The notes under the pieces were generated by a model that had not been told where the DNA came from, made no database searches, and saw only the letters and a list, made by a program, of their open reading frames with translations. The translations under genes were made by a program, and so were the position numbers. DNA of 64,000 bases from a virus. Lineage: Duplodnaviria > Heunggongvirae > Uroviricota > Caudoviricetes. Location of the stretch: the IMG/VR virus record IMGVR_UViG_3300028832_002797; one strand, 5' to 3'. Below are positions 1 to 64,000 of this stretch, piece after piece. Numbering within the stretch: the first letter of the stretch is position 1; each line of letters begins with the position of its first letter.

Positions 1-119
1 CCGTAGCAATCGCCTACGATAACATTGACATCCTGTTTCATCAAATCATCCAGGCATGCCATCATTTCCGGGTTTAGTTTCTTAATTTTTGAACTACCCG
101 ATATAAAAACAGTTTTCAT
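1..119 (-). CDS. Partial CDS (N-terminus only; gene continues beyond window start). Begins MKTVFISGSSKIKKL...VIVGDCYG, a Rossmann/SLOG-like (DprA/LOG/YpsA-like) glycine-rich start
   Basis: ATG at 117-119 on the minus strand abuts the stop of the next gene (TAA-1nt-ATG style). Reverse-complement translation gives an ISGS...IVGD nucleotide-binding-like pattern. The family assignment is weak. Confidence 0.3.
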   Translation of the reverse strand, partial: MKTVFISGSSKIKKLNPEMMACLDDLMKQDVNVIVGDCY

Positions 120-422
120 TTAATCCTCTGCAGATTCTTCAAAAGTTGGAACTACTCCGTCTTCTTTTGCATATTTTATGATTGTTCCAAATGCCTCATT
201 GAATTCTTCTGTGTCTTTGTATTCTTGTCGGTAAGTACCAAGTTGAATAACATAATGATCTGCATAGACTTCTATGTAATTAACCTGGCTAAAACGGACT
301 GTCCAAGCCCAAGAACCAAGTTTTTCCCCACAATCAGACATGCCGATTACCTTATAAGGTAAATCGGCAGATTCAATCATATCACAAATGTAACTTAAAT
401 CATAATCGTAATATGGCTTCAT
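120..422 (-). CDS. hypothetical protein (100 aa)
   Basis: ORF track. Lies in the consistent minus-strand gene series. No recognisable motif. Confidence 0.45.
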   Translation of the reverse strand: MKPYYDYDLSYICDMIESADLPYKVIGMSDCGEKLGSWAWTVRFSQVNYIEVYADHYVIQLGTYRQEYKDTEEFNEAFGTIIKYAKEDGVVPTFEESAED

Positions 423-865
423 AGTCTTTTACCGCACTTTGGACAAAAATCGATATATTCGCTGCCATAATATTCAGCTTTAATATCGCTTTTAACCAGT
501 GACATGATAAAATATAGCCCAGTTTCGGACTCTTTAGTCACCCTTTGCTCAAAAACATCTGATAAACTGAAGTTTTGACCGCATTGCATTCCGTAAACAT
601 TCTCAGACATCGTGCAATAAGGACATGTCTTCTTACCGATATTTCCGGCTTTAGGGTGAACATGCGCCATAGACACATAATGTGTAGGATATTTTTCGTC
701 TTGTACTTCAATCATATTAACGGATATTGTGGTTAATAAACCAGTCGATTTCGTTAAAACTATCGGCATTGATAACCTTATTTCCCATACCGTCATAGAC
801 ATAGAAGCTAGAACGGTTAAGCATGAGGTTATACTGTTCGATACGGAACTGCATTTTGCCGACAT
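419..865 (-). CDS. hypothetical protein with C-terminal zinc ribbon (CPYC...CPKCG)
   Basis: ORF track. Paired CxxC motifs (CPYCTMSEN...CPKCGKRL). Confidence 0.45.
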   Translation of the reverse strand: MSAKCSSVSNSITSCLTVLASMSMTVWEIRLSMPIVLTKSTGLLTTISVNMIEVQDEKYPTHYVSMAHVHPKAGNIGKKTCPYCTMSENVYGMQCGQNFSLSDVFEQRVTKESETGLYFIMSLVKSDIKAEYYGSEYIDFCPKCGKRL

Positions 866-922
866 TTACGCCAACAATCTTGCCGTTATCATCATGGAGA
901 TATTCAACTTTCTTCTTAAACA

Positions 923-1750
923 TTATGCACCACACATTTTTACAAAGTCTTCTTCAGAAATAAGGGTCGTTCCCTGCTTACGGGCCTTTTGAGCCTTGCT
1001 CGAAGTGGAATTCGGATCGGCGAGCACGAGGAAGTTCGTAGTCTTCTTCATGGTTTCATCAACGACACCGCCATTGTTTTCGACCAATGCCCAGAGTTCC
1101 TTACGAGGACGGGAAGCCGCACCAGTGAAACAGAAAGACTGACCGTTGAGAACACCCGCGACAGGAGCCTTCGGAACGAGAATGGAGATATACTTCAAAG
1201 TTTCTCGCATGTCGGATTCGAGTGCCTTCAGACCAGCTTTGAGCTTATCGGACGTAATTTGACCCACGCCTTCGCAAACATAATCGTTACAGTTGATGAA
1301 GTCATCGAAAGTGGTCAATTTCTTCGCATCGATAATCCTCTGGACGATTCTTTCGCCAAGGCCTGAGATGTTATAGCCCGAGATAAATTGAGCCAATGTG
1401 GCTTGTTTATGGGCTTCTATTTGGGCCTTAATGATTTCAGCGGAACGCTTGCCATAACCTTCAAGATTTTCAATCTTCTTGTAGTCAATCTTGTAGAGAT
1501 CCGAGATAGACTTAAAAACGCCAGCGTCATAAAGAGATTCAATGGTGGTCAAGCCAAGTTCCATAATCTGAAGTTTTTCAGTCCATTTCGAAATACGACC
1601 GGAAAACTTGCTCTTGCACAGTTCGTTAGTGCAATAGAACTGTTTATGATTTTCAGAAACTGTCAAATCACCGCCGCAAATCGGACAAACAGTCGGCATG
1701 TTCCAGTTGTGAAGGCTTGCTAAAGTTTTAACGTCCATTGTAATCTCCAT
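923..1750 (-). CDS. ligA: NAD-dependent DNA ligase, C-terminal fragment (Zn-finger + HhH + BRCT domains only)
   Basis: CPICGG...C..C zinc-finger motif, helix-hairpin-helix region, and a BRCT-like GQSFCFTG...VLADPNSTSSKAQKARKQG segment. These align with the LigA C-terminal modules. The ORF-track start at 1780 is TTG and would translate the promoter box. I place the start at ATG 1748-1750 (MEITMDV...). Confidence 0.8.
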   Translation of the reverse strand: MEITMDVKTLASLHNWNMPTVCPICGGDLTVSENHKQFYCTNELCKSKFSGRISKWTEKLQIMELGLTTIESLYDAGVFKSISDLYKIDYKKIENLEGYGKRSAEIIKAQIEAHKQATLAQFISGYNISGLGERIVQRIIDAKKLTTFDDFINCNDYVCEGVGQITSDKLKAGLKALESDMRETLKYISILVPKAPVAGVLNGQSFCFTGAASRPRKELWALVENNGGVVDETMKKTTNFLVLADPNSTSSKAQKARKQGTTLISEEDFVKMCGA

Positions 1751-1760
1751 TGTATGACTA

Positions 1761-1772
1761 CAATATAGCAAA
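1761..1772 (-). promoter_or_regulatory. Conserved phage promoter-like box (minus-strand CTATATTG) about 10 nt upstream of the ligA-C ATG
   Basis: Plus strand reads caatatagcaaa. Same motif family as more than 25 other intergenic sites. Confidence 0.45.
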
Positions 1773-1798
1773 TTTGGCAAGCTTTGTCAATGGTAAAT

Positions 1799-1993
1799 TT
1801 ACGGGTTATCTATCGGAACGAGCTTCCAGCCGTATTTTCCACATTTTTCTCTTGCGAATGTTGCGGCTTTTTCGTCATCGGTCCAGGTTTTCACGTTTTT
1901 ATCCATCATATACTGATATGTATCGGAATTCGTAGGAAATACCGGGCCATTAGGAAAATCAAACTGTACTGTCCAAATATTATTACATGTCAT
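1799..1993 (-). CDS. hypothetical small protein (64 aa)
   Basis: ORF track. Compact spacing in the operon. Confidence 0.4.
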   Translation of the reverse strand: MTCNNIWTVQFDFPNGPVFPTNSDTYQYMMDKNVKTWTDDEKAATFAREKCGKYGWKLVPIDNP

Positions 1994-2171
1994 CTTGAAT
2001 TACCTTTTCTGAAAATTCTTCGAGCTTATCTAGGCTCTTTTCTGCTGCGACGCGTTCTTCTGTAACGACGTCGGTATCAAATCTATCGAGATGAAGCATG
2101 GCCCTAGCCAATTCTGCGGCCGGGAACATTTCCATCATTGTTTTCGGTCTTTCTTTATTTTCTTCGTCCAT
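1983..2171 (-). CDS. hypothetical small acidic protein (62 aa, MDEENKERPK...)
   Basis: Internal ATG at 2169-2171 lies immediately downstream (6 nt) of a promoter box. The upstream part of the track ORF overlaps the uvsX 3' end and is probably not coding. Confidence 0.35.
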   Translation of the reverse strand: MDEENKERPKTMMEMFPAAELARAMLHLDRFDTDVVTEERVAAEKSLDKLEEFSEKVIQDDM

Positions 2172-2177
2172 AATAAT

Positions 2178-2191
2178 AAAATATAGTAAAA
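2178..2191 (-). promoter_or_regulatory. Promoter-like box (minus-strand TTTTACTATATTTT) directly upstream of the 1983..2171 start
   Basis: Plus strand reads aaaatatagtaaaa. The start codon follows 6 nt later, a leaderless-type arrangement. Confidence 0.4.
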
Positions 2192-2192
2192 T

Positions 2193-2222
2193 AAAAGGGC
2201 CCATTTGGACCCTTTTATTTAT
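2193..2222 (-). terminator. Rho-independent terminator hairpin (aagggcccatttggaccctt) with flanking A/T runs, downstream of uvsX
   Basis: GC-rich inverted repeat followed by T-runs on both strands, so potentially bidirectional. Confidence 0.55.
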
Positions 2223-2238
2223 TTGTTCTGGAAAACAA

Positions 2239-3432
2239 CTACATATCGTCGTCGTCTTCAGCGAGAATATCACCGTCGAGTTCGTCGAGGTTAGCACCAG
2301 TACGGTTAACCATAGCGATACCTGTATTTTCACTGAGGTCTTCGTAACCCGCATTCATAAGAGCGAGAACGTCTTCGTTTGCGTTGATAAGTACCTGTTC
2401 TTCGAATGCGAACTTGGATTCTACATAATGCCTGAACGTTTCATCCTTATAGAGAGGAATCCAGAATTTAGCACAGTAGAGTTCTTCTTCCTTCCACATT
2501 CTTTCCGGCTTGCCAAGTTCACCAGTTTCAGGATCAACCTTGGTATCGTAACCGATACGTGCATAATAACCCGGCTTCGGCTTGTAAACTACGCCACATT
2601 CCATGGCTTCATCCAAAAGTCCGTAGTACGGAGATACACCACCTGCATGAAGGATAAGATACTTGGTCTTGACGAATTCCTTAGCGGAACGACCCTTAGC
2701 AACAGCACAGGTAACGACCTTACCAAGAACATTCTTGCCCTTGTCACGTTCCTTTTTAGAGGAGTAACCGAGAACAATACCGTCAGCGTTAAAGATAATA
2801 CGCATACCGCCAGGAATCTTATACGGGTCGCCGAACATTTCGAGAGAAGCATAAACGTGGTTCATGACGAGAGTCGTGAAACCGCCACTCAAAATAATGT
2901 TTGCGAGTTCGTTTTTGAATTTTGCGGAAGACATGTTAACAGCGGAACTTCCCTGTTGTGCCTTTTCAAGAACCTGGTCTTCGATAATCGGACCCCAGGA
3001 GTCAAACAATACGAAAGTATTGCGACGTTGCTGAAGCGAGCCACACTGAGCCGAGAGCTTAGCGATGAACTGCTTAATTTTCGGAATGCTGTTCGTAGGA
3101 CCGTGAACACCGACTTCATCCATGTTAATTCCGAGCTTCGTAAGAAGGTCATAGTTAACGGAGTTTTCAGTATCGACAATGAAACAGTCCATACCAGAAT
3201 CCTGTGCAGCCTTAAGAACTGAATAACCAATCATGGACTTACCCCAGCCGGAACCGGCAGCAATCATGCTGATTGAACCCTTCTTAATACCACCCTTAAT
3301 TTTACCAGAAAGAACGAGGTTAACCGAAATACAGTTCGTACTAAGCCATTCCACAGGAATACGCTCAGTATGAAGAAGATCGGCCAAATCCTTATCTTTC
3401 TTCATTTTCGCCAAAAGCGTGTTTTTTGCCAT
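2239..3432 (-). CDS. uvsX: UvsX/RecA-family recombinase
   Basis: Walker A motif GSGWGKS. RecA-fold core with an acidic C-terminal tail (EDDDDM). Size (397 aa) is like T4 UvsX (391 aa). Confidence 0.85.
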   Translation of the reverse strand: MAKNTLLAKMKKDKDLADLLHTERIPVEWLSTNCISVNLVLSGKIKGGIKKGSISMIAAGSGWGKSMIGYSVLKAAQDSGMDCFIVDTENSVNYDLLTKLGINMDEVGVHGPTNSIPKIKQFIAKLSAQCGSLQQRRNTFVLFDSWGPIIEDQVLEKAQQGSSAVNMSSAKFKNELANIILSGGFTTLVMNHVYASLEMFGDPYKIPGGMRIIFNADGIVLGYSSKKERDKGKNVLGKVVTCAVAKGRSAKEFVKTKYLILHAGGVSPYYGLLDEAMECGVVYKPKPGYYARIGYDTKVDPETGELGKPERMWKEEELYCAKFWIPLYKDETFRHYVESKFAFEEQVLINANEDVLALMNAGYEDLSENTGIAMVNRTGANLDELDGDILAEDDDDM

Positions 3433-3542
3433 TTTTTACCTATTATTTTATTTTGTCATCGAATTTGTCATCATGAGCTTTAATCGGCTAACGTACTTTG
3501 AATCGCCCTTTTCATTGCACTTTTACTGTTAGCCAGAATATT

Positions 3543-3552
3543 TATAATATAG
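3543..3552 (-). promoter_or_regulatory. Promoter-like box (minus-strand CTATATTATA) following a terminator hairpin
   Basis: Plus strand reads tataatatag, adjacent to hairpin 3560-3577. Confidence 0.4.
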
Positions 3553-3559
3553 AAAAAAT

Positions 3560-3577
3560 GGTAAACTTTCGTTTACC
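3560..3577 (-). terminator. Terminator hairpin ggtaaac-ttt-cgtttacc downstream of the 3599..3961 gene, followed by a T-run on the minus strand
   Basis: Perfect 7-bp stem plus T6 on the coding strand. Confidence 0.5.
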
Positions 3578-3598
3578 ATTCTTAAATTTGTTCCGATT

Positions 3599-3961
3599 TT
3601 ATCGGCCGAGGAACTCGTTGAGAACTTCACCTTCCGACGGATATAAATCACGGTACGGATTATGATATTCTGCCTTCTGTTTTACGAATTCACTCTTTTC
3701 CGTCTTTTCGACAACGAAATCCTTATCAATCTTTGCAGCGGGTGCTTCGAGAATTTCCTTAGATTCCGTAATCTGTTGCGGCTTAATCAAACCTTCAGCA
3801 GCCTTAGGCTTTGATGATTCGTTAATCTGCGGAGCCGGAGTTTCTTGGTGAGCGGCTTCATATTCCTTGAGCTTAGTCTTATGCTTTGTCCACATGTGAG
3901 AGCCAAGCTTCATACGGTTTTCAAAAGTTTCACCACAAATAGGGCAAGTTACTTGATCCAT
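3599..3961 (-). CDS. C2H2-type zinc-finger protein (CPICGETF...HMWTKH)
   Basis: N-terminal CxxC...HxxxxH pattern. Verified ATG at 3959-3961. Confidence 0.5.
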   Translation of the reverse strand: MDQVTCPICGETFENRMKLGSHMWTKHKTKLKEYEAAHQETPAPQINESSKPKAAEGLIKPQQITESKEILEAPAAKIDKDFVVEKTEKSEFVKQKAEYHNPYRDLYPSEGEVLNEFLGR

Positions 3962-3973
3962 AGTCTACTCCAA

Positions 3974-4594
3974 TTATTTCTTTTTAGTATTCTTCTTTGC
4001 AGGCTTCTTCTTGTTCTTCTTTCCGTTAACAGCCTCATTTTGGCGGGGCTTAGTTTTCTTCGGAGTGCTTTTGCCTGGCTTGACAGTTTTCTCAGTCTTC
4101 TTCTTGGTTTCATTTGTTGTTTCCTTACGTGAACGCTTCTTTTCAGTCGGCTTCTTGACCGGCTTAAGAGCCTTTGCAATCTTCTTCAGATCTTCATCGG
4201 AAATCTTGTCGGTTTCCTTTTCAACGACCTTCGGAGTAGCAGGAACTTCAGCCTTAGCCACTTCCAATGTTTCTGGAGTTTCAGCGAGAACCTTGCCAGC
4301 GAGCTCTTCTGTTACGGTATATGTCGGTTCCAATTCAACCATCGGTTCCGGCTTATTTGCTTCTTCGCAAATAATGTTTCCGGCTTCCATGATGTCGCAT
4401 GCTGTCTGCTGACATTCTGCTTCATGCTGAGCTGGATCTTCTTCATATCCTTCAATCATAGAGTCAAGCGGATTTTCGTCAAGCTTAACGATTTCCGGCT
4501 TCTGTTCACGCAATGCCTTGCGGAGCAAGAAATATCCGATTACAACCAAGATTACGGCGAGCGCAATCAAACCAATTACTAATGTAGTATTCAT
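3974..4594 (-). CDS. membrane-anchored protein with acidic middle and lysine-rich (histone-H1-like) C-terminal tail
   Basis: N-terminal hydrophobic helix (LVIGLIALAVILVVIGYFLL). The C-terminus reads KKKTEKTVKPGKSTPKKTKP...KKNTKKK. Confidence 0.5.
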   Translation of the reverse strand: MNTTLVIGLIALAVILVVIGYFLLRKALREQKPEIVKLDENPLDSMIEGYEEDPAQHEAECQQTACDIMEAGNIICEEANKPEPMVELEPTYTVTEELAGKVLAETPETLEVAKAEVPATPKVVEKETDKISDEDLKKIAKALKPVKKPTEKKRSRKETTNETKKKTEKTVKPGKSTPKKTKPRQNEAVNGKKNKKKPAKKNTKKK

Positions 4595-4642
4595 TTTTTC
4601 ACCTCATTAAAATATAACTTGTGTATTGTATATATAAAATTT

Positions 4643-5719
4643 CTAACTGAAAAACTCGAACATTGTCGGTCGTTCCAAATTAATTTCTTCCTTCGGACCT
4701 AACCAACCAGCGATTCTGAACATCGTATCGAAAAGCTGACAGAAAGATTTTCTGAATGCGGTTTCATAGTCAATCTCAAAGTATTTATTAAATTCTTGCG
4801 GCCAAGATTCGAGATATGCGACTGCTTCAATCGGCGAAGTTTTTCCGTCCATATCCTTGGCTACAATCTTCTGAGATGGCTTTACATATACATATCGTAA
4901 TTTGGAATTATTACGAATCGGGTTATATTTCAACCTGTCCTTAGTAACGATATAGTTGTAGATAATCGAAATCTTTGCACCGAAAATGAGACCAGTCGGA
5001 AGAATCAAACCGTGGTCCATGTAATAGTCCATGAGAGTCTCGTATTTCATATCGAACGGCGTCGTATTCATCGCACTTTCAGAATACAGCTCTCTGAATT
5101 TGTCCATGGCGATTGTCGTATATTTCGTATAGTTCTTGATACCGATAACCGACGAAATAACGTTCAAATCCGAGCTCTTAAACTGGTCATAAACCTTGTA
5201 GATATATTCCTGTGCTTCGTCCTTACCGATACCGTCGCAGATTTTGAATGCGAGTTCTTCAGCAGCCGTTTTACAGAAGTCTGGCATAGTCGATTTCTTA
5301 ATAGGAACGCCCATAATTTTATGCTTCATGTGGTCAAGCGGATATAACGAACCTTCACTATCGATAATATTACCGATATACAACTTCTTTGCAAAACAGA
5401 ACATGTTTTTGAAGATGTTTTCACGGTTGAAATTAATCTTATTGACCGTATGGAACTGCTTGGCTCGAATGTCGAGAATCTTATCGAAGAAACGCTGGAA
5501 CACGTCCTCGCATTTCTGGAAATAGCTTCGATATTCCTCTTCGTTCGTAATCTGCAAACCAGATTCCATCAAACGCTTCTTTAGCTCAATAATCGAAAAA
5601 TAAACTGAGTCCGTATCATTATGGACCGCACAGACATCGCGACCTTTCACGACAAGAGGACTCATGTCGTTCATTTGAAATTTATCAATCTTTACATCTA
5701 ATGCTTTCTTAAATTCCAT
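4643..5719 (-). CDS. Family B DNA polymerase, C-terminal subunit (motif C region, HNDTDSVYF)
   Basis: YGDTDS-like motif C (VHNDTDSVY). ATG at 5717-5719 lies 1 nt after the TAA (5721-5723) of the upstream pol fragment. The track ORF extends upstream in a non-coding overlap. Confidence 0.75.
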   Translation of the reverse strand: MEFKKALDVKIDKFQMNDMSPLVVKGRDVCAVHNDTDSVYFSIIELKKRLMESGLQITNEEEYRSYFQKCEDVFQRFFDKILDIRAKQFHTVNKINFNRENIFKNMFCFAKKLYIGNIIDSEGSLYPLDHMKHKIMGVPIKKSTMPDFCKTAAEELAFKICDGIGKDEAQEYIYKVYDQFKSSDLNVISSVIGIKNYTKYTTIAMDKFRELYSESAMNTTPFDMKYETLMDYYMDHGLILPTGLIFGAKISIIYNYIVTKDRLKYNPIRNNSKLRYVYVKPSQKIVAKDMDGKTSPIEAVAYLESWPQEFNKYFEIDYETAFRKSFCQLFDTMFRIAGWLGPKEEINLERPTMFEFFS

Positions 5720-5720
5720 C

Positions 5721-7928
5721 TTAATCCTCAATACCGAGAAGGTCAGTGTCCTTGTTGAATTCGTAAGCGTAGATTTCCATTTCGTCATTACCGCGAAGAA
5801 CAGTAATCTTTTCATAGAAATCGTACTTATATGTCTTTTCTTCCGTAATGATGGAAACTGTCGAGAATTCCTTGACAACATCCTTGAGCAAGAACGGAGA
5901 AACATAGTATTCATTGAGATTCTTGGTCAACCAGTCTCTCAAAGTGACACGAGCGCAACGGCAAATAGCACGAGCAACGTCAGGGTCATACAAAGCGAAA
6001 CTGTTAGCAAGAGAAACACCGTAAACCGAGTTAATGATGAGCTTCTTGGTCATCTGTCGGTTATGATACAAATGTTCACCAGCTTTATCGCCTTTCTTGT
6101 GACATTCCTTTTCCTTATTCTTATATACCTTACGTTCTGCAAACACCTGCTTGACAACGTTCGGAAGAATACCGTCATCACGGTTATAGAAACCAAGTTC
6201 TGCAACGTCTGTCGGAATAACCTCACCGGATTCAATCTGTTCCTTAGTCGGATGAACAACCTTCAATTCCGGAGAGATATGGAATTCCATAATGTGGTGC
6301 GGATATGACGAGGTAATATCGAAAGACATACAATCGTCATGTCGACCAGGGAAGTCATAACAATAACCTGCCTTTACCTGGAATTCTGGGAACGGATGAG
6401 GATCCTTCTTATACGCTTCCCATGCGGCAAGGAAATCCTTTTCAGTTTTCCAATGCTCGAATCTTCTCTGTCCGACAAGTCGCTTGATTGTATCGTAATC
6501 ATACTTTCCTTCAGACTGAGCTTCCTTATAAGCATCATAGAAAACACGGAACTTACAATAGTCCTTATAACGCTTTGCACCCGGTTCCCATTCAGTGTTC
6601 TGGAAATAATCGTTTCCGTCCTTATCTTTTACGATATAGCAACGTTCATTTCTCCACCAGTCAACATGATGGTCTTCACGGTCATTCAAAACACGGTTGG
6701 TCTTATGTAAGAATTTTAAGATATAACCAGTAGTCGTCGGAACCTTCTGTTCAACCTTATCGAGAGTAACAAGGCAATCGAATGCATATTCAATAATAAG
6801 GTCGAAGAGCTTGTTTTTCTTTTCAAGGTCGACCATAATCATAACGTCCTTTCTGTTATACTTCAGGAAGTTATTACCGTCAATCTTGTAGGTTTCAGAA
6901 ATTGCACCGCTATATTCCAACTTTTGGTCATTTAATTCGAGGTTGGCAACATAGTTAAGGGAATACGAAGAAAGAGGCGGATGAGATCCGAAGACTTCGT
7001 ACAGTTTCATGTAGTCAAGAGAATACAAACCAGGAATCGTGTACTTCGTTCCAAGTTCAACGTTTTCCATCTTGCGGTCAGTAATCTTTTCAGCCACAGG
7101 CATCATGCCGAGAGGAGACAGATTCTTTTCCCATTCAACCTTGATGTCGTATTTCTCTCTGAGAACTTCACAACGACGCATGATATAGGGAATATCGTAT
7201 GCGAGCGAGTTCCAACCTGTAATGATGTCAAAATGATTATTGGCGAACCACTTAATCCATTCACGGATAAGTACCATTTCTGACTTACAGTACGTATAAT
7301 TCGGTAAATCCTTCGGGTCATCTGTATATCTGATTGTGCTCCAGGTATAAGATTGACCAGTCTTTGTAGAATAACAAGTAATGGCGTTAATTGGCCACTG
7401 AGCTATTTCAGGAGACGGGAAGTCATATGAAACAAAACAGCTATCATCGTAGGGAAGCCATTTCTGAACTTCAATGTCATAAACAAAATACTTGTCATGG
7501 TCAAACTTCATATCGAAATCAATAAGACTGATGTCGAGAGTTTTCTTGGTTTTCTTTTCGCAGACCTTAATCAATGTTTCGTCATAATACTTACTTCCTG
7601 ACGCAACTTCAATATCGAAGAAACAGATATTCCATTTGCTCATATCAACTTGGAGTTCTTCGTTATCGTATAGTTGGTGCATGTATTTGACTTCTGGACG
7701 CAAATTACCTTCACATACGCCTCTAAGACCCATAAGGGAATTACGGTCACTATAATCGAACCGTATCATCGGTGTCTTGTGAATGTCAGTAATATTGCTC
7801 TTCTTTGAAGGATCCGGCCTGTAGCACCAGTTATGAAATTCAACTTCTTTAAAATCAATATCATCTTGGGCTTTAAAATAGAGCTTTTGTTTTTTAAAGT
7901 CCCAGTAACAATTCTTAAATCCACTCAT
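5721..7928 (-). CDS. Family B DNA polymerase, N-terminal subunit (3'-5' exonuclease + palm motifs A and B)
   Basis: Exo I (FFDIEV) and Exo II (WNSLAYDIPYI) motifs. Motif A DITSSYPHHI and motif B KLIINSVYGV. Ends before motif C. Confidence 0.85.
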   Translation of the reverse strand: MSGFKNCYWDFKKQKLYFKAQDDIDFKEVEFHNWCYRPDPSKKSNITDIHKTPMIRFDYSDRNSLMGLRGVCEGNLRPEVKYMHQLYDNEELQVDMSKWNICFFDIEVASGSKYYDETLIKVCEKKTKKTLDISLIDFDMKFDHDKYFVYDIEVQKWLPYDDSCFVSYDFPSPEIAQWPINAITCYSTKTGQSYTWSTIRYTDDPKDLPNYTYCKSEMVLIREWIKWFANNHFDIITGWNSLAYDIPYIMRRCEVLREKYDIKVEWEKNLSPLGMMPVAEKITDRKMENVELGTKYTIPGLYSLDYMKLYEVFGSHPPLSSYSLNYVANLELNDQKLEYSGAISETYKIDGNNFLKYNRKDVMIMVDLEKKNKLFDLIIEYAFDCLVTLDKVEQKVPTTTGYILKFLHKTNRVLNDREDHHVDWWRNERCYIVKDKDGNDYFQNTEWEPGAKRYKDYCKFRVFYDAYKEAQSEGKYDYDTIKRLVGQRRFEHWKTEKDFLAAWEAYKKDPHPFPEFQVKAGYCYDFPGRHDDCMSFDITSSYPHHIMEFHISPELKVVHPTKEQIESGEVIPTDVAELGFYNRDDGILPNVVKQVFAERKVYKNKEKECHKKGDKAGEHLYHNRQMTKKLIINSVYGVSLANSFALYDPDVARAICRCARVTLRDWLTKNLNEYYVSPFLLKDVVKEFSTVSIITEEKTYKYDFYEKITVLRGNDEMEIYAYEFNKDTDLLGIED

Positions 7929-7934
7929 AGTATC

Positions 7935-7948
7935 AAATATAGAAAAAA
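7935..7948 (-). promoter_or_regulatory. Promoter-like box (minus-strand TTTTTTCTATATTTG) 6-7 nt upstream of the polB ATG
   Basis: Plus strand reads aaatatagaaaaaa. ATG at 7926-7928, a leaderless-type spacing. Confidence 0.45.
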
Positions 7949-7979
7949 CCTACAAACGATTAAGTTTGTAGGTCTTTTT
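7949..7979. terminator. Bidirectional hairpin terminator (cctacaaac-gattaa-gtttgtagg) flanked by A6/T5 runs
   Basis: 9-bp perfect stem with T-runs on both strands. Lies between the 7997..8203 gene and polB. Confidence 0.55.
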
Positions 7980-7996
7980 GTTCCAAATTTCTTCAA

Positions 7997-8203
7997 TTAT
8001 GCATTCAACGTCTTGATGAAGGTCTGCATGTCCTGGAAAGCCTGGAGGTAACCAGCCTTGAATTCAGCCTTTTCAGCCGGAACTTCGGTCTTGCGGACTT
8101 CATCGATCTTTGCGACCACGATTTGCTTGATTGCACGGAGGTTGTTAACAACAACGTCTTCGGCGTCAACTGCATCATTAAAGTTATTAGCATTAGTCAT
8201 CAT
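7997..8203 (-). CDS. hypothetical small protein (68 aa)
   Basis: ORF track. Confidence 0.35.
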   Translation of the reverse strand: MMTNANNFNDAVDAEDVVVNNLRAIKQIVVAKIDEVRKTEVPAEKAEFKAGYLQAFQDMQTFIKTLNA

Positions 8204-8216
8204 AATTTGTTTTCCT

Positions 8217-8447
8217 TTATCGTTTAGTTAACCATATGTTATAGGTTCTTGTGTCTTCTTTTTGTGTCTTCGCATTGTCAGGAATCATAGATTGATATTC
8301 TTCCGGAATTTCAGAAAAATCTGGAGCTTGCTCATACTGTTTCCACACATTGGTATTGGCAATAGCATTGGCTATTTCCGGCATACCTTCTGTAGCTTCT
8401 TCAATATCAAGCGGAAGTCTTCTCTTTCTGCTGTACTCTGGTATCAT
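8217..8447 (-). CDS. hypothetical acidic protein (76 aa)
   Basis: ORF track. Overlaps the infA-like 3' end by about 40 nt. Confidence 0.3.
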   Translation of the reverse strand: MIPEYSRKRRLPLDIEEATEGMPEIANAIANTNVWKQYEQAPDFSEIPEEYQSMIPDNAKTQKEDTRTYNIWLTKR

Positions 8448-8697
8448 ATCTAAATTTTATCCTTCCTTTACTCATATCATAGATGTTAACACCGATGAGG
8501 CATTTATCACCTGGAGTGATATGAATATGCTTAACACGAATTTTACCAGATATTGTGCAGAGCACTCTCTGGCCGTTTTCGAGTTCTACGTCAAACATCG
8601 CATTAGGGCGGGCTTCTAAAACCGTGCCGATAACATCGACTTCTGACAAGTTTTGTTTTTCTGCTTTATCTTTTTTATTAGTTTTAATTTTTTTCAT
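8407..8697 (-). CDS. infA: Translation initiation factor IF-1 homolog (S1-like OB fold) with lysine-rich N-terminal extension
   Basis: VIGTVLEARPNAMFDVELENGQRVLCTISGKIRVKHIHITPGDKCLIGVNIYDMSKGRIKFRY aligns closely with bacterial IF-1 (GTV.E.LPN.MF.VELENGH...ISGKMR...I..GD.V....PYDL.KGRI..R). ATG at 8695-8697 lies 1 nt after the upstream TAA. Confidence 0.8.
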   Translation of the reverse strand: MKKIKTNKKDKAEKQNLSEVDVIGTVLEARPNAMFDVELENGQRVLCTISGKIRVKHIHITPGDKCLIGVNIYDMSKGRIKFRYDTRVQQKEKTSA

Positions 8698-8698
8698 G

Positions 8699-9718
8699 TT
8701 AATTCGCAGCTGTTTCAAGCTCAGCATTAGTGGTCGGGTTTTCTTCAGCAGATGGCATTTCAAAAGTTGATTCTCCGTCAGCAACGACTTCGAATTCTTC
8801 TACAGGTTCATTAGATTCTTCAATTTTTTGCTGTGCTTCTTTCTTTTCTTCAGATAGCTTTTTAATTCTTTCACTATTGGCCTGCACCAAAGCAAGGCGT
8901 TTAGCACCTTCGTCAACCTGGACGGAGGATTGCTTTGTAAGCGTGCTTCCCAATTCACTCAGATCTGCGGTTTCGAGCATTGCATCGAGGTTAGCTTTCT
9001 TTTGTTTCAAGATTTCTTCTTCAGATTTCGCAGGTTCTGCTTTTTTAACAACTCTGGGCTTCGTTACTTGTGGTGCTGCAGCAGCTTCAGCAACTTTTTC
9101 AGTTTTTGCTACTACGGGCTTTTTCTTAACAACAGTCTTCTTTACAGGAGCCGGAGGAGCTACAACTACTTCCGGTTCTTTTTCTTTGTAAATAATCTTC
9201 GGAGCTGGCGGAGGGGGATTCATGATTTCATCACACATGTCCAACATACATTCATTGAGTTTCTCAAGGCCAGTCATTCCATATTTAAAAAACATTGCAG
9301 TCATTTTCTCTTTCATTTCGTCAATAAGAGAAAAAGCTTCAGAAAAAGCGGGGTTATTAATATAACCCGCACTTTCTACAATACTTTGTGGCTTTTTAGT
9401 GCGTCTGCGAACAGGCGCAGGTTCTACATAATTATCATCGTCAAAATCGGGTTCAGCAGGCATAGGAGCAGGACGCGGCGCCGGAGTAGGAGCCGGAGCT
9501 GGTGCCGGACGTGGAGCTGGCCTCGGTGAAGGACGCTGCGTACGGTGAGCTTCGTTAATCTCCGGAACTTCGTCATTATAAAAATCATCATCCTCTAGCT
9601 CATCGACAGAAACTGTCTGAGCTGTAGACTTGTAATTCTTATATGCCTCGAGTTGCTGTTCTTCGGTATAAGACGGGTCGTTTTTATGTAGAAAGCTTAA
9701 AAAATCACCTTTACTCAT
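8699..9718 (-). CDS. proline/alanine-rich protein (RPSPRPAPRPAPAPAPTPAPRPAP; PPPPAPK...) with coiled-coil C-terminus
   Basis: ORF track with verified ATG. Low-complexity Pro-rich segments. Function unknown; scaffold or linker protein is possible. Confidence 0.5.
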   Translation of the reverse strand: MSKGDFLSFLHKNDPSYTEEQQLEAYKNYKSTAQTVSVDELEDDDFYNDEVPEINEAHRTQRPSPRPAPRPAPAPAPTPAPRPAPMPAEPDFDDDNYVEPAPVRRRTKKPQSIVESAGYINNPAFSEAFSLIDEMKEKMTAMFFKYGMTGLEKLNECMLDMCDEIMNPPPPAPKIIYKEKEPEVVVAPPAPVKKTVVKKKPVVAKTEKVAEAAAAPQVTKPRVVKKAEPAKSEEEILKQKKANLDAMLETADLSELGSTLTKQSSVQVDEGAKRLALVQANSERIKKLSEEKKEAQQKIEESNEPVEEFEVVADGESTFEMPSAEENPTTNAELETAAN

Positions 9719-9747
9719 AATTATACCTTATTTATAGAAGTTATTTT

Positions 9748-9760
9748 CAAAATATAGAAA
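9748..9760 (-). promoter_or_regulatory. Promoter-like box (minus-strand TTTCTATATTTTG) between clpP and the Pro-rich gene
   Basis: Plus strand reads caaaatatagaaa. A TATAAATA-like element is also present about 15 nt closer to the ATG. Confidence 0.35.
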
Positions 9761-9763
9761 TTT

Positions 9764-10510
9764 TTAAACTAACTTCGTCTTTACCTTGTCAATTAATCCG
9801 ATTTTCTTTGCTTCATTTGCCGACATGAAGTTATCAAACGAAGTAAGTTCACGGAGTTCTTCAGTAGTCTTTCCAGTCTGCTTCTTGAACACGCGATTCA
9901 TGCTATCGGTCCAGTTCTGTAATTCCTTCTGGAGAATGCTAACGTCCTTGAGACGACCAGCGAAACCATCGGCGACAATACCAGCCTGATGAATCATGAT
10001 ACGAGAAGACGGGAAAGCATAACGATGGCCAGGAGTTCCATTAGCGAGAATAACAGAAGCCATACTCGAGCAAGAACCACATGCAATCGTATTGATAATA
10101 ATACCCTTACGCTTCAGTTCGTCCATGACATCGATGAGTGCGAAACCGGCGTCGCAATCACCACCAGGAGAAGAAAGGTAAATGGTAACAGGTTCCTTCA
10201 GGTCATCATCGTAGAATGAGAGACGCTGGATAGTGCGGATAGCGATACTCCAGTCAATAGCGCCCGTAATCCAAATACAACGCTTGACTTCGAAGTAATT
10301 CTGACGCATAATTTCGAAATAACCACCCATTTCGCCAAGAGGAATTCCCTGTTGCTCAGGTTCTTCCGGCTGGCCTTCAGGAGGAACAGCATTAGGATTT
10401 TCCGGACCTACTGGAGGCATTTGACCCGGATTCGGAGTAACCATCGGAGCAATTGGAGCTTCTACTGGCTTATTATCAGATTTCTTCTTTACGATGCGCT
10501 TTAAAGACAT
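9764..10510 (-). CDS. clpP: ClpP-family serine protease with Pro-rich N-terminal extension
   Basis: YLSSPGGDCDAGFALIDVM...GSCSSMASVIL...RIMIHQ matches the ClpP catalytic Ser (GxSxMAS) and His (IHQ) regions. Confidence 0.8.
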   Translation of the reverse strand: MSLKRIVKKKSDNKPVEAPIAPMVTPNPGQMPPVGPENPNAVPPEGQPEEPEQQGIPLGEMGGYFEIMRQNYFEVKRCIWITGAIDWSIAIRTIQRLSFYDDDLKEPVTIYLSSPGGDCDAGFALIDVMDELKRKGIIINTIACGSCSSMASVILANGTPGHRYAFPSSRIMIHQAGIVADGFAGRLKDVSILQKELQNWTDSMNRVFKKQTGKTTEELRELTSFDNFMSANEAKKIGLIDKVKTKLV

Positions 10511-10811
10511 TTAAATATCCTTCATTATTTAAGTTGATTTCAATTTGCTTCTTGGATTTCGATCTTTCTTCAACATCGATCTCCGGGTCGAATCTAAGTT
10601 TGAACGGACCAGCAGACAATAACGGTTTTCCATACTGGATAACTGTATCGTTGCCAGAATACAGGACATACCTAAATCGTTTTGTGACATTGCGGAATTT
10701 GACATTCACGAAGTTTTCATCCAAAGACAAAACTGTGTATTCGTTACCATCAACGCCTTTGTAAGTTTTTCCGACTTCAAATTTCATGTTACACCAATTT
10801 GTTCTTTTCAA
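10476..10811 (-). CDS. hypothetical protein (111 aa)
   Basis: ORF track. Confidence 0.35.
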   Translation of the reverse strand: MKRTNWCNMKFEVGKTYKGVDGNEYTVLSLDENFVNVKFRNVTKRFRYVLYSGNDTVIQYGKPLLSAGPFKLRFDPEIDVEERSKSKKQIEINLNNEGYLNVFKAHRKEEI

Positions 10812-10963
10812 GGAAAACGCTAATCTTATGGTTAAGGTCTTCGTTCTTCAAGAAAATTGCCTTAAGTTCTTCATCGTTATAGTTATCGTAATTCTTTACG
10901 AAAACCTTTGCGTATTCTGAGAAATTCTTGTAGACATCTTCCAGAACAGACGCATAGACGGTC

Positions 10964-11254
10964 TTAACAAGGTTCAGAGGTGTTACTTCCTTTTGATTCA
11001 TTCGAATATTCATTTACTAGATCCTTTAGTTTTTCGCAGAATTCTGCGTCAGTTTCAAATTTGGGCAAAATAGAAATAACATAAACCATCCAATCGTTAA
11101 GATTTTTCGGATGAACGATATTGTCTGTAACATGATTAGCTTGTGCCACCATGTCCTTCAAGGTCGCGAGGGTTTTCGGATTATTGATGACTTTCAAATA
11201 ATCCTTTTCCTTTCGAAACAACGGTTGCATCTTTACTGGTTTATGTTTCTTCAT
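10964..11254 (-). CDS. hypothetical protein (96 aa)
   Basis: ORF track. Confidence 0.35.
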   Translation of the reverse strand: MKKHKPVKMQPLFRKEKDYLKVINNPKTLATLKDMVAQANHVTDNIVHPKNLNDWMVYVISILPKFETDAEFCEKLKDLVNEYSNESKGSNTSEPC

Positions 11255-11257
11255 ATT

Positions 11258-11692
11258 TTACTCAACGATTTCAAGTTCTTCCGGGTCTGTCATCGGTTCT
11301 GGGCCATTCGACGGTTGGGTATTCTCGAGATACTTACCAGCATAGAGCACAGCAGTTTCACCTTGAATAGTATCAACCATGTCCTGAATTCCAGCCATGA
11401 AGGCGGACTCATTAGACTCTTCAGTTTTTTCCTCGACATTGATATTCATCTTGTCGTAGGCTTCGAACACAGCCTTATTAATCTTGTCCGCAAGCGGCTT
11501 CTTAATAGGCTGAACGAAACACAGCTCACGCTTGTTATTCACATTCTTAGGGTAAATAACGTAACGCTTGCCGTAGTAGTCCATTAATGTAAGGCCAGTA
11601 AGCAGAAGTTCGTGGTCAAGAATAACCTGACACTTGCCGAGCTTTCCGTACTTTACATTGTAGGGATAAATTTTGACTTTTGTTACTTCCAT
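11258..11692 (-). CDS. hypothetical protein (start moved to ATG 11690-11692; track start is TTG)
   Basis: ATG lies 1 nt after the upstream TAA (11694-11696). Confidence 0.4.
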   Translation of the reverse strand: MEVTKVKIYPYNVKYGKLGKCQVILDHELLLTGLTLMDYYGKRYVIYPKNVNNKRELCFVQPIKKPLADKINKAVFEAYDKMNINVEEKTEESNESAFMAGIQDMVDTIQGETAVLYAGKYLENTQPSNGPEPMTDPEELEIVE

Positions 11693-11693
11693 A

Positions 11694-12149
11694 TTACGGT
11701 AAATCCTTTCTGTACTCTTCGAGAGCTTCAATATCCTTTGTAACCTTCATCAGGTCGATTTCCTTTGCCACAGCAATGGAAATGATGTCATTGAAGATAC
11801 TCTGCACAGCAGGAACAGGTTCAACATCTGCGACTTTAATCATACGTTCTACGACTTCTGCAGAAGGAACCGGATGTTCATTAGTTACATTGCCACTTCC
11901 ATCAACAAAATTCTTGAGGAAGTCATTAAGATAGAAAATAGCCTTTCCCAAATCCTGATACGGTGTTGCATGTTCAGGATCGGTCTTTACCTTATCAAGG
12001 TAGCGCATGGAATACTTCCATACATTTGCACAGTCACAATCAAGATAGCGTGTAATAGTAATAGTTTCAATTCCAGATGCGTTATTACAGTAATGATCAG
12101 GGTGATTAACGGCTCGGTCAATTTTTTTAAGCTGTTCTTCAGTATGCAT
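11694..12149 (-). CDS. hypothetical protein (151 aa; HPDHY motif, possibly DUF3310-like)
   Basis: ORF track. Weak family resemblance only. Confidence 0.4.
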   Translation of the reverse strand: MHTEEQLKKIDRAVNHPDHYCNNASGIETITITRYLDCDCANVWKYSMRYLDKVKTDPEHATPYQDLGKAIFYLNDFLKNFVDGSGNVTNEHPVPSAEVVERMIKVADVEPVPAVQSIFNDIISIAVAKEIDLMKVTKDIEALEEYRKDLP

Positions 12150-12165
12150 TGTATTTTACCTTAAA

Positions 12166-12579
12166 TTATTTAAATGTTTCGTTAGAGTTCAATGCTTTTA
12201 AAATATTTTCTTGCAATTCATGAGACTTATTGGCATGGTCTGTCAACTTCTTATCGAAAGCCCGGTCTTCTCGAATTTCTTTATTACGAGCAAGAGCCTG
12301 ACTGATACGAATAGGAAGAAATACTGCCATAAAATAACCGAACGCCATCGCAATGTATGGAACGATGTCGGTCATAAAATACATTATTCCTTTCTTAAGT
12401 GTATCTCCAAACACGCCAAATGAGCCTAAAACTAGGGTATAAACCACGGCACTAATAAGAGAACCGATAATGAGCTTCTTATTGGCCTTAATTTTAGACC
12501 AAAATGCTTTCATTTTGGTCTGAAAACCCTTCATCTTAGCCTTGAAATTTGACTTATTTGTCTGCTTAGATGTCTTCAT
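12166..12579 (-). CDS. small membrane protein (basic N-terminus, 2-3 TM helices)
   Basis: Hydrophobic segments LIIGSLISAVVYTLVLGSFGVF and IVPYIAMAFGYFMAVFL. Confidence 0.45.
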   Translation of the reverse strand: MKTSKQTNKSNFKAKMKGFQTKMKAFWSKIKANKKLIIGSLISAVVYTLVLGSFGVFGDTLKKGIMYFMTDIVPYIAMAFGYFMAVFLPIRISQALARNKEIREDRAFDKKLTDHANKSHELQENILKALNSNETFK

Positions 12580-12895
12580 TGTCTTCCAAGATTACTTCCA
12601 CTGCCGAATCAGGAATCTGGTAATACTTAGTCTTAACGTAAGCACCCTTATCATTCTTCGCAGCGATGTTAAGTTCGATTGCACGCAAGTCCGTAAAGAT
12701 AATGCGGTCACCAACAGATACAACACATGGAATACGGGAATCCGTGACAGGATTGTACTTGCCTGGGCCAACGGCAACAACTTCGCCATAAACAAGCTTA
12801 CCCGAGCTATCAAGTTCCGGAATATAGATACCGCCAGCGGTCTTAGTGTCACCGTTACGGCGCTTTACAAGCACATAGTTATCATTCATCTTCAT
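12566..12895 (-). CDS. GroES-family co-chaperonin (copy 1; T4 gp31 analog)
   Basis: 109 aa. KTAGGIYIP...GEVVAVGPGK...VGDRIIF matches the GroES mobile-loop and roof regions. Confidence 0.65.
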   Translation of the reverse strand: MKMNDNYVLVKRRNGDTKTAGGIYIPELDSSGKLVYGEVVAVGPGKYNPVTDSRIPCVVSVGDRIIFTDLRAIELNIAAKNDKGAYVKTKYYQIPDSAVEVILEDNEDI

Positions 12896-12909
12896 AGTTA
12901 AATTTCCTT

Positions 12910-13239
12910 TTACTTAATTTCTTCGTTATCGTCAAGAATGCAAGTACATTCGTTTTCTGGAACCTTAACAAGTTTGAGCTTAGATACGTTTCCGTTTTCG
13001 TCCTTGACAGAAACCGTAATTTCTGTAGCAACACCTGGATTATAAATCACACGGTCACCAACATTGAGGTTGATGGGCGCAATCTTATTGGTGTAAGGAT
13101 TGAATTTACCCGGACCAAGCTTTACGATGGTACCAAGGGCCATAGGAATCGTTCCAATTCGGGGAATAAATAAGCCTCCGACAGTCATTTTGTCGAAAGG
13201 TTCCTCTTTTACGAGTACGTTATTTTCTGTAGTTTTCAT
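12910..13239 (-). CDS. GroES-family co-chaperonin (copy 2, tandem paralog)
   Basis: 109 aa. MTVGGLFIP...GTIVKLGPGK...VGDRVIY. Same architecture as the neighbouring gene. Confidence 0.6.
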   Translation of the reverse strand: MKTTENNVLVKEEPFDKMTVGGLFIPRIGTIPMALGTIVKLGPGKFNPYTNKIAPINLNVGDRVIYNPGVATEITVSVKDENGNVSKLKLVKVPENECTCILDDNEEIK

Positions 13240-13249
13240 CTCAGTTTCC

Positions 13250-13891
13250 TTAAATTTTAAATAGAAAGTCTTTCTTAGTGTACTTTGTGCTCTTATCGAT
13301 GCACGAATTATTTATTAAAAACGTGTCACCGATTTCGCAAATGGACTTTTTCTTGTCCTGACCGAAGTGCCAGATCTTTCCATTCACATTTAAATTCATC
13401 TTTCTGGGGTCATAATAAGAAACAACGACGTCAGGAACAGACTCCGCGATTTTACGGAACCTATTAACTTCATCGTTGTATATCTCATCGATATTGGTTG
13501 TCCACCAATTCCATTTTTTAATATTAACACTAGGGTCAATTCCAGACGCACCGCCAAATACATGCTTATCTACCACAACTACTTGCCCATCTAACCTAGT
13601 TGGCGTACAAAGTTTGCGCTGGAATGACCTTAGTGAATCTTTAACTTTTTCAAATTTCAAATCAAGCGGCATATCAGATTTCATATCACAACCACCATAT
13701 ACATACAGCACGTTTTTGTAATGCTGTCCGAGGTAAACCAGAAAACGTCTAGTCATCTCGTAGTCTTCCGATATGCCGCTTATACACAATACATCAGCAG
13801 GGAGAAATTCTTCATCAAGTAATTTCTTAAAATCAGCAAACATGTGCTTGCTAGGTTTAAGATTCAAATTATTGATGAAGAAACAATCCAT
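13250..13891 (-). CDS. hypothetical protein (213 aa)
   Basis: ORF track with verified ATG. Confidence 0.4.
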   Translation of the reverse strand: MDCFFINNLNLKPSKHMFADFKKLLDEEFLPADVLCISGISEDYEMTRRFLVYLGQHYKNVLYVYGGCDMKSDMPLDLKFEKVKDSLRSFQRKLCTPTRLDGQVVVVDKHVFGGASGIDPSVNIKKWNWWTTNIDEIYNDEVNRFRKIAESVPDVVVSYYDPRKMNLNVNGKIWHFGQDKKKSICEIGDTFLINNSCIDKSTKYTKKDFLFKI

Positions 13892-14069
13892 GCTTACTTA
13901 GTCCAGATAGTAGTCCACTTTCCACCGATAAACTGTTCAATCTTGACAACTGAACGAAGACGCGGATTCTTGTAAGATTCCATGAGTTCTTCAGTATAGC
14001 AGTCAGAAGTAAACGGTTCACCATACGGTGTACCAGTTTCATCAACGTGATAGCGAGTAATGCGCCACA

Positions 14070-14342
14070 TTAGGCCATAACCTCCTGTTGAAGTGTACGA
14101 TAGAGAGCAACCATGTTGCGGTCGAGTTCAGAACGCTTGTGCTTGCCGCGAAGAACCTTTTCAGCCATATAGCAGATAGTTGCTTCAGTCTGAGAAAGTG
14201 CAACGAGACTTGAACGAGCATAACGGGCATGTTCCGGATTACGAACTTCCATACCTTCGAGCTGCAGACGGTCACGTGTTTGTTCATTGCCGGTTGTAAC
14301 CACATAGGCCTTACCGGTCTTACGATTCATAGCATAATTCAT
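14070..14342 (-). CDS. hypothetical protein (90 aa) with Shine-Dalgarno AGGAG upstream
   Basis: ATG verified. aggagattaatATG upstream. Confidence 0.45.
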   Translation of the reverse strand: MNYAMNRKTGKAYVVTTGNEQTRDRLQLEGMEVRNPEHARYARSSLVALSQTEATICYMAEKVLRGKHKRSELDRNMVALYRTLQQEVMA

Positions 14343-14430
14343 ATTAATCTCCTATTATTTGCTTGGTAATAACAAATATAGTTAAATGCCTGTAAATTAT
14401 TTTTTAACATAGGAAAAAGATTTGAATTTT

Positions 14431-14997
14431 TTACAGGGCTGAAATAGGGAATAATATGAGTTCATTTTTAAGAGATAAGAGCTTGTTCATCATAGACTTA
14501 ACGAATTTATGATGAGCATCCGAATTTTTATCAAATATCGGATCTGTTTCATCTGTATGATTAACTATCTTACAAAGTTGACCAAGAGCCTGGTCATACT
14601 TGTTTAATACATGGAAAAATTCCAGAAGCCTTTCAAATGTAAACCATTCTCGGAATTTAGCGACGTTTTTGAAAGCTAACGTCTGATATTTATCGATACC
14701 GTCCTTAAAAAACATATCATCGAAATACTCGTACATTTCTTTACGAGCAGGACAGCCATAAGTATAATGTTCTTGAATAAATGAGTCGGCGACGTAAATA
14801 ATTCCGACCTTATTATCATCGGTTACGGCGATTTTGACATCGTGCACGCCAAAGGGCACAACAATACACGTACCATATACCTTAACATACGGAAATTTCA
14901 ATTTAGTCGTATGTAGTGCGGTTTCAACAATTTCTATAACTTCTTTATTAGGGAAAGTTCCCCAATCTTCACGTATTAATCTGTCTTTTTTCGCCAT
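14431..14997 (-). CDS. hypothetical protein (start moved to ATG 14995-14997; track start is GTG)
   Basis: MAKKDRLIRE start. Promoter box 30 nt upstream. Confidence 0.4.
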   Translation of the reverse strand: MAKKDRLIREDWGTFPNKEVIEIVETALHTTKLKFPYVKVYGTCIVVPFGVHDVKIAVTDDNKVGIIYVADSFIQEHYTYGCPARKEMYEYFDDMFFKDGIDKYQTLAFKNVAKFREWFTFERLLEFFHVLNKYDQALGQLCKIVNHTDETDPIFDKNSDAHHKFVKSMMNKLLSLKNELILFPISAL

Positions 14998-15045
14998 ATA
15001 CACTTACCGTAATACATTGTACTACACAAGTATAATATAGTAAAC

Positions 15046-15069
15046 AGACGGGCATTTGTAAACCCGTCC
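15046..15069. terminator. Hairpin (acgggcatttgtaaacccgt) flanked on both sides by inverted copies of the TATAATATAG / CTATATTAT box
   Basis: Stem-loop with the TTTGTAAA loop motif shared by several other terminators in the window. Confidence 0.45.
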
Positions 15070-15076
15070 TGCTATA

Positions 15077-15601
15077 TTATTTTAGCCTTTCGATTATCTT
15101 TTGGACAATTCCGTTATATCCGTCCTCAGTTCCATCAGCAACTTCATATTGTAAGTTATTTGAATCCAAAAAATCAAGCAATCGACCATCAATAGCCTTA
15201 GCTTCTTCTTCAGTTTGGTTTCGACCGTTAGGATTATATTTCTTGGCACGCTTTACAAAAATATTGAATGTATTTTTATATTTCTTCGCTTCATAAAGGC
15301 ACACATCCTGATACGGTTTTTCATCGGTATACATTGCACCCATAGCAATCGGACTATCGGTAACAATCACATCGACTTTTCCGAGAAGTCTGGCAACTTT
15401 AAGGCATTGCTTACCCGTAACATACAGCTGGCAGAACTTGAGCGGAAACTGATCATCCTGCCATACCCTATCCTTGGCATATTCTGAGACGTATTCGCAA
15501 TCAACTCCAGCCATTTTAAGTTTTGCAAAAATATAAGCGGCTCCGGTTGATTTTCCCGAGCCTGGACCTGCATAAAGATTAACTAATAATGTGTCTTTCA
15601 T
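15077..15601 (-). CDS. P-loop NTPase / nucleotide kinase-like protein (AAA_33-like)
   Basis: Walker A LYAGPGSGKSTGAAY near the N-terminus. Small size (about 174 aa). Start moved to ATG 15599-15601. Confidence 0.5.
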   Translation of the reverse strand: MKDTLLVNLYAGPGSGKSTGAAYIFAKLKMAGVDCEYVSEYAKDRVWQDDQFPLKFCQLYVTGKQCLKVARLLGKVDVIVTDSPIAMGAMYTDEKPYQDVCLYEAKKYKNTFNIFVKRAKKYNPNGRNQTEEEAKAIDGRLLDFLDSNNLQYEVADGTEDGYNGIVQKIIERLK

Positions 15602-15691
15602 AATTTTCACCTGTGATACAAATATAGTAAAGTTTTTATTACATTTCGTAACGTTTATAAAAATCTGTATTTACAAAAACGCTTCGGTTTG

Positions 15692-15700
15692 CTATATTTA
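15692..15700 (+). promoter_or_regulatory. Plus-strand copy of the CTATATTTA promoter box 5 nt upstream of the cca ATG
   Basis: Reads gctatatttattaatATG. Same box as the minus-strand instances, here in plus orientation for a plus-strand gene. Confidence 0.45.
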
Positions 15701-15705
15701 TTAAT

Positions 15706-16893
15706 ATGAAAATTGATTTATCGACTATCAAAAATGACCTTCTCACTTCTGGTATGAAACTTGCTTCCGCTATCGAAAGCAAGGGTTATGAAGCATACCT
15801 GGTTGGCGGTTGCGTTCGTGATATGGTTCGTTGGTCTCTCGGCCAGAGCGGTTTTCCTGATATTCATGATATTGACATCAGTACGAACATGCCTATCAAA
15901 GAACTGCAGAAAACCTTCAAGACCGCATCCAACAACGGTGAGACTCATGGCACTATTCTGGTTTTCCAGGACGGTGAACCTTTCGAGGTGACTCAGTTCA
16001 GAACCGACGGTGCATATACCGATGGTCGTCACCCCGATTCAATCACTTTCGCCAAGACTTTCAAGGAAGACTGCTTACGTCGCGATTTTACCATCAACGC
16101 TATGGGACTTAGCGGCAAGGGTGAAGTGATTGACTATTACGGTGGTATCGCTGATGTCGAAAACAGTATTATTCGAGCTGTCGGCAAGGCAGAAGATCGT
16201 TTTGCTGAAGACTACCTTCGAATTTTCCGTGGTGTTCGCTTCATGGTCAACTTCGATTATTCTTTGGCTGATAGCACTTACGAAGCGATGAAGACTACTG
16301 CTTCTACTTATACCTATAAGCTGGATTCTCTGTCTTATCCTCGTATTCGTGGTGAAATTAGCAAGGTCAAGAACCCTTCTAAGAATCTTGCGAAGTTCTT
16401 CTTTACCTTGAACCACACTGGTGTTCTTAACTGGCTTACTACTTTCAGAAATGTCGATGTTCCTGCAATGATTAAGCGTTTGGAATCTGTAAAGCATCTC
16501 AACGAAGATAACATTTTCGCTGTAATCGCTTTCAGTGAAGAACCTGAAATGCTTGAACGCCTTTCTGCTACTCGCGAAGATTCTCGTCTTCTCAAGTGGT
16601 ATAATTACATGCTCAAGAAGCTGAAGGAAACAAACGAGAACATTAGCTGGGATAGTATTGTTAAGTTCGTTGAGGGTGATTACAAGACACTCCTCGAAAT
16701 GACCAAGATTATTCCTGCATGGTATCATCGAATTCCTATCGCTCTGAAGCTGAAAGACGATAAGCCTGATTTACATGCCATCGTCGAAAGAGTTCAGAAC
16801 GAATTAGGTATCAAGCCAAGTGCTAAGTTCGGTCTTGCGGTTGACGCACTTCTCGAACAAGAATACGAAGCGAAAGCAACGAAAATCCAATAA
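15706..16893 (+). CDS. cca: tRNA nucleotidyltransferase (CCA-adding enzyme), class II
   Basis: GGCVRD...DIDI head-domain signature and RRDFTINAM motif of class II CCA/poly(A) polymerases. Confidence 0.85.
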   Translation: MKIDLSTIKNDLLTSGMKLASAIESKGYEAYLVGGCVRDMVRWSLGQSGFPDIHDIDISTNMPIKELQKTFKTASNNGETHGTILVFQDGEPFEVTQFRTDGAYTDGRHPDSITFAKTFKEDCLRRDFTINAMGLSGKGEVIDYYGGIADVENSIIRAVGKAEDRFAEDYLRIFRGVRFMVNFDYSLADSTYEAMKTTASTYTYKLDSLSYPRIRGEISKVKNPSKNLAKFFFTLNHTGVLNWLTTFRNVDVPAMIKRLESVKHLNEDNIFAVIAFSEEPEMLERLSATREDSRLLKWYNYMLKKLKETNENISWDSIVKFVEGDYKTLLEMTKIIPAWYHRIPIALKLKDDKPDLHAIVERVQNELGIKPSAKFGLAVDALLEQEYEAKATKIQ

Positions 16894-16897
16894 AAAA

Positions 16898-16924
16898 CAA
16901 ACCCGGTTTTTAACCGGGTTTTCA
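16898..16924. terminator. Rho-independent terminator aacccggtt-ttt-aaccgggtt plus T-run immediately after the cca stop
   Basis: 9-bp perfect stem. Lies between convergent genes. Confidence 0.65.
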
Positions 16925-16926
16925 TT

Positions 16927-17172
16927 TTATGCGATTGTTTCCCAACTGATTGTAATCATCTTTGAATCTTCATCCATTCGCATGAACTTAAACTCAAATT
17001 CATTGAATTCGATGTCTTTTCGATTCAATGCTGGTAGTTTCACTTGGCTTTCGAGAATCGGCAAGCACTTTTCACGGAATCGAGTGATTTGGCGAGAAGC
17101 TCCTGGAGTTCCTTCAGCTTCGTCAACAATCGTACATTTCTTTGTTTTCTTATCAACTCTTACAATAACCAT
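16927..17172 (-). CDS. hypothetical protein (81 aa)
   Basis: ORF track. Confidence 0.35.
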   Translation of the reverse strand: MVIVRVDKKTKKCTIVDEAEGTPGASRQITRFREKCLPILESQVKLPALNRKDIEFNEFEFKFMRMDEDSKMITISWETIA

Positions 17173-17612
17173 CAGATTCTCCGTTTAATTTTGATTTCAT
17201 TTTCCTGGTCCACAAAATGTTCCTTCATGTATGCGACCTTATCAGCCGGTACATTGTGAACATTCTGGAATTCATTATCCATACGGTAAATCGTAACTTT
17301 AATGTCACGAGCTTCCGCTTCTCTCAAATACGGTTTCAAATCCTTACGGGTTACGAACGTATTTGCGACGATAACATACTGTGCACCTTCATCAAAAGCC
17401 CTAAATACTCTTTCAAAACAGTTTTTATGGGCATAATAAAGTTTACTAGTATGGAAAACGTATTCACCCTTATCATTATACCAATAATCATCAGCCTCTA
17501 CGTGCTCGACTTTGTAGCCTTGCTTTTCGAGGTCGATTTTTAATGTTTTAGCATAAGTAGACTTTCCGGAACCAGGTATTCCACGAACAACAATCAATGT
17601 CTGTGTATTCAT
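17172..17612 (-). CDS. Polynucleotide kinase-like P-loop kinase (T4 Pnk kinase-domain-like)
   Basis: VVRGIPGSGKSTYAKTL Walker A at residues 8-24. Size and layout resemble the T4 PseT kinase domain. Adjacent to the RNA ligase. Confidence 0.55.
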   Translation of the reverse strand: MNTQTLIVVRGIPGSGKSTYAKTLKIDLEKQGYKVEHVEADDYWYNDKGEYVFHTSKLYYAHKNCFERVFRAFDEGAQYVIVANTFVTRKDLKPYLREAEARDIKVTIYRMDNEFQNVHNVPADKVAYMKEHFVDQENEIKIKRRI

Positions 17613-17830
17613 TTGATTTCCCTTGAGGAAACCAAATAAAAATCTGGTTTCCTATTCTGTTAACCTATATGCCGCAGCAACCAACAGAACATTCAGTAAA
17701 TAGAATTTAAAGAATATTCCGAAGACTGACCTACAGCCTAATTCCTCTCGACTTGTTCCTATTGAAGATATGATTAGAAACACAAATTCCAATACGAACA
17801 ATAACGTTCCATATTCAAATATAGTAAAAA

Positions 17831-19063
17831 TCATTCTTCAATAGTCCTTTGCACGTTAGAAGGTTCCAATTTTTTGTGTACAGCACGCTTTACAGAAACA
17901 AAGCTCTTGTCATTGCGAGAAATACACTTGATAGCCTGCATGATAGCCCCTACATCGCTTTTATAGTGTGCTGTGGCATATTCATAGCGAGAACGCTGGT
18001 CTTCAACAGCCTTCATGGTTTCACGAGCTTCAGAGACGACTACTTCAGTTAATTCTGCTACCCTTTTACGTACGCTTTCGGCGTATTCACGTAATTCCGG
18101 GAATTCTTCAGGAATATACAGAACTTCGTCGTCAATCGGCTTGTAACCCTTTGTCTTGTCGACATTGGCATGGAAGAAATCCTTTTCACAGTCGTAAGCT
18201 ACCCAGATATTCCATTCACTAAGGCATTCGAGCATTTTCGCAAGCTGGCACCATTCATCAGACTTTACCTTAATCTTGAAACCGTGTTCCGGGAAAGTGA
18301 TAACGTAACCTTCCTGGTTTGACGGAAGCTTGGTTGCGATATTTCGAGCTTCATTGAAAGTATCGAATTCGTAAATCTCCGCCATCTTGATTCCCCAAGC
18401 ATTAGCATAGACACGAAGTCCGGTAATGTGTTCTTCTTCGCCAGTTTCATTATCGATAACGGCGAGCAGCACAAGGCCTTCGAAGTCATAACGGATCGGA
18501 TGGAAATCCTCGTTATAAACGATTTCGAACAGGTAGGTCTTCTTCGGGTTCAAGAGTTCCTTTTTGATATGCTGGTCAAACCAACGCTGTCCCCAGATTG
18601 CCTGGTCAGAATCGAAAGAACCGCCGGTTTTCAACTGCCAATGTTTCAGATACGGATTCCAGAATACGATACCCAAAGACCCGTCAACCTTTTCCATAGT
18701 ATGGAAACGAATAGACTTCAGAATCTTTCGGATGTCAATCTTCTTCTGGTACTTCATGACCTTCTTTGCGAGTTCCGTCAGTTCGCCAGTCTCGCTGTCA
18801 ATCAGTTCACCGTAGTTGAAGAACTTATCGAACGGACGAGCTACGATTTCGCCGGTTTCAGAATCGAAAACGATACCACGGGAGGTGAGAGTAATCTCAT
18901 CCCAATCCGAAGTATATACTGTTTCTCGAGTATACTTGAAACCAACGAGCTTACCGTACCAGTGAGCTGTGATTCGTCCTTTTTCTGCCGCCTTCAAATA
19001 CTTACGAAGCTTGTACTTCTTCTGTATTTTCCTTAGCAGGTTCTTCAACTTTTCCGTTATCAT
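17831..19063 (-). CDS. rnlA: ATP-dependent RNA ligase, T4 Rnl1 (RnlA) family
   Basis: Nucleotidyltransferase motif I TMEKVDGSLG. Segments RGIVFDSETGEIVARPFDKFFN, FEIVYNE...LLAVIDNETGEE and EGYVITFPEHGFKIKVKSDEW are collinear with T4 Rnl1. Confidence 0.85.
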   Translation of the reverse strand: MITEKLKNLLRKIQKKYKLRKYLKAAEKGRITAHWYGKLVGFKYTRETVYTSDWDEITLTSRGIVFDSETGEIVARPFDKFFNYGELIDSETGELTELAKKVMKYQKKIDIRKILKSIRFHTMEKVDGSLGIVFWNPYLKHWQLKTGGSFDSDQAIWGQRWFDQHIKKELLNPKKTYLFEIVYNEDFHPIRYDFEGLVLLAVIDNETGEEEHITGLRVYANAWGIKMAEIYEFDTFNEARNIATKLPSNQEGYVITFPEHGFKIKVKSDEWCQLAKMLECLSEWNIWVAYDCEKDFFHANVDKTKGYKPIDDEVLYIPEEFPELREYAESVRKRVAELTEVVVSEARETMKAVEDQRSRYEYATAHYKSDVGAIMQAIKCISRNDKSFVSVKRAVHKKLEPSNVQRTIEE

Positions 19064-19277
19064 CTTTTTCTACCTTTTTCTTTGCACCGACCTTATGGGT
19101 CTTGTCAAGTTCCACATGTTCGATTTTACAACCAGCTTCATATCTTTCCTTAATGAAGCTTTCAAGTTCACCACGAACTTCAGTTTCCGTTTCACCGTAA
19201 CGCTTGAAAATAAGCGGTCCGGGAAGTCCATCGATAAAAACAATACACTTATAACGTTCTTTCATTACTTTTCCCAC
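19002..19277 (-). CDS. hypothetical small protein (91 aa)
   Basis: ORF track. Overlaps the rnlA start by about 60 nt in another frame. Confidence 0.3.
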   Translation of the reverse strand: MGKVMKERYKCIVFIDGLPGPLIFKRYGETETEVRGELESFIKERYEAGCKIEHVELDKTHKVGAKKKVEKDDNGKVEEPAKENTEEVQAS

Positions 19278-19933
19278 ATGGCATCGATTTTGACTAGTTC
19301 ATCAATGCTTACGGGACGATACCATGCTTCCCAGCTAACATTGTTTTCAATCAACCGCATATCGTCCTGGTCAATAACACTGGTTTTATTGAATTCGTGT
19401 GTATGACCATGCACGACATAATCGATTTGACGACCTTCGTTGAGGTACTGGTTCAGAGCCGTAGGATCTCCAGAAGTACCATCATGTTCGTTAAGTGTTT
19501 TATCGTAGTTAAAATGCTGGAACAGGTAATTCTTACCGTTATATGTCAAGAAAATATTGTCCTTTACCATTGTGATGTTCGGGAACATAGTGTCCTTGAC
19601 TGGATAGAGCTTCTTGAACAACTGATAGTCATGATTTCCACGAATCATATACATGTGCTTGAAATTCAACTTATTCGTGTAATAGTCACCGAAAACTTCG
19701 AGCAACTTGCTACCAGGAGTACCAAGAGTAAAGTCACCGAGAAAGATAACGGTATCATTCGGTGAAACGGTCGCATTCCACTGCTTAACAATGTCATCGT
19801 TCATTTCGTCGACGGTCACATACTTACGGGTACGGTCGAAATGATCTTCATAACTGGTACAAAGCTTTCGATGGTTAACGTGCAAGTCGCTGACGACAAA
19901 AATCTTTTCTGTATTAGGTAATTGTAAATCCAT
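19265..19933 (-). CDS. Calcineurin-like metallophosphoesterase
   Basis: Motifs VSDLHVNH, GDFTLG, GNHD and HGHTHE (DxH...GDxxD...GNH[DE]...GHxH). Start moved to ATG 19931-19933, because the track start lies inside the terminator hairpin. Confidence 0.65.
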   Translation of the reverse strand: MDLQLPNTEKIFVVSDLHVNHRKLCTSYEDHFDRTRKYVTVDEMNDDIVKQWNATVSPNDTVIFLGDFTLGTPGSKLLEVFGDYYTNKLNFKHMYMIRGNHDYQLFKKLYPVKDTMFPNITMVKDNIFLTYNGKNYLFQHFNYDKTLNEHDGTSGDPTALNQYLNEGRQIDYVVHGHTHEFNKTSVIDQDDMRLIENNVSWEAWYRPVSIDELVKIDAMWEK

Positions 19934-19953
19934 ATTGCAAATATAATAAAAAT

Positions 19954-19980
19954 AAGGCATTTTGTAAATGCCTTATTTTT
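19954..19980 (-). terminator. Hairpin aaggcatt-ttgtaa-atgcctt plus T-run
   Basis: Follows the stop of the small membrane ORF 19973..20143. Confidence 0.45.
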
Positions 19981-20143
19981 TACTCCTGAACTTCGGCCAG
20001 TTATAACAGATTAGTATCAGAAACAGTGTTTCAAGAATTACGTAAACCATTGAAAACTGTAATTGTAACAACTTACAGAAAATGAACATTGTTACAAGTA
20101 CCGATAAAAATGTGTTAATAACGAATAATGCGAATTTTTCCAT
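19973..20143 (-). CDS. small hydrophobic membrane protein (about 56 aa; MEKFALFVINTFLSVLVTMFIF...), below the ORF-track size cut-off
   Basis: Manual reverse-complement translation of the otherwise ORF-free 19961-20146 interval. Two predicted TM helices. Confidence 0.3.
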   Translation of the reverse strand: MEKFALFVINTFLSVLVTMFIFCKLLQLQFSMVYVILETLFLILICYNWPKFRSKK

Positions 20144-20146
20144 GCT

Positions 20147-21262
20147 TTATTTATTAAGGTAATCTTCAATAATCTGCTCGTGATGGAAACCCATCTTCGG
20201 GAGGTCATTAACATCGAACCATGCAGCATCCTTGGCGTCGTCACCGGCCTTTGCGAGCTTCTTTTCCTTGCCAGATACCTTCACAGACACTGCTGTATCG
20301 ATAATACGCAAGCGTGGGTCAAACATGTGGCTGTAGGTCTTAATCTGCTCAAACTTTTCAACCGGAAGGTCCAGGGACGTTTCTTCGCGGAATTCACGTT
20401 GTGCTGCATGTTCCAAAGAAGCATCTGCTTTTTCTGGAAGTCCGGTTTCCTTATTAGTATAGTCGGTCGGATTAAAAAAACCACCGGGTGTGCAGAAGTA
20501 GTTCATGTAAGGCGGTTTCTTACGACGAATCAACAGAACTTGGTCACTGGAAATACCGACAATATCGACAGTATTTGCAAACTTGCCCCAGCCTTGCTTC
20601 TTGTAGTTTTCAAGCCACTGCTTTTCGAGTTCTTCGTAATTGGACGGGTTCTGGTCATAAAGGCTGTTAGTCTTGATAGGCATATCGCGGTCATCAGTCA
20701 GTTCGCCTTCTTTACGGATATATTCGAAAACCGGCTTGCTGATAATATGCTTAACGTCCTTATAGTGACATTCGGGATTTCTGTAGAAAATATCACGAGC
20801 TTCGCTGCTGGAAATATCGCCCTTGAGATTTAAATTAACAATAGTACAATTATCACGTTTTTCAATATCAGTAATGATATGGAAACAACGAGGACAGACT
20901 ATAAACTTATAATTCTTCAAGAGACGGTCGCTAAACTTCCATTTTCCTGTAAGCAGAGAATTCCATTCGTCTTCACCGACAACGATAGTAATATCCTTAT
21001 CTTCGGTTCCGAACTTGGAAGTAATGAATTCATAAGTTCTGTTATTCTGGATAAGAATAGTCGGATTCAGCTTACGTGCCTTCATCGCGACTTCAACCAT
21101 AGCGACACGTTCATTCACTGGCGTCTTGTAATTCTTTTCATCTGTATTGGAAACGATGACATAAAGTTCATCGCCTTTACGAACCTTCTTGCTCACAGCC
21201 TTGATAATAGCTTCATGAGCGTGTGTAATCGGATCAAATGCACCACCAATCAAATACTTCAT
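20147..21262 (-). CDS. natV: Bifunctional NMN adenylyltransferase / Nudix hydrolase (NatV/NadM-Nudix-like NAD salvage enzyme)
   Basis: N-terminal GGAFDPITHAHEA (HxGH nucleotidyltransferase motif). C-terminal Nudix box GGFFNPT...EHAAQREFREETSL. Start moved to ATG 21260-21262, preceded by GGGAGA. Confidence 0.75.
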   Translation of the reverse strand: MKYLIGGAFDPITHAHEAIIKAVSKKVRKGDELYVIVSNTDEKNYKTPVNERVAMVEVAMKARKLNPTILIQNNRTYEFITSKFGTEDKDITIVVGEDEWNSLLTGKWKFSDRLLKNYKFIVCPRCFHIITDIEKRDNCTIVNLNLKGDISSSEARDIFYRNPECHYKDVKHIISKPVFEYIRKEGELTDDRDMPIKTNSLYDQNPSNYEELEKQWLENYKKQGWGKFANTVDIVGISSDQVLLIRRKKPPYMNYFCTPGGFFNPTDYTNKETGLPEKADASLEHAAQREFREETSLDLPVEKFEQIKTYSHMFDPRLRIIDTAVSVKVSGKEKKLAKAGDDAKDAAWFDVNDLPKMGFHHEQIIEDYLNK

Positions 21263-21263
21263 A

Positions 21264-21632
21264 TTATCTCCCGTAATAATTTCCACAATGAGTTTCGACA
21301 TCACCCATGACATCGCCCTTAACTGTAATGTTTCCGGCTTTTGTTTCTACATCGCCCATAACATCACCGCCAATTTCAACATTGCCAGCTGAACATTCAA
21401 CATCACCGTCGACATCACCCTTTACAGTAATATTATGTCCTTTACAGGTACTGATAATGTCGCCATTAACGGTAATGTTGATAATCTTATCAGTTACTTC
21501 AATGGTCTTGGTACCGATAGTGATATTGTTACCATTGATACTAACATCACCAACAGGGTTATGAATTTTATGGCCATTAATTTCGATGCTCTTTACACCG
21601 CCGAGACCTTTAAGAATATTCTCTTCAGACAT
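21264..21632 (-). CDS. bactofilin-like beta-helical repeat protein (GDV.G.V repeats)
   Basis: Tandem GxVxGDV repeats (NITVKGDVDGDVECSAGNVEIGGDVMGDVETKAGNITVKGDVMGDVE). SD aaggaa upstream. Confidence 0.4.
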   Translation of the reverse strand: MSEENILKGLGGVKSIEINGHKIHNPVGDVSINGNNITIGTKTIEVTDKIINITVNGDIISTCKGHNITVKGDVDGDVECSAGNVEIGGDVMGDVETKAGNITVKGDVMGDVETHCGNYYGR

Positions 21633-21667
21633 AGCTGTTCCTTATGTTTTTACGAAATATAGTAAAA

Positions 21668-21690
21668 AGAAAGGGCTTTGTAAGCCCTTA
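21668..21690 (-). terminator. Hairpin aagggc-tttgtaa-gccctt plus T-run, adjacent to a promoter box
   Basis: Downstream of the 21693..21965 stop. Confidence 0.45.
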
Positions 21691-21692
21691 AA

Positions 21693-21965
21693 TTATTTTA
21701 CTGTATAAGTTTGTCCTTCGTACTCAATCGTTCGCTCATGTTTCGGGTTCTTGACTTCTTTAGGATCCATCTTGAGCGAAAATCCGCTTGTCGTTTCAGG
21801 AACAATCTTTCGACTGTCATCTGCATATCCGAAGCACGGTCCTGTTCCAGCAGTGTCGGCATTAGTATGCATATCTTTAATGACAATACATGAAATACCG
21901 AAAACAAATGCGAGAATCAATAAGATGCACCAATGTTTTTCTCTTGAAGAATTCCACATTTCCAT
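21693..21965 (-). CDS. small membrane-anchored protein (90 aa)
   Basis: One N-terminal TM helix. Confidence 0.4.
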   Translation of the reverse strand: MEMWNSSREKHWCILLILAFVFGISCIVIKDMHTNADTAGTGPCFGYADDSRKIVPETTSGFSLKMDPKEVKNPKHERTIEYEGQTYTVK

Positions 21966-21969
21966 TGTA

Positions 21970-22383
21970 TTACCTCTTCTTTATAAATTTTTCGTAATCA
22001 GAAAGTACGCTTGCTTTATATTTTTCCTTTTCAGCATTATAAATCAGGATTTTTGTATAAAGCCATTTAACTATGCTAAACGGTAACTTCAAAATTATCA
22101 AACATAATTTGAAGAAGTTATACACAACAGCCATGCCGGTAATTCCTTCGAGTAGCTGCACAATCATCATGACAACACCCGTATTTACATAACACCATGT
22201 CAGATAGCAGAAGAATGAATGTTCATGTAAATAACAGTTTCGCTGAGCACAAATAATCGTATGCTGTTCAAGGTGCATACAGATACATGTTGCCGCAATA
22301 GTGATGATTATTGCTGGAAGCCAGTCATACAGGAATATGTCCAACACATCATCATTGTCATCATCTTTATAATCCCAATACAT
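21970..22383 (-). CDS. polytopic membrane protein (137 aa)
   Basis: Multiple hydrophobic helices. Confidence 0.4.
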   Translation of the reverse strand: MYWDYKDDDNDDVLDIFLYDWLPAIIITIAATCICMHLEQHTIICAQRNCYLHEHSFFCYLTWCYVNTGVVMMIVQLLEGITGMAVVYNFFKLCLIILKLPFSIVKWLYTKILIYNAEKEKYKASVLSDYEKFIKKR

Positions 22384-22385
22384 TC

Positions 22386-22706
22386 TTATCCCTTATATTT
22401 GAAGTAAGTTCTGAATAACCACGGAGCCTTTCTAATCTGATTTGTCAGCTCTTCAATAGCACGATATGTAAAGACTTCTCTATTTCCGTCATCGATTTTT
22501 ACGGTATCGCCGTAATAAAGCTCATTGAACAGTTTAACAAATTCGTCATTAGAAAGATACTTCTGACGGTCATGAATTTCTACAAGTTTTTCCCGGACAG
22601 ACTTTGCATTGTCTGTAACGACAGCATTTGCTGCACAGTATTGGGAAGTAAACACACCGATAACGACACCGACCAAAGTGCTGAGGATTATTGCCAGAAT
22701 TACCAT
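22386..22706 (-). CDS. membrane-anchored protein (106 aa)
   Basis: N-terminal TM helix. Confidence 0.4.
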   Translation of the reverse strand: MVILAIILSTLVGVVIGVFTSQYCAANAVVTDNAKSVREKLVEIHDRQKYLSNDEFVKLFNELYYGDTVKIDDGNREVFTYRAIEELTNQIRKAPWLFRTYFKYKG

Positions 22707-22709
22707 GAT

Positions 22710-23270
22710 TTACCCCTTGAGCAAAGTAGCATGACGGGAAGCCGTAACAGTTGTAAGTTCGATACCAGTATCGTCAAAAATACTGAGCTTCATAGCACTG
22801 AAAGAAACTGTAAAGTACGGATTCTGACTCGGCGCTTCAATCGTCAAATCCAGAGCACTAATGCCAGTAACCTTGACCTTTTCATAAACATAAGAACCAT
22901 AAGGAATACTCGGATTCAGCTTGAACTGGTCGACAACAAGCTTGTCAAGCATATAACCATTCTTCAAAGCGTCAATCCAGAAAGCATAATCGACGATGTT
23001 TGCTGCCTTGAAAACAATCGAGAAACAAAGATTAGCTGAATCTGTGAATTCACGCATAGCATCAGATTCACCCTTCGTATTTGCCGCCATCGGAGCACCG
23101 TCTACACGATTAACACGACCGCTAAGATGTTCACTCCAAGCATTAATCAAAGTCTTGTTAGCGATATACTTGGAATTCGTATTTTCACCGAATTCAAAAC
23201 GAAGTTTCATTCCATATCCGTAGTCACGGGTAGCAGTTTCTTTTTGAGGGTAGATTTGCTGGTTATTCAT
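22710..23270 (-). CDS. hypothetical protein (186 aa)
   Basis: ORF track. Confidence 0.4.
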   Translation of the reverse strand: MNNQQIYPQKETATRDYGYGMKLRFEFGENTNSKYIANKTLINAWSEHLSGRVNRVDGAPMAANTKGESDAMREFTDSANLCFSIVFKAANIVDYAFWIDALKNGYMLDKLVVDQFKLNPSIPYGSYVYEKVKVTGISALDLTIEAPSQNPYFTVSFSAMKLSIFDDTGIELTTVTASRHATLLKG

Positions 23271-23335
23271 GGTAGTTCCTTTTGTTTATGTGTATAATAT
23301 AGTAAATTTACTTATAAATGTCAACCCAAAAAATA

Positions 23336-23360
23336 AAAGGCCGACTTACGTCGACCTTTT
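23336..23360 (-). terminator. Hairpin aaggccgac-ttac-gtcgacctt with T-runs
   Basis: Downstream of the stop of 23392..25308. Confidence 0.5.
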
Positions 23361-23391
23361 ACCCCTCACACATCCGAATTATCCACACTCC

Positions 23392-25308
23392 TTACTTATC
23401 TGCTTCGGAGAACAGATTAATAAGCGTGTCCTTGCTCAACTGAGTCAAGTCAAGAGCAACTTCAGTCTCAGTATCGGAATCTTCGACAAATGTAAAGCCT
23501 GCTCTTTCGAGAATCGGCTTCAGGTCGACGAACGAACGACACTTGTTCTTGAGGTTCTCAATATACACGTCTGCATATTCTTGACTCGGGACACGTCCTC
23601 CTCCCTGGGTAAGGTCCATGAGATAGACTTTGTTGTCCACGATCAATGCACACTGCTTGTCGCGTTCGTTATCCACCGGAACGATGAATTCAGCGACAAC
23701 ATTGTTCGGGTCAACCTTTGCACTTACCCTGTATGCGTCCTTCTTCTTTTTCTCTTGACGAGCGACGAAGAACTTAAACTGGGACTTTGCGGAACCATTG
23801 TACTGACTTACGGAAATCTTTCCATCCGGGCACTTGCAGTCGATGTAGAACAATTCTGTTGCTTCAGGGTCTGCATTGGTCATGTCGCCAGAGAAAATAA
23901 TCTTATTTTCACGGTCAGTGAATGATGCGTTCCAGCCGTAGCTACTACCGTTAATATCGGCCATGTGAAGGTCGAAATCACGAGTACCCCATTCATTACG
24001 CCAATAGATACCGACGATATTGTGATCGTCAGCCATATTGACAGAGGTACCGAACGGATAGTTACCGATGAAGTTTTTTTCTGACGTTGGGACGGTCAGA
24101 TTGATATTCAACGGATAACGAACAGTACATGCCTTATCCTTGATGGAATTGACAATGGAATCTTCGAGCATTCCATAAAGTACCATCAGGTAGGAATTCA
24201 TGGACTGGCTTGTAGCCGGAGTGTCCTTGCGGATCCACATCTTGCCGTTACGAATCACGTACATCTTGCCACGAGCATTCTGGAGCTTGGCAAGAATACC
24301 TTGCATGAGAGTAATCTTCTTGAAGTTGGTGATTTCACCCTTTTCAAGACGAGCACGTACATCGTCCAGCTTCTTCTGTTCAGAAAGTACGGTTTCCCAG
24401 AAACCGGCAGTGAACGGCTTATGGTCAGTAACAGCCAAACGACGGATATGGTTAATAACCGATGAATTCGACTTCTTGCCAACAACAGCGGCCTTAAGCT
24501 TTGCTGCAGCCTTTCTGAAAGCTTCATTCTTGAAAACAGACGACTTACCAGCGTCCTTCTGGTTCTTGAATGCCAAGAACAGAGGCTTGAAGCGGTAGAA
24601 AATTGAAGCGAGTGCATGACACTGCTCTTCCGACAGCTTAGTAAAGTCGACGCTTTCAGCCTTTTCCTTAATCATGCGGATAGTCTTCTTGTCCTTGATG
24701 AGCATAGCTGCACCAGTAGCCTTGAAGACGAAGTATCGAAGCATGTTAAACGGATCCTTACCGTAGAAACCGGTTGCATCCATCAGGGCGATAGTTGCTT
24801 CCTTATTCTTGATGGTATCAATATCGAGACCATAGGTCTTGAAACGCTTCTGTTCGGTAATGAAGCCAACAAGTGCGTTAATGGTTTCGGTTTCAAGAGC
24901 GATACCAGCCTGGAGCATCTTAACACAACGGTTATAGATTTCCTCATCAGTTGCCGGCATAATCACCTTGAAAGAGTCGTACGGGATTTCAACGTCCGGA
25001 GCATTGTTCGGAACGTATGTTTCACCCGTATAATCAGTTCCGTAGGTCGAGGCGTAATGAAGAAGTTGATCTACCAACAGTTCAAAACGCGTCTTAGACG
25101 TGATGTCGGACCATTTGGCGTAGAAGGTCTTATTGTAATTTGTCTTCGCTTCAGCCTTGACCCAATCGAGTGCGAGCTTGGAGCAACAATCCGGGTGGAT
25201 AATCCAACCGTACTTTGCAGATTCAGCGTTAACATCTTCAAAAGAACGCTTTGAGTTACCTTCTGCCTTAGGCATGACATTGAACATTGTAATCAACTTA
25301 AGATTCAT
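23392..25308 (-). CDS. large hypothetical protein (638 aa)
   Basis: Long uninterrupted ORF with verified ATG. No motif recognised by eye. Confidence 0.5.
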   Translation of the reverse strand: MNLKLITMFNVMPKAEGNSKRSFEDVNAESAKYGWIIHPDCCSKLALDWVKAEAKTNYNKTFYAKWSDITSKTRFELLVDQLLHYASTYGTDYTGETYVPNNAPDVEIPYDSFKVIMPATDEEIYNRCVKMLQAGIALETETINALVGFITEQKRFKTYGLDIDTIKNKEATIALMDATGFYGKDPFNMLRYFVFKATGAAMLIKDKKTIRMIKEKAESVDFTKLSEEQCHALASIFYRFKPLFLAFKNQKDAGKSSVFKNEAFRKAAAKLKAAVVGKKSNSSVINHIRRLAVTDHKPFTAGFWETVLSEQKKLDDVRARLEKGEITNFKKITLMQGILAKLQNARGKMYVIRNGKMWIRKDTPATSQSMNSYLMVLYGMLEDSIVNSIKDKACTVRYPLNINLTVPTSEKNFIGNYPFGTSVNMADDHNIVGIYWRNEWGTRDFDLHMADINGSSYGWNASFTDRENKIIFSGDMTNADPEATELFYIDCKCPDGKISVSQYNGSAKSQFKFFVARQEKKKKDAYRVSAKVDPNNVVAEFIVPVDNERDKQCALIVDNKVYLMDLTQGGGRVPSQEYADVYIENLKNKCRSFVDLKPILERAGFTFVEDSDTETEVALDLTQLSKDTLINLFSEADK

Positions 25309-25612
25309 AGTATTTCCTCATTAAAAGTGTTAAAGCGAGAAGTAGTATTTATTTGCCTAAATTATTATAGGAACATCTTTTGCTTTAACGGGTTAAAATA
25401 TAGTAATTATTGTGGGTTTTGTAAACCCCTATTTTTTATTTTTTTTTTCCTTGGATGCTTTCTTCTTCAAGGAGTTTTCTGTTTCCAACGTACTTCCCAT
25501 AAAAACTTACCGCTCGGATCGTGTTAGAATAGTTTAGGGATTGAGTTCTGTTTGACGATAAACAACCCGAACGGTCTGTATAATATAGCAAGTGCTTTGT
25601 CTGTTGTAAACC

Positions 25613-26329
25613 CTAATTATAAATAAAATTTTTAATAGATTCAAAAACAATATCTTTATTATTAGTATAATCGTATTCCCAGATTATAAGAAGCTTTATA
25701 TTTTTAGATTCACATAATATTCGTTTTTCATTATCTCGATTCCATAATTCTTGTGCTATTTTACGAGGTTGTATTAAAAAATCATTCGCTTTATAAAAAC
25801 GTGGGTCTGCATGCCATACAGTACCATTATATTCAATGGCTTTATTTAAATTTGGTAAATATATATCTAATTCTTTATTCCCAATAACAAATCTTTCATT
25901 TTGTAAAATTTTATCATTATAAAATGTTTTTATAAATTCACAAATTTCATCTTCAGCTCTAGAACGCATTAATGTATTGTTTAATCTCATAGTATTAAAC
26001 CGTTTTTCTTGCACTTCTGGATTTTGCGATGAATTCTTATATCCCGTCTTTTCAAAATACGTCTTTATATAAGTATTATATCGTTGTTTATTTGCTATTG
26101 GATCTGCAGAACTACAGGAATAATTACAATGCTTTTTATATCCTCGACCAAATTTAATAAATTTAGTCTCTTTACCACAAGTTGGACATATACCTTCACC
26201 GGGTTTTCTTATAAATTTATCGTAATATTCTTTTGAAGTTAACCCATGCTTTTTAAAAGCATGAGATGTTAATCCTTGTGTATCAACACATTCTTTGCCA
26301 CATATCTGACAAATCATACTATACCTCAT
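25613..26329 (-). CDS. Zinc-finger protein fused to DUF559/Vsr-like PD-(D/E)xK endonuclease domain (candidate free-standing homing-type nuclease)
   Basis: N-terminal CxxC/C2H2-like motifs (CQICGK...HAFKKH; CPTCGK). C-terminal ELDIYLPNLNKAIEYNGTVWH matches the DUF559 core (D-[FI]Y-P...AIE-x-[DN]G..H). The gene is AT-rich. Confidence 0.55.
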   Translation of the reverse strand: MRYSMICQICGKECVDTQGLTSHAFKKHGLTSKEYYDKFIRKPGEGICPTCGKETKFIKFGRGYKKHCNYSCSSADPIANKQRYNTYIKTYFEKTGYKNSSQNPEVQEKRFNTMRLNNTLMRSRAEDEICEFIKTFYNDKILQNERFVIGNKELDIYLPNLNKAIEYNGTVWHADPRFYKANDFLIQPRKIAQELWNRDNEKRILCESKNIKLLIIWEYDYTNNKDIVFESIKNFIYN

Positions 26330-26377
26330 TTAATTTTAAAAGATTGCAGTCTTTTATACTATTTATAATAAAAAAAT

Positions 26378-26401
26378 GGGAATACTCTGCAAAGTATTCC
26401 C
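26378..26401 (-). terminator. Hairpin gggaatact-ctgcaa-agtattccc plus T-run downstream of the patatin gene
   Basis: 9-bp stem. Confidence 0.5.
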
Positions 26402-26425
26402 TAATGCTATGAGGTATAGCATGTT

Positions 26426-27298
26426 TTAAACGTTTTTAATAAAATCTAGTATATTTATACGAACAGTTTCATAATATTTATCCCAGATTCCCATTATTAA
26501 ATTAATATTTTCGTCACTTACATTATCCATTTTAAGTTTTTTCTTATATGTTGGACATGCATTAAATACGTTTTCAGCCCCAAGTATTGCTTCACATTCA
26601 TATTGTGGGCTTTTGCTAGAACGTGCAATCCAATCGCTGAGCATATATTCTGCCCATCCAAGTAAAGTTTGATTACCATGCTCAGTATTTGGAGTTTCCA
26701 TACCTGTACTAAAATTAAGAATTTTAATATCTTTATGTCCCTGTTTAAATTGACCTGCCAAAAGAATATCTGAACATTCATTAGCCCAGCAACCGCCATC
26801 CATATAAGATAAACCATCTTTTTCAATAACATCAAAATATGTTGGTGCTGCACAAGATGTTAAAACTGCAAATGCTTTATCAACATCTTTATCGCCTAAA
26901 TCCCATACTTTTTCAACAGATTTACCATTCATGCAAGTAGTTGGTATAAAAATAGGTTTTTTCCAATCTGAACATTTACCTTTCAAATTACTCTGTAATA
27001 ATTTTTTAAGATTAGAATTATCATATGTTGGGCAAGACGGTTTTAAACGCTTATACCATGAATACTTTGTAAAAATTTTCTTTAAGTTATTCTTATAAAG
27101 TTCAAATATATCATGTGCCGAATATCCTTCAGCTAAACAAGCAGCAATAATAGAACCTGTACTTGTTCCTGCAAAAGCAGAAGTTAAATCACAAAGTTTT
27201 TTACCAAGATCCTGTTCAAGACGACACATAAAAGCTAATGGGCCAATTCCAAGAGCACCACCGCCCGCAATACTAATACATAATTGTTTCTTTGCCAT
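26426..27298 (-). CDS. Patatin-like phospholipase
   Basis: Oxyanion GGGALG, nucleophile elbow GTSTGS (GxSxG) and catalytic MDGG (DGG) motifs in the canonical order. Confidence 0.75.
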   Translation of the reverse strand: MAKKQLCISIAGGGALGIGPLAFMCRLEQDLGKKLCDLTSAFAGTSTGSIIAACLAEGYSAHDIFELYKNNLKKIFTKYSWYKRLKPSCPTYDNSNLKKLLQSNLKGKCSDWKKPIFIPTTCMNGKSVEKVWDLGDKDVDKAFAVLTSCAAPTYFDVIEKDGLSYMDGGCWANECSDILLAGQFKQGHKDIKILNFSTGMETPNTEHGNQTLLGWAEYMLSDWIARSSKSPQYECEAILGAENVFNACPTYKKKLKMDNVSDENINLIMGIWDKYYETVRINILDFIKNV

Positions 27299-27340
27299 AT
27301 TTTCTCCTATACATTATTTATAAATAGGAGAAAACTTAGA

Positions 27341-27820
27341 TTATGCTAAATTTTTCAATATTGTGGTTTCAAGCTCAAAATCATTCATGGCCTTTTTATA
27401 TTCAAAACTATCTTCATGTCCAGAAAGTCTCGAATATGGAATTCCCATAGAATCCCAGATTCTATGCTGCATAACTATCCAGCCATTCTCAGCATAAAAA
27501 TCTTCCCATCTATTAAGAAATTCAATCAGATCATTTAGCTTAGATTTTGTCAGCCATTCCAACATTTTAAAGACATTATCTTTATGGTCAAAAATCATTA
27601 TTGCACATCTGTCTTTAATGGGCATAAGAGTACATGTGACCATAATTTCAAACTTTTCTTCATCTTCATACCAACTGAGTTCAACCTCAAAACGATTATC
27701 CTTATCACGAAGACAAATACTTTCATGGGTTTGAGAAGTATTTATACTCATGTAATAATTATCTGGTTTAATTCGAAGAATATAGTTTTGAAAATGTTGG
27801 AATGTATATGCGTCAGACAT
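27341..27820 (-). CDS. hypothetical protein (159 aa), AT-rich island
   Basis: ORF track. Confidence 0.4.
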   Translation of the reverse strand: MSDAYTFQHFQNYILRIKPDNYYMSINTSQTHESICLRDKDNRFEVELSWYEDEEKFEIMVTCTLMPIKDRCAIMIFDHKDNVFKMLEWLTKSKLNDLIEFLNRWEDFYAENGWIVMQHRIWDSMGIPYSRLSGHEDSFEYKKAMNDFELETTILKNLA

Positions 27821-28266
27821 TACTTCTTACCTAGAAGCTTATTAAAGGCATTTACGAGCTTACTGATTTCGTCTTCACCGTGTGTAGGTTCATAATCAAT
27901 ACTTGTATCATAAACAACACGACGTTGAACTGGTTCTTTCTTCATTTTTTCCTTATGTTCATTCATAAGTTTTTCAGCAAGTTCATATGACGGAATATAA
28001 AATCCAACATCCCATGAAGCATCTTTTGAACAAATATGAGGTTTAGATTCTTCTTTCCAAAGACAGCTATCACGGTATCTTAAGTATCGTTCCATATTAT
28101 AGGTCAAACGAAACCAAGTCTTCGAACCACTATTTATCTTACGGTATTCAACAACAAACCATGACGGATCTCGGTTTGCAATACTTGGAGAAACGTCAAA
28201 ATCGAACGTCGGATATTCAAATGTACCAAGTTCTATAATACGATATTCATAAAGTGATTTTTCCAT
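27820..28266 (-). CDS. hypothetical protein (148 aa)
   Basis: ORF track. Confidence 0.4.
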   Translation of the reverse strand: MEKSLYEYRIIELGTFEYPTFDFDVSPSIANRDPSWFVVEYRKINSGSKTWFRLTYNMERYLRYRDSCLWKEESKPHICSKDASWDVGFYIPSYELAEKLMNEHKEKMKKEPVQRRVVYDTSIDYEPTHGEDEISKLVNAFNKLLGKK

Positions 28267-29378
28267 TAGAATACATATCCTTCACGAGACTTACCAGTAG
28301 TAACATTACGAAGAATGGTTGGAATGATTTCACCAGCCTTCGTAATAATGACTTCATGACCAATTTCAATGCCCATATCTTCGAGCATATCGATATTGCA
28401 CATATTTGCACGCTGAACAGTAGTTCCACAGAGTTCCACAGGTTCAACGACAGCGACCGGAGTCAAATTACCATTCTTAATAGACCATTCAATATTGATG
28501 AGCTTGGTCTGAGCAAGAGAATACTTCGGCTTCAAAGCGATAGAGAATTCCGGGAGGTAATTCGTTTCAAGATCTTCATAATCGATAACAGAAGTCTTCC
28601 AAACAAGACCGTCAATCTGATAATCACGTTCTTCATGCCAAACCTGGTCCATAATGGCAACAGCCTTATCGCCAGTCATAGAGTCGAGGTCATAAATCTT
28701 GTATTCAACAACATCGAAACCCTGCTTGGTCATCCAGTCGAGCATATCGACCTGAGTATGAAATTTAGTGTTCTTCGGGCGAGCTTCATAAACCTTGATA
28801 TTGAGCTTGTCACAATCAGAACCATCGAGATGCTTCATAATACCAGAAGCGGCATTACGACAGTTCTTGTACTTCGGGAAGAACTGTTCCTTAACGGACT
28901 TGTAGAGCAAAATTTCACCACGGATAGTTCCGGTAAATTCCTTATCCTTAAGCTTCTTGACAGCACCTTTCATTTTGAGGATATTATCGGTAATGTCATC
29001 ACCGTATTCACCGTCACCGCGAGTAATGCCCTGAACGAGCTTACCGTCAACGTATTCAAGAGCAATAGAACAACCGTCAAGCTTCAAAGGAGCGACGACA
29101 AATTCATGACCGGCCATACGACACTTATTGAACCAGACGTTCATTTCTGGAGCAGTATTGGCCTTATTCTGAGAGCCCATGATAATGTTGTGCTTTACCT
29201 TTTCAAATCCTTCGGTATGATCCTTACCGACTTCCTTCAAAACGTCAGAATCAGGATAATTGGTTTTGAGTTCGTCCCAGAGAGCATCGAATTCGATGTC
29301 GCTCATGATCGGGGTGTCGGAGTTGTAGTAGGCGTCTTGTGCCTGGCGGATTTTAGCTTCAAGTTCGTTCTTATTCAT
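28266..29378 (-). CDS. ligA: NAD-dependent DNA ligase, N-terminal fragment (domain Ia + adenylation NTase + OB fold)
   Basis: Collinear with LigA residues about 1-400. KxDG motif PLKLDGCSIALEY, ITRGDGEYGDDIT, CRNAASG, DGLVWK and VIITKAGEIIP. Ends at the OB-fold boundary. ATG placed at 29376-29378, 6 nt after a promoter box. Confidence 0.85.
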   Translation of the reverse strand: MNKNELEAKIRQAQDAYYNSDTPIMSDIEFDALWDELKTNYPDSDVLKEVGKDHTEGFEKVKHNIIMGSQNKANTAPEMNVWFNKCRMAGHEFVVAPLKLDGCSIALEYVDGKLVQGITRGDGEYGDDITDNILKMKGAVKKLKDKEFTGTIRGEILLYKSVKEQFFPKYKNCRNAASGIMKHLDGSDCDKLNIKVYEARPKNTKFHTQVDMLDWMTKQGFDVVEYKIYDLDSMTGDKAVAIMDQVWHEERDYQIDGLVWKTSVIDYEDLETNYLPEFSIALKPKYSLAQTKLINIEWSIKNGNLTPVAVVEPVELCGTTVQRANMCNIDMLEDMGIEIGHEVIITKAGEIIPTILRNVTTGKSREGYVF

Positions 29379-29384
29379 GTTATA

Positions 29385-29397
29385 CAATATAGTAAAA
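29385..29397 (-). promoter_or_regulatory. Promoter-like box (minus-strand TTTTACTATATTG) 6 nt upstream of the ligA-N ATG
   Basis: Plus strand reads caatatagtaaaa. Followed upstream by hairpin gggccttgtcaaccc. Confidence 0.45.
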
Positions 29398-29654
29398 AAT
29401 ATGGGCCTTGTCAACCCATTTTTTCTAAAGCATTGAGAATACAAAAATCATGCTTAAATGCAAGATTTTCTTTTTCAACGTCCATATCGTATTTCTTGTC
29501 ACCCATTTGGATAATCTTATAAGAAGAATTTGCAATATGAGTATCGCTTTCTCGCGTCCACGAATACGTATAGCCACCAATCAGTTCTTGTTTAAGGGTT
29601 CTCCGTATAAGTCCATGAATATAACAATCACAGTCGTCTTTAACACCATCTTTG

Positions 29655-30053
29655 TCAATTATTGTTACTAGAATCATTCAGATTACACTCCATTTCGTAA
29701 ATATCTGTCTGGTTCAGAATATATAACTGAGCTTTCTTGAAATCCGTACCGTATTTCAGAAACATGTCATAAAGTACATCGGTAGTGACATCCATTCCTG
29801 GATGTTTATCATAAAACTCAATAATACTATAATTCGGTTTCATGCCGGTTTCGAGAATATACGACATTCCATAAACCCACAAGTCTTCGACACGCATTCC
29901 GTTTCGAATAATACTCTGTGCCCATTCATTACAACGTTTTTTATCTACATTACCAGTCCGGGCTTTCTCTTCGTAAAAACAATAACGCATTACGTCTGTT
30001 GCATAATCAGCCCAGTCGTCAACGTCTTTAAAATACTCTGAAAATGTCGACAT
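29655..30053 (-). CDS. hypothetical protein (132 aa)
   Basis: ORF track. Confidence 0.4.
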   Translation of the reverse strand: MSTFSEYFKDVDDWADYATDVMRYCFYEEKARTGNVDKKRCNEWAQSIIRNGMRVEDLWVYGMSYILETGMKPNYSIIEFYDKHPGMDVTTDVLYDMFLKYGTDFKKAQLYILNQTDIYEMECNLNDSSNNN

Positions 30054-30382
30054 TATAAAGACTCCAATGCTAATAAAGAATAAAAATAATTAGTAAATGA
30101 GGCACGTTGTTCTTTATCGTCTAATTTAAACTTCATTTTGTTTATTTCAACTGTACATGGAAATCTAACATGTACTGAATTAGACTGTTTTTTTGGCTTA
30201 GGTTTCTGTCCCCAAATTTTTTCGCCCTTACGCTTAGACGGAGGAGCTGGTGTATAACAGAAATTTTCTACGATATACAAATCCATCGCGATAGGTTCTC
30301 TACTATGCCAAAAATTATAGCCATAGTGAATACCCGTAACACTATATGTCGAACCGTTAACTTTAACTTTTACTATTGCCAT
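30053..30382 (-). CDS. hypothetical protein (start moved to ATG 30380-30382; the upstream part of the track ORF is the regulatory cassette)
   Basis: The cassette (promoter box + hairpin) would otherwise be translated. Confidence 0.4.
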   Translation of the reverse strand: MAIVKVKVNGSTYSVTGIHYGYNFWHSREPIAMDLYIVENFCYTPAPPSKRKGEKIWGQKPKPKKQSNSVHVRFPCTVEINKMKFKLDDKEQRASFTNYFYSLLALESL

Positions 30383-30386
30383 ACGT

Positions 30387-30421
30387 ATAATATAGAAAAA
30401 GGGTCGACTTATGTCAACCCT
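30387..30421 (-). repeat. 35-nt terminator-promoter cassette, copy 1 (ataatatagaaaaagggtcgacttatgtcaaccct)
   Basis: Identical 35-mer recurs at 31092..31126. Confidence 0.7.
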
Positions 30422-30638
30422 CATAATTCGGGTACATTCTGCAAGTGTCCCAAATATTTGCTTGTTCTTCATCTGACAAATAAATCATCTGGTCTTCTGA
30501 AACCGGCTTTCCTTCCAGTCGATTCATGAATGAATTACGCATTTTTAAAATAGCATCTTGTCGTTCATCAATGCCGTTGATACACATGTCGAATTTTTCA
30601 GCCAGCTGTTGTGCTTTGGATTTCATTTTTGTTCTCCA

Positions 30639-31067
30639 TTAATAAATTTCTCTTGTATAAAATTCTTTAGTAGCCTCTTGCATAGCAACAGCTTTCCAAT
30701 CCGATACGGTTCTGGTATTTATCCATTTATCCATATCATCAATCATGCATTGGGCTTTAGTCTTAAAACCAACAGACTTCAACAATTCACGTTGATGCCA
30801 TTCTTCAAGTCTACGCTTTTCATTATTTTGCTTTGCTTTGTATGCCAAAACTGCTGCTTCACCCAGGACTTTTAGTCTTTTTTGCTTTTCTGCAACAGTT
30901 TCCGTATTTGACAAAAGTTCATCAAATTCTTCAATCAGCTTTCCAAGCTTGTAATCTACATTATTTTGATAATCTTTATGGAAATTGCAATTTAACAAAC
31001 CCTGCATGTACAGAATAACTGCACCTGTAAGAAAGACACAAATTGCGGTAATGATGATTGTTGCCAT
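30639..31067 (-). CDS. membrane-anchored coiled-coil protein (142 aa)
   Basis: N-terminal TM helix. SD aaggag upstream. Confidence 0.45.
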   Translation of the reverse strand: MATIIITAICVFLTGAVILYMQGLLNCNFHKDYQNNVDYKLGKLIEEFDELLSNTETVAEKQKRLKVLGEAAVLAYKAKQNNEKRRLEEWHQRELLKSVGFKTKAQCMIDDMDKWINTRTVSDWKAVAMQEATKEFYTREIY

Positions 31068-31091
31068 TATAAACTCCTTTTGTTTATGTTC

Positions 31092-31126
31092 ATAATATAG
31101 AAAAAGGGTCGACTTATGTCAACCCT
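31092..31126 (-). repeat. 35-nt terminator-promoter cassette, copy 2 (identical to 30387..30421)
   Basis: Exact repeat. Hairpin gggtcgac-ttat-gtcaaccc lies downstream of the flotillin stop. Confidence 0.7.
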
Positions 31127-31151
31127 TTTATTTTTATAGGAGAAATCCTGA

Positions 31152-32801
31152 TTAGCGGCGGCGACGACGCGTTGCTTCGGAAATGATGGACGGATCGTTC
31201 ATCAAATCTGCGAGGTTGCGACCGATAGAAGAAGTATTAAATGCGGCAGATTCCTTAGTCGGATCTTCCTTCGGCTGTGGAGTTTCCGGACGAGCTTCGT
31301 CCTTGGCTTCGTTTACGACTTCAGCTTCAGCCTTTTCAACCTTCGGAGCGCCGGAAACACCAGCGAGTCGGGCACCGAACATAGAACCGAGAACGGTCTT
31401 AAGGTCCATACCGAGAGAATCGGTCAAACCGCTAGAAATCTGAGTAAGCGTCTTAGTAATATCGCCGGTAAGCTTTGCGGTACCACTTTCACCGTACATG
31501 TTGATGTTACCAATCTTTTCCATCGGCTTAGCAACTGCGGCAGCGACAGCCGGGAGCTGTTCGAAATACTTTTCGATGGTCTTGAGCTGCATTTCCTGAC
31601 GAGCTGCGTCACCATACTTCTTCATGGCTTCAGCCTTCTGGTCAAGAGCTGCTGCTTCTGCAAGACCCTTAGCCTTTACAGCATCAGCCTCAGCTTCACC
31701 TTTAGCCTTAGTAGCTGCAGCTTCAGCGAAAGCCTTTTCCTTATCAGCTTCAGCCTTGGCGATAATTGCCTTAGCTTGCTGCTGCTGGGTAAAGAGTGCT
31801 GCTTCAGCTTCCTTCTGCTGCTTATAAAGTTCAGCATCAGAACGCTGCATCTGAGCCTGCTTATCGGCTTCAGCCTTCTTCTGAATTTCAGCTTCAAGTT
31901 CCTTCTGACGGACAGCTACCATACGTTCGCGAATTTCAATCTGCTTTTCCTGCTTTGCAACTTCTGCAGCTGCTGCGGTAATATTGATGGTCTTCTGCTG
32001 TTCCTGCTTCTGAATTTCATAAGCGGCATCAGCTTCGGCCTTCTTAGTATCAGAAATTCGCTTAAGGTCAGCCTTCTTAACTTCGAGGTCATTCTGCTTC
32101 TGAGCGATTTCAAGGTTTGCTGCAACCTGAGCGTCGTTTGCGGTCTTTGCTGCTTCAGCTTGAGCAATCTTCACGTCACGTTCTGCATTTGCTCGAGAAA
32201 TTGATGCAGCCTTCTGAATAGCCACTGCCTTATCGACACCGAGGTTTTCAATAACCTTACCGTCATCGGAGAAGTTCTGAATATTGAAGGTCTTAACGAT
32301 AATACCGAGTTTTTCAAGGTCTGGAATAGCATTTTCGAGAACCTTTTCAGAAACCTGCTTTCGGTCCGTAACCATGTCGACCAGATTCATCTGACCAACA
32401 ATCTCACGCATATTACCCTCAAGCACGTCAACAATCATCGCCTTAATCTGTTCAATCGGTTTATTGAGGAAGTTCTGTGCTGCTTTCTTAATTGCTTCAG
32501 GTTCATCAGAAATCTTCGCATTAACAACAGCGTCAACTGTTACATTAATGTAGTCCTTGGTCGGAACTGCCTGCTTAGTCTTGACGTCAATCGGAATCAA
32601 CTTCAAGCTAAGAACGTCAGCACGTTCAAGGAACGGGATCTTGAAACCGGCATGTCCGATAATTGTTCGAAGCTGTCGGAAACCCGAAATAATAATTACT
32701 TCATCCGGCGCCGCCTTAATGTAAGACGTAATGAAGAGGATAACGAGGAAAAGTACGAGCAGGCCGATACCCGCACCGATGAGGATATTTGAACTAATCA
32801 T
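31152..32801 (-). CDS. Flotillin-like SPFH/Band-7 domain protein with long Ala/Lys/Glu coiled coil
   Basis: N-terminal TM helix, then an SPFH core (PDEVIIISGFRQL...). About 250 aa of AEA/KQ-rich coiled coil. Size 549 aa, like bacterial FloT/YqiK. Confidence 0.65.
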   Translation of the reverse strand: MISSNILIGAGIGLLVLFLVILFITSYIKAAPDEVIIISGFRQLRTIIGHAGFKIPFLERADVLSLKLIPIDVKTKQAVPTKDYINVTVDAVVNAKISDEPEAIKKAAQNFLNKPIEQIKAMIVDVLEGNMREIVGQMNLVDMVTDRKQVSEKVLENAIPDLEKLGIIVKTFNIQNFSDDGKVIENLGVDKAVAIQKAASISRANAERDVKIAQAEAAKTANDAQVAANLEIAQKQNDLEVKKADLKRISDTKKAEADAAYEIQKQEQQKTINITAAAAEVAKQEKQIEIRERMVAVRQKELEAEIQKKAEADKQAQMQRSDAELYKQQKEAEAALFTQQQQAKAIIAKAEADKEKAFAEAAATKAKGEAEADAVKAKGLAEAAALDQKAEAMKKYGDAARQEMQLKTIEKYFEQLPAVAAAVAKPMEKIGNINMYGESGTAKLTGDITKTLTQISSGLTDSLGMDLKTVLGSMFGARLAGVSGAPKVEKAEAEVVNEAKDEARPETPQPKEDPTKESAAFNTSSIGRNLADLMNDPSIISEATRRRRR

Positions 32802-32838
32802 TTGTGTTCCTTTTGTTGAGTTTTTATTTGTTAAGAGC

Positions 32839-33579
32839 TTAATCGTTCAGCCATGAGTTCTCCATTGCAATGAAGACACAGCAGATTACGATAATAACCG
32901 TTGAGAAAATAAGCCAGAAGTAAAGTACAGTGTGTTTCCAACTGAATGACTCTACCGCCTGGTCAATGCGTACACCATCTCGATATTCAGCGTCATTCAT
33001 CCGATGATTATCAATATTGGCATAAACAGTTCCAGTATAGCTTAAAGACCTACAATAATAAACATATCTCTTATTATGAGCGAAATTAATCGTCTTTACA
33101 TAATGACCTTCCGGCAATTTCGGGAATTGACTGTAATAAAAGTCCTTCTTGATGAAATTGACCTTATCAACAGCCCAATCCTTGGCACCGTGATAGTCCC
33201 AGGTCCAATATACCTTGGTATGACAGCTACGTGTCTTACCAGAACCAGTACAGACGAGCTTTGTGTGCATCGTATAGACCTCAAGCACTCGATGTATCGA
33301 CATATACTGGCCAGGCAAACCGTTGTCCGTAACGCTTCCTATTGCGTTAACAGTGCCATATGCCAAAGTATGCCCAGCATTGGTTTTGAAAGCATATTCA
33401 AACTGTGTGGAATCGTTATCGATCTTTACAGCCTGATTATACTTAGCGTTATGTTCATCCTGCCAAATACCCATCCGGTTCCCGACATAGAAACCTACGC
33501 CGAGGGAGATAAGGGCGAAAATGAGGGCGATAATAACTTCGCGCTGAGTTACTTCAATATTGGTATTACCAAGATACAT
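32839..33579 (-). CDS. membrane protein with TM helices at both termini (246 aa)
   Basis: Hydrophobic segments at N- and C-termini. Confidence 0.45.
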   Translation of the reverse strand: MYLGNTNIEVTQREVIIALIFALISLGVGFYVGNRMGIWQDEHNAKYNQAVKIDNDSTQFEYAFKTNAGHTLAYGTVNAIGSVTDNGLPGQYMSIHRVLEVYTMHTKLVCTGSGKTRSCHTKVYWTWDYHGAKDWAVDKVNFIKKDFYYSQFPKLPEGHYVKTINFAHNKRYVYYCRSLSYTGTVYANIDNHRMNDAEYRDGVRIDQAVESFSWKHTVLYFWLIFSTVIIVICCVFIAMENSWLND

Positions 33580-33583
33580 TTAT

Positions 33584-34135
33584 TTAGTCCTTGAGAAGTC
33601 CAGTAGGTGCGTCAACAGGCGCATTCTCGAATTCGAGGAATTCATAATCCTTTTCTTGATACCCGAGAATGCTTAAAAACATACGAGTCGGGAACATACG
33701 AACATGTTGCTTATATTCACGAACATTCGAATTGTAATACTTACGGTGTGAAGAAATACGGTTTTCAGTCATCGCAAGTTCCGTCATATAACGGTCATAA
33801 TTCTCGATACTGCGAAGCTGAGGATAGCGTTCTACAACGCCCTTGATATATGCAGAAGCATTGACATTGCCGTTGCCTTCACTTGGCGTACGAGCCTGAG
33901 ACAACTGGACAAGCACTTCAGCTTCATGCTTGTTATAGGATTTGACTGCTTCAGCCAAATTCACGAGCAAACCGGATCTACGGTTGTATTCTGCGTTCAA
34001 ATCACTTAGAGAGCTTTCAATAAGCTGTTCCTTTGCGATTGCGGTATTCTGCGAACTCTGAATTCCGAGCACGCCAGCGATGATTGCGGCACCGATGACC
34101 AAAAGGCCTACGAGTAGCATTGTTACGGGTTTCAT
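33584..34135 (-). CDS. LemA-family membrane protein
   Basis: N-terminal TM. Conserved ERYPQLRSIENYDRYMTELAMTENRIS and MFPTRMFLSILGY blocks typical of LemA. Confidence 0.6.
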   Translation of the reverse strand: MKPVTMLLVGLLVIGAAIIAGVLGIQSSQNTAIAKEQLIESSLSDLNAEYNRRSGLLVNLAEAVKSYNKHEAEVLVQLSQARTPSEGNGNVNASAYIKGVVERYPQLRSIENYDRYMTELAMTENRISSHRKYYNSNVREYKQHVRMFPTRMFLSILGYQEKDYEFLEFENAPVDAPTGLLKD

Positions 34136-34144
34136 TGGTTTCTC

Positions 34145-34651
34145 CTATTTGTTTAAAAGTTCAGAATAGTCCTTGATAACCTTGGCAGTGTCGACATCAT
34201 CGACCTGATTATCGTTATCTTCCTTGCCAAGAATAAAATCTTCGTTTCCAAGATATTGGAAAGACCAAGAAATTGTCTTTCCATCATCACTTTCAAGTAA
34301 TGGAACAAGAATATAATACTTGCCATTGAATTTCTTATTCTTATCCTGCAATTTCTTCAGAATATCGATAGCCGATTGCTTGATAATCATATTTCGAATA
34401 TCAAGAATATCTTTTTCGGTAAGACGGTTCAAACTATCTGTATATGACCAAAATACGAGCTTATCGTAACGGAACCATTCGGCAACGACCGAGCCGTAAT
34501 TCTCTCGCATATAGCTTGTAACGGTTCGTTCTTCCTTCTTCTTTTCGTTTGTCTTTTCGTAATAGTCAATATAGGCCCTAGCAGTAAGGCGATTAACCAC
34601 AATAGTCCAGATTGTCAAGAAAATTACGCCTGTGATAACAAATGCAACCAT
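34145..34651 (-). CDS. membrane-anchored protein (168 aa)
   Basis: N-terminal TM helix. Confidence 0.4.
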   Translation of the reverse strand: MVAFVITGVIFLTIWTIVVNRLTARAYIDYYEKTNEKKKEERTVTSYMRENYGSVVAEWFRYDKLVFWSYTDSLNRLTEKDILDIRNMIIKQSAIDILKKLQDKNKKFNGKYYILVPLLESDDGKTISWSFQYLGNEDFILGKEDNDNQVDDVDTAKVIKDYSELLNK

Positions 34652-34731
34652 TTAAGTCTCCGTATTTACGTGTCTAAATATAAAAAAAGAGTTGACGCTT
34701 GTCAACCCTTTTTTATCAATTATTTACGGGC

Positions 34732-35103
34732 TTATTCTTTTTTGATGTTGTTTATGGTCTGCATAATCTTATTCTGATCTTCTAATGCCTTTACAAGGTG
34801 TTCCACTTGACAGTTCAACTTAACAAGTTCCTGGTTAACAAGATTAAGTCTATCATCTATGGATTCAAGTCTTGTTTTGTGAATATCCACAATTTCTTCA
34901 AGATTTGAAACTTTAAATTTAAGGCTGAGAATGTCATCATGAATAGATTGACTATCCGCGTCGCGGTTTACTTTTGTTACTTTTCTATCATCTTCAACTT
35001 TTTTAAATTTGAAGTAAAGATATACACATCCCAAAATCACCGCTACTAACGGAAGCGCAGACGGATTTATCGCCGCTATAATCGCTGTTATCGTATTAGT
35101 CAT
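34732..35103 (-). CDS. membrane-anchored coiled-coil protein (123 aa)
   Basis: N-terminal TM helix followed by a heptad-like region. Confidence 0.4.
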   Translation of the reverse strand: MTNTITAIIAAINPSALPLVAVILGCVYLYFKFKKVEDDRKVTKVNRDADSQSIHDDILSLKFKVSNLEEIVDIHKTRLESIDDRLNLVNQELVKLNCQVEHLVKALEDQNKIMQTINNIKKE

Positions 35104-35132
35104 AGTTTGTACCTCCTCAACAAATTACAACA

Positions 35133-36449
35133 TTAGTCCTTAAACAGCGTATATCCGGCCTGCAAAAGAATACGTTTCGCTTCGTTGAAATCGTCAACGT
35201 CGGAAATTTCTTCTTTATTCTTCCAATATTCTGCTGTTTCCTTATCAATCTGGTCTACCATGAAGGTAGTAACTTCATCAAAAATCTTAAACAATGTTCT
35301 AGTAGTATAGCCACGGTTGAATACAATCTTGAACTTGTCATAGAATTCCTGGATTGTACCTTCGAAAGCACCTCTCTGACCGACGTGGAACTTACGGTTG
35401 AGCTGGTTCATACAATACTTGTAGCTTTCGACTACCTGCTTCTTATCGACCTTACCAATTTTGGACTTATCGACAGAACCTTCTTCAGCGGCAACTGCTG
35501 CAATCTTCTTGATAACGCCGATAGGAATCGCGAATCCACCGAAGTTACCGGAGAAACTTCCGAAATAATCGGTATCACGGTCGTCAGAACCGGCGAGATT
35601 GCCAGAAGCGATACGACGCTTTTCTTGTTTTTCAATCTGGTCGATGTACTTCGGATCGTCAAGAGCCTTCATGATACGCTTCAATTCACGTTCAAGAGCG
35701 GTTTCATCTGCATGGATAACCTTGTGTCCAGCCATTTCACCAACCATCTTGGCAACGTAGAAGAATAAGCCCTTATTTCCGATAATACGTTCGGCATCCG
35801 GCATATTTAAGAGGTCTTCGAGCTTATCAAGAACATATTCGCTGAGGCAATAGTTATCGCCAGCCTTACGAGCACGGTGCCAGTCCCAGAATTCGTCAAT
35901 GGCTTCTTCATAGCTTCCGGCATAATCCTTAACGACATACGGAGCAAGCCAACGTACAGCCTTATCGTAATCCTTTCCGAAAACTTCCCTAGCCTTTTCA
36001 GGGTCATTTCGGAACATATCAATCATCTGCTGCATAGTCTTGTCCTGACTCGGGTCAAAGGATGAAAGATCATTGCCTTCAGACTTGGCCTTGTAGTATG
36101 CCCAGAAAGTATCAATCATATCATCATACTTGTCTTTGGTTTCTTCAACATAGGCATGATTATCGTCCAAATCGATTTTATAATTCTTTGCCCAGTTGTT
36201 AATATTCCAGTTCAAGTCAATTTTGCCACTGCTTCCCTTCCAATGCTTCATATTGAGCATATTAAGTATCTTTTCAGCGTCATCGCCATAATAACGCTCA
36301 ATGAACTTATAGGCCTGGTTGGGTGTAACCTTTCCCTGATTCTTATTGGCAAAATCCTGAAGAACATAGAGAACGTTAGCGATTGATTCCCTTCCGAGGG
36401 CTCTATCAGAAGCACGGGACATTTCGTTAATAATATTCTTAAATCTCAT
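35133..36449 (-). CDS. hypothetical protein (438 aa)
   Basis: ORF track. Confidence 0.45.
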   Translation of the reverse strand: MRFKNIINEMSRASDRALGRESIANVLYVLQDFANKNQGKVTPNQAYKFIERYYGDDAEKILNMLNMKHWKGSSGKIDLNWNINNWAKNYKIDLDDNHAYVEETKDKYDDMIDTFWAYYKAKSEGNDLSSFDPSQDKTMQQMIDMFRNDPEKAREVFGKDYDKAVRWLAPYVVKDYAGSYEEAIDEFWDWHRARKAGDNYCLSEYVLDKLEDLLNMPDAERIIGNKGLFFYVAKMVGEMAGHKVIHADETALERELKRIMKALDDPKYIDQIEKQEKRRIASGNLAGSDDRDTDYFGSFSGNFGGFAIPIGVIKKIAAVAAEEGSVDKSKIGKVDKKQVVESYKYCMNQLNRKFHVGQRGAFEGTIQEFYDKFKIVFNRGYTTRTLFKIFDEVTTFMVDQIDKETAEYWKNKEEISDVDDFNEAKRILLQAGYTLFKD

Positions 36450-36527
36450 AATAACCTCTATATACTATTTATAAAAAAGACTAGAACCCATAGGATTCTA
36501 GTCTTATATCATCTATGACGAGAAAAA

Positions 36528-37316
36528 CTACTTTTCGTAACGCCCGCCAGTCTTCTGCCGATTTACGTTTTCGATGTTCTTATCACGATAGCACTGGTAG
36601 ATTTCAGCCGGAGTCATTCCGAGATTTACGAAAATCTTGACGAACTTGATAAACATCTTGTCACCAAGTTCTTGAATCTTGAGAGGATCTTCCTTCCATT
36701 CAGAATAGGACTTCCAGTCCTTATAACTCGCACAATTCTGATACAAGTCACCGACTGCTACGATAAAATCACCGATGAGGTACTGAAGACTGTTAGAACC
36801 GATAGTACCTGTCTTGGTATCTTCAACTGCCAAATCATAGAACTTCTGAAGAGTCATCTTCGGACGATACTTGAGGTAAAGCAACTGATTATAAACGAAG
36901 TGCAATGCGTCAACTGCTTCAGCCTTACCTTCCTTGGTTACTTCAAAATTGTCCTTTTCGAGCTGTTCCATGAGTTCGAAGAGTTCAGTAACGGTGCTCA
37001 TCATGAAATAACCTGAACGCTTTGCATTCTGATGGTTATCTTCATTATTTGTCGGAGCAAGAGTACCACGCTTTGCTGCAAGAATATTCTGAAGAGCTTC
37101 CTGCATATTATACATGGTTTCGAGTGCCGTTGCTTCAATATATTCTTCAGGAAAATCAGGAAGCTTAATTTCAGAAGCCTTCAACTGCGGTGGAAGCGGT
37201 ACTGATTCAGCAAACTTCTTAGCTTCTTCTGCACGCTTAGCCAGCTTTTCCTGAAGGACTACGAATTCGTCCCTTTCTTCCTGTACGTTTCCGTACATTT
37301 CACCTGTACTAATCAT
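36528..37316 (-). CDS. hypothetical protein (262 aa)
   Basis: ORF track. Confidence 0.45.
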   Translation of the reverse strand: MISTGEMYGNVQEERDEFVVLQEKLAKRAEEAKKFAESVPLPPQLKASEIKLPDFPEEYIEATALETMYNMQEALQNILAAKRGTLAPTNNEDNHQNAKRSGYFMMSTVTELFELMEQLEKDNFEVTKEGKAEAVDALHFVYNQLLYLKYRPKMTLQKFYDLAVEDTKTGTIGSNSLQYLIGDFIVAVGDLYQNCASYKDWKSYSEWKEDPLKIQELGDKMFIKFVKIFVNLGMTPAEIYQCYRDKNIENVNRQKTGGRYEK

Positions 37317-37672
37317 TAGTTAACCTTCTCCTTTCGACTCTTCTTGGCCGGACGAGCAACAGGCTGTTCAGTCTGGATTTCATCTGCGGACTTCTGAAGA
37401 GTTTCCAATAAATTTTTCTGCATACGGATTGCGTCGAGAATACGAGTAGATTCAGCCGTAAGAAGAGTTTCATTACGTTCGAATTCTTCGTCTGTAAGGC
37501 CAAGCAAATCCTTCATCACAAATTCACGAGAGAAAAGCGGAATAAAACCACTATCCAACTGAGGCATGAACTGTGCGAAAGTTCCCAAAAGCCCCGCAAT
37601 CTTTGCAGAACGTTCATAATCAAATTTCTTTGATGTCTTTGTAGTCTTTGTTGTTTTCTTATTTGTTTTCAT
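37316..37672 (-). CDS. hypothetical basic protein (118 aa)
   Basis: ORF track. Confidence 0.4.
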   Translation of the reverse strand: MKTNKKTTKTTKTSKKFDYERSAKIAGLLGTFAQFMPQLDSGFIPLFSREFVMKDLLGLTDEEFERNETLLTAESTRILDAIRMQKNLLETLQKSADEIQTEQPVARPAKKSRKEKVN

Positions 37673-37735
37673 AATATTGCAAATATAGTAAATAAATTTT
37701 TAACTAATTTTTGTTTACACGAAAAACTTCTGAAA

Positions 37736-38833
37736 TTAAAGGATTTCAAAATACGGTGCGTACTTTTCCATCACTTCTATGACCTTCTTGTATTCAATCT
37801 TGTCGAGATTCTTTGGAAGCATCATACCACCTTTATTAATCAAATCGCCACAATGTGCATAATAAAGGAGCTTATCTTCTTCTCGAGCAATCTTTTCCTG
37901 TTGCATTACAAGAGTGAATTCTTTCTTCGGAAGATACTTCTTGAAATTCGAAATATACTTGGTATAAACGGACTTCAATTCTTCAGCATGTTCAGGATCT
38001 GTCGTTGCAGAGAAAATCATGAGACCATTATTGACATATTCCATAACACCAGCACGAGACTGATATGCGAGACCACGCTTTTCACGGATTTCATGATAAA
38101 GCGGAGAAGTCAACTTACCGTTAAGCATTTCAAGTGCGATAACGACATATGGATAATCCTTCTTAGAAACCGGTTTCTTGCAGATTGCAAAAACAGTTTC
38201 TTTTTCAGGAGCTGGAATCGGCATCAAACTGGTTTTATAATCTTTCTTCCAACGAAGATTAATATTGAGTTCTGGTTCCTTGGTCAAGAACTTGACCTTT
38301 ACACCAGTTGTCTGACGAGGACCAACTTCGACAATACGAACAGGCTTGAAAAGTTCCTTATAGAGCTTCTTGGCGTCTGCAAGGGTGAAATTCATGACAT
38401 CTTCAGTCCTGCCGAGAACTAGGTCATTATTGAAATGCTGGCGAAGAATATTATGAAGCTTTCCTTCAATCGGACGGTTGAATGCGTCAAGAATTTCCTG
38501 ATAAACAATCTTTTGTTCCTTTTCGAAAACTTCCTTAGTAACGTAGGTATCAAAACCACTGGTAACACGTTCGATAAGCAACTTCTTCCATTCCGGAGTA
38601 AGATACTTGTCCATACCAGTAAAATGAACAACGAGCAAATCCGTGCTTGTATAGGCATTGAAATCGATGTTGTATTTCTGGAAATCATCGAATTGATCCT
38701 GAATTGTATTTGTAATCAAATGTTCCATCAGGTGATGACAACCATGCTGACCTTCCTTTTCATAGCTGGAGCCAGCTTTGAATACGATATAAAGACCAGT
38801 TTTCTTAAAAGATTTTTTCTTGTAGATATACAT
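37736..38833 (-). CDS. M16 (pitrilysin/insulinase)-family zinc peptidase-like protein
   Basis: GSSYEKEGQHGCHHLMEHL contains the inverted zinc motif HxxEH preceded by the M16 G-rich segment. Confidence 0.5.
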   Translation of the reverse strand: MYIYKKKSFKKTGLYIVFKAGSSYEKEGQHGCHHLMEHLITNTIQDQFDDFQKYNIDFNAYTSTDLLVVHFTGMDKYLTPEWKKLLIERVTSGFDTYVTKEVFEKEQKIVYQEILDAFNRPIEGKLHNILRQHFNNDLVLGRTEDVMNFTLADAKKLYKELFKPVRIVEVGPRQTTGVKVKFLTKEPELNINLRWKKDYKTSLMPIPAPEKETVFAICKKPVSKKDYPYVVIALEMLNGKLTSPLYHEIREKRGLAYQSRAGVMEYVNNGLMIFSATTDPEHAEELKSVYTKYISNFKKYLPKKEFTLVMQQEKIAREEDKLLYYAHCGDLINKGGMMLPKNLDKIEYKKVIEVMEKYAPYFEIL

Positions 38834-38842
38834 TGTTTTCCC

Positions 38843-39337
38843 TTATATTTTTTCAACAGTTACGCCGTTTCGTTCTAGGAACTGAATTCCTTTCGACCCA
38901 CGATCATATTTGTTTACGTACATGACATGATTGATACCAGATGCGAAGATAAGTCTAGCACAGGATTCACAAGGTTCATGAGATATAACCATAGAAGCAC
39001 CGGCTATATTCATATTCCATTTCAAAGCATAGCCGAGACAGCTCTGCTCCGCATGGATTTCTTGTTCATTTGCGAATTCGTGATGTTTGGCTCTCCATTC
39101 CATTTCTGGAACTTCCTTCCATTCTTCTTCCTTATTATCTCGCAGGTAAAACTTTCCGTTTTCAGATTTAAAAATTTCGTTACAGTTCACTTGTCCGGAT
39201 GGAGTTCCGTTATAGCCACAAGAAATAATACGGCCTTTTTCAACGAGCAATGCAGCGACTTTCATCCTAGAACATTTGCTCAGGTTCTGATATTCCTTAA
39301 GAACTGTTTTATAAAGATGTTTATACTTGAGTTCCAT
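38843..39337 (-). CDS. cd: dCMP deaminase
   Basis: Zinc-binding HAE...PCESC signature (EIHAEQSCLG...SHEPCESCARLI) of cytidine/dCMP deaminases. Confidence 0.75.
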   Translation of the reverse strand: MELKYKHLYKTVLKEYQNLSKCSRMKVAALLVEKGRIISCGYNGTPSGQVNCNEIFKSENGKFYLRDNKEEEWKEVPEMEWRAKHHEFANEQEIHAEQSCLGYALKWNMNIAGASMVISHEPCESCARLIFASGINHVMYVNKYDRGSKGIQFLERNGVTVEKI

Positions 39338-39848
39338 AAAGTATTTCCTTTGGAAGTTCTAAAAACAGTTTACTAATTTTGATTATTTCTTTACGATATA
39401 ATCGGATATAACGACTTCTATCATAAATACGATTTCCATGACCATCCCTGTGAAAACCCGTATATAAACGTTTATGATTAAGTTCGTTTTCAACCAAGGC
39501 TAAAAGTTTTTTTGGTGATGGCATATAAAGTTTATTATCGTTCAAATATAATAATCCAAATTGAAATTTTTTGATAATGCCTTCAATATCGATACGCTGA
39601 TTATTTCTGTTAATTATATCAACACACAAATATTTATCACCATTATCTCCTTGTCCAGTTTTAAGCTGCATATTCCTTGTTTCACCGGTTATCAAATCTC
39701 GAATAATCAGGTCTATACCGTCAAGGTCTTCCTTTGACAAATAACGTGTACATTGAACATTGTACCGACCTTTAAGACGAGCATTCATACCAATAGCAAC
39801 AAGTGGCTGTGCAATTTTTCCAGCCTTTCTAGGATCTTTTTTATTCAT
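39321..39848 (-). CDS. hypothetical basic protein (175 aa)
   Basis: ORF track. Confidence 0.4.
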   Translation of the reverse strand: MNKKDPRKAGKIAQPLVAIGMNARLKGRYNVQCTRYLSKEDLDGIDLIIRDLITGETRNMQLKTGQGDNGDKYLCVDIINRNNQRIDIEGIIKKFQFGLLYLNDNKLYMPSPKKLLALVENELNHKRLYTGFHRDGHGNRIYDRSRYIRLYRKEIIKISKLFLELPKEILYGTQV

Positions 39849-39926
39849 ATAATTTCCTCATTAAAAATTGTTAAAAAGAAAAACAAAATAATAGGAAAAT
39901 TAATTCCTATTATTTTGTCAGTTTGT

Positions 39927-40541
39927 TTAAAATACTTCTACCCATGCGCTTTGCGGCAAATGGTTAACTGTCACATAAGCGGTACATTTTACAATACCGT
40001 TAGGATTAGCTATCCTTTGGGCTTCAATATTCTTGATTTCTTTTTTCAATTTCGGATCTGACAAAGCATAATCCCATGCAGCGTCAGCATCAACGATGAA
40101 CATTCTTGTCCAGTCTTTGCTAACGCAAAGGTACAAGGATAATCCGTCGTTTTGATGGAAATCATATAAAGAACTTATTGGAATTGAACCTGCTACGTAA
40201 GATGGAAGGCCCTTGGCATTTTCAACCATTTCGCAGGATGCAACTTTTAAATCGATCCTATATCCATTTTGGTACCAGTCGCCATTCGACCTATCGAAGT
40301 CGGTAAATTCCCAGTTGTCTTTGTCTTTAAGATGTTTGTTATACTTTACAAGATACTCAGGATTCTGAGTCTTATGCAAAATATTGATTTGCGGCGCAAC
40401 CTTCTTCACGATGCTGATGAAACCCTGTTCTTCGGAATTTCCGTATGTATTCGGAATTACCGTAGGCGGATTTGCAATGCAAGCACCCTTAATTAAAGTT
40501 GAACTACCATTAAATAATGCAGAAATAAGATTTCCTGTCAT
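39927..40541 (-). CDS. hypothetical protein (204 aa)
   Basis: ORF track. Confidence 0.4.
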   Translation of the reverse strand: MTGNLISALFNGSSTLIKGACIANPPTVIPNTYGNSEEQGFISIVKKVAPQINILHKTQNPEYLVKYNKHLKDKDNWEFTDFDRSNGDWYQNGYRIDLKVASCEMVENAKGLPSYVAGSIPISSLYDFHQNDGLSLYLCVSKDWTRMFIVDADAAWDYALSDPKLKKEIKNIEAQRIANPNGIVKCTAYVTVNHLPQSAWVEVF

Positions 40542-40660
40542 TTATTATCTTTGCTCCAAACCGCTTTTGAAGACTTCAAGATGATAATACAGACTTATAC
40601 ATTAATTTGTAGCTCGTCTGCCTGGGGCATAGCGGTAATGCCCTAGTTAGATGTCAAATT

Positions 40661-41515
40661 TTACTTTATACTTTTGATAATATTCGTATATTCAATAATG
40701 TTGGTTACTAACAATCCAATTCCGGAATTATTTGAAAATTCATTGAACTTCTTTGCTCTCGGTTCAGGATTATATTCAAACGAGTCAACGACACGATTAA
40801 TCGCTTCAACATATTCTGTTGGAATATTTTCAAAAGAGATAAGCTTGGAATTTAATAAAAACTGTTCATTGAGATTGTTTTCGTCAAGCCACTTATCGAG
40901 CTCTCCGGAATTAACAATCTTTTCTGCGGTTTTCACACCCGTTCCGCGCTTAATTCCCGGAATGTCATCAGACTTATCACCAGTAATAATCTTTACGAGC
41001 AAATCTGTTTCCGGGTTCAATGTTCCTAAATACTCTTTCTTTATCGCGTCGAACTGGTGATAATTTGGGTAAACAAAAAGTTGCATAAAGTCTCTATCAG
41101 AAGAAACATTATAGCATTCCCACTGTGGATGATACTTCGTAATTACTGCAATTTGGTCGTCAGCCTCGGTCCTGGGCACATCTACGAAATAAATATTGGT
41201 ACCTTCGAACGCTTTTTTCATACGTTCGAGCAAGTTACCCCAGACTTCAAAAAATTTATCGAAATTAACAATAGATGCGGAACGCTTTGCTGCACGACTG
41301 GCTTTATAGCCTTCATAAATGTCCTTACGCCAACTTGTTCCGTCAATACAACAAAATACCCTATTAGGATTGATTTCACTAATAGCCTTAAAGAAAGATG
41401 AGAAGAATGTCGCCTTAAATAACAGAAACTCCTTTTCTTCAGGTCCAGGAGTTTGCGCAAACAAACAGCGCATAATCATGTTAGAAATATCGAGGGTTAG
41501 TATCTTATTACTCAT
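40661..41515 (-). CDS. rnh: 5'-3' exonuclease / flap endonuclease (T4 RNase H / Pol I 5'-exo family)
   Basis: TEADDQIAV metal-binding motif. ITGDKSDDIPGIKRGTGVKTAEK H3TH/helical-arch motif. Confidence 0.75.
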   Translation of the reverse strand: MSNKILTLDISNMIMRCLFAQTPGPEEKEFLLFKATFFSSFFKAISEINPNRVFCCIDGTSWRKDIYEGYKASRAAKRSASIVNFDKFFEVWGNLLERMKKAFEGTNIYFVDVPRTEADDQIAVITKYHPQWECYNVSSDRDFMQLFVYPNYHQFDAIKKEYLGTLNPETDLLVKIITGDKSDDIPGIKRGTGVKTAEKIVNSGELDKWLDENNLNEQFLLNSKLISFENIPTEYVEAINRVVDSFEYNPEPRAKKFNEFSNNSGIGLLVTNIIEYTNIIKSIK

Positions 41516-41558
41516 ACACCCTCAAATATAGGTAAAAATAATTTTTTAGTCTTTCGCT

Positions 41559-42089
41559 CTATGGAGTTTTATCCGACTTTTTGATTTGGTCCATCAGGCA
41601 ACGGCTGATAAAACCTTCAATATCATTGACATCGGTATCGATATAGTAATATTCCTTCTTCAGTTGTTCAACAGTTCCGAAATAATACTTCTTGATATAG
41701 CACTGGGATTTAGTGTCTACTAAGGAATAACCGGAATTATTGGCGAAGGAATAGAATTCAAGCATTTCATTTCCGTTAAAATATTCACGGACTTTCGCAG
41801 CCTGACTGATTATACCTTCCGTCTTTACCTTGTTGATTGTAGTAGTATCAACAACGTAGTCATACACGTTTTCCTTCATGTCGATAATAGTCACCTTCTT
41901 GTCGGTGATAGAAATCTTTGATTCTGTATTCATCGTAGCACAGTAACGAATGTTGTCGATTGCGGTGCAGATTGCATACGTGTTGAATTCCTTGAAAACC
42001 TGGGCGAAGGCACAGGCGACAGAAAAGAAAATGGGTAATACGAACTTAATCATATTACCCAATATAGAAAAATGTTGTGTTTTTGTCAA
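41559..42089 (-). CDS. secreted or membrane-anchored protein (176 aa, N-terminal signal-like sequence)
   Basis: Hydrophobic N-terminus (FVLPIFFSVACAFA). Confidence 0.4.
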   Translation of the reverse strand: MTKTQHFSILGNMIKFVLPIFFSVACAFAQVFKEFNTYAICTAIDNIRYCATMNTESKISITDKKVTIIDMKENVYDYVVDTTTINKVKTEGIISQAAKVREYFNGNEMLEFYSFANNSGYSLVDTKSQCYIKKYYFGTVEQLKKEYYYIDTDVNDIEGFISRCLMDQIKKSDKTP

Positions 42090-42222
42090 TGGTTAAATTA
42101 AAGCGAACATGACGATAATACCACCGAAGAGACCGACAAGGATGAGGGTCGCGATTATCTTCAGTGCTAATTCTTCAATGCCGTTGCCGAATAGGTTTTT
42201 ATCTTCATCTTTTGTCATATCA

Positions 42223-42639
42223 TTAACCTGTTGTATAGAGCATTTTCTTGTAATCCAAATAATTCTTAATAGTAAATCCGAGATTCTTAATGTTCGTCAG
42301 CGTTTCTTCGATAAAGTCATAGTAATACTTCTGAGTATCGTATTCCTTTATTGCCATAAGGTATTTCGAATCCTTGTAAATCTGAGATTCTATTTCCTTG
42401 GTCGTTCCCCAGCTTACGTTATCATTGAACTTGTAATAGTAATAGAGTTCTCCATAAATCTTGTTGAGACTGACCTTTAGCTGCGATACCAGATATTTCT
42501 GGGTAGTATACAACTTCGTCCATTTCTGAATAGTAGAAGGCAATAGGTTATTTACACGCATCACCTCTTCGATATTATCAGGCAATGTCGTATCTTCTTC
42601 TGCATATTTCTTTAAAATTTCAAAATCTTCTACTTTCAT
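42223..42639 (-). CDS. hypothetical protein (138 aa)
   Basis: ORF track. Confidence 0.4.
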   Translation of the reverse strand: MKVEDFEILKKYAEEDTTLPDNIEEVMRVNNLLPSTIQKWTKLYTTQKYLVSQLKVSLNKIYGELYYYYKFNDNVSWGTTKEIESQIYKDSKYLMAIKEYDTQKYYYDFIEETLTNIKNLGFTIKNYLDYKKMLYTTG

Positions 42640-42779
42640 AATTTATCCTTAATGTTTAAATATAGCAAATCCATTACGATTCAATTACAACATATATATA
42701 AAATTTCCATGATTTTTAAAACGACAGAATATTTTGTTTTTAGTTAAAAAATTTTTTACAAAAACTTTCTATACTTGGG

Positions 42780-43140
42780 TTTACATATTCAAGTCTGATT
42801 CCTCGGAACGAAGACCAATCCAATGGAATTATCGGTAGAGGGTCAGCCATTGAAAACTTCAGATACGGGTTTTCCAGAAATGAGCTGGAATATCGTTTTG
42901 AAACATACTCGGTAACAGCTAGTGGAAGTATCAGCGAAGTGCAGATTAGCAATCTGCACGTTTAGCCGCCATGGTTTTAACGGATGTAGCCGAAGTACAG
43001 GATGACCGCCTCGTAAGCCGTTATGTAAATCCCGAAAGATTGACGATGAAGCTTTATACCAAAAGTGGAATAGTCATAGTCTGGAAGTTCCTTCTAGGCT
43101 TATGATCTCTGAATCGCATTACCCAAAAGATAGAACAAAT
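42780..43140. ncRNA. Candidate structured non-coding RNA (about 360 nt, ORF-free, hairpin-rich; strand undetermined)
   Basis: No ORF of 60 aa or more on the plus strand, and only an unconvincing alternative-start ORF on the minus strand. Perfect 9-bp hairpin gtgcagatt-agc-aatctgcac at 42939-42959, with further stems nearby. By eye the GC content is higher than the flanks. Bounded by a promoter-like box and a terminator. Confidence 0.25.
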
Positions 43141-43148
43141 AAAAATAA

Positions 43149-43170
43149 AACCTAGTTTAACAACTAGGTT
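43149..43170 (-). terminator. Hairpin aacctag-tttaacaa-ctaggtt with a long T-run on the minus strand
   Basis: Downstream of the small acidic ORF 43196..43345. Confidence 0.45.
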
Positions 43171-43195
43171 TTAAAATTAAAGATTTTTAAATTAT

Positions 43196-43345
43196 TCTAC
43201 TGATAAATCGATTTCATCAGAAAGTTCTTGCAATTCATCAAGCTCTTCTTCAGAATATTTCTTTTTCTTCTTATTCAATACTGTTTCATCAATCTGAATC
43301 GAATCCAACTCGACGAAATTTTCTTCTGTATTATACATCATAAAT
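43196..43345 (-). CDS. small acidic protein (about 49 aa, MMYNTEENFVELDSIQIDE...)
   Basis: Manual translation. Below the ORF-track cut-off. Confidence 0.25.
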
Positions 43346-43351
43346 TTCTCC

Positions 43352-44212
43352 TTATTTTAACTCACCGATAGGTTCTTCTTTTCTAATCATGCCCTTAGGG
43401 AATCTTGAATCTCTCCAATATTTTGTCATATCCCTGCTTGCACGAATATTAGTAAATTCTTCTGGTTTCAATGTTGGCCATTCTCTGGACCATTTTCCTC
43501 TATAACAGCCAGGTATACCAGCTTCGCTTGCAGATTTTCCATCCTTTATAGCATTTAGGATTTTATTAAGCGTTACGTTATTTTTAGAAACACAGAAATA
43601 TGCAGTTCCAAAATAACTATCTTCAACTTTTACAATAACATTTTTAAGACAGAAATCAACAACGTACTTTTTATCCATCATTGCAACGCCAGTTTCTGTA
43701 TTTTGAACCGCATATCTTTCAATATTACCAAGTTCTGGATATTTAAGCGACATTTCATCCGCTAATTGTTTCCAAATACCAGTATGAGCAGTTTCGGCAG
43801 TATTATTCAGAATCTGACGATAACGTGTAATAGCACGATAGCTCAAAGCACGTCTAGCAGCATCCCATTCAGCTTCCGTAAAACCAACAACACAGTCGCG
43901 GTAATAGTGAAGCATTTCATGAACAAATGTATTTCTAAAAGCTGCAAAAGTACCACAGGCATTGATATTAAGTTTAATTTCAACACCTTCAACTTTACTT
44001 TCGTAAACATTCGGTCTCGGTCTAAAATAGCCGTGAACCCTTGTACCCTTGAACCAACCTAATTTAATCGGTTGAAGCTTGCCGCCGAAGTAAGTATCGT
44101 TAAATTCATTAAAATACTTCTTTAACGCTTCGTCATTCTTTTCGAATTCTTCACCAGTATCTGGGTCTGTAAGCTTAAAGCTTTCGTCTAATAAAAATTC
44201 GTTATTTTCCAT
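43352..44212 (-). CDS. putative zinc metallopeptidase (HExxH; SprT/WLM-like)
   Basis: FVHEMLHYY HExxH motif in a 286-aa protein. Family assignment is tentative. Confidence 0.35.
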   Translation of the reverse strand: MENNEFLLDESFKLTDPDTGEEFEKNDEALKKYFNEFNDTYFGGKLQPIKLGWFKGTRVHGYFRPRPNVYESKVEGVEIKLNINACGTFAAFRNTFVHEMLHYYRDCVVGFTEAEWDAARRALSYRAITRYRQILNNTAETAHTGIWKQLADEMSLKYPELGNIERYAVQNTETGVAMMDKKYVVDFCLKNVIVKVEDSYFGTAYFCVSKNNVTLNKILNAIKDGKSASEAGIPGCYRGKWSREWPTLKPEEFTNIRASRDMTKYWRDSRFPKGMIRKEEPIGELK

Positions 44213-44219
44213 ATATTAT

Positions 44220-45035
44220 TTATGACAATGCTTCAATGAAGGTAATGAACTTCATCGGGATATTTTGGTTAGTAAAGCATGCACAGGAGGACAATTCGTC
44301 ATCGTCGTCGAATTCCGGATCCTTATGGACTGGCCAATTTTCCGGAAGGTCGATTCTGTACATATACATCTGAGGCATTTCCTCGTCATGGTCTTCTTCC
44401 CATTCGATTACAATCTGGTTAAACATGGACTGGGCGAGGTTATACATTTCGTCATTAAGCTTGTGCTGGGCCATTCTTACGCTTGTGTCTATATCTATAT
44501 CCCCTCTGAGAATAAGGACCTTCAAAGCCATCTTACCGTTAATCATGTAGATACGTGGAGGATAGTTGACGCTCTTAGACTTTCTCTTGCAACGGAGACC
44601 GCCGGTTTTAATTAAGTCATCAGGAGTAGCACTGCTTATGTGATAGAACTTGGTAAAATCAAGCTTTCCAAGGAACTTGTTGAAAGTAGCCATGTATTCC
44701 TTGTTTTTGAAAAGCTCAAGTTCATAATAAGGCTTGACGTTATCGACTTCTTCACGTCCCTGACGGAAAATGACTTCATCAGTAGTATAGTTGCCTTCGT
44801 CATCAACGAGAGAACAATCGTCCCAGCCGTTAGCGGCAAAAAACTTGGCAACGTCATGAACATCGAGGTCGTTTTCCTTCAATATGTCCTGGCTGAACTT
44901 TACTTCCATTCCGTTTAGAATCAAACGCTTAGCACAGTTCTGTAACGGAATATGAAATCTTACCCTGAACTTTTTCACAAGTTCCGGCAAGTCTACGAAT
45001 TTAAGCGATTCCGTTAAAATATTCAAAAGTCTCAT
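44220..45035 (-). CDS. hypothetical protein, paralog A (271 aa)
   Basis: Shares the N-terminus MRL.N/E.LTE and the C-terminal DPEF/DPEY...ACFT motif with the neighbouring gene. Confidence 0.45.
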   Translation of the reverse strand: MRLLNILTESLKFVDLPELVKKFRVRFHIPLQNCAKRLILNGMEVKFSQDILKENDLDVHDVAKFFAANGWDDCSLVDDEGNYTTDEVIFRQGREEVDNVKPYYELELFKNKEYMATFNKFLGKLDFTKFYHISSATPDDLIKTGGLRCKRKSKSVNYPPRIYMINGKMALKVLILRGDIDIDTSVRMAQHKLNDEMYNLAQSMFNQIVIEWEEDHDEEMPQMYMYRIDLPENWPVHKDPEFDDDDELSSCACFTNQNIPMKFITFIEALS

Positions 45036-45758
45036 TTATTCTCCAATCATTTTCTTTAAATTCTGAACAGTGTCTTTATATGTTCCACCCGAACTGATAA
45101 GTTCAATCCAGGATGGGTCTAATTTCTGGGTCGTAAAACAAGCGCCAGTAGAAACTTCTTCTTCGAGTTCCGTATATTCAGGGTCCTTATATACTTTTAC
45201 TGAATCTGGCAGACGAACCAGATATGTATTCTTACCGTAAGCCCTCATGGCTTCAACTGTATAATAGACGTTATCCCAGAATTCGTACTTGTTCTTTACA
45301 TGAGCCGCAATTTCTTCAAGGCTCCAAAGATATACACGGCCTTCGTTATAAATCGGACCTACCTTGGTCGCATTCGGCTCTTCATCAGTCCATGCGTTTT
45401 CCTTATGCGGTCGGAATCCAATCTTCGAGAACACTTCGATATTTCTATGAGCTGCACGAAGGTACAAACCGTGGAACTGCTTTGCAAATTTCGAATCAGA
45501 CTTATATTCAGTCCTGGAATTTCTCAAAACAAGCGACCAGTCGCTATATGCACCGATTCTCCAGCCGTAGTTATCAAGAAGCTCGTCGAAACCCTTTACG
45601 GAGTAGTCAATCTTGTCGAAAATAGAAGGATCCATTTCGATTACGCTATCCGTCTCGTCGAGAACATAATGGGCAACGTCAATACCGAGTTTTCCCTTCA
45701 AGAACCCGACCAGCTGCTTAGGAGTGGTGGTATGTGTAAGAAATTCAACTAGACGCAT
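45036..45758 (-). CDS. hypothetical protein, paralog B (240 aa)
   Basis: Tandem paralog of 44220..45035. Stop and start directly adjacent. Confidence 0.45.
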   Translation of the reverse strand: MRLVEFLTHTTTPKQLVGFLKGKLGIDVAHYVLDETDSVIEMDPSIFDKIDYSVKGFDELLDNYGWRIGAYSDWSLVLRNSRTEYKSDSKFAKQFHGLYLRAAHRNIEVFSKIGFRPHKENAWTDEEPNATKVGPIYNEGRVYLWSLEEIAAHVKNKYEFWDNVYYTVEAMRAYGKNTYLVRLPDSVKVYKDPEYTELEEEVSTGACFTTQKLDPSWIELISSGGTYKDTVQNLKKMIGE

Positions 45759-46090
45759 TCTTTACCTATAATCAACTTTATATTCTTCTTGATTTCATAT
45801 GTCAGTGAATCAGGAACTATTGGAAGAACCTTGATTGTACTGTCGTCGATAATCATTGTTACATGGCTATTTCCGAAAATGTAGTAGAAGTTGATTTCTG
45901 TTCCTCTGTCTTCCACTGATAATGAAAGTGCTTTGGTGTCTTTATTCTCGTTAGTCCTCGACATGATAACATTACGGTCGTGAATCGACTTGTTCATATC
46001 CGTAAAAACAGTCTTGACATTATTGTAATTAATTGATCGCCAGTTTATATTGTCGTTCATATCATATTTATAAGTGGACAAAAACTCCAT
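45749..46090 (-). CDS. hypothetical protein (113 aa)
   Basis: ORF track. Confidence 0.4.
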   Translation of the reverse strand: MEFLSTYKYDMNDNINWRSINYNNVKTVFTDMNKSIHDRNVIMSRTNENKDTKALSLSVEDRGTEINFYYIFGNSHVTMIIDDSTIKVLPIVPDSLTYEIKKNIKLIIGKECV

Positions 46091-46116
46091 TTTTATAAAT
46101 ATATCAGTGAGGATTT

Positions 46117-47382
46117 ATGAAATTAACAGAAGCTAAAAAAATACTTGCGGAATATGGATATTTGCTTAAAGAATATTCGCCGCATCAAGAAACATATAGC
46201 CATGACAGTGAAGGCTGGGATGAAGCCGAAAAGCGTTTTAAGGCCGGTGCAGACTTGGTAAAAAAGAAAATTGATTCTTTGGACCTCGAAATTACTTCTG
46301 AAAATATGTCAGAACCCGCACCGATGAATGATACATGGGATTATACCGTTAGGGCCAAATCTGATAATAAGTTGACTTATTATTTTTCATTCCATGAAAC
46401 TAAGCCAGAACGTCTTAAAGGAAAAGAAGATGTTAAAGGCGAGATGTATGATTACCGTTATTACGTATCTGTTGACGGTGCAATCAATAAGACTCTTTCG
46501 CCTGAAAAATCTTTTGAAAATTCTGTAGATTGTGCTAAAGAAATGATAAATGCTATTGATTCCGTGGTAAATATTGATACTTCTGGAGTAATTGCGATTG
46601 CTGATAAGATTAAAGATGAGTTAGACCCTTGGACTGCAAAGGGATATACAGTAAATGTTAAGATAAAAGAAGCAAATTATGGACATAATAAAGACTACGA
46701 AACATTCCTTGACATCATTGTACAAAAGAAACTCAGTGATGAAGTTAGGAAATATACATATCAGGGATTTTCTGAACATTTGGCTGTAGCTTTCACCATT
46801 AATGGTAAAACATTAAAATGGAATATTTCTGCTATAAGAGGACATTCTCCGGAAACAATTTCCGCTGATGAAGGTTCTCTTGATAAAATGACTGAATTGA
46901 TTCAGAAATATGTTCTTACAAAATATAATGAAATGCTGAGATCGATGAGCGATTCCAAGAAGCGTGCCAATACAGTCAAACCTGATAATTCCAATAAGAA
47001 GAAAGCGCAAGCCCGTCTTAAAGCACACATAGAGGACTTACTCGAAACCGATCTTATCGGTAATTTCGATAAGGCAGTAGAACTTAATAAGGATTACGTC
47101 AACGCCATAATCATGAAACCTGTTGCAGAAGCAGTAAATGATTATGTATATGATAATTACAGTGACGAAGACGGTAGCGTAGGTACTTGGGATGCTGATG
47201 ACGCTTGGGATTATTTCGATGATGACTTTGTTGGTTATATCGAAAAGGAATGGAACGGTAGTATTAAAGACTACTGTGATGAATCCGATATTACAACCCT
47301 TGACGAATTACAGGAAGATGTAAAAGAAAATTGGGATTGGGATAGACCACGCGAAAGTGCAGTTGAATATGACCCATATTAA
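46117..47382 (+). CDS. hypothetical acidic protein (421 aa), plus-strand gene divergent from 45749..46090
   Basis: ttttataaatatatcagtgaggatttATG upstream: a TATAAATA-like box plus SD GTGAGGA. Confidence 0.5.
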   Translation: MKLTEAKKILAEYGYLLKEYSPHQETYSHDSEGWDEAEKRFKAGADLVKKKIDSLDLEITSENMSEPAPMNDTWDYTVRAKSDNKLTYYFSFHETKPERLKGKEDVKGEMYDYRYYVSVDGAINKTLSPEKSFENSVDCAKEMINAIDSVVNIDTSGVIAIADKIKDELDPWTAKGYTVNVKIKEANYGHNKDYETFLDIIVQKKLSDEVRKYTYQGFSEHLAVAFTINGKTLKWNISAIRGHSPETISADEGSLDKMTELIQKYVLTKYNEMLRSMSDSKKRANTVKPDNSNKKKAQARLKAHIEDLLETDLIGNFDKAVELNKDYVNAIIMKPVAEAVNDYVYDNYSDEDGSVGTWDADDAWDYFDDDFVGYIEKEWNGSIKDYCDESDITTLDELQEDVKENWDWDRPRESAVEYDPY

Positions 47383-47402
47383 TAGTTAATAAATTATAAA
47401 AT

Positions 47403-47431
47403 AAAAACCGGTTAATTATAACCGGTTTTTA
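47403..47431. terminator. Bidirectional rho-independent terminator (aaaa-aaccggtt-aattat-aaccggtt-tttt) between convergent genes
   Basis: Palindromic 8-bp stems flanked by A-run and T-run. Confidence 0.7.
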
Positions 47432-47432
47432 T

Positions 47433-48578
47433 TTACTTGTCTCTTTTAACAAATATTGTGAACCCTAAGAACCCTATGAAATAAAGTAGGGCCAAAACTA
47501 GATATAACGTATTGTCAGTAAACATGTTTCCTAGAATAGGTCCTGCAATTCCAGCGAAACCCCAGGCACTTAGAGTCATCGAGTGAACCGTAGAAAGACA
47601 ACTACTTCCGAATCTCTTTGCAAGTAGGCTAGGAAGACAACTAAAGCCTCCGCCATAGTTCCATTCAATCATCAAAATACCAGCGACCAACAAAATTGGA
47701 TTCTGAGTATAGCATAGGAATGCACCCAGAATTCCGAGACTTGCAACCCAATGATATGCAGCCTTTCTTCCAATATAATCACTTGCCGTACTCATTCCGA
47801 AACGACCACCAACATTAGCGATAGCCGTTGCCGCCATGAGAGCCGCGATAGCCGTATATCCTGCATTCAGGAATAAACTCTTTTCTTGAGAAATCAAAGC
47901 GAGACCACATGTGATATTGATGAAGAACATAAACCAGACGGAAATATATTCCTTAGTCAAGAATTTTGCTTTAATCAGAGTTCGATACGGAATAGCCGTA
48001 TATTTTGTAGAAATATATGCAGGATTCGGTCTATATAACCAGGAAGAGAAAGACATTACTACAAGGAAAATCAGCCCCATGAGCAAGAATACGACCGGTA
48101 ACGAGAAATTAGCCAAAAGGCCTTCAATCATCGGAGCGGCGACGAACTTACCCATCCCAAAACCAGTAATAGCCAAACCAGAAGCTAGACCTTTATGATT
48201 AGAGAAATTTGACAGAAGCTGTTTTATAGGTGCCGTATATCCGATACCAGTTCCACATCCCATAAAGGAACATCCGATATAGTAAAGTGGAAGAAATCCA
48301 GTATATGTCGATAACGAAAGAAGCAAGAGACCGATTGTGAACAGAATAGTCGATACAACCGACATTCTCTTCGGGAACATCTCTACAAATCTTCCGAAAA
48401 CTGCTGCTCCCATGCCAAGGAAGAAAATAATCAGTGTAAAACCAATATCAGCCGAGAATTTCGAAATATCGAAAGTCTCCATGATATTCTTGGCATATTG
48501 TGAGTAGTTATAAACTGAACCTAAACTAACGGGTAATAAAATACCCGGAACTAAAATATTAAGAAATCGATTTGTCAT
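47433..48578 (-). CDS. Major facilitator superfamily transporter (12 TM, oxalate/formate antiporter-like)
   Basis: Twelve hydrophobic segments. MFS-like loop GMGAAVFGRFVEMFPKRM. Start moved to ATG 48576-48578 (track start is TTG). Confidence 0.6.
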   Translation of the reverse strand: MTNRFLNILVPGILLPVSLGSVYNYSQYAKNIMETFDISKFSADIGFTLIIFFLGMGAAVFGRFVEMFPKRMSVVSTILFTIGLLLLSLSTYTGFLPLYYIGCSFMGCGTGIGYTAPIKQLLSNFSNHKGLASGLAITGFGMGKFVAAPMIEGLLANFSLPVVFLLMGLIFLVVMSFSSWLYRPNPAYISTKYTAIPYRTLIKAKFLTKEYISVWFMFFINITCGLALISQEKSLFLNAGYTAIAALMAATAIANVGGRFGMSTASDYIGRKAAYHWVASLGILGAFLCYTQNPILLVAGILMIEWNYGGGFSCLPSLLAKRFGSSCLSTVHSMTLSAWGFAGIAGPILGNMFTDNTLYLVLALLYFIGFLGFTIFVKRDK

Positions 48579-48585
48579 TTTTATT

Positions 48586-49365
48586 TTACCGTGTCTTATA
48601 TCCAAAAGGCACCATTTCGGCCTTTATGAATTCTTTATATTTATTCAAACCAATTTCGTTAATTACCCAATTTTCATCGACTGGTTTTTTAAAATCATAG
48701 ACAGGTACACAGTCATATTTTGAGTGTTGATTGAATTTATAAAGATAATTCAGAAACATTGCAATGTCGGTATTGCAATAATCGATAAAATTCTGACATT
48801 CTGTTTTGGTAGCAAATCCGATATACTGATTTTTGAGTTTTAAGGCACTTTCGGGGACATTTTGGACTGGGGTGTATCTTTCCTTGGATAAAAGTGTACA
48901 CCAGTCCCAGGCTCGTCTATGGCCTCTTATATCGCTTAATTGAATATACCAGGTATTCTTCTTTCCCTGTTCAGTTCCAATAGTCTTTTTTCCGACCAAA
49001 TAGGCGTCAACAATCTTCGTTATTTCTTTATATTTCTCAGGATCTGAAAATCTGTTGAATCTGAGGTCATAAAGGTCAAGTTGCTTCTTGTCGAACTTGA
49101 AAATACCGACATCTGAGAAAAATTCGGCATCATCAAACTTTGCATCTCCGACGACAGTCTCAATACGACTGAAAGACTCGAATCTTTCGTTAAGAATCAA
49201 GATATGCTTGTTATTGATATTTTCCTTGATACGATGATTGTCGACAAAATCCGTAGGTACTAGCCAGACAGCGGAATCTGTAAACTTCTCACATTCCGAC
49301 ATTACTTTGAGGTAGAATTTTTCACCTTTACCAATATAAGGAGGATTTCCGATTATCGTAAACAT
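48586..49365 (-). CDS. N6-adenine DNA methyltransferase, C-terminal fragment (motif IV NPPY + target-recognition region)
   Basis: Begins MFTIIGNPPYIGK. The NPPY catalytic motif is at residues 7-10, so motifs X-I-II-III are missing from this ORF. Confidence 0.6.
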   Translation of the reverse strand: MFTIIGNPPYIGKGEKFYLKVMSECEKFTDSAVWLVPTDFVDNHRIKENINNKHILILNERFESFSRIETVVGDAKFDDAEFFSDVGIFKFDKKQLDLYDLRFNRFSDPEKYKEITKIVDAYLVGKKTIGTEQGKKNTWYIQLSDIRGHRRAWDWCTLLSKERYTPVQNVPESALKLKNQYIGFATKTECQNFIDYCNTDIAMFLNYLYKFNQHSKYDCVPVYDFKKPVDENWVINEIGLNKYKEFIKAEMVPFGYKTR

Positions 49366-49784
49366 TTTAAATTACTTTCAGTTTCAAGATTGGAAGCAAG
49401 TTTCAAAAAGTCCGCGTCCGTATTTATGGTTATTGACCAGTCCCTGCATTGAACTATATCGTTTCGTTTGAAAACGACATCACATACTTCTGGCATGATG
49501 TCATAAACTGGTTTTTCACGTGTATTATAAATCGCTTCATACTTTTTGGAGCAAATACCGATTCCAGCATACATGTTGGGAAATTTGAACATTCCCCAGA
49601 CACATGGACGTCGACCAAGATTGTCTGTATAATCCTGACTTGAAAAATGACAAATAAGCGGAAGCTGATGATAATACACTGACTTCTTTATTTTTTCATT
49701 ACCTCTTAGAATGGTAATTTTGATTTTATTTTTATTTAAGAACACACTCAGTCTCCAAATTGTGAATAAATTTTTGAAATGCAT
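49353..49784 (-). CDS. small protein, paralog 1 of 3 inserted between the methyltransferase fragments
   Basis: Shared C-terminal block RNDIVQCRDWSITINTDADFLKLASNLETESNL with the next two genes. Confidence 0.45.
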   Translation of the reverse strand: MHFKNLFTIWRLSVFLNKNKIKITILRGNEKIKKSVYYHQLPLICHFSSQDYTDNLGRRPCVWGMFKFPNMYAGIGICSKKYEAIYNTREKPVYDIMPEVCDVVFKRNDIVQCRDWSITINTDADFLKLASNLETESNLKCLR

Positions 49785-50061
49785 AATTAGAATCTAATTT
49801 AATTGTCCATCCACGACATGAAACGGTATCGCCTTTAAAAAACTCTGCAGCCTTGATATAAAATGGTAGAGTTCCAGCTATGAATTCTTTATATTCATCT
49901 TTATACAATATTACAAACTTGACATAATTACCATTATTGTCATACCAGCTAAGACAGGTATTATCTATCTTCGAATAACAAACATAGAAAGCTTTTGATT
50001 TGTTTTTACGTTTAATCCGAACCTTTATTGCTCCAGGTACATATTTTTTACTGCAATACAC
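49732..50061 (-). CDS. small protein, paralog 2 of 3
   Basis: GDTVSCRGWTIKLDSNYAFQKFIHNLETECVLK. Confidence 0.45.
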   Translation of the reverse strand: MYCSKKYVPGAIKVRIKRKNKSKAFYVCYSKIDNTCLSWYDNNGNYVKFVILYKDEYKEFIAGTLPFYIKAAEFFKGDTVSCRGWTIKLDSNYAFQKFIHNLETECVLK

Positions 50062-50482
50062 TTTCCATCTCCAAATTGTTTACAAGTCTGTCAATATCGC
50101 CGCTAGTTTTGATTTCAAGTGTCCAAGTAGGAAATACAACAGTATCTCCACGCTTGATAATATATGTTGCATGGTCTGGAGATAACAAACCATAAAAATA
50201 CCCAGTATTACTTCTATCGATTTCACTTACTGGAATATACTGTACACCAATGGCATATTTTTCCTCTGGCGGAATATTACCATGTGGTGTACCCATCATT
50301 AACATGTTTAAATAATCCATAGTGTCTCGCCATCTTTCGGTCAAATCTGGATTATATTTTTTACTAGTGTAAACTTCCATTCTAAACCAGGGCGCATATT
50401 CGACCCTGCTTGAATGTCCGTTTCTAATTACAGTAAACAAAATAGGCTTTGCATGATTTTCAGTAGTATCGATAGAACTCAT
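50048..50482 (-). CDS. small protein, paralog 3 of 3
   Basis: GDTVVFPTWTLEIKTSGDIDRLVNNLEMESVLQ. Confidence 0.45.
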   Translation of the reverse strand: MSSIDTTENHAKPILFTVIRNGHSSRVEYAPWFRMEVYTSKKYNPDLTERWRDTMDYLNMLMMGTPHGNIPPEEKYAIGVQYIPVSEIDRSNTGYFYGLLSPDHATYIIKRGDTVVFPTWTLEIKTSGDIDRLVNNLEMESVLQ

Positions 50483-50490
50483 TTGGCCTC

Positions 50491-50943
50491 CTAAGAAACG
50501 AATTCGGCAAATCCGCTATTTTCAATTTTTGTTTCATCGACTTCTTCTTTAGGTTTCCAGTTTTCAAAATCCCATTTAAAGAAATCAGCACATACAATAT
50601 TTTTGTTTACAATTTTACTGTATTTAGGTCCAACAATTTCAAGAATTCTTTGAACACACAAATCTCTGTTATCCTGCATCAATTCAACACCGTAAAGTGT
50701 CTTTACTGCATCTTCAACTGAAATTCCAGAAGCAAGACGTTTTTCAAGCATACGAACAAGGATATTTCCAGAACCAGCTGTAGGATCCAAAAATGTGGCT
50801 TTAGGGTCTTTCCATTTTTCTTCAGGAATTTTAGCAATCATTTGGTCAATAACTGCAAATGGGGTAAATACTTCACCATTCTTGGTGATACGTTCTTTAG
50901 AACGCTGAATTCCATCATTAGTAGTAAATAATTCTTTAACCAT
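50491..50943 (-). CDS. N6-adenine DNA methyltransferase (gamma class), N-terminal fragment (motifs X, I, II, III)
   Basis: Motif X GEVFTP, motif I LDPTAGSGNIL, motif II LYGVELMQDNRD and motif III IVCADFFKWDF. Terminates about 20 aa after motif III, before NPPY. Start moved to ATG 50941-50943. Confidence 0.6.
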   Translation of the reverse strand: MVKELFTTNDGIQRSKERITKNGEVFTPFAVIDQMIAKIPEEKWKDPKATFLDPTAGSGNILVRMLEKRLASGISVEDAVKTLYGVELMQDNRDLCVQRILEIVGPKYSKIVNKNIVCADFFKWDFENWKPKEEVDETKIENSGFAEFVS

Positions 50944-50956
50944 AATATTAAACCTT

Positions 50957-51760
50957 TTAATCACCTATAATAGATTTATAAGTATTTTCCCAAAAAGTTT
51001 TATTTTGATTTTTATTATTTGGACAACCCAAATATTTTAATAAATCATCTTCATCAATTTTATCAAATGCTTGTGAACCTATAGCACTTGTAATAGAATC
51101 TGATACCTTTGTTGTAGTAACAATAAGTGCTCTACGATTTACATTTAAACCCCAATCAATCCATTCATCTTTTGTTAATTGACCATCACGAAATAATGTA
51201 CGAACACGTTCATCAGTTAATGCTACGGCTTTTGTAATTTGGTCATTCCATTTAACTGATTTTTCAAAACGATATTTAACTTGAACACCAATAAAAAATT
51301 TACTATTATTTCCTTTAGCGGCATGTTTTAACCATCCATCTACACCTGCATCTTCTTTACTATTTCCAACCCATTCACTAAATGTATATTTATTAGTAAA
51401 TGGATGGCAATTCTGAGAAAACATATTACCAGCAATAATTTCCATAATATTGCCTTGCCATTTCCATTGTAAATTCTGTAAAACTGCTTTTGTAAGTTTA
51501 GGAGCAACTTTATAATTTCTACCGTCAGTAAGAGAATTATCTTCAATTTTGAGTTCATTTATTAACTTTGTAGAATAACTCATAATTATTTCACGTAAAT
51601 AATCTGTAGAATTATAAAGATTATAACCTGTAGATTGCATAAAATTAAAAAATTCCAATGCAATTTTAGATGGCGACTGCATATAATGAATAATTCCGTT
51701 TTCACGTTTATGATACGGGTCAAGTGCTGCTGATGTAATTAATTCTTTAAAATTTGACAT
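50957..51760 (-). CDS. hypothetical protein, candidate PD-(D/E)xK restriction endonuclease partner
   Basis: D-x(n)-(E/Q)xK-like block VDGW...FFIGVQVKYR. Position immediately upstream of the methyltransferase. Weak. Confidence 0.3.
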   Translation of the reverse strand: MSNFKELITSAALDPYHKRENGIIHYMQSPSKIALEFFNFMQSTGYNLYNSTDYLREIIMSYSTKLINELKIEDNSLTDGRNYKVAPKLTKAVLQNLQWKWQGNIMEIIAGNMFSQNCHPFTNKYTFSEWVGNSKEDAGVDGWLKHAAKGNNSKFFIGVQVKYRFEKSVKWNDQITKAVALTDERVRTLFRDGQLTKDEWIDWGLNVNRRALIVTTTKVSDSITSAIGSQAFDKIDEDDLLKYLGCPNNKNQNKTFWENTYKSIIGD

Positions 51761-51835
51761 ACATTATTCCTTTTTATATAATATAGAAAAACCATTTACT
51801 TTTGTAAATGGTTAAAATAAAACTATATATTGAAA

Positions 51836-52930
51836 TTACCATTGTTTCATAATTTCTTCCCATTCAGAACCGGGTACCGCATGTTCATCATCAATATAAC
51901 CATTAATATTAAAATAATCACAAAACATTTTAGTAGTCCAAGGTTTAGTATAATCATTAAAATATGGTAATTTTTCAGAATATACATGCGTATTAAATTT
52001 CCATAACCTATAATACCATATCATAAATCGATGGCAATAACAATCATAAAAATTATGTCGTTCTATTTCAGTATCAAATTCAAAATGTCCACCTTGATTA
52101 TTATATGCAGTTTTTTCATTCATTGGTACCGTTTGACATTGAATATTATATTCTTTACACATAATACAATCTAGTTCATTTGAATTACCGTGTATAGGAG
52201 CAACATCTAATTTAAATTGTTTATTTGGAATTTGATTTAAATAAAATTTCTTGGGACTATATGGTAACCAGTTTGATTGTTTAACTTTATTAATAATTTT
52301 TTTATTTAAAGGTGTTTCCATATCATAATTGAAACCGCCATTTCCACAAACATAAATACCTAAATTTATTGTAAATTTTGCACCAACAAAAATTTTATTT
52401 GCGGTATCGGCGTCAATAATTTGAAGGGTTTCAATTTTTTTACTAATAAATTCTTCAAATTTATTATAATCTGAAGATTTAATATATTTTGCAAAAGGAT
52501 CTTGTAACCAACGTATAGGACTAATATTAACTACTTTATCACATAAAGGAATAACTTTACTTAAAATTTTTAAATGTAAACTTCCATCATATGGTGGGTT
52601 CATAATTGCAACATCAAATTTCATATTAATTCCTTTTAACCAGTTTAACCAAGCATTACTATCTGTAATAATGTTACCTTTTTTATCAACTGATGTATTT
52701 ATGAGAATAACAGCATCGTCATTACCAAAATTAATATTTCGAATAACAACTAATCTAAATTTTTCTTCTGCTTCTGGATCATCTGTAACAAATAAAACTT
52801 TATTATTCTTTGCTAAAAATACAGCAGTATACCAGTCACGAATAACTAAAACGGTTTTATTAGAAATTTTGCCTAGTTTTGAAACTAACATATTAGTAAA
52901 AACTGTAGGTATTTTAGCTTGATATTTCAT
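51836..52930 (-). CDS. NPPY-motif DNA methyltransferase-like protein (motif I not identified)
   Basis: FDVAIMNPPYDGSLHLK catalytic-type motif IV around residue 100. Confidence 0.4.
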   Translation of the reverse strand: MKYQAKIPTVFTNMLVSKLGKISNKTVLVIRDWYTAVFLAKNNKVLFVTDDPEAEEKFRLVVIRNINFGNDDAVILINTSVDKKGNIITDSNAWLNWLKGINMKFDVAIMNPPYDGSLHLKILSKVIPLCDKVVNISPIRWLQDPFAKYIKSSDYNKFEEFISKKIETLQIIDADTANKIFVGAKFTINLGIYVCGNGGFNYDMETPLNKKIINKVKQSNWLPYSPKKFYLNQIPNKQFKLDVAPIHGNSNELDCIMCKEYNIQCQTVPMNEKTAYNNQGGHFEFDTEIERHNFYDCYCHRFMIWYYRLWKFNTHVYSEKLPYFNDYTKPWTTKMFCDYFNINGYIDDEHAVPGSEWEEIMKQW

Positions 52931-52997
52931 AGAGTATAAACCTTAATTGCTATATGTAATATAGCAAATTATACTTAAACCGTAAACCCTGTTTTGT

Positions 52998-54605
52998 CTA
53001 AAAAATCATCAATGCTTTATTAAGTTCCTCTTCATTAAGATAAGTATTAACAAGTTCCGGATATTTTTCATTCCATAATTCAGTATATTTTGTAGCCGCA
53101 TTAATTTTTGCTATAGTATCAGAACCTGACATAATTTCTTTAAGTTCACCAATTTCATTTGCAATAATACTCCATTTATCAAAATCAGTTTTCATCGATT
53201 TTACATAAACATCAAGATCTTTGTATTTTGTAAAAATATTATTTACAATATTACCATCTTCTGGAAAAGGAGGGTCATCATTATCAGCAGAACCATCATT
53301 TTGGTCTTCAACAATTCCGCCGAAATCAAATGTACCACCAGTAATATCTGCAAGGTTTTTCAAAAAATCAATCATATTATCAGCAATACCTGTTTCAGTT
53401 ATTGCATAAAGATTAAAATCAACTTTACCTTGAGATTTACGACAACCGCGACTTACTGCTTGATATAAAGATGCATCAGATTTTTGACATGCAATAAGAA
53501 CACTATTAAGTTCTGGAAGGTCAATACCTTCAGTAAGCATAAATGCATTTAAAATAATTTTTTCGTTTTTATCATTTCGAATAATTTCAAGTATTTCTGC
53601 TTTCGTATATTTTTTATTATTATTATAATCATTGCCATTTACACGTAGGCAAGCCTTATATTTTTTTTCGTCAATAGCAATATCCTTATCTGAAATAATT
53701 TCATAAATATTAACATTTCGAATTGCTTTTCTTTTAAGATTATTTTTAACTTCATTAAGTTGTTTACCAACCATAGCCACTGCATCAACACTAGGTAAAA
53801 ATACAATAAGATTTGTATTTTCTTTACGTGATTTACGACAATGTTTAACAGTACGAATAACAAGATTTGTATATGCAAGATCATTAAGATTTGCATAATC
53901 TTTTACTTCCATACCAAAAAAACGCGGTTTTACAATATAACTAGCTTTAACTGCTTCAGCAAAATTACAATGATAAATAGTTGTTAAATTATTAGTAAGA
54001 TATTTACCAGGTGTTGCAGTAAAGAAATAATATTTTTTATTATTGCCGTTCATTGCAGCTTGAACAGTTTTTACTAAAGAATCACTAAATTCTTTATGGG
54101 CTTCATCATGTACATAAAGATCAACTTTACTAAGAATATTATTTGCTAATGCATCCAAACCATTTTTATGAAGCGTATCATGATGTTTTACATAATCAAT
54201 AATAGATGCCGTAGTAGTAAAATAAATTACATGTTCAGGCATACCAGTAGCCATTTCATCCGCACCTTTCTGTTTAAGAGAATTATCTCCTTCAGAATTA
54301 AGCATAATAAGTTTAACATTATGCTCAGTAAAAAAGTTATTAGTTAAACTATTAAAATTATTCTTAACTTGTGCTTCAAGAAGTAAACGATGGCAAACCC
54401 AAATACCTTTAAATTTTCTTCCTTCTTTTTCTGCATTAAGAATTTCACGAACAAAAGTAAAAACTTGAATCCATGTTTTACCAACACCGCAAGCAATTTC
54501 AAGTAATCCATGATTGTTATCCCACATTGCATCAATAGCTTCAAACTGTGCAATACGCGGAGTTTTTGCCATAATTTTAATCATAGATTCAGATACTTTA
54601 GCCAT
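52998..54605 (-). CDS. Superfamily-2 DEAH-box helicase/ATPase (restriction Res-/UvsW-like)
   Basis: Motif I CGVGKT, motif II VHDEAH, motif III FTATP and motif VI QAVSRGCRK. Very AT-rich coding sequence. Confidence 0.65.
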   Translation of the reverse strand: MAKVSESMIKIMAKTPRIAQFEAIDAMWDNNHGLLEIACGVGKTWIQVFTFVREILNAEKEGRKFKGIWVCHRLLLEAQVKNNFNSLTNNFFTEHNVKLIMLNSEGDNSLKQKGADEMATGMPEHVIYFTTTASIIDYVKHHDTLHKNGLDALANNILSKVDLYVHDEAHKEFSDSLVKTVQAAMNGNNKKYYFFTATPGKYLTNNLTTIYHCNFAEAVKASYIVKPRFFGMEVKDYANLNDLAYTNLVIRTVKHCRKSRKENTNLIVFLPSVDAVAMVGKQLNEVKNNLKRKAIRNVNIYEIISDKDIAIDEKKYKACLRVNGNDYNNNKKYTKAEILEIIRNDKNEKIILNAFMLTEGIDLPELNSVLIACQKSDASLYQAVSRGCRKSQGKVDFNLYAITETGIADNMIDFLKNLADITGGTFDFGGIVEDQNDGSADNDDPPFPEDGNIVNNIFTKYKDLDVYVKSMKTDFDKWSIIANEIGELKEIMSGSDTIAKINAATKYTELWNEKYPELVNTYLNEEELNKALMIF

Positions 54606-54697
54606 ATTTATTCCTTAATCTTATGTATATAATATAGCAAATAGGTTAACCATTGTCAACCTATAAAATTATTAATATAATTGATAGAAACTAAAAA

Positions 54698-55465
54698 TTA
54701 TCGTGATACATAGCTTTCACAGGATTCTTCTTTTTTAATAGCACGCATTTTTGCATATGAATCTTTACTGTCACCTTCAAATTTATCTAAATCACTTAAT
54801 AAATTACAATTATGGATAATTGCTTTTGCGGTACATTCTTTAAATCTTCTAGCATCATCATTGTTTTTAATTGAAAGTATGGCATTCAAGTTATAGAAAA
54901 AACAGTCTATATCTTCTTTATCTGATTTTACCCTAATAGTCTGATATGTATGATAAAAGCCTTTTGTTTTTCCAATAGAATATATACAATTTTTTATAAT
55001 GTTTGCTCTGGCAGAATTTTTATTTACGAACATTTTACCAAGTTCATAAGTATCAAAACTATATTCTAGTTCATAAAATTTATATTCATATCTATATGTT
55101 TTAGGGTCATTTTTCAAATGATATTTTCCAACTCTTTTATTATATCTTGCACGTACATTTAAAATAACGTCATTATCTGGATGTTTTATATTGAAAATGA
55201 TTGTAGAATATGGCAGTATGTCCTCAGGTTCAGATGTAATGCCATTATATGTTACTGGTGCTATTTTAAATGCTGAAACATCATAACCGCATACTTCAAT
55301 ACCATATTTTTCAAACAGTTTAATAATCTGAAAAATTTCACCTTTTCTTGCTGTTATTTCTTTCTTTGTCTGTTTGACTACATCAATGACTTTATTATAC
55401 TGTTTGATATGTTTATCAAGAAGTTTATTAATATCGTTTCCAATTTTAATATCTAAATCTTTCAT
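54698..55465 (-). CDS. hypothetical protein, family-X paralog 1 (255 aa)
   Basis: Shares the KYGIEVCGYDV / GYEIVYHEI / GYKIIGYSMF block and the K.GKYHL / KLYLTIRHK / GRYYMTLRGK block with 55877..56455 and 56457..57053. Confidence 0.45.
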   Translation of the reverse strand: MKDLDIKIGNDINKLLDKHIKQYNKVIDVVKQTKKEITARKGEIFQIIKLFEKYGIEVCGYDVSAFKIAPVTYNGITSEPEDILPYSTIIFNIKHPDNDVILNVRARYNKRVGKYHLKNDPKTYRYEYKFYELEYSFDTYELGKMFVNKNSARANIIKNCIYSIGKTKGFYHTYQTIRVKSDKEDIDCFFYNLNAILSIKNNDDARRFKECTAKAIIHNCNLLSDLDKFEGDSKDSYAKMRAIKKEESCESYVSR

Positions 55466-55467
55466 AA

Positions 55468-55875
55468 TTAGCCAGGCAAAGAATCCAAAGCTTCTTCTGT
55501 TTCACTCTGTTGTACTCGCAAATAGATATTGCGATAATCAATGACGTTTTCGTAGATTGCATTAAATACGGTCTTGATGTCTCGCAGTTCTCTACTGTTA
55601 AACCAGATAGTAAAAGAATCTGCACTACGTTGATTTCCATTACATAGAATCATGCATTGATTATGAAGTTCAATGCAAAGCTGATTTCCAGGAATATGGA
55701 AAAACTTCGAACGTTCTGGACGAATAAAGTTATGATGAATTAAGAATGAATGAACAGTATCATGAACTTCGTCAGAAAACGGAATGGCATCACTTATCGT
55801 ATTAAGGAAATAAGCATGCTGTTCAGTCGGTGTCATTTCCCTAAAACTTTTTATTTCTTTTTTCTTTCTAGCCAT
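55468..55875 (-). CDS. hypothetical protein (135 aa)
   Basis: ORF track with verified ATG. Confidence 0.4.
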   Translation of the reverse strand: MARKKKEIKSFREMTPTEQHAYFLNTISDAIPFSDEVHDTVHSFLIHHNFIRPERSKFFHIPGNQLCIELHNQCMILCNGNQRSADSFTIWFNSRELRDIKTVFNAIYENVIDYRNIYLRVQQSETEEALDSLPG

Positions 55876-55876
55876 A

Positions 55877-56455
55877 TTAATCCAGTTTTTTAAGGGTTTT
55901 AATCATTTGCAAATTTTTCTTTGCCATTGCACAAACATATTCTTTATATTTTGTGTAATCTTCTTCAGTTACGATATTAGACAAACCGTCAACCAACAAG
56001 AAGAACGTATCAATCTTTTCGGGTTCCGTATCTGCGAAGATTTGGATAAATGGAGTTTCCTGTGTAGCACGAGCATAATAGTATTTTGCACTATGCTTCT
56101 TGCTGACAAATCCGGTCTTGTGACGGATAGTCAAATACAGCTTATTCTGTTTATCTTCTTTCTTTGAAGCCGAGATATTGTAATTCAGAACGACTGGATG
56201 CTCAGAATCTTTCTTACGGATATGAATAGACGAAATTTTGTTTTCGACATACGTATTCTGAATTATTGGTTGTTCGATTTCGTGATAAACGATTTCATAG
56301 CCTCTTGAAGTGATGAGATTTTCAAGAGTTTCTGCGTCTGCCTGATTTTTCGTAAAAATACCTTTATACCGTTCAATGGAACGGTCACGCATATCGTTGT
56401 AGTATTTCTTGATACGCTCGATATTGTCATCTATGATACTTGAAAAACGTGCCAT
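55877..56455 (-). CDS. hypothetical protein, family-X paralog 2 (192 aa)
   Basis: Conserved C-terminal ...TLKKLD versus ...LLNTLD in paralog 3. Confidence 0.45.
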   Translation of the reverse strand: MARFSSIIDDNIERIKKYYNDMRDRSIERYKGIFTKNQADAETLENLITSRGYEIVYHEIEQPIIQNTYVENKISSIHIRKKDSEHPVVLNYNISASKKEDKQNKLYLTIRHKTGFVSKKHSAKYYYARATQETPFIQIFADTEPEKIDTFFLLVDGLSNIVTEEDYTKYKEYVCAMAKKNLQMIKTLKKLD

Positions 56456-56456
56456 A

Positions 56457-57053
56457 CTAATCCAATGTGTTAAGAAGGTTCAAAGTTCTCATATCTACAC
56501 GAGCCTTGTAGCAAATACCTTGAGAATAATGTTCAGAACTCTGAGTTCGACGAACTTCTTCCATACCGTTCAGCAACGTAAAGAAAATATCCTTCAATTC
56601 GCGACAACTGTCTACGCGAACATGACAACGCGGGCGAGCATTCATCGCATTCAGCATTACTCGTTCCTGAGCTACCAAGTCATCGCTATATTCCTTGTTA
56701 TACATGGACTCGTCAAACTTTCCGCGTAACGTCATGTAATAACGACCAGTCTTTTTCTTATTGTTACTGGCAATATCGACATGGTGCTTGATTCCGTCGC
56801 CCTTCTGGATAACAAGAGAAACACGGTTAGATTCGAAATTAAACATCGAATAACCGATAATCTTATAACCGTATTCTGCCAACATGTCGTTGAAGCGAAT
56901 AATCTGTTCCTTGTAGATTGCTTCAAGTTCTACGCTTCTAACACGTTTTGATTCGATGACATCCCGAAGAGACTGGATCTGTTTTTCGAGTTTTTCTTCA
57001 TCGCGATGAAATGCGGCATTGACTGATTCTAGGAAATTATTATACATGACCAT
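56457..57053 (-). CDS. hypothetical protein, family-X paralog 3 (198 aa)
   Basis: Tandem with paralog 2. 1-nt intergenic gap. Confidence 0.45.
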   Translation of the reverse strand: MVMYNNFLESVNAAFHRDEEKLEKQIQSLRDVIESKRVRSVELEAIYKEQIIRFNDMLAEYGYKIIGYSMFNFESNRVSLVIQKGDGIKHHVDIASNNKKKTGRYYMTLRGKFDESMYNKEYSDDLVAQERVMLNAMNARPRCHVRVDSCRELKDIFFTLLNGMEEVRRTQSSEHYSQGICYKARVDMRTLNLLNTLD

Positions 57054-57110
57054 AATATAATAAAAAGGCTGACTTTCGTCAACCTTTTTTATTTTAACTA
57101 TTACAGTGTG

Positions 57111-58400
57111 TTAATCTTGTTTCAAAGTTACATTAATTTCATAACCCTCACCGGTCTTATAGCTAGGAATATATTGAGTAATGAGTTCTTCGAAATATTC
57201 CTTATTTTCTGGATATGTAAGGTTATAAGTATTACCATCCATATCTTCTTCAGTGAGGTCATATTTCATTTCAACATTACAGAACTTAACCCAGTTTTCC
57301 GGAGTTCCGGTAATCTTGAGAGCCCAAGTTCTTTCGGAATAAGTGGTAAAGTAAGTAATGTAGTTGGAATTTTCACCGTAAGGACCATCATGACCCCAGT
57401 CTGCAACCGGTTCTTCATCAACATCCTGAGAAACAGTAGCCTGTGTATGCTGTTCGGAAACAGTCAAGCCGTAATTGGCAAAGAAATCCTTGATAGCAGC
57501 AGTATCTACCCATGTCCAAGATTTACTAGAATCAAAATCAGCCTTTCTGTGAATCATACCGACGGTAGTGCTACCCATCTGACGAGCATCTTTACCGATT
57601 GCATTAGCTTCAGCACGTTTTTTCATAGCACGCTGAAGCATAGCCTTACGGGTTTCAGCAGTTTCCTTAGGAGCTTCTTCACCCTTCTTAGGTCTGTAAT
57701 CTTCAAGACCATAGGCCCTTGCATTCATGTAATATATTCTACGGCCTGCAGAAGTACGATTGTCGGCAGACTTTGTTGTTTCGTGCTTGATGTAAGTATT
57801 GACAATAAGAGTAATTTCGTTAGTTGCTTCGTTGAGAACCGCTTCATAGCCGAGACGCTTGAGGGTTTCAAGTGCTTCTTCAACTTTGTTTTTACCCTTA
57901 TCAGACTTCTTTGACTTAAACGCAAACCACTTGGACTTCTTGTTTTTCTTCTTACCTCCGCAGCAGCAACTTTCGTTTTCAAGGTTCGTTTCTGGATCCA
58001 CATAGGAATCATCTTCGAGACCTGTTTGCTGTTCGTCCTGGACTGCCTGTTCTGGAGTACCGAACATCTTAACGAATTCATCATAAGAAGTTTCATTGAA
58101 CCATACTGGAATTTCAGTATCGTTCATTTCTGCCTTCCAAAGTTCATCGTCACCGTCAAACGGATAATTGAGGTCCTGTAAACCATTTACCGGCAAGGCG
58201 TCATGCCAAAGAGTATACTGGTCATCTTTACCGCCGAGTGCTTCGTATTCTTCGAACCAATCATTACCGGTCATATTGGAAGTATCACAAGAACCGTCTC
58301 CGCATTCATTTACGAAATTGTTACGGAAAGAACGGAATTCATGTCTGAACTTTACAGATTCTGGAAGAATCGCATAATTTTGTTTATCGTGAGAATACAT
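57111..58400 (-). CDS. hypothetical acidic protein (429 aa)
   Basis: ORF track. Confidence 0.45.
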   Translation of the reverse strand: MYSHDKQNYAILPESVKFRHEFRSFRNNFVNECGDGSCDTSNMTGNDWFEEYEALGGKDDQYTLWHDALPVNGLQDLNYPFDGDDELWKAEMNDTEIPVWFNETSYDEFVKMFGTPEQAVQDEQQTGLEDDSYVDPETNLENESCCCGGKKKNKKSKWFAFKSKKSDKGKNKVEEALETLKRLGYEAVLNEATNEITLIVNTYIKHETTKSADNRTSAGRRIYYMNARAYGLEDYRPKKGEEAPKETAETRKAMLQRAMKKRAEANAIGKDARQMGSTTVGMIHRKADFDSSKSWTWVDTAAIKDFFANYGLTVSEQHTQATVSQDVDEEPVADWGHDGPYGENSNYITYFTTYSERTWALKITGTPENWVKFCNVEMKYDLTEEDMDGNTYNLTYPENKEYFEELITQYIPSYKTGEGYEINVTLKQD

Positions 58401-58419
58401 TTAACCCCTCCTAATAAAA

Positions 58420-58797
58420 TTAAGCGGTGAATGTGTTCTTTGCATTAGAAATGTCAACACCGATATGACGGAAGAGGTCAACCATAGTACCACCAGCGTT
58501 AAGACCAATCTTCTGGTCAACGAAGTTTTCATACTTGGCCTTGGCGTCAATAGAATCGAACTGGTCTTCGGAAACGACCTGATTCTTGGCGTAGTCGACG
58601 ATAGCCTGGACGAGATCCTGAGCAAGGTTCTTGAAACCTTCCTTGAGGTCACCGTTCTTTACGTACTGAGCAATAATGCTAGCAGCACCGCTCATCGGAG
58701 CTTCAGAAGGCTGAGCCTGGGGAGCAGCAGCAATAGCAGCTTCTTCGTCGAGCTTCTGGCGCATATAGGTCTTGAAATCTACATCTTTAATATCCAT
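58420..58797 (-). CDS. hypothetical protein (125 aa)
   Basis: ORF track. Confidence 0.4.
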   Translation of the reverse strand: MDIKDVDFKTYMRQKLDEEAAIAAAPQAQPSEAPMSGAASIIAQYVKNGDLKEGFKNLAQDLVQAIVDYAKNQVVSEDQFDSIDAKAKYENFVDQKIGLNAGGTMVDLFRHIGVDISNAKNTFTA

Positions 58798-58824
58798 AAT
58801 TGTTTCTCCTAAATTTTTTATTAT

Positions 58825-59175
58825 TTATAGTTCCTTGGCCAGTTCCTTAACTGCGTCCTTGTATTTCTTTATCAGAATACGAGTTTCTGCACCGACTTCA
58901 AGAAGCGGTTTTCCAGCCTTGTAAACACGCTTGTTGGCTTTCATCAAAGACTTGATTTTTCCCTTGTTCTTACTTCCAGTAAGAGTGAACGTTACTTCAC
59001 CTCCCTTAGAAACGGTAATAGAACCGATTTCACCGGTTTCATCGGAGCAAGTCATTGAATTGTCAACGATTTTAATCTTGGAATCGCTATAAAAACTGTA
59101 CTTGAATCCAGCCTTTGTAAGAATATCCAAGATTTTGTTTAATTTTGGGTCAATTTCTTTAAAATCTCTAGTCAT
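58825..59175 (-). CDS. hypothetical protein (116 aa)
   Basis: ORF track. Confidence 0.4.
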   Translation of the reverse strand: MTRDFKEIDPKLNKILDILTKAGFKYSFYSDSKIKIVDNSMTCSDETGEIGSITVSKGGEVTFTLTGSKNKGKIKSLMKANKRVYKAGKPLLEVGAETRILIKKYKDAVKELAKEL

Positions 59176-59192
59176 ATATTATTTATAAAACC

Positions 59193-59708
59193 TTAGTAAA
59201 ATTTGGCATTTTTATAGATGTAGAAATCGACGTCAAAATCGTCACCTTCTTGACCATGTGCTTCGCCGGTCTTTTCCTTTTTCCACTTAGTTTCGTCAAT
59301 TTCAGGGAAGAACACATCTGCTTCCGGAAATTCTTGATTAATGTCTGTAACATAGATATAGTCTACACAGCCCGTATTCATCATCTGGCGATAGATTGTC
59401 GCACCACCAATAATGAATACTTCTCGTTCATTTCGTGAGGCCACGTAGTCCATTGCGAGCTGTAATGTGGGTTTTACGATGCATCCTTCGGCCTTGAAGT
59501 CAGGATTGCTGGAAACTACAACATTTGTTCGATTCGGAAGTGCTTTTCCGATAGATTCAAAACAGCGACGACCCATAATGACACAGTGTCCGCTTGTAAT
59601 TTCCTTGAAATGCTTCAAGTCAGATTTAATATGCCAAGGCATACAATTTTTGGAACTAATACCGATTTCGTTATTTCGTCCCTTAGCTACAATTAAACTT
59701 ATTTTCAT
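59193..59708 (-). CDS. frd: Dihydrofolate reductase
   Basis: ISLIVAKGRNNEIG...MPWH...VIMGRRCFESIG...NVVVSS...IGGATIY is collinear with bacterial/T4 DHFR. Confidence 0.8.
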   Translation of the reverse strand: MKISLIVAKGRNNEIGISSKNCMPWHIKSDLKHFKEITSGHCVIMGRRCFESIGKALPNRTNVVVSSNPDFKAEGCIVKPTLQLAMDYVASRNEREVFIIGGATIYRQMMNTGCVDYIYVTDINQEFPEADVFFPEIDETKWKKEKTGEAHGQEGDDFDVDFYIYKNAKFY

Positions 59709-59718
59709 AATTTAGTCC

Positions 59719-60096
59719 TTATAAAAGTTCTTCAAATTCGGACATATCTAGTTGACGTTCTTTATACATCTTTCGACTTTCACGAATTTTGATTTTGCGT
59801 TTTTCAGTTTCTTTCATTTTTATATACTGATGAGCATTAACGTGTCTATAACAATATTTTAGACATTTGCCCATTTTGATAAGCAATAAATGACAGATAT
59901 GGTGTTCTTTCGGAGAAAGTTCAATTTTATTTTCTTTCTTATTGCTTCCGCCTTCGGACCTGGGTATGATGTGATGGTTTTCAATTTGACCCATTAATAA
60001 TCTGTTTTTTGCTCGCTCGATTATCTTATTATAGATTCTTTCGTAATCCAAACTAATATCCCTTATTGGAGGTTGTAGACAATTCTCTTTCTGCAT
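59719..60096 (-). CDS. HNH endonuclease (free-standing homing-type)
   Basis: HHIIPRSEGGSN...N...H motif. Located between conserved metabolic genes. Confidence 0.6.
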   Translation of the reverse strand: MQKENCLQPPIRDISLDYERIYNKIIERAKNRLLMGQIENHHIIPRSEGGSNKKENKIELSPKEHHICHLLLIKMGKCLKYCYRHVNAHQYIKMKETEKRKIKIRESRKMYKERQLDMSEFEELL

Positions 60097-60514
60097 CTTT
60101 CTGAATGTCGTTCGACATAAAGAAATCCGATGGTATTCCTAGAATTTCTGGAACACTAGAATTCTTAATTCTATAACAGCGTTTTACCCTATCCTTTTTG
60201 TACATTTTAACAGCATAGCCAACGTCTGTAAAACATTTGTAAAGCTCATGACCGTTAAAAATATGTGGAACGTCTTTATCCATAATATGTTTCATTTTTT
60301 GCATATTCACAAGTATGTATTTTATAATATTGGTATTGAAATAATGAAAATTCAAACCGATAAAATACTCTTCCATTTCCGGTGCATAAATGCAATAGAT
60401 AACTGGTTCGTGGTCAGTTCCGACCATATCTTTTGCCGTATAATTGAAAGTATAAAAATAACCAGCAATCATCTGGCTAGTATATATCAGCGAATTATTA
60501 GTATCAACAGCCAT
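60053..60514 (-). CDS. hypothetical protein (153 aa)
   Basis: ORF track. Overlaps the HNH start by about 40 nt. Confidence 0.4.
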   Translation of the reverse strand: MAVDTNNSLIYTSQMIAGYFYTFNYTAKDMVGTDHEPVIYCIYAPEMEEYFIGLNFHYFNTNIIKYILVNMQKMKHIMDKDVPHIFNGHELYKCFTDVGYAVKMYKKDRVKRCYRIKNSSVPEILGIPSDFFMSNDIQKDAERELSTTSNKGY

Positions 60515-60609
60515 ACATTATTTATGTTAATATAGCTTAATTTAAAGGAAAACAAACAAAAAACTCAGTAAGAATACTGAGTTTTTGAATATAAAGGATT
60601 GTTTGTCTA

Positions 60610-61488
60610 TTACTTCTTGAGAGCGGCTTCGCGGAGTTCCTTCTTAGCTTCTTCGATACGCTTTCTGATCTTAGCATTGATAGCAGTCATAATCGGTTCA
60701 AAGAGCAAGTCATAACGGGATTCGTTGAGCTTACCAATGAGGTAGTCGCTCTTAGCGTTCAAGTAACGACCCTTACGGTGCCAGTAGTTGTAAGCTTCAG
60801 ACTTAGTAGCGTCGTCTTCGGAAGTATCTTCCTCACCTTCGCCTTCAGAACCTTCTTCAGATTCGCCTTCGCCTTCAGAACCCTCTTCAGATTCACCTTC
60901 ACCACCTTCTTCGCCTTCGCCTTCGGTACCTTCTTCAGATTCACCTTCACCCTCAGCGCCGTTATCTTCGTCACCAAGTTCAGCGTCTCCAAAATCTTCG
61001 GTGCTAGCTTCTTCAGATTCGCCTTCACCTTCGCCTTCTTCGGAACCTTCTTCGTTATTGTTTCCAAGGTTTTCTACCTTGTCAGACAAAGTTTGAATTG
61101 CGGTTGTAAGAGTGGAGAGGAGGTCCTTGAGTTCGGTTGTCACACCGGCTTCAGCTTCCTTGGCAGCGCCATCGTCTTCTTCGCCTTCACCCTTGAAATC
61201 TTCGAGGTTGTCGGTATTTTCTTCACCTTCGCCTTCGGCAGGAGTTTCGTCATCGGACTGAGATTCGTCGTCAGAACCCTCTTCGCCTTCAGCACCTTCT
61301 TCTGGTTCTTCAGAAATATCGAGATCTGAATTCTTTTCATCCTCGTTAGAAAGTTCTTCGAGGTTTTCTTCACCAGTAGAATCATCGGAAGTTACCGGCT
61401 TTTCTTCGTCACCGTCCAAGAAGCCTTCATTGAGGCCCTTCTTGTTGGCACGCTTCCATTCTTCAAAAATTTGCTGTTCGTTTTTCAT
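60610..61488 (-). CDS. highly acidic Glu/Gly-repeat protein (GEGEGESEEGSEGEGE...), possible DNA mimic or internal virion protein
   Basis: About 150 aa of (G/S)E(G/E) repeats, with DNA-level tandem repetition at 60780-61080. Conserved basic C-terminus. Confidence 0.5.
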   Translation of the reverse strand: MKNEQQIFEEWKRANKKGLNEGFLDGDEEKPVTSDDSTGEENLEELSNEDEKNSDLDISEEPEEGAEGEEGSDDESQSDDETPAEGEGEENTDNLEDFKGEGEEDDGAAKEAEAGVTTELKDLLSTLTTAIQTLSDKVENLGNNNEEGSEEGEGEGESEEASTEDFGDAELGDEDNGAEGEGESEEGTEGEGEEGGEGESEEGSEGEGESEEGSEGEGEEDTSEDDATKSEAYNYWHRKGRYLNAKSDYLIGKLNESRYDLLFEPIMTAINAKIRKRIEEAKKELREAALKK

Positions 61489-61548
61489 ATTTTTAAATCC
61501 TCTATATTCTTATTTATAAAATTTTTAAAAAGGCTCGTTTTTGCAAAA

Positions 61549-61953
61549 TTAAAGGGTATTTCTAAATGTTAACATTTCTGGAGAATTATACATTTCATCA
61601 AATTTCTTAGTAAGTTCAACACACTTTAAGAAACTTGTCGTGTTATTAGTGATAATATCACGGAAATCCCTATAATATTCGTCAAGAGTAGTCTTGTAGT
61701 TCTTGCTGAGCTTGAACATATCCAGAACTGCAGCACTCTTGAATTCCTTCTTGAGTTGCTTGATTGTAGCTGGGGTAAGGGTCTTGATATAACGTTCAAC
61801 AGTATCAACCGCAGCCTTAAGAACGACGTCAGCCTTGATTTCTTTCTTATCAGCACATGTGATAAGACGAGGACTGATGAGAGTATAAATCAACGGATTG
61901 TTTTCCATCGAACTAAACTCTGCAGATTCATTCATTAAATAGTCTCTTAACAT
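61549..61953 (-). CDS. hypothetical protein (134 aa)
   Basis: ORF track. Confidence 0.4.
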   Translation of the reverse strand: MLRDYLMNESAEFSSMENNPLIYTLISPRLITCADKKEIKADVVLKAAVDTVERYIKTLTPATIKQLKKEFKSAAVLDMFKLSKNYKTTLDEYYRDFRDIITNNTTSFLKCVELTKKFDEMYNSPEMLTFRNTL

Positions 61954-61977
61954 ATTGTTTTCCTTTTGACTTGTCTT

Positions 61978-62793
61978 TTAATTATTTATTGCCTTCTCCA
62001 ATTTAGTTATACGCTTCTTTATGTCAGTAACTACATTATTTGCGATAGTTTGAGCAGCTTCTGCATCTTCAAGAGCGGTTACTCTTTCGTCAAGTGCTGT
62101 AATTCTTGTACTTAGGTCATGAACACTTTCCTTTAATTCGGCAATATAATTCATGACTACATCGCATTCTTTATTGGTAACTAGGGTATACGGATAACTA
62201 TTTGGATTTTCTGGGTCATCAGCAGACGGTTCATAAGTAACTGATAAAACTTTTTCAAATGCCAATTCGCCGATTGGATTAAATCTTAAAACATGGTCCT
62301 TTGTACCGTTTCCAACGAAATATGTCGGATCTGCATAAACTTCCTTGAGGCATGCACTAGTTGCCGAATAATATGCCTTTTTCGCAACTTGAGCAGAAAT
62401 CGCAGAAAGTTTACTGTAAATATCCGGCACTGCACTGGCAGCACTTGTCCAATTTTCCCAGTTCTCTCCAACAACCCATGCTGCAGAAAGCATTTCAGAA
62501 ATTCCAGAGAGAGCACTTAATCCACTAAAATCGTTGATATTCAATGCTGTAAAACCAAGTACAGCAGAAATCGAATTCCACATGTTAATGTCTTCGTAGG
62601 TCACGCAAACGCATTCGTCAGCGGACGGAGGACAACAAGGAGCATTCCAAGGAACCAGTGCTGCAGGTTCGGAATCGTTCCAATGATGCCAGTAACGATA
62701 ATGAGGCCAGTCCGGATGAACATTTGGACCTGGCCAATCCGGTCCGTAAGGACGCGGAGGATAGGGTGGATATGGTGGATAACCGTTATTCAT
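61978..62793 (-). CDS. Pro/Tyr/Trp-rich N-terminus protein with C-terminal coiled coil (271 aa)
   Basis: N-terminus GYPPYPPYPPRPYGPDWPGP. C-terminal heptads TALDERVTALEDAEAAQ. Confidence 0.45.
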   Translation of the reverse strand: MNNGYPPYPPYPPRPYGPDWPGPNVHPDWPHYRYWHHWNDSEPAALVPWNAPCCPPSADECVCVTYEDINMWNSISAVLGFTALNINDFSGLSALSGISEMLSAAWVVGENWENWTSAASAVPDIYSKLSAISAQVAKKAYYSATSACLKEVYADPTYFVGNGTKDHVLRFNPIGELAFEKVLSVTYEPSADDPENPNSYPYTLVTNKECDVVMNYIAELKESVHDLSTRITALDERVTALEDAEAAQTIANNVVTDIKKRITKLEKAINN

Positions 62794-62864
62794 ATTATAT
62801 TTATAAATTTTGAAAACACCCTAAATTTTGGGTGTTTCAAAAAATTTTTATATAAAGTATTTGA

Positions 62865-63218
62865 TTAGAGATACTTGGAAGCGATGTCCATAGAATAATC
62901 AAATGCAGACTTGCGTGGTGCTTCAGCTGGTGCAGCAGGGGTGGCAGAAGTTTCAGTACCAGTCGAAACCGGTGCTTCAGCCGGTTTTGCAGCAGGTGTA
63001 GCCGGAGCTTCAGCTGGCTTAGCGGCAGGAGCCTGAGCTGGCTTAGCAGCAGGAGCAGGAGCCGGAGCAGGCTCATCAGCCTTACGAACATTATAACCAG
63101 CAGCCATTGCGATATTGCGTGCCTGTTCTACCTCATCCTTCGGAAGTTCAACGGTATAACCGTTATTACGAACCATACGCTTTGCTCTGATAATATCTTC
63201 AACACTGTAATCACTCAT
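62865..63218 (-). CDS. small protein with Ala/Pro-rich (PAPAPAPAAKPAQAPAAKPAEAP) linker
   Basis: ORF track. Confidence 0.4.
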   Translation of the reverse strand: MSDYSVEDIIRAKRMVRNNGYTVELPKDEVEQARNIAMAAGYNVRKADEPAPAPAPAAKPAQAPAAKPAEAPATPAAKPAEAPVSTGTETSATPAAPAEAPRKSAFDYSMDIASKYL

Positions 63219-63258
63219 ATTTTTTCCTCACTATGTTTTGAATGTTATAACTTATTTA

Positions 63259-63951
63259 TTAAATTTTTACTGTGCCATATTTCTTGGCAGTATCATCATT
63301 CTTCGCCCATGCATTTAGAGTTCTCCAAATTTTTTCGCAACGTTGTGCAATTTGAGAATTCGGTTCCTGAATGATTTTGATTGCTGTTTGTGTAACAGAA
63401 AGGAATTCGTCTGTTTCACGGTCATAAAGAACAGAATTACTTCCAGTATCATCACTGAAATATTCTACTTCAATAGGTTCTTCAAGCGGGTCAGGGAAGA
63501 TTTGAACTAAATCACAACCCTGTCTCATATATACATTTCCTTCGGCGTCGACTTCAAGACCATCCGCAAGTTCCTCAGTAGTAAACAATTCTTTATTTAC
63601 ACTCTTGTCTCTATCCCAAGCAGCTTGAATAGCGTCTTTCTTCTGAGAAAAGTATTTAACCATTTTATTCTTACGCCAAGTGTCCTTGCTCTTAAATTTT
63701 GTCCAACTAAACTTACCGTCTTCGGTAGTCACGTCAGCCCAGGAAATACCACCCGGGAAAATATTTTTGGAAAGGTCATAGGCATTATTTGCCTTGCTCA
63801 ATTCATCCGGATTTACGATAACATCACATATCGTATCAATATCATTTACGGCGTCATTAATCATAACTGTGTTTCCTTCGATTGCGCCGTAAGTGCTATT
63901 CTTGTATTCTGGATCTACATACCAAGTATCACCACTCTTCGTAATATGCAT
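63259..63951 (-). CDS. hypothetical protein (230 aa)
   Basis: ORF track with verified ATG. Confidence 0.4.
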   Translation of the reverse strand: MHITKSGDTWYVDPEYKNSTYGAIEGNTVMINDAVNDIDTICDVIVNPDELSKANNAYDLSKNIFPGGISWADVTTEDGKFSWTKFKSKDTWRKNKMVKYFSQKKDAIQAAWDRDKSVNKELFTTEELADGLEVDAEGNVYMRQGCDLVQIFPDPLEEPIEVEYFSDDTGSNSVLYDRETDEFLSVTQTAIKIIQEPNSQIAQRCEKIWRTLNAWAKNDDTAKKYGTVKI

Positions 63952-64000
63952 TGTAGCACAAGCATTCTTGTAGTAATTACTAGAAGTAGCAATAGATGAA

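Follow-up and report, generated by a model that had tools for sequence, protein, structure and literature searches.

A Phage IF-1 Homologue with a Conserved Basic N-Terminal Tail in a Fixed Gene Neighbourhood of a Huge-Phage Family

Introduction

Genes for translation initiation factor IF-1 are known from Lak megaphages (10.1101/356790) and from huge phages generally (PMC7162821), and IF-1 is a core gene of the Jug gut phages (PMC12880540). The presence of IF-1 in a virus has precedent, and since such genes are already known, the novelty of the case described below is limited to details: a tail that is conserved and a gene neighbourhood that is fixed. Phage translation factors are among the main arguments for ribosome re-programming by huge phages, and no IF-1 copy has been studied: functional work on any phage IF-1 was not found in the literature searched, discussion of IF-1 was not found in the text of the Jug-phage paper (PMC12880540), and a jumbo-phage review mentions neither IF1 nor ClpP. 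Basic N-terminal extensions, proposed to bind RNA, occur on phage-encoded bS21 (PMC7162821; PMC9723584).

Here, we describe an IF-1 homologue encoded on a 64-kb stretch of phage DNA, the whole of which is called the window. With slightly better than even confidence, we explain this gene as a functional, phage-maintained IF-1 paralogue that would act on the host 30S subunit, with an RNA-binding tail and coupled expression.

Results

Genomic context

The window comes from the genome of a huge phage and covers a replication/metabolism region. It carries genes for replication, repair, and metabolism only, and those neighbouring the IF-1 locus encode PolB, UvsX, a ligase, and GroES-like proteins. 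A gene for an MFS transporter is also present. No capsid, portal, or terminase genes were found in the 64-kb window, nor was any tRNA gene. Relatives sit on contigs of 411–416 kb.

Around 40 viral contigs belong to one family that shares the gene order DUF3310, SpoVG, ClpP, Pro-rich protein, IF-1, two small ORFs, PolB. The original prediction had called the succession of ClpP, Pro-rich protein, and IF-1 unusual; in fact, a large family of huge phages has these genes in this fixed order. When 6.5 kb around the locus was compared to GenBank phages using megablast, no match was found, and a tblastn search for PolB in GenBank phages returned only polymerases of T4-like cyanophages (~30% identical). 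At least 566 IF-1-like stretches were detected in IMG/VR. A search of 1.84 billion representatives yielded mostly over-long calls of ordinary IF-1 and added few tail-bearing relatives. Bacterial contamination was rejected as the source of the gene, as its neighbours in the window are phage genes and rpmJ adjoins IF-1 in just one of 80 viral loci (L050); queries with rpmJ, map, and rpsM found no match in the family loci. The best matches among named or solved IF-1 proteins came from Bacillota by small margins, a weak hint at the host.

The IF-1 homologue

The infA-like gene encodes 96 aa and occupies positions 8407..8697 of the minus strand, stop codon included (ATG at 8697, stop codon at 8409-8407). 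A mechanically produced ORF list begins this frame at a TTG (8784) that falls within the upstream gene; the evidence favours the ATG at 8697 instead. The OB-fold core comprises codons 20-84 (8446..8640, minus strand). In an NCBIfam profile search, TIGR00008, the infA equivalog, was matched end to end over the core (positions 5-69 of 69) at 79.7 bits, above the curated cut-off of 61.15 bits. In Pfam, PF01176 was matched over positions 3-64 of 64 at 70 bits (E = 1.3e-19, cut-off 30.2 bits). The best sequence matches in the PDB were bacterial IF-1 alone plus one weak eIF1A, and identity to the solved IF-1 structures was 40–53%.

AlphaFold2 (AF2) predicted a five-stranded OB beta-barrel (strands 19-30, 34-39, 44-49, 65-71, and 77-83) with pLDDT of ~90. 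When this model was searched with Foldseek, bacterial IF-1 took the top 12 places, with TM normalised to the target of up to 0.95. The best superpositions had TM of 0.9–0.95 and rmsd of 0.8–1.4 Å (~1 Å), and the 30S-bound IF-1 chains 9h9h_X, 9fco_I, and 1hr0_W were among the top matches. The invariant alignment columns G51, K52, R54, D64, Y73, D74, G78, I80, and R83 are all kept in the window protein; K52/R54 (GK.R), K77-G78-R79 (KGR), and R83 were invariant or nearly so in both alignments (A2 and A4). Arg69 and Arg64 of IF-1 have been described as 30S rRNA contacts (PMC4611024), and by alignment mapping, R83 and K77/R79 would be their counterparts. Judged by profiles and predicted fold, the identification of the gene as a genuine IF-1 homologue, with the IF-1 core that the original prediction had recognised, is secure. 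The protein differs from the compact form of IF-1 (70–75 aa with a short MAKEx N-terminus) in having 96 aa, with 19 rather than ~6 residues before the barrel; this is a difference of form and no reason to exclude homology.

Selection on the gene was estimated by comparison to relatives. Against a 98%-identical relative (L004), the core had dN = 0 and dS = 0.317. Twelve of the 14 nucleotide differences between these two genes were synonymous third-position changes, and the two others, both non-synonymous, fell within the C-terminal extension. Against more distant relatives, dN/dS was 0.08–0.2. These values point to strong purifying selection. The clade nevertheless has residues of its own at several sites that hardly vary among bacterial IF-1 proteins: MF[R/K]VEL has become MFDVEL, LAH has become LCT, Tyr43/44 has become His, and SPYD has become NIYD. 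The MFDVEL change sits in what we take to be the loop entering the h44 minor groove. As these substitutions affect conserved positions, binding geometry or affinity could differ from that of the host factor.

An altered rather than identical activity, which the substitutions and the added basic tail would fit, is what host shut-off would imply, with phage IF-1 outcompeting host IF-1 at the 30S A site, through tighter binding due to its tail and altered loop residues, as a dominant-negative factor or as a gate against host mRNAs. IF1 hinders the formation of inter-subunit bridges (PMC13345285), and thus, a slowly dissociating factor would inhibit subunit joining. We nonetheless consider shut-off unlikely, given that phage mRNAs need the same ribosomes, that the canonical contact residues are under strong purifying selection, which a normal function would explain at least equally well, and that no selectivity determinant is evident in the phage protein.

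Both of the functions originally proposed, biasing initiation and acting as an RNA chaperone, look plausible. In the second, the OB fold and basic tail would bind phage transcripts off the ribosome, and melt structure or prevent termination in the manner of cold-shock proteins. E. coli IF1 reportedly has RNA-chaperone and antitermination activity, as Phadtare et al. are said to have found in 2007; a basic disordered tail is a generic RNA-binding feature, and a SpoVG-like, nucleic-acid-binding gene lies in the same block. However, the invariant residues are those of IF-1 proper, and the Foldseek ranking places bacterial IF-1 first and eIF1A/aIF1A chains directly after it. A better fit to cold-shock or S1 domains, which would have told against the original prediction, was not found: neither CSD (PF00313) nor S1 (PF00575) was matched at E ≤ 0.1 in Pfam, and neither was among the 50 Foldseek matches listed for the model. 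In light of this, an off-ribosome chaperone or antiterminator seems distinctly unlikely to us.

Gene neighbourhood

Two larger genes precede IF-1 in a row on the minus strand, as had been noted from the sequence: one for a ClpP-family serine protease and one for a Pro-rich protein. The latter (339 aa, 8699..9718) is mostly disordered and had no match in Pfam, NCBIfam, or PHROG. We found 15 homologues, none with a Pfam domain. A central helical hairpin, NPxxxEAxxLIDEMKxKMxxMFFKYGMTGLEKLNECMLDMCDEIMNPP, is conserved, with repeats of the PAPRPAP type and Lys-rich linkers on either side. The AF2 model (pTM 0.17) had no compact fold, with helices at 3-34, 123-166, and 233-301. The chain is thus largely disordered with three helical modules, the long helix 233-301 among them, and its first description as a Pro/Ala-rich coiled coil was roughly right.

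The ClpP-family protein (248 aa, 9764..10510, minus strand) matched PF00574 at 138 bits (E = 3.7e-40). It has a Pro-rich N-terminal extension of 70 aa that could not be aligned with the N-terminal region of E. coli ClpP. Its Ser-His-Asp residues aligned to S111/H136/D185 of E. coli, as did those of two relatives (L011 and L006) and of Sinorhizobium phage Phosso. The protein scored below the cut-off for cellular ClpP (best NCBIfam match 129 bits vs. 249) and below that of NF045542, the ClpP-related head-maturation protease (68.5 bits vs. 120), and it was matched by phrog_94, 'head maturation protease', at 112 bits. A prohead protease with a scaffold was considered as the leading reading of ClpP and the Pro-rich protein and rejected, because there are no structural genes nearby and the NF045542 score is below the cut-off; a head-maturation role, to which the phrog_94 match would point, is a minor possibility.

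The conserved block begins upstream with a DUF3310 gene (11694..12149, minus strand; PF11753 at 26.9 bits, above the cut-off of 24) and the SpoVG-like gene (11258..11692, minus strand; PF04026 at 28.7 bits, just under the cut-off of 29.6), which are syntenic in most loci extending far enough. Two GroES-like genes lie within the block, as does ClpP. On the other side of IF-1, a 76-aa ORF (8217..8447, minus strand), whose ATG overlaps IF-1 codons 84-85, was found by tblastn 3′ of IF-1 in most family loci extending far enough; it had no family match in Pfam or PHROG. A 68-aa ORF (7997..8203, minus strand), the last gene before the terminator, adjoins it in the more closely related members of the family and is 88% identical in L011.

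Stop/start junction and expression signals

The junction between the Pro-rich gene and IF-1 reads ...GCGAATTAA C ATGAAAAAAATT. The TAA of the upstream gene occupies 8701-8699, a single base (8698) follows, and the IF-1 ATG starts at 8697, exactly the 1-nt spacing of the original prediction. The stop of the upstream ORF was located between −7 and +14 nt from the IF-1 ATG in all 21 family variants examined, and 13 of these 21 were missing an SD-like motif. In the window, no Shine-Dalgarno (SD) motif was found between −18 and −4 of the IF-1 start, whereas an SD core was present in this interval in 49% of window genes (background 7%). That half of the window genes have SD motifs argues against a host among Bacteroidia, but this is a weak hint. 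The Pro-rich and IF-1 genes thus have the features by which coupled pairs are recognised, namely a close stop and start, no SD of the second gene's own, and a conserved junction, and their translation is probably coupled. However, about a third of crudely called junctions in the genome are ≤4 nt or overlapping. The coupling claimed in the original prediction is thus borne out as far as the abutting, conserved stop and start are concerned, but as tight junctions are common in this genome, coupling at IF-1 need not mean anything specific.

A promoter-like −10 motif (a T-run plus CTATATTT, 9750..9757, minus strand) lies in the 45 nt that separate ClpP from the Pro-rich gene. Motif CTATATT[TG] had 17 copies against 7.4 expected, 16 of them in coding-strand orientation and most a short way 5′ of genes, and several copies had TTGACA 17–18 nt upstream; motifs of this type may act as promoters. 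A hairpin resembling an intrinsic terminator (15-bp stem and T-run) was identified by a terminator scan at 7943..7978 on the minus strand. It is followed by the CTATATTT motif (7935-7942) and then by the start of PolB (7928). This layout suggests a transcription unit of the Pro-rich gene, IF-1, and the 76-aa and 68-aa ORFs that would end at the hairpin.

The constant neighbourhood raises the possibility that IF-1 works as a unit with ClpP and the Pro-rich protein, in which, for example, ClpP would remove a host factor such as host IF-1 and the phage copy would take its place, or the disordered Pro-rich protein would be an adaptor or substrate. Every family locus that is long enough has ClpP on the strand of IF-1, 1.3–2.6 kb upstream; ClpP lies one or two genes from IF-1 in Phosso and its relative L077, and ~4.5 kb away in Lak. 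In addition, its catalytic triad is intact. On the other hand, ClpP was absent within ±10 kb of IF-1 in some 40 viral loci that do not belong to the family, L077 excepted, relatives have one or two unrelated ORFs inserted after ClpP and ahead of the Pro-rich gene, the promoter-like motif separates these two genes in the window, and synteny inside one family can reflect inheritance alone. A functional link of this kind is improbable in our view.

N-terminal tail and C-terminal extension

Codons 1-19 of IF-1 (MKKIKTNKKDKAEKQNLSE; 8641..8697, minus strand) encode a basic N-terminal tail. The 18–19 aa preceding the first beta-strand make the N-terminus ~13 aa longer than the canonical MAKEDx one; the original prediction, although correct about a Lys-rich extension, had put ~25 aa before the core. 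The tail contains seven Lys residues. The model had pLDDT of only 54–65 in this region, and the tail is therefore predicted to be disordered. An in-frame upstream ATG with an open frame was present in all 21 distinct variants examined, and all distinct variants except one (L048) had a basic tail of 15–23 aa. The junction motif EKxNxSE was kept as amino acids, with synonymous changes, in many family members. Since the stop of the upstream gene lies at −7 to +14 nt from the tail ATG in every variant, the tail is, by this comparison of sequences, translated and the coupling conserved.

That the extension is instead an A-rich, SD-less leader to an IF-1 of ordinary length is very improbable: it would agree with the TTG at 8649 (Leu17), a possible internal start that would yield a protein of canonical length and N-terminus (MSEVDV...), with a tail that is 65% A, and with the use of AAA for all seven tail Lys (42% genome-wide), but not with the conserved upstream ATG, basic tail, junction motif, and abutting stop, nor with L011, which has no in-frame ATG, GTG, or TTG between tail ATG and OB fold, or L006, where the tail, at 43% A, is no A-rich stretch and has AAG and CCG codons.

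At the other end, IF-1 has a C-terminal extension of ~12 aa (DTRVQQKEKTSA plus the stop codon; 8407..8445, minus strand) that runs into the next gene, whose ATG is at 8447. This extension is not kept across the family. AF2 gave it pLDDT of ~49, with a short low-confidence helix after the barrel (86-93).

Discussion

The original interpretation of the locus is partly supported. Our preferred reading is a functional IF-1 paralogue acting on the host 30S subunit. The gene belongs to a family of huge (~400 kb) phages of gut/rumen type. During infection, the phage IF-1 would bind the host 30S subunit at the A site, in the position that host IF-1 takes between h44 and uS12, where it would supplement or replace the host factor, sustain initiation and probably tilt it towards phage mRNAs. 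The Lys-rich tail of 18–19 aa is most likely a disordered RNA-binding arm that would add affinity for rRNA or mRNA; analogues would be the basic N-terminal tail of eIF1A/aIF1A and the basic extensions of phage S21. The gene, having no SD motif, would probably depend for its expression on coupling to the Pro-rich gene through termination-reinitiation, in a unit whose end appears to be the terminator preceding PolB.

More speculatively, the protein might be a phage-specific variant of the initiation factor whose basic arm, by analogy with the eIF1A tail, would reach the mRNA/P-site region and shift start-site or mRNA choice to phage messages (e.g., SD-less or coupled ones) while ClpP clears the host factor. 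This proposal has very little probability in our estimation; if true, it would amount to a 'replace and destroy' takeover of bacterial initiation, conserved across a family of ~400-kb gut phages.

The family has value as a clean test case: its IF-1 is a small, soluble protein on which purifying selection is strong, and it has a discrete, conserved tail that can be deleted. Close comparators with no such tail are available in L048, Lak, and Phosso. If the tail alters 30S affinity or mRNA choice, this would show viral tuning of bacterial initiation. If it has no such effect, the phage IF-1 would simply be a reserve copy, supplementing a host factor that is limiting in a long infection cycle.

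Compared to bacterial IF-1, the window protein has the full-length OB core, the kept GK.R, YD, KGRI, and R83, and a fold that superposes at ~1 Å. It differs in being phage-borne with no adjoining rpmJ, map, or rpsM, in its 13-aa-longer basic N-terminus and C-terminal extension of ~12 aa, and in the clade-specific substitutions.

The factors eIF1A and aIF1A carry a basic N-terminal tail, belong to the same OB superfamily, and take the A-site position on the small subunit. The window IF-1 has neither their C-terminal helical domain nor their acidic tail and scored far below the aIF1A/eIF1A cut-offs (16–24 bits vs. 91–202; for example, NF003082 24.4 bits vs. 108 and TIGR00523 18.1 vs. 102.9). The resemblance of the tails is an analogy and not a demonstrated homology. 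Phage bS21 is similarly an initiation-related, host-type protein of large phages with a basic N-terminal extension, but it is another protein at another ribosomal site.

In the Bacteroides phage DAC19 group, DAC19_4 has an IF-1-like core after a basic, polar extension of 36 aa with 10 K/R. It is annotated as hypothetical. DAC19 is a phage of another type (179 kb), and its tail has no sequence similarity to that of the window; no ClpP was found in the 626 bases upstream of DAC19_4, which lies at the start of a linear record.

Close parallels are Lak, the LR7565xx genomes (Al-Shayeb et al. 2020), Phosso, and Jug, in which IF-1 is likewise carried by a phage of several hundred kb together with other host-like genes; in Lak and Phosso, a ClpP gene is also near. 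In Lak, Phosso, and most other viruses, IF-1 has the canonical 72-aa form starting with MAKE..., to which the window family adds the basic tail and a fixed Pro-rich gene upstream of IF-1.

Identity and conservation of the phage IF-1

The ClpP gene, the Pro-rich ORF, the IF-1 gene and all other genes in this part of the window lie on the minus strand. The ClpP gene (10510-9764, 248 aa; PF00574, 138 bits, E = 3.7e-40 in Pfam) is followed after a 45-nt gap by the Pro-rich ORF (9718-8699, 339 aa). As originally predicted, the TAA stop codon of the latter (8701-8699) is separated by one base (8698) from the ATG (8697) of the 96-aa IF-1 ORF, which ends at 8407.

The 96-aa protein is an IF-1. It matched PF01176 with 70 bits (cut-off 30.2) and the NCBIfam equivalog TIGR00008 (infA) with 79.7 bits (cut-off 61.15; positions 5-69 of 69), while archaeal and eukaryotic IF-1A models of NCBIfam reached just 16-24 bits against cut-offs of 91-202. 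Cold-shock and S1 families, a better fit to which would have counted against the original prediction, gave no match at E ≤ 0.1 in the Pfam search. The best twelve PDB sequence matches were bacterial IF-1, led by those of S. aureus, C. difficile and S. pneumoniae, and the thirteenth was a weak match to eIF1A. The AlphaFold model contains a five-stranded barrel (residues 19-83, predicted with high confidence), flanked by 18 N-terminal and 12 C-terminal residues of low confidence. Its best twelve Foldseek matches, 30S-bound chains among them, were again bacterial IF-1 (TM up to 0.95, rmsd about 1 Å), with eIF1A/aIF1A chains ranking after them.

The gene is under purifying selection. The window copy differs from that of a close relative on a 411-kb contig (L004) at 14 of 288 nucleotides: 12 differences, including one in the Lys-rich N-terminal tail, are synonymous and fall at third codon positions, and codons 93 and 95 each carry a non-synonymous one. 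In the barrel, dN is 0 and dS is 0.317; more distant pairs yielded dN/dS of 0.08-0.2. Invariant alignment columns include G51, K52, R54, D64, Y73, D74, G78, I80 and R83. According to a review, Arg69 of IF-1 is essential for 30S binding and Arg64 contacts rRNA (PMC4611024); their putative counterparts on the alignment, R83 and K77/R79 of the KGRI motif, are kept. Four clade-specific changes affect positions otherwise well conserved in IF-1: Asp in MFxVEL where Arg/Lys is usual, LCT for LAH, His for Tyr in N-Y-I-R, and NIYD for SPYD. The protein has thus been kept as an IF-1, yet is no plain copy.

We lean modestly toward a reading in which the phage IF-1 would occupy the A site of host 30S subunits and, bound there, serve as an initiation factor in the infected cell. 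It is unlikely that the protein is instead a competitive blocker of host initiation, and slightly less likely again that it works off the ribosome as an RNA chaperone or antiterminator.

Conserved gene order around IF-1

A search of IMG/VR with aligned phage IF-1s yielded at least 566 IF-1-like stretches, and we compared the neighborhoods of the best 80. About 40 of these 80 loci belong to one family, with IF-1 identity down to 43%. L011 (a 73%-identical relative) and L006 (56% identical) have the gene order of the window, DUF3310, SpoVG, three small ORFs, ClpP, Pro-rich, IF-1 and a 76-aa ORF, with one or two extra ORFs between ClpP and Pro-rich; a 67-aa ORF and PolB complete it in L011, and neither was detected in L006. 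The gene order is thus a family trait.

Among the best 80 loci, ClpP lies 1.3-2.6 kb upstream of IF-1 on the same strand in every family locus that extends far enough. It was absent within 10 kb of IF-1 in the roughly 40 non-family loci, except for one relative of Sinorhizobium phage Phosso. Phosso itself (PV764938.1, 1844-3189) carries ClpP, a MutT-like gene and IF-1 in a row. Its ClpP, annotated as 'ATPase domain-containing Clp family protein', is a true one by PF00574 (92.9 bits). In the Lak megaphages (about 5400-10200 of the two loci compared), approximately 4.5 kb separates IF-1 from a ClpP homolog upstream, and a weak PolB-like match falls in the interval. Proximity of ClpP and IF-1 therefore recurs in three huge-phage groups and is not general. 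We regard it as a lead, not as evidence for joint function, and consider it fairly improbable that ClpP, the Pro-rich protein and IF-1 form a joint unit, an arrangement compatible with the other readings.

The window ClpP retains the Ser-His-Asp triad, has a 70-aa Pro-rich N-terminal extension and reaches the curated cut-off neither for cellular ClpP nor for ClpP-related head-maturation proteases. Since it sits among replication genes, a role in the prohead is less likely, the match to phrog_94 notwithstanding. The Pro-rich ORF had no match in Pfam, NCBIfam or PHROGs; its 15 homologs are unnamed and without Pfam domains. It has a helical hairpin at its center, which is conserved, and a long helix toward the C terminus; no compact fold was predicted (very low model confidence).

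A SpoVG-like gene (11258-11692, minus strand; PF04026, 28.7 bits, slightly below the cut-off of 29.6) is kept in the block in most family loci extending far enough. Two adjoining GroES (Cpn10)-like genes (12566-12895 and 12910-13239, minus strand) lie upstream of DUF3310, SpoVG and ClpP; L011 has a single 322-aa protein with three Cpn10 stretches (1312-2280). Together with ClpP and IF-1, the GroES-like genes form a cluster of host-like proteostasis/translation genes.

The Lys-rich tail

The Lys-rich extension described in the original prediction is present and kept in the family, but exceeds canonical IF-1 by approximately 13 residues rather than 25. That it is an untranslated A-rich leader misread as lysines is very improbable: although it is 65% A, all seven Lys codons are AAA (42% genome-wide) and a start at TTG (Leu17) would yield a protein of canonical length, in each of the 21 distinct family variants examined the frame is open and an ATG lies in frame upstream, and in all 21 the stop of the upstream gene falls from 7 nt before to 14 nt after that ATG. 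All but one of these variants (L048) carry a tail of 15-23 aa, usually starting with MKK and containing 5-8, mostly 6-8, Lys/Arg. The tail-barrel joint is kept as amino acids in many members while codons change synonymously (KAEKQNLSE, KAEKLNTSE, KSEKANISE, KGEKQNLSE and others); L011 lacks any in-frame ATG, GTG or TTG from the tail ATG to the barrel, and the L006 tail is not A-rich. These comparisons argue that the tail is real. Under the A-site reading favored here, it would provide an additional disordered RNA-binding arm. The last 12 residues occur only in the sub-lineage of the window, overlap the start of the next gene and contain the sole amino-acid differences from close relatives.

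Expression signals

A Shine-Dalgarno core (GGAG, GAGG or AGGA at -18 to -4) precedes 45 of 91 window genes, compared to 7% of random 15-mers, so the phage relies on Shine-Dalgarno initiation; this speaks against a Bacteroidia host. No such core precedes IF-1 in the window or in 13 of the 21 family variants. A start of this kind would fit coupling to the gene before it, but about one in three junctions in the window is tight or overlapping, so coupling here need not mean anything specific.

The motif CTATATT[TG] occurs at 17 window sites (7.4 expected), 16 of them on the coding strand (for example, minus-strand sites 1761-1768, 7935-7942, 9750-9757, 29385-29392 and 42060-42067). The motif comes with a T-run; most copies immediately precede a gene, and TTGACA stands 17-18 nt ahead of several copies. 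It probably represents the sigma-70-type early promoter of the phage. One copy falls in the ClpP/Pro-rich gap (9750-9757) and another immediately before PolB (7935-7942), where a 15-bp hairpin with a T-run (7978-7943) separates the 68-aa ORF from PolB. The Pro-rich gene, IF-1 and the 76- and 68-aa ORFs may form a single transcription unit, possibly with read-through from ClpP.

Genome type and origin

The window represents an early/middle, non-structural part of a huge-phage genome. When about 55 of its ORFs were scanned with Pfam and PHROG, the matches comprised a two-ORF polymerase, UvsX, a split NAD-dependent ligase, a helicase, RNase H, dUTPase, an Rnl1-type RNA ligase and an NMN-adenylyltransferase/NUDIX protein, as well as two GroES-like proteins, flotillin, LemA, patatin, an M16 peptidase and an MFS transporter, and no capsid, portal or terminase genes. 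Viral contigs in IMG/VR, the longest of 411 kb, carry near-identical copies of the locus, and a 416-kb contig carries an IF-1 67% identical to that of the window. The family-B polymerase is approximately 30% identical to T4-like gp43, and a search with 6.5 kb around the locus found no DNA-level match among GenBank phages. An Rfam cow-rumen-2 RNA (RF02947, 42933-43037, plus strand; 108 bits, gathering score 66) sits between genes, on the strand opposite to that of almost all of them, placing this described but uncharacterized motif within a huge-phage genome. Together with an identical IF-1 gene in the public metagenome assembly GCA_001684375.1, it fits a rumen or gut origin.

Several other features were observed. 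The polymerase is split into minus-strand ORFs at 5721-7928 (exonuclease domain and beginning of the polymerase domain) and 4643-5914 (423 aa, no Pfam match, aligning with positions 573-742 of the DNA polymerase profile phrog_262); between its two PolB ORFs, L011 has a 355-aa ORF whose zinc-finger and DUF559 matches are weak and below cut-off. The ligase is apparently split into minus-strand genes 26 kb apart (28266-29378 and 923-1780), one with adenylation and OB domains, the other with BRCT and weak, below-cut-off zinc-finger and HhH matches. An Rnl1-type RNA ligase of T4 kind (17831-19063) adjoins an AAA_33 kinase-like protein (17172-17612) and a metallophosphatase (19265-19960), all on the minus strand; this group (17172-19960) looks like a tRNA/RNA repair set, yet no tRNA gene was found in the 64-kb window. 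A membrane- and proteolysis-related set, unusual in a phage, spans 26426-38833 (minus strand): patatin-like phospholipase (26426-27298), flotillin/SPFH (31152-32801), LemA (33584-34135) and M16 peptidase (37736-38833). The stretch 46000-56000 has a G+C of 0.27-0.36 (about 0.40 elsewhere) and is possibly an acquired island. It includes one of the few plus-strand genes (46117-47382), an OFA-type MFS transporter (47433-48578) with many metagenomic homologs (70-100% identical, contigs up to 431 kb), a weak match to an Eco57I-like methylase (51836-52930) and a ResIII/DEAD helicase (52998-54605).

Comparison with known phage IF-1

The IF-1 of the window is a real, well-supported feature of a kind already known from phages. 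IF1 is encoded by Lak megaphages (10.1101/356790) and among huge phages generally, where basic N-terminal extensions were described on phage S21 (PMC7162821). In the 360-402 kb Jug gut phages, whose relatives were noted in ruminants, 'translation initiation factor 1A' is a single-copy core gene, and CLP_protease and eIF-1a are among the commonest Pfam domains (PMC12880540). PHROGs contains an IF-1-like family, phrog_30201, labelled as unknown function. No published account of an N-terminal extension on phage IF-1 was found in the literature searched. What is new is modest and apparently undescribed: the basic tail, which the family conserves, and the constant order of genes.

Non-family viral IF-1s begin with the usual MAKEE-type six residues, with two independent basic-tailed exceptions: L089 (16 aa) and the Bacteroides phage DAC19 group (36 aa). 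In the latter, DAC19_4 (MT074139.1, 627-932), annotated as 'hypothetical protein', is an IF-1 homolog with a 36-aa basic N-terminal extension, and the same applies to DAC20, DAC22, DAC16, DAC23 and SJC03. The IF-1s of Lak and Phosso, in contrast to the tail-bearing proteins of the family, are canonical 72-mers.

Follow-up and report, generated by a model that had tools for sequence, protein, structure and literature searches.

To our knowledge, all of the phage NAD+ routes that have been tested experimentally use amidated NMN or nicotinamide riboside, or ADPR-PP. In the NadM-Nudix and NatV proteins (Synechocystis slr0787, 2qjo; Francisella, 2qjt; Vibrio phage KVP40 NatV; the Nmnat of NARP2), an N-terminal adenylyltransferase is followed by a C-terminal ADPR-type Nudix domain. 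Two other phage systems that rebuild NAD+, NARP3 (PnuC plus a NadR-like protein; PMC13464706) and NARP1 (Adps plus Namat; bioRxiv 10.1101/2024.02.11.579819), have been demonstrated to defeat defences that deplete NAD+, and NARP1, NARP2 and NARP3 are an active topic because many such defences are beaten at once. The main text of Li et al. 2024 (PMC11662467) describes "NAD-jumbo phages" with pncB-nadD-nadE clusters in the Kuafu clade of animal-gut jumbo phages, and by that account the pathway considered below is already known from metagenomes. What we add is a NadD-Nudix architecture and a corrected set of partner genes, which together make a modest variant and not a new principle.

The DNA analyzed here (the window) is a stretch of 64 kb. 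A preliminary description had reported a nucleotidyltransferase-Nudix fusion of phage at positions 20147-21262, and this is confirmed by the open reading frame, the Pfam domains and the invariant motifs. Counted from the first ATG, the open reading frame encodes 388 aa (20147..21313, minus strand). However, the Met at 21262 (MKYLIGG..., 371 aa) corresponds to the N terminus of 26 of 26 aligned homologues and has a Shine-Dalgarno-like GGGAGA 9 nt 5' of it; therefore, 21262 is preferred over 21313 as the start. Pfam analysis placed CTP_transf_like at residues 4-156 (E 1.4e-11, 45 bits, cutoff 21) and NUDIX at residues 229-367 (E 8.9e-13, 49 bits, cutoff 21.1), and neither assignment is a chance match. 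The AlphaFold2 model of the full protein had a pLDDT of 89 and a pTM of 0.85. From its sequence, the protein looks like a two-domain NAD+-making enzyme from a gut or rumen jumbo phage. Its features are as follows.

20147..21262, minus strand: complete fusion gene (371 aa plus stop), NadD-class adenylyltransferase and ADPR-pyrophosphatase-type Nudix domain
20693..21262, minus strand: N-terminal Rossmann nucleotidyltransferase of the NadD/NMNAT class, residues 1-190 (TIGR00482, PDB profile matches, Foldseek)
21215..21226, minus strand: T-H-A-H, the (H/T)xxH ATP-binding motif within GGAFDPITHAH, aligned with HTAH of 2h29 and TYAH of 5llt
20939..20977, minus strand: GEDEW...GKW, residues 96-108, aligned with the "IGxD...W" pyridine-nucleotide-site region of NadD
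20795..20815, minus strand: ISSSEAR, residues 150-156, an ISSTxxR-type C-terminal ATP-phosphate-binding motif aligned with "DISSTMIR" of 2h29
20579..20692, minus strand: linker and helix before the Nudix fold, residues 191-228, partly aligned with the pre-Nudix region of NadM-Nudix
20162..20578, minus strand: Nudix domain of the ADPR-pyrophosphatase/NrtR clade, residues 229-367 (Pfam NUDIX, NadM-Nudix models, PDB profile matches)
20420..20473, minus strand: insertion specific to the family, in the loop of the Nudix box, within NPTDYTNKETGLPEKADA (residues 264-281), opposite a 14-residue gap in 2qjo and 2fml
20381..20398, minus strand: REFREE, the catalytic core of the Nudix box (REUxEE), with R289, E290, E293 and E294 invariant

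The best NCBIfam match of the N-terminal domain was TIGR00482 (NadD), with 73.4 bits over residues 4-185 and profile positions 1-191 of 194. Because this score falls below the trusted cutoff of 112.45 bits (NCBI), we regard the domain as a divergent member of the NadD class. A profile of the family gave full-length matches to the NadD/NMNAT structures 2h29, 5llt, 3dv2, 1kam and 1kqn, spanning residues 6-188 of Staphylococcus aureus NadD (2h29) and 8-208 of Plasmodium falciparum NMNAT (5llt). With Foldseek, the model of the domain matched the NadD structures 2h29, 3e27, 5deo and 1kaq with target-normalized TM scores of 0.70 to 0.75 and an rmsd of 3.0 to 3.6 Å over approximately 190 columns; as modelled, the domain has the NadD fold. 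Like bacterial NadD and eukaryotic NMNAT, it is a domain of approximately 190 aa whose profile and fold matches run its full length, and it carries the (H/T)xxH, GxD...W and ISSTxxR motifs. Unlike them, it has a Nudix domain joined to it and belongs to a family found essentially on phage contigs only.

Both motifs quoted in the preliminary description are present, GGAFDPITHAHEA at residues 6-18 and REFREETSL from residue 289. The first had been called HxGH; its letters are T-H-A-H, a variant in which the first His is replaced by Thr as in the Plasmodium enzyme (TYAH) and in departure from typical NadD/NMNAT, with a partial likeness to HTAH of S. aureus NadD. H16 is invariant and T13 nearly so in the homologue alignment. 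The GEDEW...GKW segment aligns to "viGtDqynqLekW" of 2h29, and ISSSEAR-type motifs were found in most representatives of clusters at 50% identity. Among homologues with 46 to 87% identity, G6, D10, P11, G96, D98, E99, W108, S151, S152 and R156 are invariant as well. W108 we take, from established NadD/NMNAT structures, to act in the pyridine-nucleotide site. The TxxH of the domain is similar to the TxGH of PPAT. A cytidylyltransferase family outside the NMNATs, which had been named as the alternative, was not where the domain fell, and PPAT/CoaD was rejected: the PPAT model covered residues 4-72 only (27 bits against a cutoff of 103) and PPAT structures in the PDB matched residues ~1-65 only, whereas the NadD matches ran from end to end.

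The protein had 609 homologues. The best 120 of these were nearly all full-length fusions, on contigs of up to 464 kb, with one 293-aa match having the Nudix domain only; two-domain proteins formed approximately 50 clusters at 50% identity. Two scans of 185,579 species genomes returned one full-length match, on a 2.8-kb MAG contig, together with partial NadD-like matches, and a cellular origin or host copy of the gene was rejected. Among GenBank phages, megablast found no close relative and tblastn found six weak records only. Family members occur almost exclusively on phage contigs. For the target gene itself, the contig is 6.4 kb long.

The genes around the fusion gene, and those of the window that bear on NAD+, are the following.

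923..1780, minus strand: separate gene with the C-terminal modules of LigA (Zn finger, weak; HhH; BRCT) by Pfam, 96% identical to L048 2-499
15706..16893, plus strand: CCA-adding enzyme/poly(A)-polymerase-family tRNA nucleotidyltransferase, 54% identical over 221 aa to a protein of relative L030
17172..17612, minus strand: small P-loop kinase (Pfam AAA_33), a polynucleotide-kinase candidate, with weak PNK-3'Pase and other kinase matches
17831..19063, minus strand: T4 Rnl1-type RNA ligase (Pfam RNA_lig_T4_1, 68.6 bits; TIGR02308, 50 bits)
19265..19960, minus strand: calcineurin-like metallophosphoesterase (Pfam Metallophos, 55.5 bits), a candidate for RNA-end healing, directly downstream of the fusion gene
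28266..29444, minus strand: NAD-dependent DNA ligase, N-terminal half (Ia, adenylation and OB domains), an NAD+ consumer (Pfam DNA_ligase_aden, 118 bits; DNA_ligase_OB, 75 bits; Nlig-Ia)

The NAD-dependent ligase that had been reported from the same phage is thus in place, as the adenylation/OB half. The absence of NadV (Nampt) from the window likewise was upheld, by Pfam analysis of 60 ORFs and by tblastn with two phage Nampts; the Pfam analysis found no Prs or PnuC in the window either. No NMN_transporter or NadR was matched among the 60 ORFs, and the NARP3 and NARP1 components PnuC (a transporter), RNK, Adps and Namat were likewise not found. The AAA_28 ORF at 15077-15610 was rejected as a stand-alone ribosylnicotinamide kinase, having no NCBIfam match and only weak matches to RecA-type P-loop proteins in the PDB. 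In the neighbourhoods of homologues that were analyzed, Nampt, PRPP synthetase and PnuC were again not found. The 80 of 315 IMG/VR matches to Nampt that were listed did not include any of the nine contigs carrying the fusion gene, which says little about Nampt in these relatives.

The expectation of Nampt as the partner, held in the preliminary description, is not supported by the comparison with relatives, which carry PncA, PncB and NadE, the enzymes of the deamidated Preiss-Handler route. At least one of these partners was found on 8 of the 9 IMG/VR contigs, and all three on 6. In three relatives (L027, L028 and L031), Isochorismatase/PncA-like and NAD_synthase genes directly follow the fusion gene; in L009, PncB begins 19 nt past it, and in L029, PncA and PncB lie 7 to 8 kb downstream. 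PncB of the relatives scored 400 to 449 bits (cutoff 379) and NadE 152 to 160 bits (cutoff 63.65). The PncA-like proteins matched the nicotinamidase model weakly (33 to 34 bits against a cutoff of 174); when six sequences were aligned, the Asp/Lys/Cys positions and the DxH..H motif proved to be retained in them.

PncA, PncB and NadE are absent from the 64-kb window (60 ORFs scanned; tblastn with the relatives' proteins). The closest relative is a 411-kb contig with an 83% identical fusion protein; on one strand it carries the fusion gene at ~72.1 kb, PncA at ~98.2 kb, PncB at ~99.2 kb and NadE at ~116.5 kb. The leftmost genes of the window are collinear with this relative up to ~4.4 kb before its PncA, so that pncA and pncB are predicted to lie ~4.4 to 6.6 kb beyond window position 1. 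The gene at 923..1780, collinear with the start of L048, anchors this synteny argument; an exact look-up of the window's two leftmost proteins gave no match. From synteny with the relative, we infer that PncA, PncB and NadE are present in the window's own phage. The locus resembles the NAD-jumbo phages (as described in the main text of PMC11662467) in coming from gut or rumen metagenomic jumbo phages, here with relatives of 411 to 424 kb that carry PncB and NadE, and in having a NadD-type enzyme, and differs from them in the Nudix fusion on NadD, of which there is no occurrence in that main text.

We consider it likely that the protein is a bifunctional NAD+ salvage enzyme of the phage, combining the NaMN adenylyltransferase step of the Preiss-Handler route with an ADP-ribose recycler. 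The N-terminal domain most likely adenylylates NaMN (NaMN + ATP -> NaAD + PPi). A preference for NaMN over NMN has contextual support, in that relatives link the gene to PncB, which makes NaMN, and to NadE, which uses NaAD; adenylylation of NMN is possible. In the proposed pathway, PncA would convert nicotinamide to nicotinate, PncB would convert nicotinate to NaMN at the expense of PRPP, the fusion enzyme would convert NaMN to NaAD, and NadE would convert NaAD to NAD+. The Nudix half would turn ADP-ribose, a product of NADases, into ribose-5-phosphate, which could be returned to PRPP by the host Prs. Such a pathway would sustain the supply of NAD+ to the NAD-dependent ligase of the phage and could weaken defences that deplete NAD+; an anti-defence role is plausible. 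In its enzymes and precursors the pathway would differ from NARP3 and NARP1, which use nicotinamide riboside and ADPR-PP.

A broader proposal, which we hold only tentatively and with somewhat more doubt than belief, is that the NadD-Nudix chimera evolved independently and converged on NadM-Nudix/NatV, and that it is the hub of a PncA/PncB/NadD-Nudix/NadE system of NAD+ reconstitution protecting gut jumbo phages. NAD+ would then be rebuilt from both products of a defence NADase, nicotinamide by the deamidated route and ADP-ribose by way of the Nudix domain, ribose-5-phosphate and PRPP. This would protect against depletion of the Thoeris, SIR2 or TIR type, as a fourth such pathway after NARP1-3, and the pathway may share its regulation with the neighbouring tRNA-repair island, the two forming a single counter-defence region.

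The protein had been matched in the preliminary description to NatV and NadM-Nudix, and an orthologue of these would adenylylate NMN supplied by a phage Nampt (NadV) elsewhere in the genome, as in the NARP2 pathway. The match holds for the Nudix half, which is homologous (E 3.5e-9 against 2qjo), but not for the N-terminal domain, which at 73 bits on TIGR00482 is of the NadD and not the NadM/NadR class of the HIGH nucleotidyltransferase superfamily. The two activities come in the same order, part of the linker preceding the Nudix domain is homologous as well (phmmer aligned residues 183-369 to 2qjo 151-331), and both kinds of protein are known from large phages. The whole chain had 2qjt, 2r5w and 2qjo as its top Foldseek matches (E ~1e-15), and PHROG 395 ("cytidyltransferase") matched it over its full length with 44 bits. 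Eukaryotic NMNATs of the NadD class use NMN well, which counts for this reading, as does the fact that ~85% of the presumed ~400-kb genome lies outside the window.

However, the Foldseek matches had an rmsd of ~16 Å, the domain arrangements not being superposable, and the NadM/NadR models reached 14 bits (TIGR01527) and 16 bits (NF002243) on the N-terminal domain, over residues ~2-66 only. The best of the NadM-Nudix models (NCBIfam PRK05379 series) gave 48 bits against a cutoff of 397, and over residues 205-365 only, whereas the NatV-type proteins of phages RSP15 and B23 gave 313 to 351 bits over their full length, and genuine phage NatV-type proteins adjoin Nampt. By blastp, the N-terminal domain had no significant match to the RSP15 protein and a match of only 45 residues, in the HxGH region, to that of B23. 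The fusion also has a Nudix loop insertion of ~14 residues, and its partners in relatives are PncA, PncB and NadE, not Nampt. An orthologue of NatV, therefore, is improbable, and the NadD-class salvage enzyme is the reading we retain.

In the C-terminal half, PDB profile matches were 2fml, 2qjo, 2qjt and 3gz8, and the RSP15 and B23 proteins shared 32% identity with it in their Nudix halves (E ~1e-19). The model has a helix at residues 209-222, in a linker whose loop length differs among homologues. Compared with the consensus GX5EX7REUXEEXGU, REFREE and the GG (G260 and G261) are invariant, the last Gly is Ser, and an insertion of ~14 residues relative to 2qjo and 2fml separates GGFF from the catalytic helix. 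At the Gx5E position a gapless reading has no Glu; the invariant acidic residue nearby is Asp280, within the insertion, and model confidence is 81 to 84 across these blocks. These departures from the consensus raise the alternative that the domain is a noncatalytic ADP-ribose sensor, as in NrtR, that would switch NAD+ synthesis allosterically when NADases release ADPR. Its best relatives include the NrtR-type 2fml and 3gz8 and AraR (5bs6), the NtrR repressor model matches, and two of the nearest Nudix structures are noncatalytic or uncharacterized NrtR-like proteins. Nevertheless, 27 sequences with identities as low as 46% all share R289, E290, E293 and E294, and nearly all of the divergent full-length representatives of the 50%-identity clusters keep RE..EE, as expected of a catalytic site; the homologous NadM-Nudix domains, by the titles of 2qjo and 2qjt, are active ADPR pyrophosphatases. 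We judge a sensor unlikely; most likely, the Nudix domain splits ADP-ribose into AMP and ribose-5-phosphate.

The neighbourhood suggests one further function. The fusion protein could serve the surrounding tRNA/RNA-repair island, with its Nudix half removing NAD/ADPR-type caps or clearing the ADPR>P-type by-products that arise in NAD-dependent healing of RNA ends, and its nucleotidyltransferase half either modifying RNA ends or restoring the NAD+ consumed in repair. The metallophosphoesterase, Rnl1 ligase, P-loop kinase and CCA-adding enzyme of the window flank the gene. In relatives, the metallophosphoesterase adjoins it in L004-L007, the small P-loop kinase is kept beside it in L004-L007 and L029, and an RNA ligase is nearby in L002, L009, L010, L027, L030 and L031; directly before it are the kinase in L004-L007, Rnl1 in L009, an Rnl2-like ligase in L027 and L031, and in L030 the CCA-adding enzyme, the protein similar to the product of 15706..16893, which carries Pfam PolyA_pol and PolyA_pol_RNAbd. 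A minus-strand ORF at 16075-16728 was rejected as a gene, as tblastn supports the plus-strand ORF at 15706-16893 instead. Phage RNA-repair loci that combine a T4-like ligase, kinase, calcineurin-like phosphoesterase and Nudix protein with NAD-using enzymes have been described (Iyer et al. 2022, PMC9503650) and favour this reading. It is nonetheless the least probable of those considered, as KptA/Tpt1, sirtuin, 2H and macro domains were not found among the 60 window ORFs scanned, the NadD mononucleotide-site motifs are kept over the full N-terminal domain, the Nudix domain belongs to the ADPR clade and is not NudC-like (NudC matches being weaker, with an rmsd above 9 Å), several relatives have the gene more tightly linked to PncA, PncB and NadE (genes that adjoin or overlap), and both modules may merely share an accessory, counter-defence region.

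The fusion family shows that the design of an adenylyltransferase followed by an ADPR-Nudix domain appears to have arisen also with a second, NadD-class catalytic domain. This recurrence suggests that selection acts on the very coupling of the two processes, NAD+ synthesis and ADP-ribose recycling. Judging by the family, the deamidated Preiss-Handler route would be in use in a large group of jumbo phages from the gut and rumen. Searches seeded by KVP40 NatV, such as the NARP2 survey, or surveys limited to NadM/NadR may miss these proteins, and phage NAD+ salvage could consequently look rarer than it is.

The open reading frame of the fusion gene was defined by an ORF scan, and its start was placed at ATG 21262, as proposed in the preliminary description, on the basis of homologue N-termini and a GGGAGA site located 9 nt 5' of this codon. 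The Met encoded there opens an M-x-Y-(L/I/V/F)-(I/F)-G sequence that forms the N-terminus in 26/26 aligned homologues. Pfam analysis revealed two domains, CTP_transf_like (residues 4-156, E 1.4e-11) and NUDIX (residues 229-367, E 8.9e-13). Because both are well over their gathering scores and both motifs are found at the positions below, the earlier observation that a nucleotidyltransferase motif is joined to a Nudix box in one ORF is real.

20147..21313, minus strand: fusion-gene ORF at full length
20147..21262, minus strand: fusion gene from ATG 21262, 371 aa
21215-21226, minus strand: THAH motif, N-domain
20381-20398, minus strand: REFREE motif, Nudix domain
21264-21632, minus strand: G-D-V/I-rich repeat protein, 122 aa, directly 5' of the fusion gene (bactofilin match below threshold, 21 bits)

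The stop of the repeat protein abuts the start of the fusion gene, and the two may therefore be translationally coupled.

The protein had been likened to NatV of KVP40 and to NadM-Nudix enzymes. In order to classify the N-domain, it was compared with NCBIfam models, crystal structures and two phage proteins carrying an NMNAT/ADPR pyrophosphatase annotation, which served as positive controls (Ralstonia phage RSP15 ORF021 and Synechococcus phage B23 gp46; the genes of both adjoin a Nampt gene or sit <1 kb from one). The top NCBIfam family was TIGR00482 (NadD), with 73.4 bits over residues 4-185 and profile positions 1-191/194, a score that does not reach the trusted cutoff of 112. Archaeal/NadM models gave only 14-16 bits, limited to the first ~65 residues, and the bifunctional NadM-Nudix models covered the Nudix half alone (~48 bits). 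The controls, in contrast, matched the NadM-Nudix models over their full length with 313-351 bits. By blastp, the N-domain had only the ~45-residue HxGH region in common with B23 gp46 (E 6e-4) and no detectable similarity to RSP15 ORF021, while the C-domain was 32% identical to both control C-domains (E ~1e-19).

A family profile built from 27 sequences and searched against the PDB covered the full length of NadD/NMNAT structures from S. aureus (2h29, 6-188), P. falciparum (5llt, 8-208), B. anthracis and B. subtilis, and of human NMNAT1. PPAT was rejected as an identity for the N-domain, its matches ending after ~60 residues. An AlphaFold2 model of the protein (pLDDT 89, pTM 0.85) superposed on NadD structures through its N-domain (TM 0.70-0.75, rmsd 3.0-3.6 A); the whole chain compared with NadM-Nudix 2qjt and 2qjo at an rmsd of ~16 A. 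The NadD motifs GGAFDPITHAH, GEDEW...GKW and ISSSEAR are all present, and invariant or nearly so family-wide; the T-x-A-H variant also is found in the Plasmodium enzyme, whereas S. aureus NadD has H-T-A-H. Since the controls score full-length on NadM-Nudix models and the N-domain here resembles NadD, the architecture is analogous to that of NatV, as first described, but the catalytic N-domain belongs to another class.

The nearest relatives of the Nudix half are the Synechocystis and Francisella NadM-Nudix domain and the NrtR-type proteins 2fml and 3gz8. R289, E290, E293 and E294 are invariant across aligned homologues. After clustering at 50%, nearly all two-domain representatives still have RE..EE, which argues for a catalytic Nudix domain. 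The box departs from consensus by a ~14-residue insertion between GGFF and the catalytic helix and by Ser in place of its final Gly; an invariant Asp280 lies near the Gx5E position.

Pfam analysis of 60 ORFs and tblastn revealed no Nampt, PRPP synthetase, PnuC, PncA, PncB or NadE within the 64-kb window, in agreement with the reported lack of NadV/Nampt. An AAA_28 ORF (15077-15610) considered as ribosylnicotinamide kinase gained no support from profile and structure-database searches. The homologue neighbourhoods were decisive: they carry PncA, PncB and NadE instead of the NadV/Nampt partner that had been expected. Among relatives' contig stretches, L027, L028 and L031 have an Isochorismatase-family gene and an NAD_synthase gene directly after the fusion gene; in L009, a PncB gene begins 19 nt past it, and L029 carries PncA-like and NAPRTase_N+NAPRTase genes at a distance of 7-8 kb downstream. 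Overall, at least one partner was found on 8/9 fusion-gene IMG/VR contigs and all three on 6/9. NCBIfam scores were above cutoff for PncB (400-449 bits against a trusted cutoff of 379; TIGR01514, 332-380 against 269.55) and NadE (152-160 against 63.65). The PncA-like proteins matched the nicotinamidase model weakly (33-34 bits) yet over full length, and retain the Asp/Lys/Cys and DxH...H positions.

The closest relative is the 411-kb contig IMGVR_UViG_3300023371_000061, whose fusion protein is 83% identical and whose fusion-gene neighbourhood is collinear with window 9.7-30.5 kb. It carries the fusion gene (~72.1 kb), PncA (~98.2 kb), PncB (~99.2 kb) and NadE (~116.5 kb) on a single strand. 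The three leftmost window genes are 70-96% identical to genes of L048, a stretch of this contig:

window 120-422: L048 1224-1520
window 419-865: L048 569-1006
window 923-1780: L048 2-499
further on in L048: PncA 5998-6597; PncB 6975-8204

Because of this collinearity, and because L048 runs on to PncA and PncB, pncA and pncB of the window's phage should lie ~4.4-6.6 kb past window position 1, and nadE ~23 kb past it.

L027 (12510-13598) and L031 (12480-13559) also encode, after NadD-Nudix, PncA and NadE, a nucleoside 2-deoxyribosyltransferase-like domain (Nuc_deoxyri_tr2) fused to a metallophosphoesterase; this fusion may be one more enzyme of the cluster that processes nucleotides or ADPR, and the window yielded no counterpart of it. 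JGI metagenome 3300031993, the source of the target gene's own assembly contig, contains short viral contigs on which this phage group's PncA-like and NadE genes occur (L037, IMGVR_UViG_3300031993_003056; L081, IMGVR_UViG_3300031993_004610). The PncA copy from it is 85% identical to that of a different relative, and several related NAD-salvage jumbo phages therefore probably coexist in the sample.

The fusion gene is followed directly by a tRNA/RNA-repair island (15706-19960):

19265-19960: calcineurin-like metallophosphoesterase
17831-19063: Rnl1-type ligase
17172-17612: AAA_33 P-loop kinase
15706-16893, plus strand: CCA-adding enzyme

It also adjoins RNA-repair genes in L004-L007, L009, L027 and L029-L031, and in relatives a kinase, Rnl1, Rnl2-like ligase or CCA-adding enzyme gene lies directly upstream. 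This recurrent adjacency raises the minor alternative that the protein serves NAD-dependent RNA repair (compare PMC9503650), although a scan of the 60 window ORFs found no KptA, sirtuin, 2H or macro gene. A simpler view is that the fusion gene and the island are both accessory counter-defence modules.

A search of 5.8 billion proteins yielded 609 homologues; all but one of the best 120 were full-length fusions (the exception was a 293-aa Nudix-only match), on contigs reaching 464 kb. Among 50%-identity representatives, an exhaustive search found 59 proteins below E 1e-30; GG(A/K/S)F(D/N)PxTxxH, (V/I)SS(T/S)xxR and RExxEE occur together in ~50 two-domain proteins of 330-470 aa. The one full-length copy found among 185,579 species genomes sits on a contig of 2.8 kb that was binned into a Traorella MAG, and BFVD held no full-length viral model superposing well. 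On these grounds, the NadD-Nudix family is large, without a name and essentially confined to phages.

The window represents part of the genome of an uncultured jumbo phage. No near-identical phage was found in GenBank; IMG/VR contigs of 411-424 kb encode relatives of the fusion protein with 58-83% identity. The minus strand carries nearly all window genes, and tRNA genes were searched for without a hit; replication and nucleotide genes include T4-type UvsX, family-B DNA polymerase, RNase H/FEN, dCMP deaminase and DHFR. An NAD-dependent DNA ligase is encoded in the same phage, as described previously, and apparently is split between two genes ~26.5 kb apart. L029 encodes a BRCT/HhH protein similar to the C-part of this ligase (12036-12851), 1 kb past the fusion gene on the downstream side. 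Membrane and proteostasis genes uncommon in phages also are present, of which M16, flotillin and patatin are again found close to the fusion gene in relatives (L025, L027, L030). The MFS transporter is an unusual auxiliary gene in a phage. A restriction-modification-like or anti-restriction island may have been acquired at 50000-56000, where GC falls to 0.27-0.31 (~0.39 elsewhere); GC dips to 0.31 a second time at 26-28 kb, in the region of the patatin gene.

28266-29444, minus strand: ligase N-half (Ia, adenylation, OB), 392 aa
923-1780, minus strand: ligase C-part, separate 285-aa protein (weak LigA Zn-finger match, HhH, BRCT)
31152-34135, 26426-27298, 9764-10510, 37736-38833: SPFH/flotillin (549 aa), LemA, patatin-like phospholipase, ClpP and M16 peptidase gene set
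47433-48605, minus strand: MFS transporter, nearest L-lactate and oxalate/formate transporters (SfMCT 200 bits, under cutoff 320)
46117-47382, plus strand: ORF beside the transporter gene (DUF1007, weak)
50000-56000: low-GC stretch, with DNA methyltransferase fragments (N6_Mtase, 50491-50964; Eco57I-like, 51836-52930) and a ResIII/DEAD helicase (52998-54605)
23392-25308, minus strand: 638-aa protein without Pfam match, 74-86% identical in all closer relatives, where it always precedes the fusion gene by a few kb (L003-L008)

The phage NMN adenylyltransferases listed by Iyer et al. 2022 (PMC9503650) are NadM and NadR alone, with NadV accompanying NadM in every NadM phage; NadD is absent from their account. 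Li et al. 2024 (PMC11662467) assembled 668 animal-gut jumbo phages and describe 174 'NAD-jumbo phages' in which a salvage or Preiss-Handler pathway is complete; one pncB-nadD-nadE cluster is that of Kuafu_71 (Kuafu clade hosts are predicted to be Bacteroidota). The phage Preiss-Handler pathway thus is already known from metagenomics; no experimental test of it was found in the literature searched. The main text of Li et al. mentions no Nudix domain, and what is new here is NadD fused to an ADPR-type Nudix domain, distinct from NatV.

The best explanation, which we consider probable, is a bifunctional enzyme in phage-encoded Preiss-Handler NAD+ salvage. This retains the original reading in that a phage with an NAD-dependent ligase combines NAD+ synthesis with a Nudix domain, and revises the protein family and the partner. 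PncA would deamidate nicotinamide from NADases or normal turnover, PncB would convert nicotinate to NaMN, consuming PRPP and ATP, the NadD-type domain would adenylylate NaMN to NaAD, and NadE would amidate NaAD to NAD+. The fused Nudix domain would cleave ADP-ribose to AMP and ribose-5-phosphate, supplying PRPP synthesis, the same recycling logic as proposed for NadM-Nudix. The phage requires NAD+ at minimum for its LigA-type ligase and, by extrapolation from the phage NAD+-rebuilding pathways NARP1-3 (bioRxiv 10.1101/2024.02.11.579819; PMC13464706), the salvage route may also have an anti-defence role.

Follow-up and report, generated by a model that had tools for sequence, protein, structure and literature searches.

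The pRNA of phage phi29 is a structured, phage-encoded RNA that is transcribed from a promoter of its own and works in trans as a component of a machine. Phage T4 makes 'species 1 and 2' (rnaC and rnaD), small stable RNAs of roughly 120–140 nt that lie beside its tRNA genes. The ROOL and GOLLD RNAs, both of which are in Rfam (PMC12286853), are described as phage-borne RNAs of rumen and environmental metagenomes with complex pseudoknotted folds, often located near tRNA islands (PMC5737381; PMC12286853). Both have been shown to form self-assembling RNA-only particles. The motif cow-rumen-2 (RF02947) comes from a set presented as 224 candidate RNAs (Weinberg et al. 2017; PMC5737381), and Rfam types it as 'Gene; sRNA'.

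The window analyzed here is a 64,000-nucleotide stretch of viral DNA. An earlier note on it had proposed a structured non-coding RNA flanked by a promoter-like box and a terminator, a proposal that our analysis supports, with the gene on the plus strand. A novel RNA had been one of the suggested identities, and this turned out to be incorrect: the Rfam scan, which the same note had proposed as a check, names the central 105 nt (42933–43037, plus strand) cow-rumen-2, with 108.2 bits against a gathering score of 66 and E = 5e-20. The copy is complete (model positions 1–106 of 106), and the alignment to the consensus contains the P1 hairpin, the long interrupted P2 arm, the AUGUAGC / GUAAG loops and the ACAGGAUGACC apical segment. 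In 14 homologous loci tested, which took in the most divergent homologs, 15 of 15 cow-rumen-2 matches also pass the gathering score (71.6–107.7 bits). The central 105 nt are thus a bona fide member of the family. However, the Rfam model has 106 positions, whereas conservation and covarying structure extend here about 150 nt further upstream and about 100 nt downstream. What Rfam lists as cow-rumen-2 is only the core, with its pseudoknot, of a conserved RNA that measures about 350 nt, three times the size of the Rfam model, which under-represents the RNA. Phage origin, promoter, several copies per genome and a 3-bp pseudoknot are features that the structure line of the Rfam entry does not carry. 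Cow-rumen-2 has been an orphan entry, a 106-nt motif on anonymous rumen contigs, and its carrier, gene structure and architecture now give experimental handles.

A comparison with the other phage RNAs shows both likenesses and differences. Two members of the family directly follow arrays of 17–18 tRNAs, a setting comparable to that often seen for ROOL and GOLLD, but the RNA is about 350 nt long vs about 580–800 nt, most copies do not lie beside tRNAs, and the ROOL and GOLLD models gave no match at the gathering score in the window, nor at E up to 10 in positions 42600–43250. The phi29 pRNA belongs to another phage lineage and has another fold; it depends on intermolecular loop-loop pairing, which a crude search did not find here. 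The T4 species resemble this RNA by description, as stable RNAs of a T4-type phage, but they are much shorter, and most copies of the RNA are located away from tRNA clusters, with a promoter of their own. The RNA is a further candidate for the kind of large structured phage RNA that ROOL and GOLLD represent, and it is small enough for probing and cryo-EM.

An nhmmer profile of the family matches positions 42781–43131 at 249 bits and finds exactly one copy in the window. Its 76 homologs (55 distinct) are found in viral contigs and ruminant-gut MAGs, and their alignments span nearly all of the roughly 327 profile positions. Uncultured T4-like phages carry the RNA, many of them very large, with some contigs exceeding 400 kb, at 411–424 kb, so that the phage part of the 'phage regulatory RNA' suggested earlier was correct. 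The habitat fits the name of the Rfam entry: the ruminant-gut origin rests on the genome-collection matches, which come from goat and other gut MAGs (six of nine from goat gastrointestinal MAGs, according to the record titles). A 'distant' blastn search of GenBank phages with positions 42640–43200 gave no match, and no sequenced isolate with the RNA was found in it. The features of the locus are collected in the table below.

Table. Features of the RNA gene in the 64,000-nt window. Paired strands are separated by a slash.
Feature	Position	Strand	Evidence and remarks
-35-like box TTTACA	42755..42760	+	aligned with the (G)TTTAC(A/G) box of homologs; displaced in this lineage
-10-like box TATACTTG	42770..42777	+	aligned with the family box TATATTTG/TATAATTG
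Conserved RNA body	42785..43135	+	~350 nt; 5' end inferred from promoter position (to within ~5 nt), 3' end is the limit of family conservation
5' arm	42795..42846	+	H1, H1b, Hx and conserved loop AAUCCAAUG
H1	42795-42804 / 42838-42846	+	covariation
H1b	42809-42811 / 42832-42834	+	invariant except one A-U to G-U pair
Hx	42812-42816 / 42825-42830	+	just 1–2 covarying pairs
Three-way junction	42848..42924	+	S, H2, H3
Closing stem S	42848-42851 / 42921-42924	+	found by unbiased covariation scan
H2	42852-42859 / 42867-42874	+	covariation
H3	42883-42887 / 42916-42920	+	found by unbiased covariation scan; lineage-specific insertion 42888-42915
Core (cow-rumen-2)	42933..43037	+	Rfam match, 108.2 bits
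Pseudoknot 5' strand GCG	42934..42936	+	pairs with 43007-43009
P1 hairpin	42939..42959	+	9 bp, 9/9 pairs canonical; conserved UAGC(AA) loop motif; Rfam structure; covariation
Junction GUUUAGCCGCCA	42960..42971	+	GCCGCCA invariant (24-sequence alignment), in part through search patterns
P2 arm	42972..43034	+	strongest covariation in the family, score 6.14
P2 outer stems	42973-42976 / 43028-43032; 42978-42983 / 43018-43023	+	
P2 internal loop AUGUAGC / UAAG; apical loop UACAGGAUGAC	within 42972..43034	+	
P2 inner stem	42991-42995 / 43010-43013	+	A42994 bulged
Pseudoknot 3' strand CGC	43007..43009	+	covariation scan and pairing counts
H4 hairpin	43041..43076	+	outer 43041-43044 / 43073-43076; inner 43051-43055 / 43062-43066; subgroup-conserved GAAGCUUUAUACCAAAAGUG
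H5 hairpin	43078..43100	+	ends in invariant UAGGCU
H6, tentative 3' hairpin AUCU / AGAU	43105..43131	+	encloses AAUCGCAUUACCCAAAAG; per-sequence folds and inspection
Intrinsic-terminator-like hairpin, bidirectional	43146..43173	.	12 pairs; common to the convergent 49-aa ORF 43192-43341 (-)

In our comparative model, the RNA consists of a 5' arm, a three-way junction, the core with its pseudoknot, P1 and P2, and two or three 3' hairpins. All 82 of its 82 pairs are canonical in the window. The single-sequence fold of the RNA is not significantly stable (z = -1.9), and the energy of the comparative model (-52.7 kcal/mol) differs greatly from the minimum free energy (-92.1 kcal/mol). The evidence for the structure comes from the homologs, whose covariation, another check suggested by the earlier note, is far above shuffle and slide controls. 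In a MAFFT alignment built independently of any structure, pairing in the 5' domain, which lies outside the Rfam model, reaches 96.6% vs 34–48% with the partners slid, and 18 of the 33 pairs of this domain are changed on both sides. In the same alignment its covariation score is 0.463 vs 0.157, and none of 500 shuffles reaches 0.463. A broader alignment, which was fitted to the model, has 27 of 33 pairs changed on both sides, and 95.8% of its cells pair. H1 is 99.5% paired with three pairs changed on both sides in the MAFFT alignment and eight of nine in the model-fitted one; the corresponding numbers for S, H2 and H3 are 3/4, 8/8 and 3/5 in the MAFFT alignment and 4/4, 8/8 and 5/5 in the model-fitted alignment. 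For the 3' strand of Hx, the 5' AGU may be the partner instead of the AG in CGAAG, and the sequences discriminate both ways. Pair 21/64 is UG in 20 of 21 sequences of the MAFFT alignment. As conserved U-G wobbles would be A-C on the other strand, this supports the plus strand as the one that encodes the RNA.

The covariation scan shows the three pairs of the pseudoknot in 4, 3 and 2 pair types, and the helix occurs in at least nine distinct Watson-Crick or wobble combinations: UCG/CGA in 24 sequences, GCG/CGC in nine, GUG/CAC in four, CUG/CAG in three, AUG/CAU and ACG/CGU in two each, UUG/CAA in one, and two wobble forms. Part of the apparent invariance of the core was imposed by the search patterns: the pattern for the scan of genome-collection contigs required GCCGCCA, and those for the two viral scans did not. 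In the inner stem of P2, a G-C to A-U exchange (GGAG..CCC to GGAA..UCC) appears to fit the register with a bulged A better than the a-u pair drawn in Rfam. Downstream of the core the evidence is more uneven. Almost every member forms a hairpin at the position of H4 in per-sequence folds, which show its stem in 23 distinct versions, and its inner part was recovered by RNAalifold in the subgroup of the window, where it is invariant. H5 was also recovered, with two pairs changed on both sides; its UAGG is paired in the minimum-free-energy fold of 47 members and its inner pairs show 3–6 pair types. Unfortunately, H6 and the outer stem of H4 were not recovered in RNAalifold runs on MAFFT alignments of the 3' domain, where just H5 and the invariant inner H4 are found; hairpins of variable length misalign. 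H4 and H6 are weakly supported; H6, of which the family has two versions, is the least secure element of the model.

The transcription unit is predicted from its signals to run from about 42770 to 43177. The CTATACT box noticed earlier is present (42769–42775) and coincides in the alignment with the family's conserved -10 box, which sits 25–31 nt from a fixed anchor in the RNA and has the exact form TAnnTTTG in 37 of 52 distinct members. Most homologs have their own promoter, TTTACA-N17-TATATT, including the two copies after tRNA arrays, and the spacing between the -35 and -10 boxes is 16–17 nt (for example, TTTACA-17-TATAAT, 11/12, in locus L001 and TTTACA-17-TATATT, 10/12, in L027). In the window and its closest relatives among the sequences analyzed, L029 and L038, this spacing is just 9 nt, seemingly through the loss of about 8 nt. 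The promoter of the window is defective relative to that of the family (9 nt vs 16–17 nt), and a promoter scanner called none at the RNA of the window. An assignment of a Bacteroidota host from the TAnnTTTG box was withdrawn, as the same boxes fit the sigma-70/T4-early geometry TTTACA-N17-TATAAT. At the other end of the unit, the terminator hairpin described before was confirmed as a 12-bp hairpin with a folding energy of -12.9 kcal/mol on the plus strand (z = -4.2; none of 200 shuffles was as stable) that is followed by UUUU. It has a T-run on the minus strand too, the strand on which a terminator-like signal was called, and can serve either strand.

The gap that holds this unit had been called the only sizeable non-coding one, and positions 42640–43191 (552 nt) are indeed the largest stretch of the whole window that is not covered by plausible ORFs; the next ones are 304 and 263 nt long. 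Other details seen by eye also proved accurate. The RNA body has a GC content of 42.5% vs 20.0% and 16.1% in the flanks (38.1% in the window), the perfect 9-bp hairpin at 42939–42959 is exact (GUGCAGAUU/AAUCUGCAC), and the taacgg...ccgtta segments correspond to 42978–42983 / 43018–43023. There is no plus-strand ORF of 60 aa or more, the longest being 34, 30 and 44 aa, and the sole minus-strand ORF here is 70 aa long and starts with TTG (42740–42952). A coding region would have to consist of this ORF or of the 44-aa ORF at 42971–43105 on the plus strand. Both exist, and the translation of the former looks conserved in ORF clustering, but this is because the underlying DNA is conserved. A search of the homologs for a conserved coding frame, which had been named as the result that would refute an RNA, found none: neither strand has a family-wide open frame, and any one frame is free of stops in at most 20 of 43 members. 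Furthermore, indels are not multiples of three and the lengths of the members are evenly spread modulo 3, the ATG of the plus-strand ORF is ATT in many homologs (GCCGCCATTGG), and helix substitutions are compensatory. The chance that the region codes for a protein is practically negligible, and genome annotation should leave out the 70-aa ORF of the opposite strand. A chance resemblance to an RNA family is likewise unlikely, given the E value of the Rfam match and covariation far above the shuffle and slide controls.

The genomic surroundings of the RNA bear on how it would act. The homologous loci fall into at least three different contexts. In 25 of them, the RNA precedes a baseplate-hub-like gene of the same strand by about 60 nt, and in 15 it precedes a gene for a 162-aa protein, also of the same strand, by about 30 nt. 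A third arrangement, seen in the window and 12 other loci, has the RNA divergent from a UvsY-like gene, with no gene following on its own strand; both flanking genes in the window are on the strand opposite to the RNA. The first two arrangements, together with the lack of an obvious terminator in many of those copies, are what one would expect of a cis-acting leader (a riboswitch, an attenuator or an mRNA stabiliser) of the downstream gene. However, 13 loci, counting the window, offer no such gene, the copy in the window ends at a terminator-like hairpin, and each context has other downstream genes. If there is a following gene, a TATAAATA box, which we take to be the T4 late-promoter consensus, separates it from the RNA, so that this gene would have its own promoter. 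A leader function is very unlikely. The third arrangement recalls replication. One of the origins of T4 is at the uvsY promoter, and the RNA II of ColE1 is a structured pre-primer RNA; an RNA that primes replication or forms an R-loop at an origin would fit the divergent UvsY-like gene, the RNase H-type exonuclease gene nearby and the presence of several copies, if large genomes had multiple origins. It would not explain the copies in unrelated contexts. In addition, conservation takes the form typical of a folded RNA whose loops are invariant and not of an AT-rich unwinding element, and no strand switch or skew inflection was found at the site, which makes an origin-associated role highly improbable. 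From the variety of contexts, the absence of a same-strand follower in the window and the several copies per genome, we infer that the RNA acts in trans rather than in cis.

The most probable explanation is that positions 42785–43135 of the plus strand are a gene for a stable, structured non-coding RNA that acts in trans through its invariant core. The RNA would be transcribed alone from a promoter of the sigma-70/T4-early type and would work as a folded molecule. Its invariant unpaired nucleotides (GCCGCCA, AUGUAGC/UAAG, UACAGGAUGAC, CGGARCGAAG and UCGGUAGAGGG) surround the pseudoknot and occupy the 5' internal loop. They would form a functional surface that, by anatomy and analogy, might bind a conserved protein, an RNA or a small ligand, and the peripheral helices would be free to vary. 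The same anatomy could also describe a ribozyme with these nucleotides as its active site, processing itself or another RNA such as phage tRNA precursors. The large multi-domain fold with invariant unpaired nucleotides around its pseudoknot, the two members at the ends of tRNA arrays and the RNA ligase and RNase H-type exonuclease encoded by the phage are compatible with it. We nevertheless consider a ribozyme unlikely, as no known ribozyme model, including those of RNase P, group I and II introns and small self-cleaving ribozymes, matched at E up to 10, the architecture lacks long-range helices of the P1/P2/P4 type, a search for a conserved cleavage-site context found none, and just two of 55 distinct members adjoin tRNAs, both with their own promoter. 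A self-assembling RNA-only particle like those of ROOL and GOLLD would agree with the setting in phages, the rumen and occasional tRNA arrays that is described for them (PMC5737381; PMC12286853), and with the ornate multi-helix fold and its conserved apical loops UAGC(AA), AAYYCAAUG, GUAUUAA and UUCCU. The RNA is only about half the size of ROOL and has no Rfam match to either class, a crude search revealed no covarying loop-loop complementarity, and a homo-oligomer is hard to reconcile with several divergent paralogs in the same genome. Such a particle appears decidedly unlikely. The independent transcription unit with a terminator and the Rfam type could be those of a small RNA that regulates phage or host mRNAs by base pairing through its conserved single-stranded segments. 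About 350 nt and 15 helical segments are far beyond what seed pairing needs, however, and sites complementary to seven of these segments are not enriched within the 64-kb window, so that we regard this role as quite improbable. A stable RNA that acts in trans as a folded molecule remains our preferred interpretation.

The judgment of the earlier note that the region is not a tRNA, tmRNA, RNase P or 6S RNA stands, as Rfam gave no match to any of them. ARAGORN found no tRNA or tmRNA over the window, and the same tools find tRNAs and a tmRNA in other loci; the RNase P models had no match at E up to 10 in positions 42600–43250. A degenerate group I intron or ribozyme, which had also been suggested, is not supported: the intron models had no match up to an E of 10, the RNA lacks an exon context, and a promoter of the family lies directly upstream. 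Three resemblances at the level of short motifs were rejected too. An RNase P-like pairing of AAGUC with GGCUU conflicts with the covarying helices H1 and H5, as the triplet beside AAGUC covaries with H1 rather than the 3' end, UAGG takes part in H5, and the middle base of AAGNC varies between U, C and A without compensation. Against a mimic of the sarcin-ricin loop (AGUACAGGAUGACC compared to AGUACGAGAGGACC), the AG belongs to a stem that covaries and contains a bulged A, and some members have an A in place of the G. A mimic of the L11-binding region of 23S rRNA amounts to common short words in another order, and cmscan gave no rRNA match.

Genomes often carry several divergent copies of the RNA, up to four, and the L018/L066 type has a different 5' domain. 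It is tempting to speculate, although we propose this only tentatively, that cow-rumen-2 is the core of an undescribed class of 'ornate' multi-domain RNAs of about 350 nt that are specific to large T4-like gut phages, whose paralogs within one genome share the pseudoknotted core but exchange peripheral and 5' domains, and which serve a sophisticated function in infection such as catalysis, an RNA-protein machine or a host-factor decoy. Among the closest relatives, the RNA of the window is 98.6–98.9% identical to those of L029 and L038, whereas the genes to its left are 76–84% identical. The block to the right of the RNA is also 94–99% identical in the close relatives, and the high identity may in part be due to a boundary of recombination and not to selection acting on the RNA. 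In more distant phages, nothing but the RNA can be aligned at the DNA level, which speaks for selection.

A cmscan search of Rfam 15 placed the family cow-rumen-2 (RF02947) at the centre of the RNA (score 108.2 bits, gathering score 66, E = 5e-20, full model), and this was the single Rfam match in the whole 64-kb window. The earlier note had offered a novel structured RNA as its reading of the region, which cannot be upheld for the central part, as that part is a known family. A permissive scan of the gap (E up to 10) returned noise besides cow-rumen-2, with no RNase P, tmRNA, 6S, intron or ribozyme model, and ARAGORN found no tRNA or tmRNA in the window. The impression by eye that the RNA is none of tRNA, tmRNA, RNase P or 6S was thus borne out, and the suggestion of a degenerate group I intron or ribozyme found no match. 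Cow-rumen-2 was one of the 224 motifs surveyed by Weinberg et al. 2017 (PMC5737381). The searchable literature mentions it only in one row of the Rfam 15 paper, in a list of families improved by means of R-scape, and gives it no function.

The window RNA is a cow-rumen-2 member showing every defining feature of the family that can be tested, and it extends far beyond the Rfam motif. In 14 homologous loci tested with Rfam, all 15 cow-rumen-2 matches scored above the gathering score and each one sits inside a long RNA. In the alignments, conservation sets in about 10 nt ahead of a conserved AAGUC (window ~42785) and reaches its limit past a 3' hairpin (~43135).

Features of the RNA, its surroundings and its homologs (window positions unless a locus is named)
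Feature	Position	Strand	Remark
Largest non-coding gap	42640-43191		552 nt, plausible ORFs masked
Further non-coding gaps	25309-25612; 49785-50047		304 and 263 nt
CTATACT box	42769-42775
5'-domain model match	42780-42927		120.5 bits
Full-region profile match	42781-43131		249 bits
H1	42795-42801 / 42840-42846	+	covariation scan
Stem S	42848-42851 / 42921-42924	+	covariation scan; closes three-way junction with H2 and H3
H3	42883-42887 / 42916-42920	+	covariation scan
cow-rumen-2 match	42933-43037	+	cmscan
Pseudoknot, 3 bp	42934-42936 / 43007-43009	+	covariation scan
9-bp hairpin	42939-42959
taacgg/ccgtta pairing	42978-42983 / 43018-43023
(A)CC(C)AAAAG motif	43057-43066; 43121-43130		H4 region; H6 loop; conserved in window's subgroup
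Terminator hairpin	43146-43173		12 bp, -12.9 kcal/mol, z = -4.2
70-aa ORF	42740-42952	-	TTG start
49-aa ORF	43192-43341	-
UvsY-like gene	42223-42639
RnlA-type RNA ligase	17831-19063	-	phrog_562, E = 1e-46
DNA polymerase ORFs	4643-5914; 5721-7928	-	overlapping
Context 1			RNA divergent from uvsY; window and 12 loci
Context 2			RNA between 688-aa protein and baseplate-hub-like gene; 25 loci
Context 3			RNA upstream of 162-aa protein; 15 loci
Array of 17 tRNA genes	L096 414-1933		RNA next gene downstream, same strand, ~67 nt, own predicted promoter
Array of 18 tRNA genes	L127 1820-4041	-	RNA next downstream, same strand, ~67 nt, own predicted promoter
Phage-encoded tmRNA	L039 4366-4722	-	133.5 bits
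RNA with different 5' domain	L066 3913-4274

The gap, which the note had called the only sizeable one, is the largest of the window; the two runners-up have 30-33% GC and no Rfam family at gathering score. GC content is indeed raised, at 42.5% in the RNA body compared with 16-20% in the immediate flanks and 38.1% in the entire window. Of the elements picked out by eye, the 9-bp hairpin and the taacgg/ccgtta pairing are exact, and the CTATACT box and the terminator hairpin were located as well. The longest plus-strand ORFs in the region have 34, 30 and 44 aa, none reaching the 60 aa asked about, and the sole minus-strand ORF is the 70-aa one already pointed out. When frames anchored on conserved landmarks were followed in three sub-regions on both strands of 43 members, the best was free of stops in at most 20 of the 43 on either strand, so that the check for a conserved coding frame came out non-coding. 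Member lengths are even across the three residues modulo 3, and many homologs have ATT where the 44-aa ORF has its ATG. Since no frame is conserved across the family, we regard the 70-aa ORF as an artefact of conserved RNA sequence. Such spurious ORFs possibly truncated the "intergenic region" used in the 2017 survey; the start of the Rfam model at 42933 would then be accounted for.

An unbiased all-against-all covariation scan of 51 distinct members recovered P1 and P2 of Rfam together with four further elements (H1, H3, S and the pseudoknot). The pseudoknot pairs as UCG/CGA, GCG/CGC, GUG/CAC, CUG/CAG, AUG/CAU, ACG/CGU or UUG/CAA, plus wobble forms. The 5' domain was tested formally because it lies wholly outside the Rfam model. 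With 21 sequences aligned by MAFFT alone, 96.6% of its cells were paired versus 34-48% with the partners slid by 1-3 columns, both sides had changed in 18 of 33 pairs, and the covariation score was 0.463 versus 0.157, a value reached by none of 500 shuffles. A covariance model built on this alignment matches the window once and also matches all tested non-seed members except L018. In a broader alignment, 27 of 33 pairs had changed on both sides, with pairing in 95.8% of cells; these figures lean towards the structure because that alignment was fitted to the model. The full model gives the window 82 base pairs, each of them canonical, in addition to the pseudoknot, and conserved U-G wobbles identify the plus strand as the functional one.

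In the 3' domain, H5 ends in an invariant UAGGCU, carries 3-6 pair types at its inner positions and was recovered by RNAalifold. H4 recurs as a hairpin at a constant position, its stem taking 23 different sequences; its predicted fold is weakly supported, and that of H6 is tentative and likewise weakly supported. The window's subgroup contains two copies of a conserved segment with CCAAAAG, one in H4 and one in H6, and this repeat could be a protein-binding site.

When IMG/VR was scanned for exact matches to a core pattern, 75 loci emerged, of which about 48 are real homologs; more came from a further scan, anchored on the 5' part, and from one of GTDB genomes. All comparison sequences are metagenomic, and the apparent invariance of the core is partly imposed by the search patterns. 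The full-region profile finds 76 members (55 distinct), which with few exceptions align across its whole length of ~327 positions, and it matches the window exactly once. A sub-family (L018, L066, L167, L169 and L170) keeps the core and 3' hairpins with a different, longer 5' domain, which the 5'-domain model fails to recognise (L018 tested). Because L066 is one of four copies within a single 415-kb contig, modular exchange of domains is suggested.

Viral contigs of 210-424 kb are among those carrying homologs, with up to four divergent copies in one of 415 kb. The GTDB matches are all MAG contigs from guts, ruminant or other, and their inconsistent taxonomy suggests phage DNA that was mis-binned. 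L162-L170, some of them 173-191 kb long and placed in Methanobrevibacter bins, others in bins of Succinivibrionaceae, Bacilli or Coprovivens, carry the RNA, in some cases twice, and are probably mis-binned phage contigs. The window itself encodes a UvsY-like protein, an RNase H-type exonuclease, a DNA polymerase over two ORFs, a helicase and an RnlA-type RNA ligase; among sequenced phages, the polymerase best matches gp43 of T4-like cyanophages (~30% identity). Over roughly 10 kb the window is ~85% identical to four loci (L029, L038, L069 and L075), one from a 411-kb contig. Relative to L029/L038 the RNA is 98.6-98.9% identical, the genes on its left 76-84% and the block on its right likewise 94-99%; in more distant phages only the RNA can be aligned at the DNA level. 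The shift is sharp, falls at the RNA's promoter (42640-42784 versus 42785-44212; 76-86% on the left, uvsY included at 83-84%, and 94-99% from the RNA onwards) and looks like a recombination boundary. The phage contigs with tRNA arrays measure 104-109 kb. In a 137-kb viral contig, a phage-encoded tmRNA with the tag peptide ANTYAMAA lies ~3 kb from the RNA.

Most homologs are preceded by (G)TTTAC(A/G), a 16-17-nt spacer, TATATT or TATAAT, and then TG, an arrangement whose distance from an anchor in the RNA is fixed at 25-31 nt. A promoter scanner scored TTTACA-17-TATAAT of L001 at 11/12 and TTTACA-17-TATATT of L027 at 10/12. The boxes fit both sigma-70/T4-early geometry and the Bacteroidota consensus TAnnTTTG (exact in 37 of 52 distinct members), and therefore the host phylum cannot be read from them. 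In the window, L029 and L038, the closest relatives with sequence here, a deletion of ~8 nt leaves TTTACA just 9 nt from TATACT, which makes the window's predicted promoter uncertain and atypical. The window copy ends at a predicted bidirectional terminator; many others have instead a TATAAATA box and then a late-type gene. This box, the T4 late-promoter consensus, stands ahead of the baseplate-hub-like and 162-aa genes, 30-60 nt past the end of the RNA (e.g. L027 ~8650-8700), and speaks for transcription on a T4-type programme in these phages. In several homologs a terminator stem-loop is fused to the promoter, reminiscent of the promoter/stem-loop cassettes to which the shuffling of modules in T4-type phages has been attributed.

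With moderate confidence, this anatomy points to a trans-acting RNA that would work through its fold. It has its own predicted promoter, no constant neighbour and, in the window, no downstream gene; several paralogs can share one genome; and 15 helical segments vary freely in sequence, with invariant unpaired nucleotides clustered around the pseudoknot and one internal loop. This invariant surface would bind a conserved partner. Ranked by our confidence, a ribozyme leads the alternatives and is itself unlikely. Slightly less likely still would be a self-assembling particle like those of ROOL and GOLLD, for which covarying loop-loop pairs were looked for and none found. A base-pairing sRNA is more doubtful still, its target sites not being enriched within the 64-kb window.

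A cis leader is very improbable, contradicted by the varying genomic contexts, and an origin or primer RNA near uvsY, its neighbour in context 1, marginally more so; a protein-coding role is scarcely conceivable. In kind the RNA resembles ROOL and GOLLD: large, ornate, phage-borne and of rumen origin, occasionally adjoining tRNA arrays, with function likewise undescribed (PMC5737381; PMC12286853). It does not belong to ROOL, GOLLD, RNase P, tmRNA or the group I introns. What appears, though not with certainty, to be new is the extended architecture of three domains, together with the pseudoknot, the predicted promoter, the several copies per genome and the T4-like phage carrier, the supplement of the 2017 survey lying outside this comparison.

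The neighbouring genes of the RNA in the window are all on the minus strand. The nearest beyond its 3' end, the 49-aa ORF, is very acidic, convergent with the RNA and served by the same terminator; it is 98-99% identical in close relatives and has no PHROG match. T4 RnlA repairs tRNA cut by host anticodon nucleases, and the window's RNA ligase may bear on an RNA-centred host-phage conflict. Of the two polymerase ORFs, that of 735 aa matches phrog_262 at positions 110-376 and that of 423 aa at positions 573-742; the gene may be truly split, as gp43 is in some T4-like phages, or may carry a frameshift or be interrupted by an intervening element.
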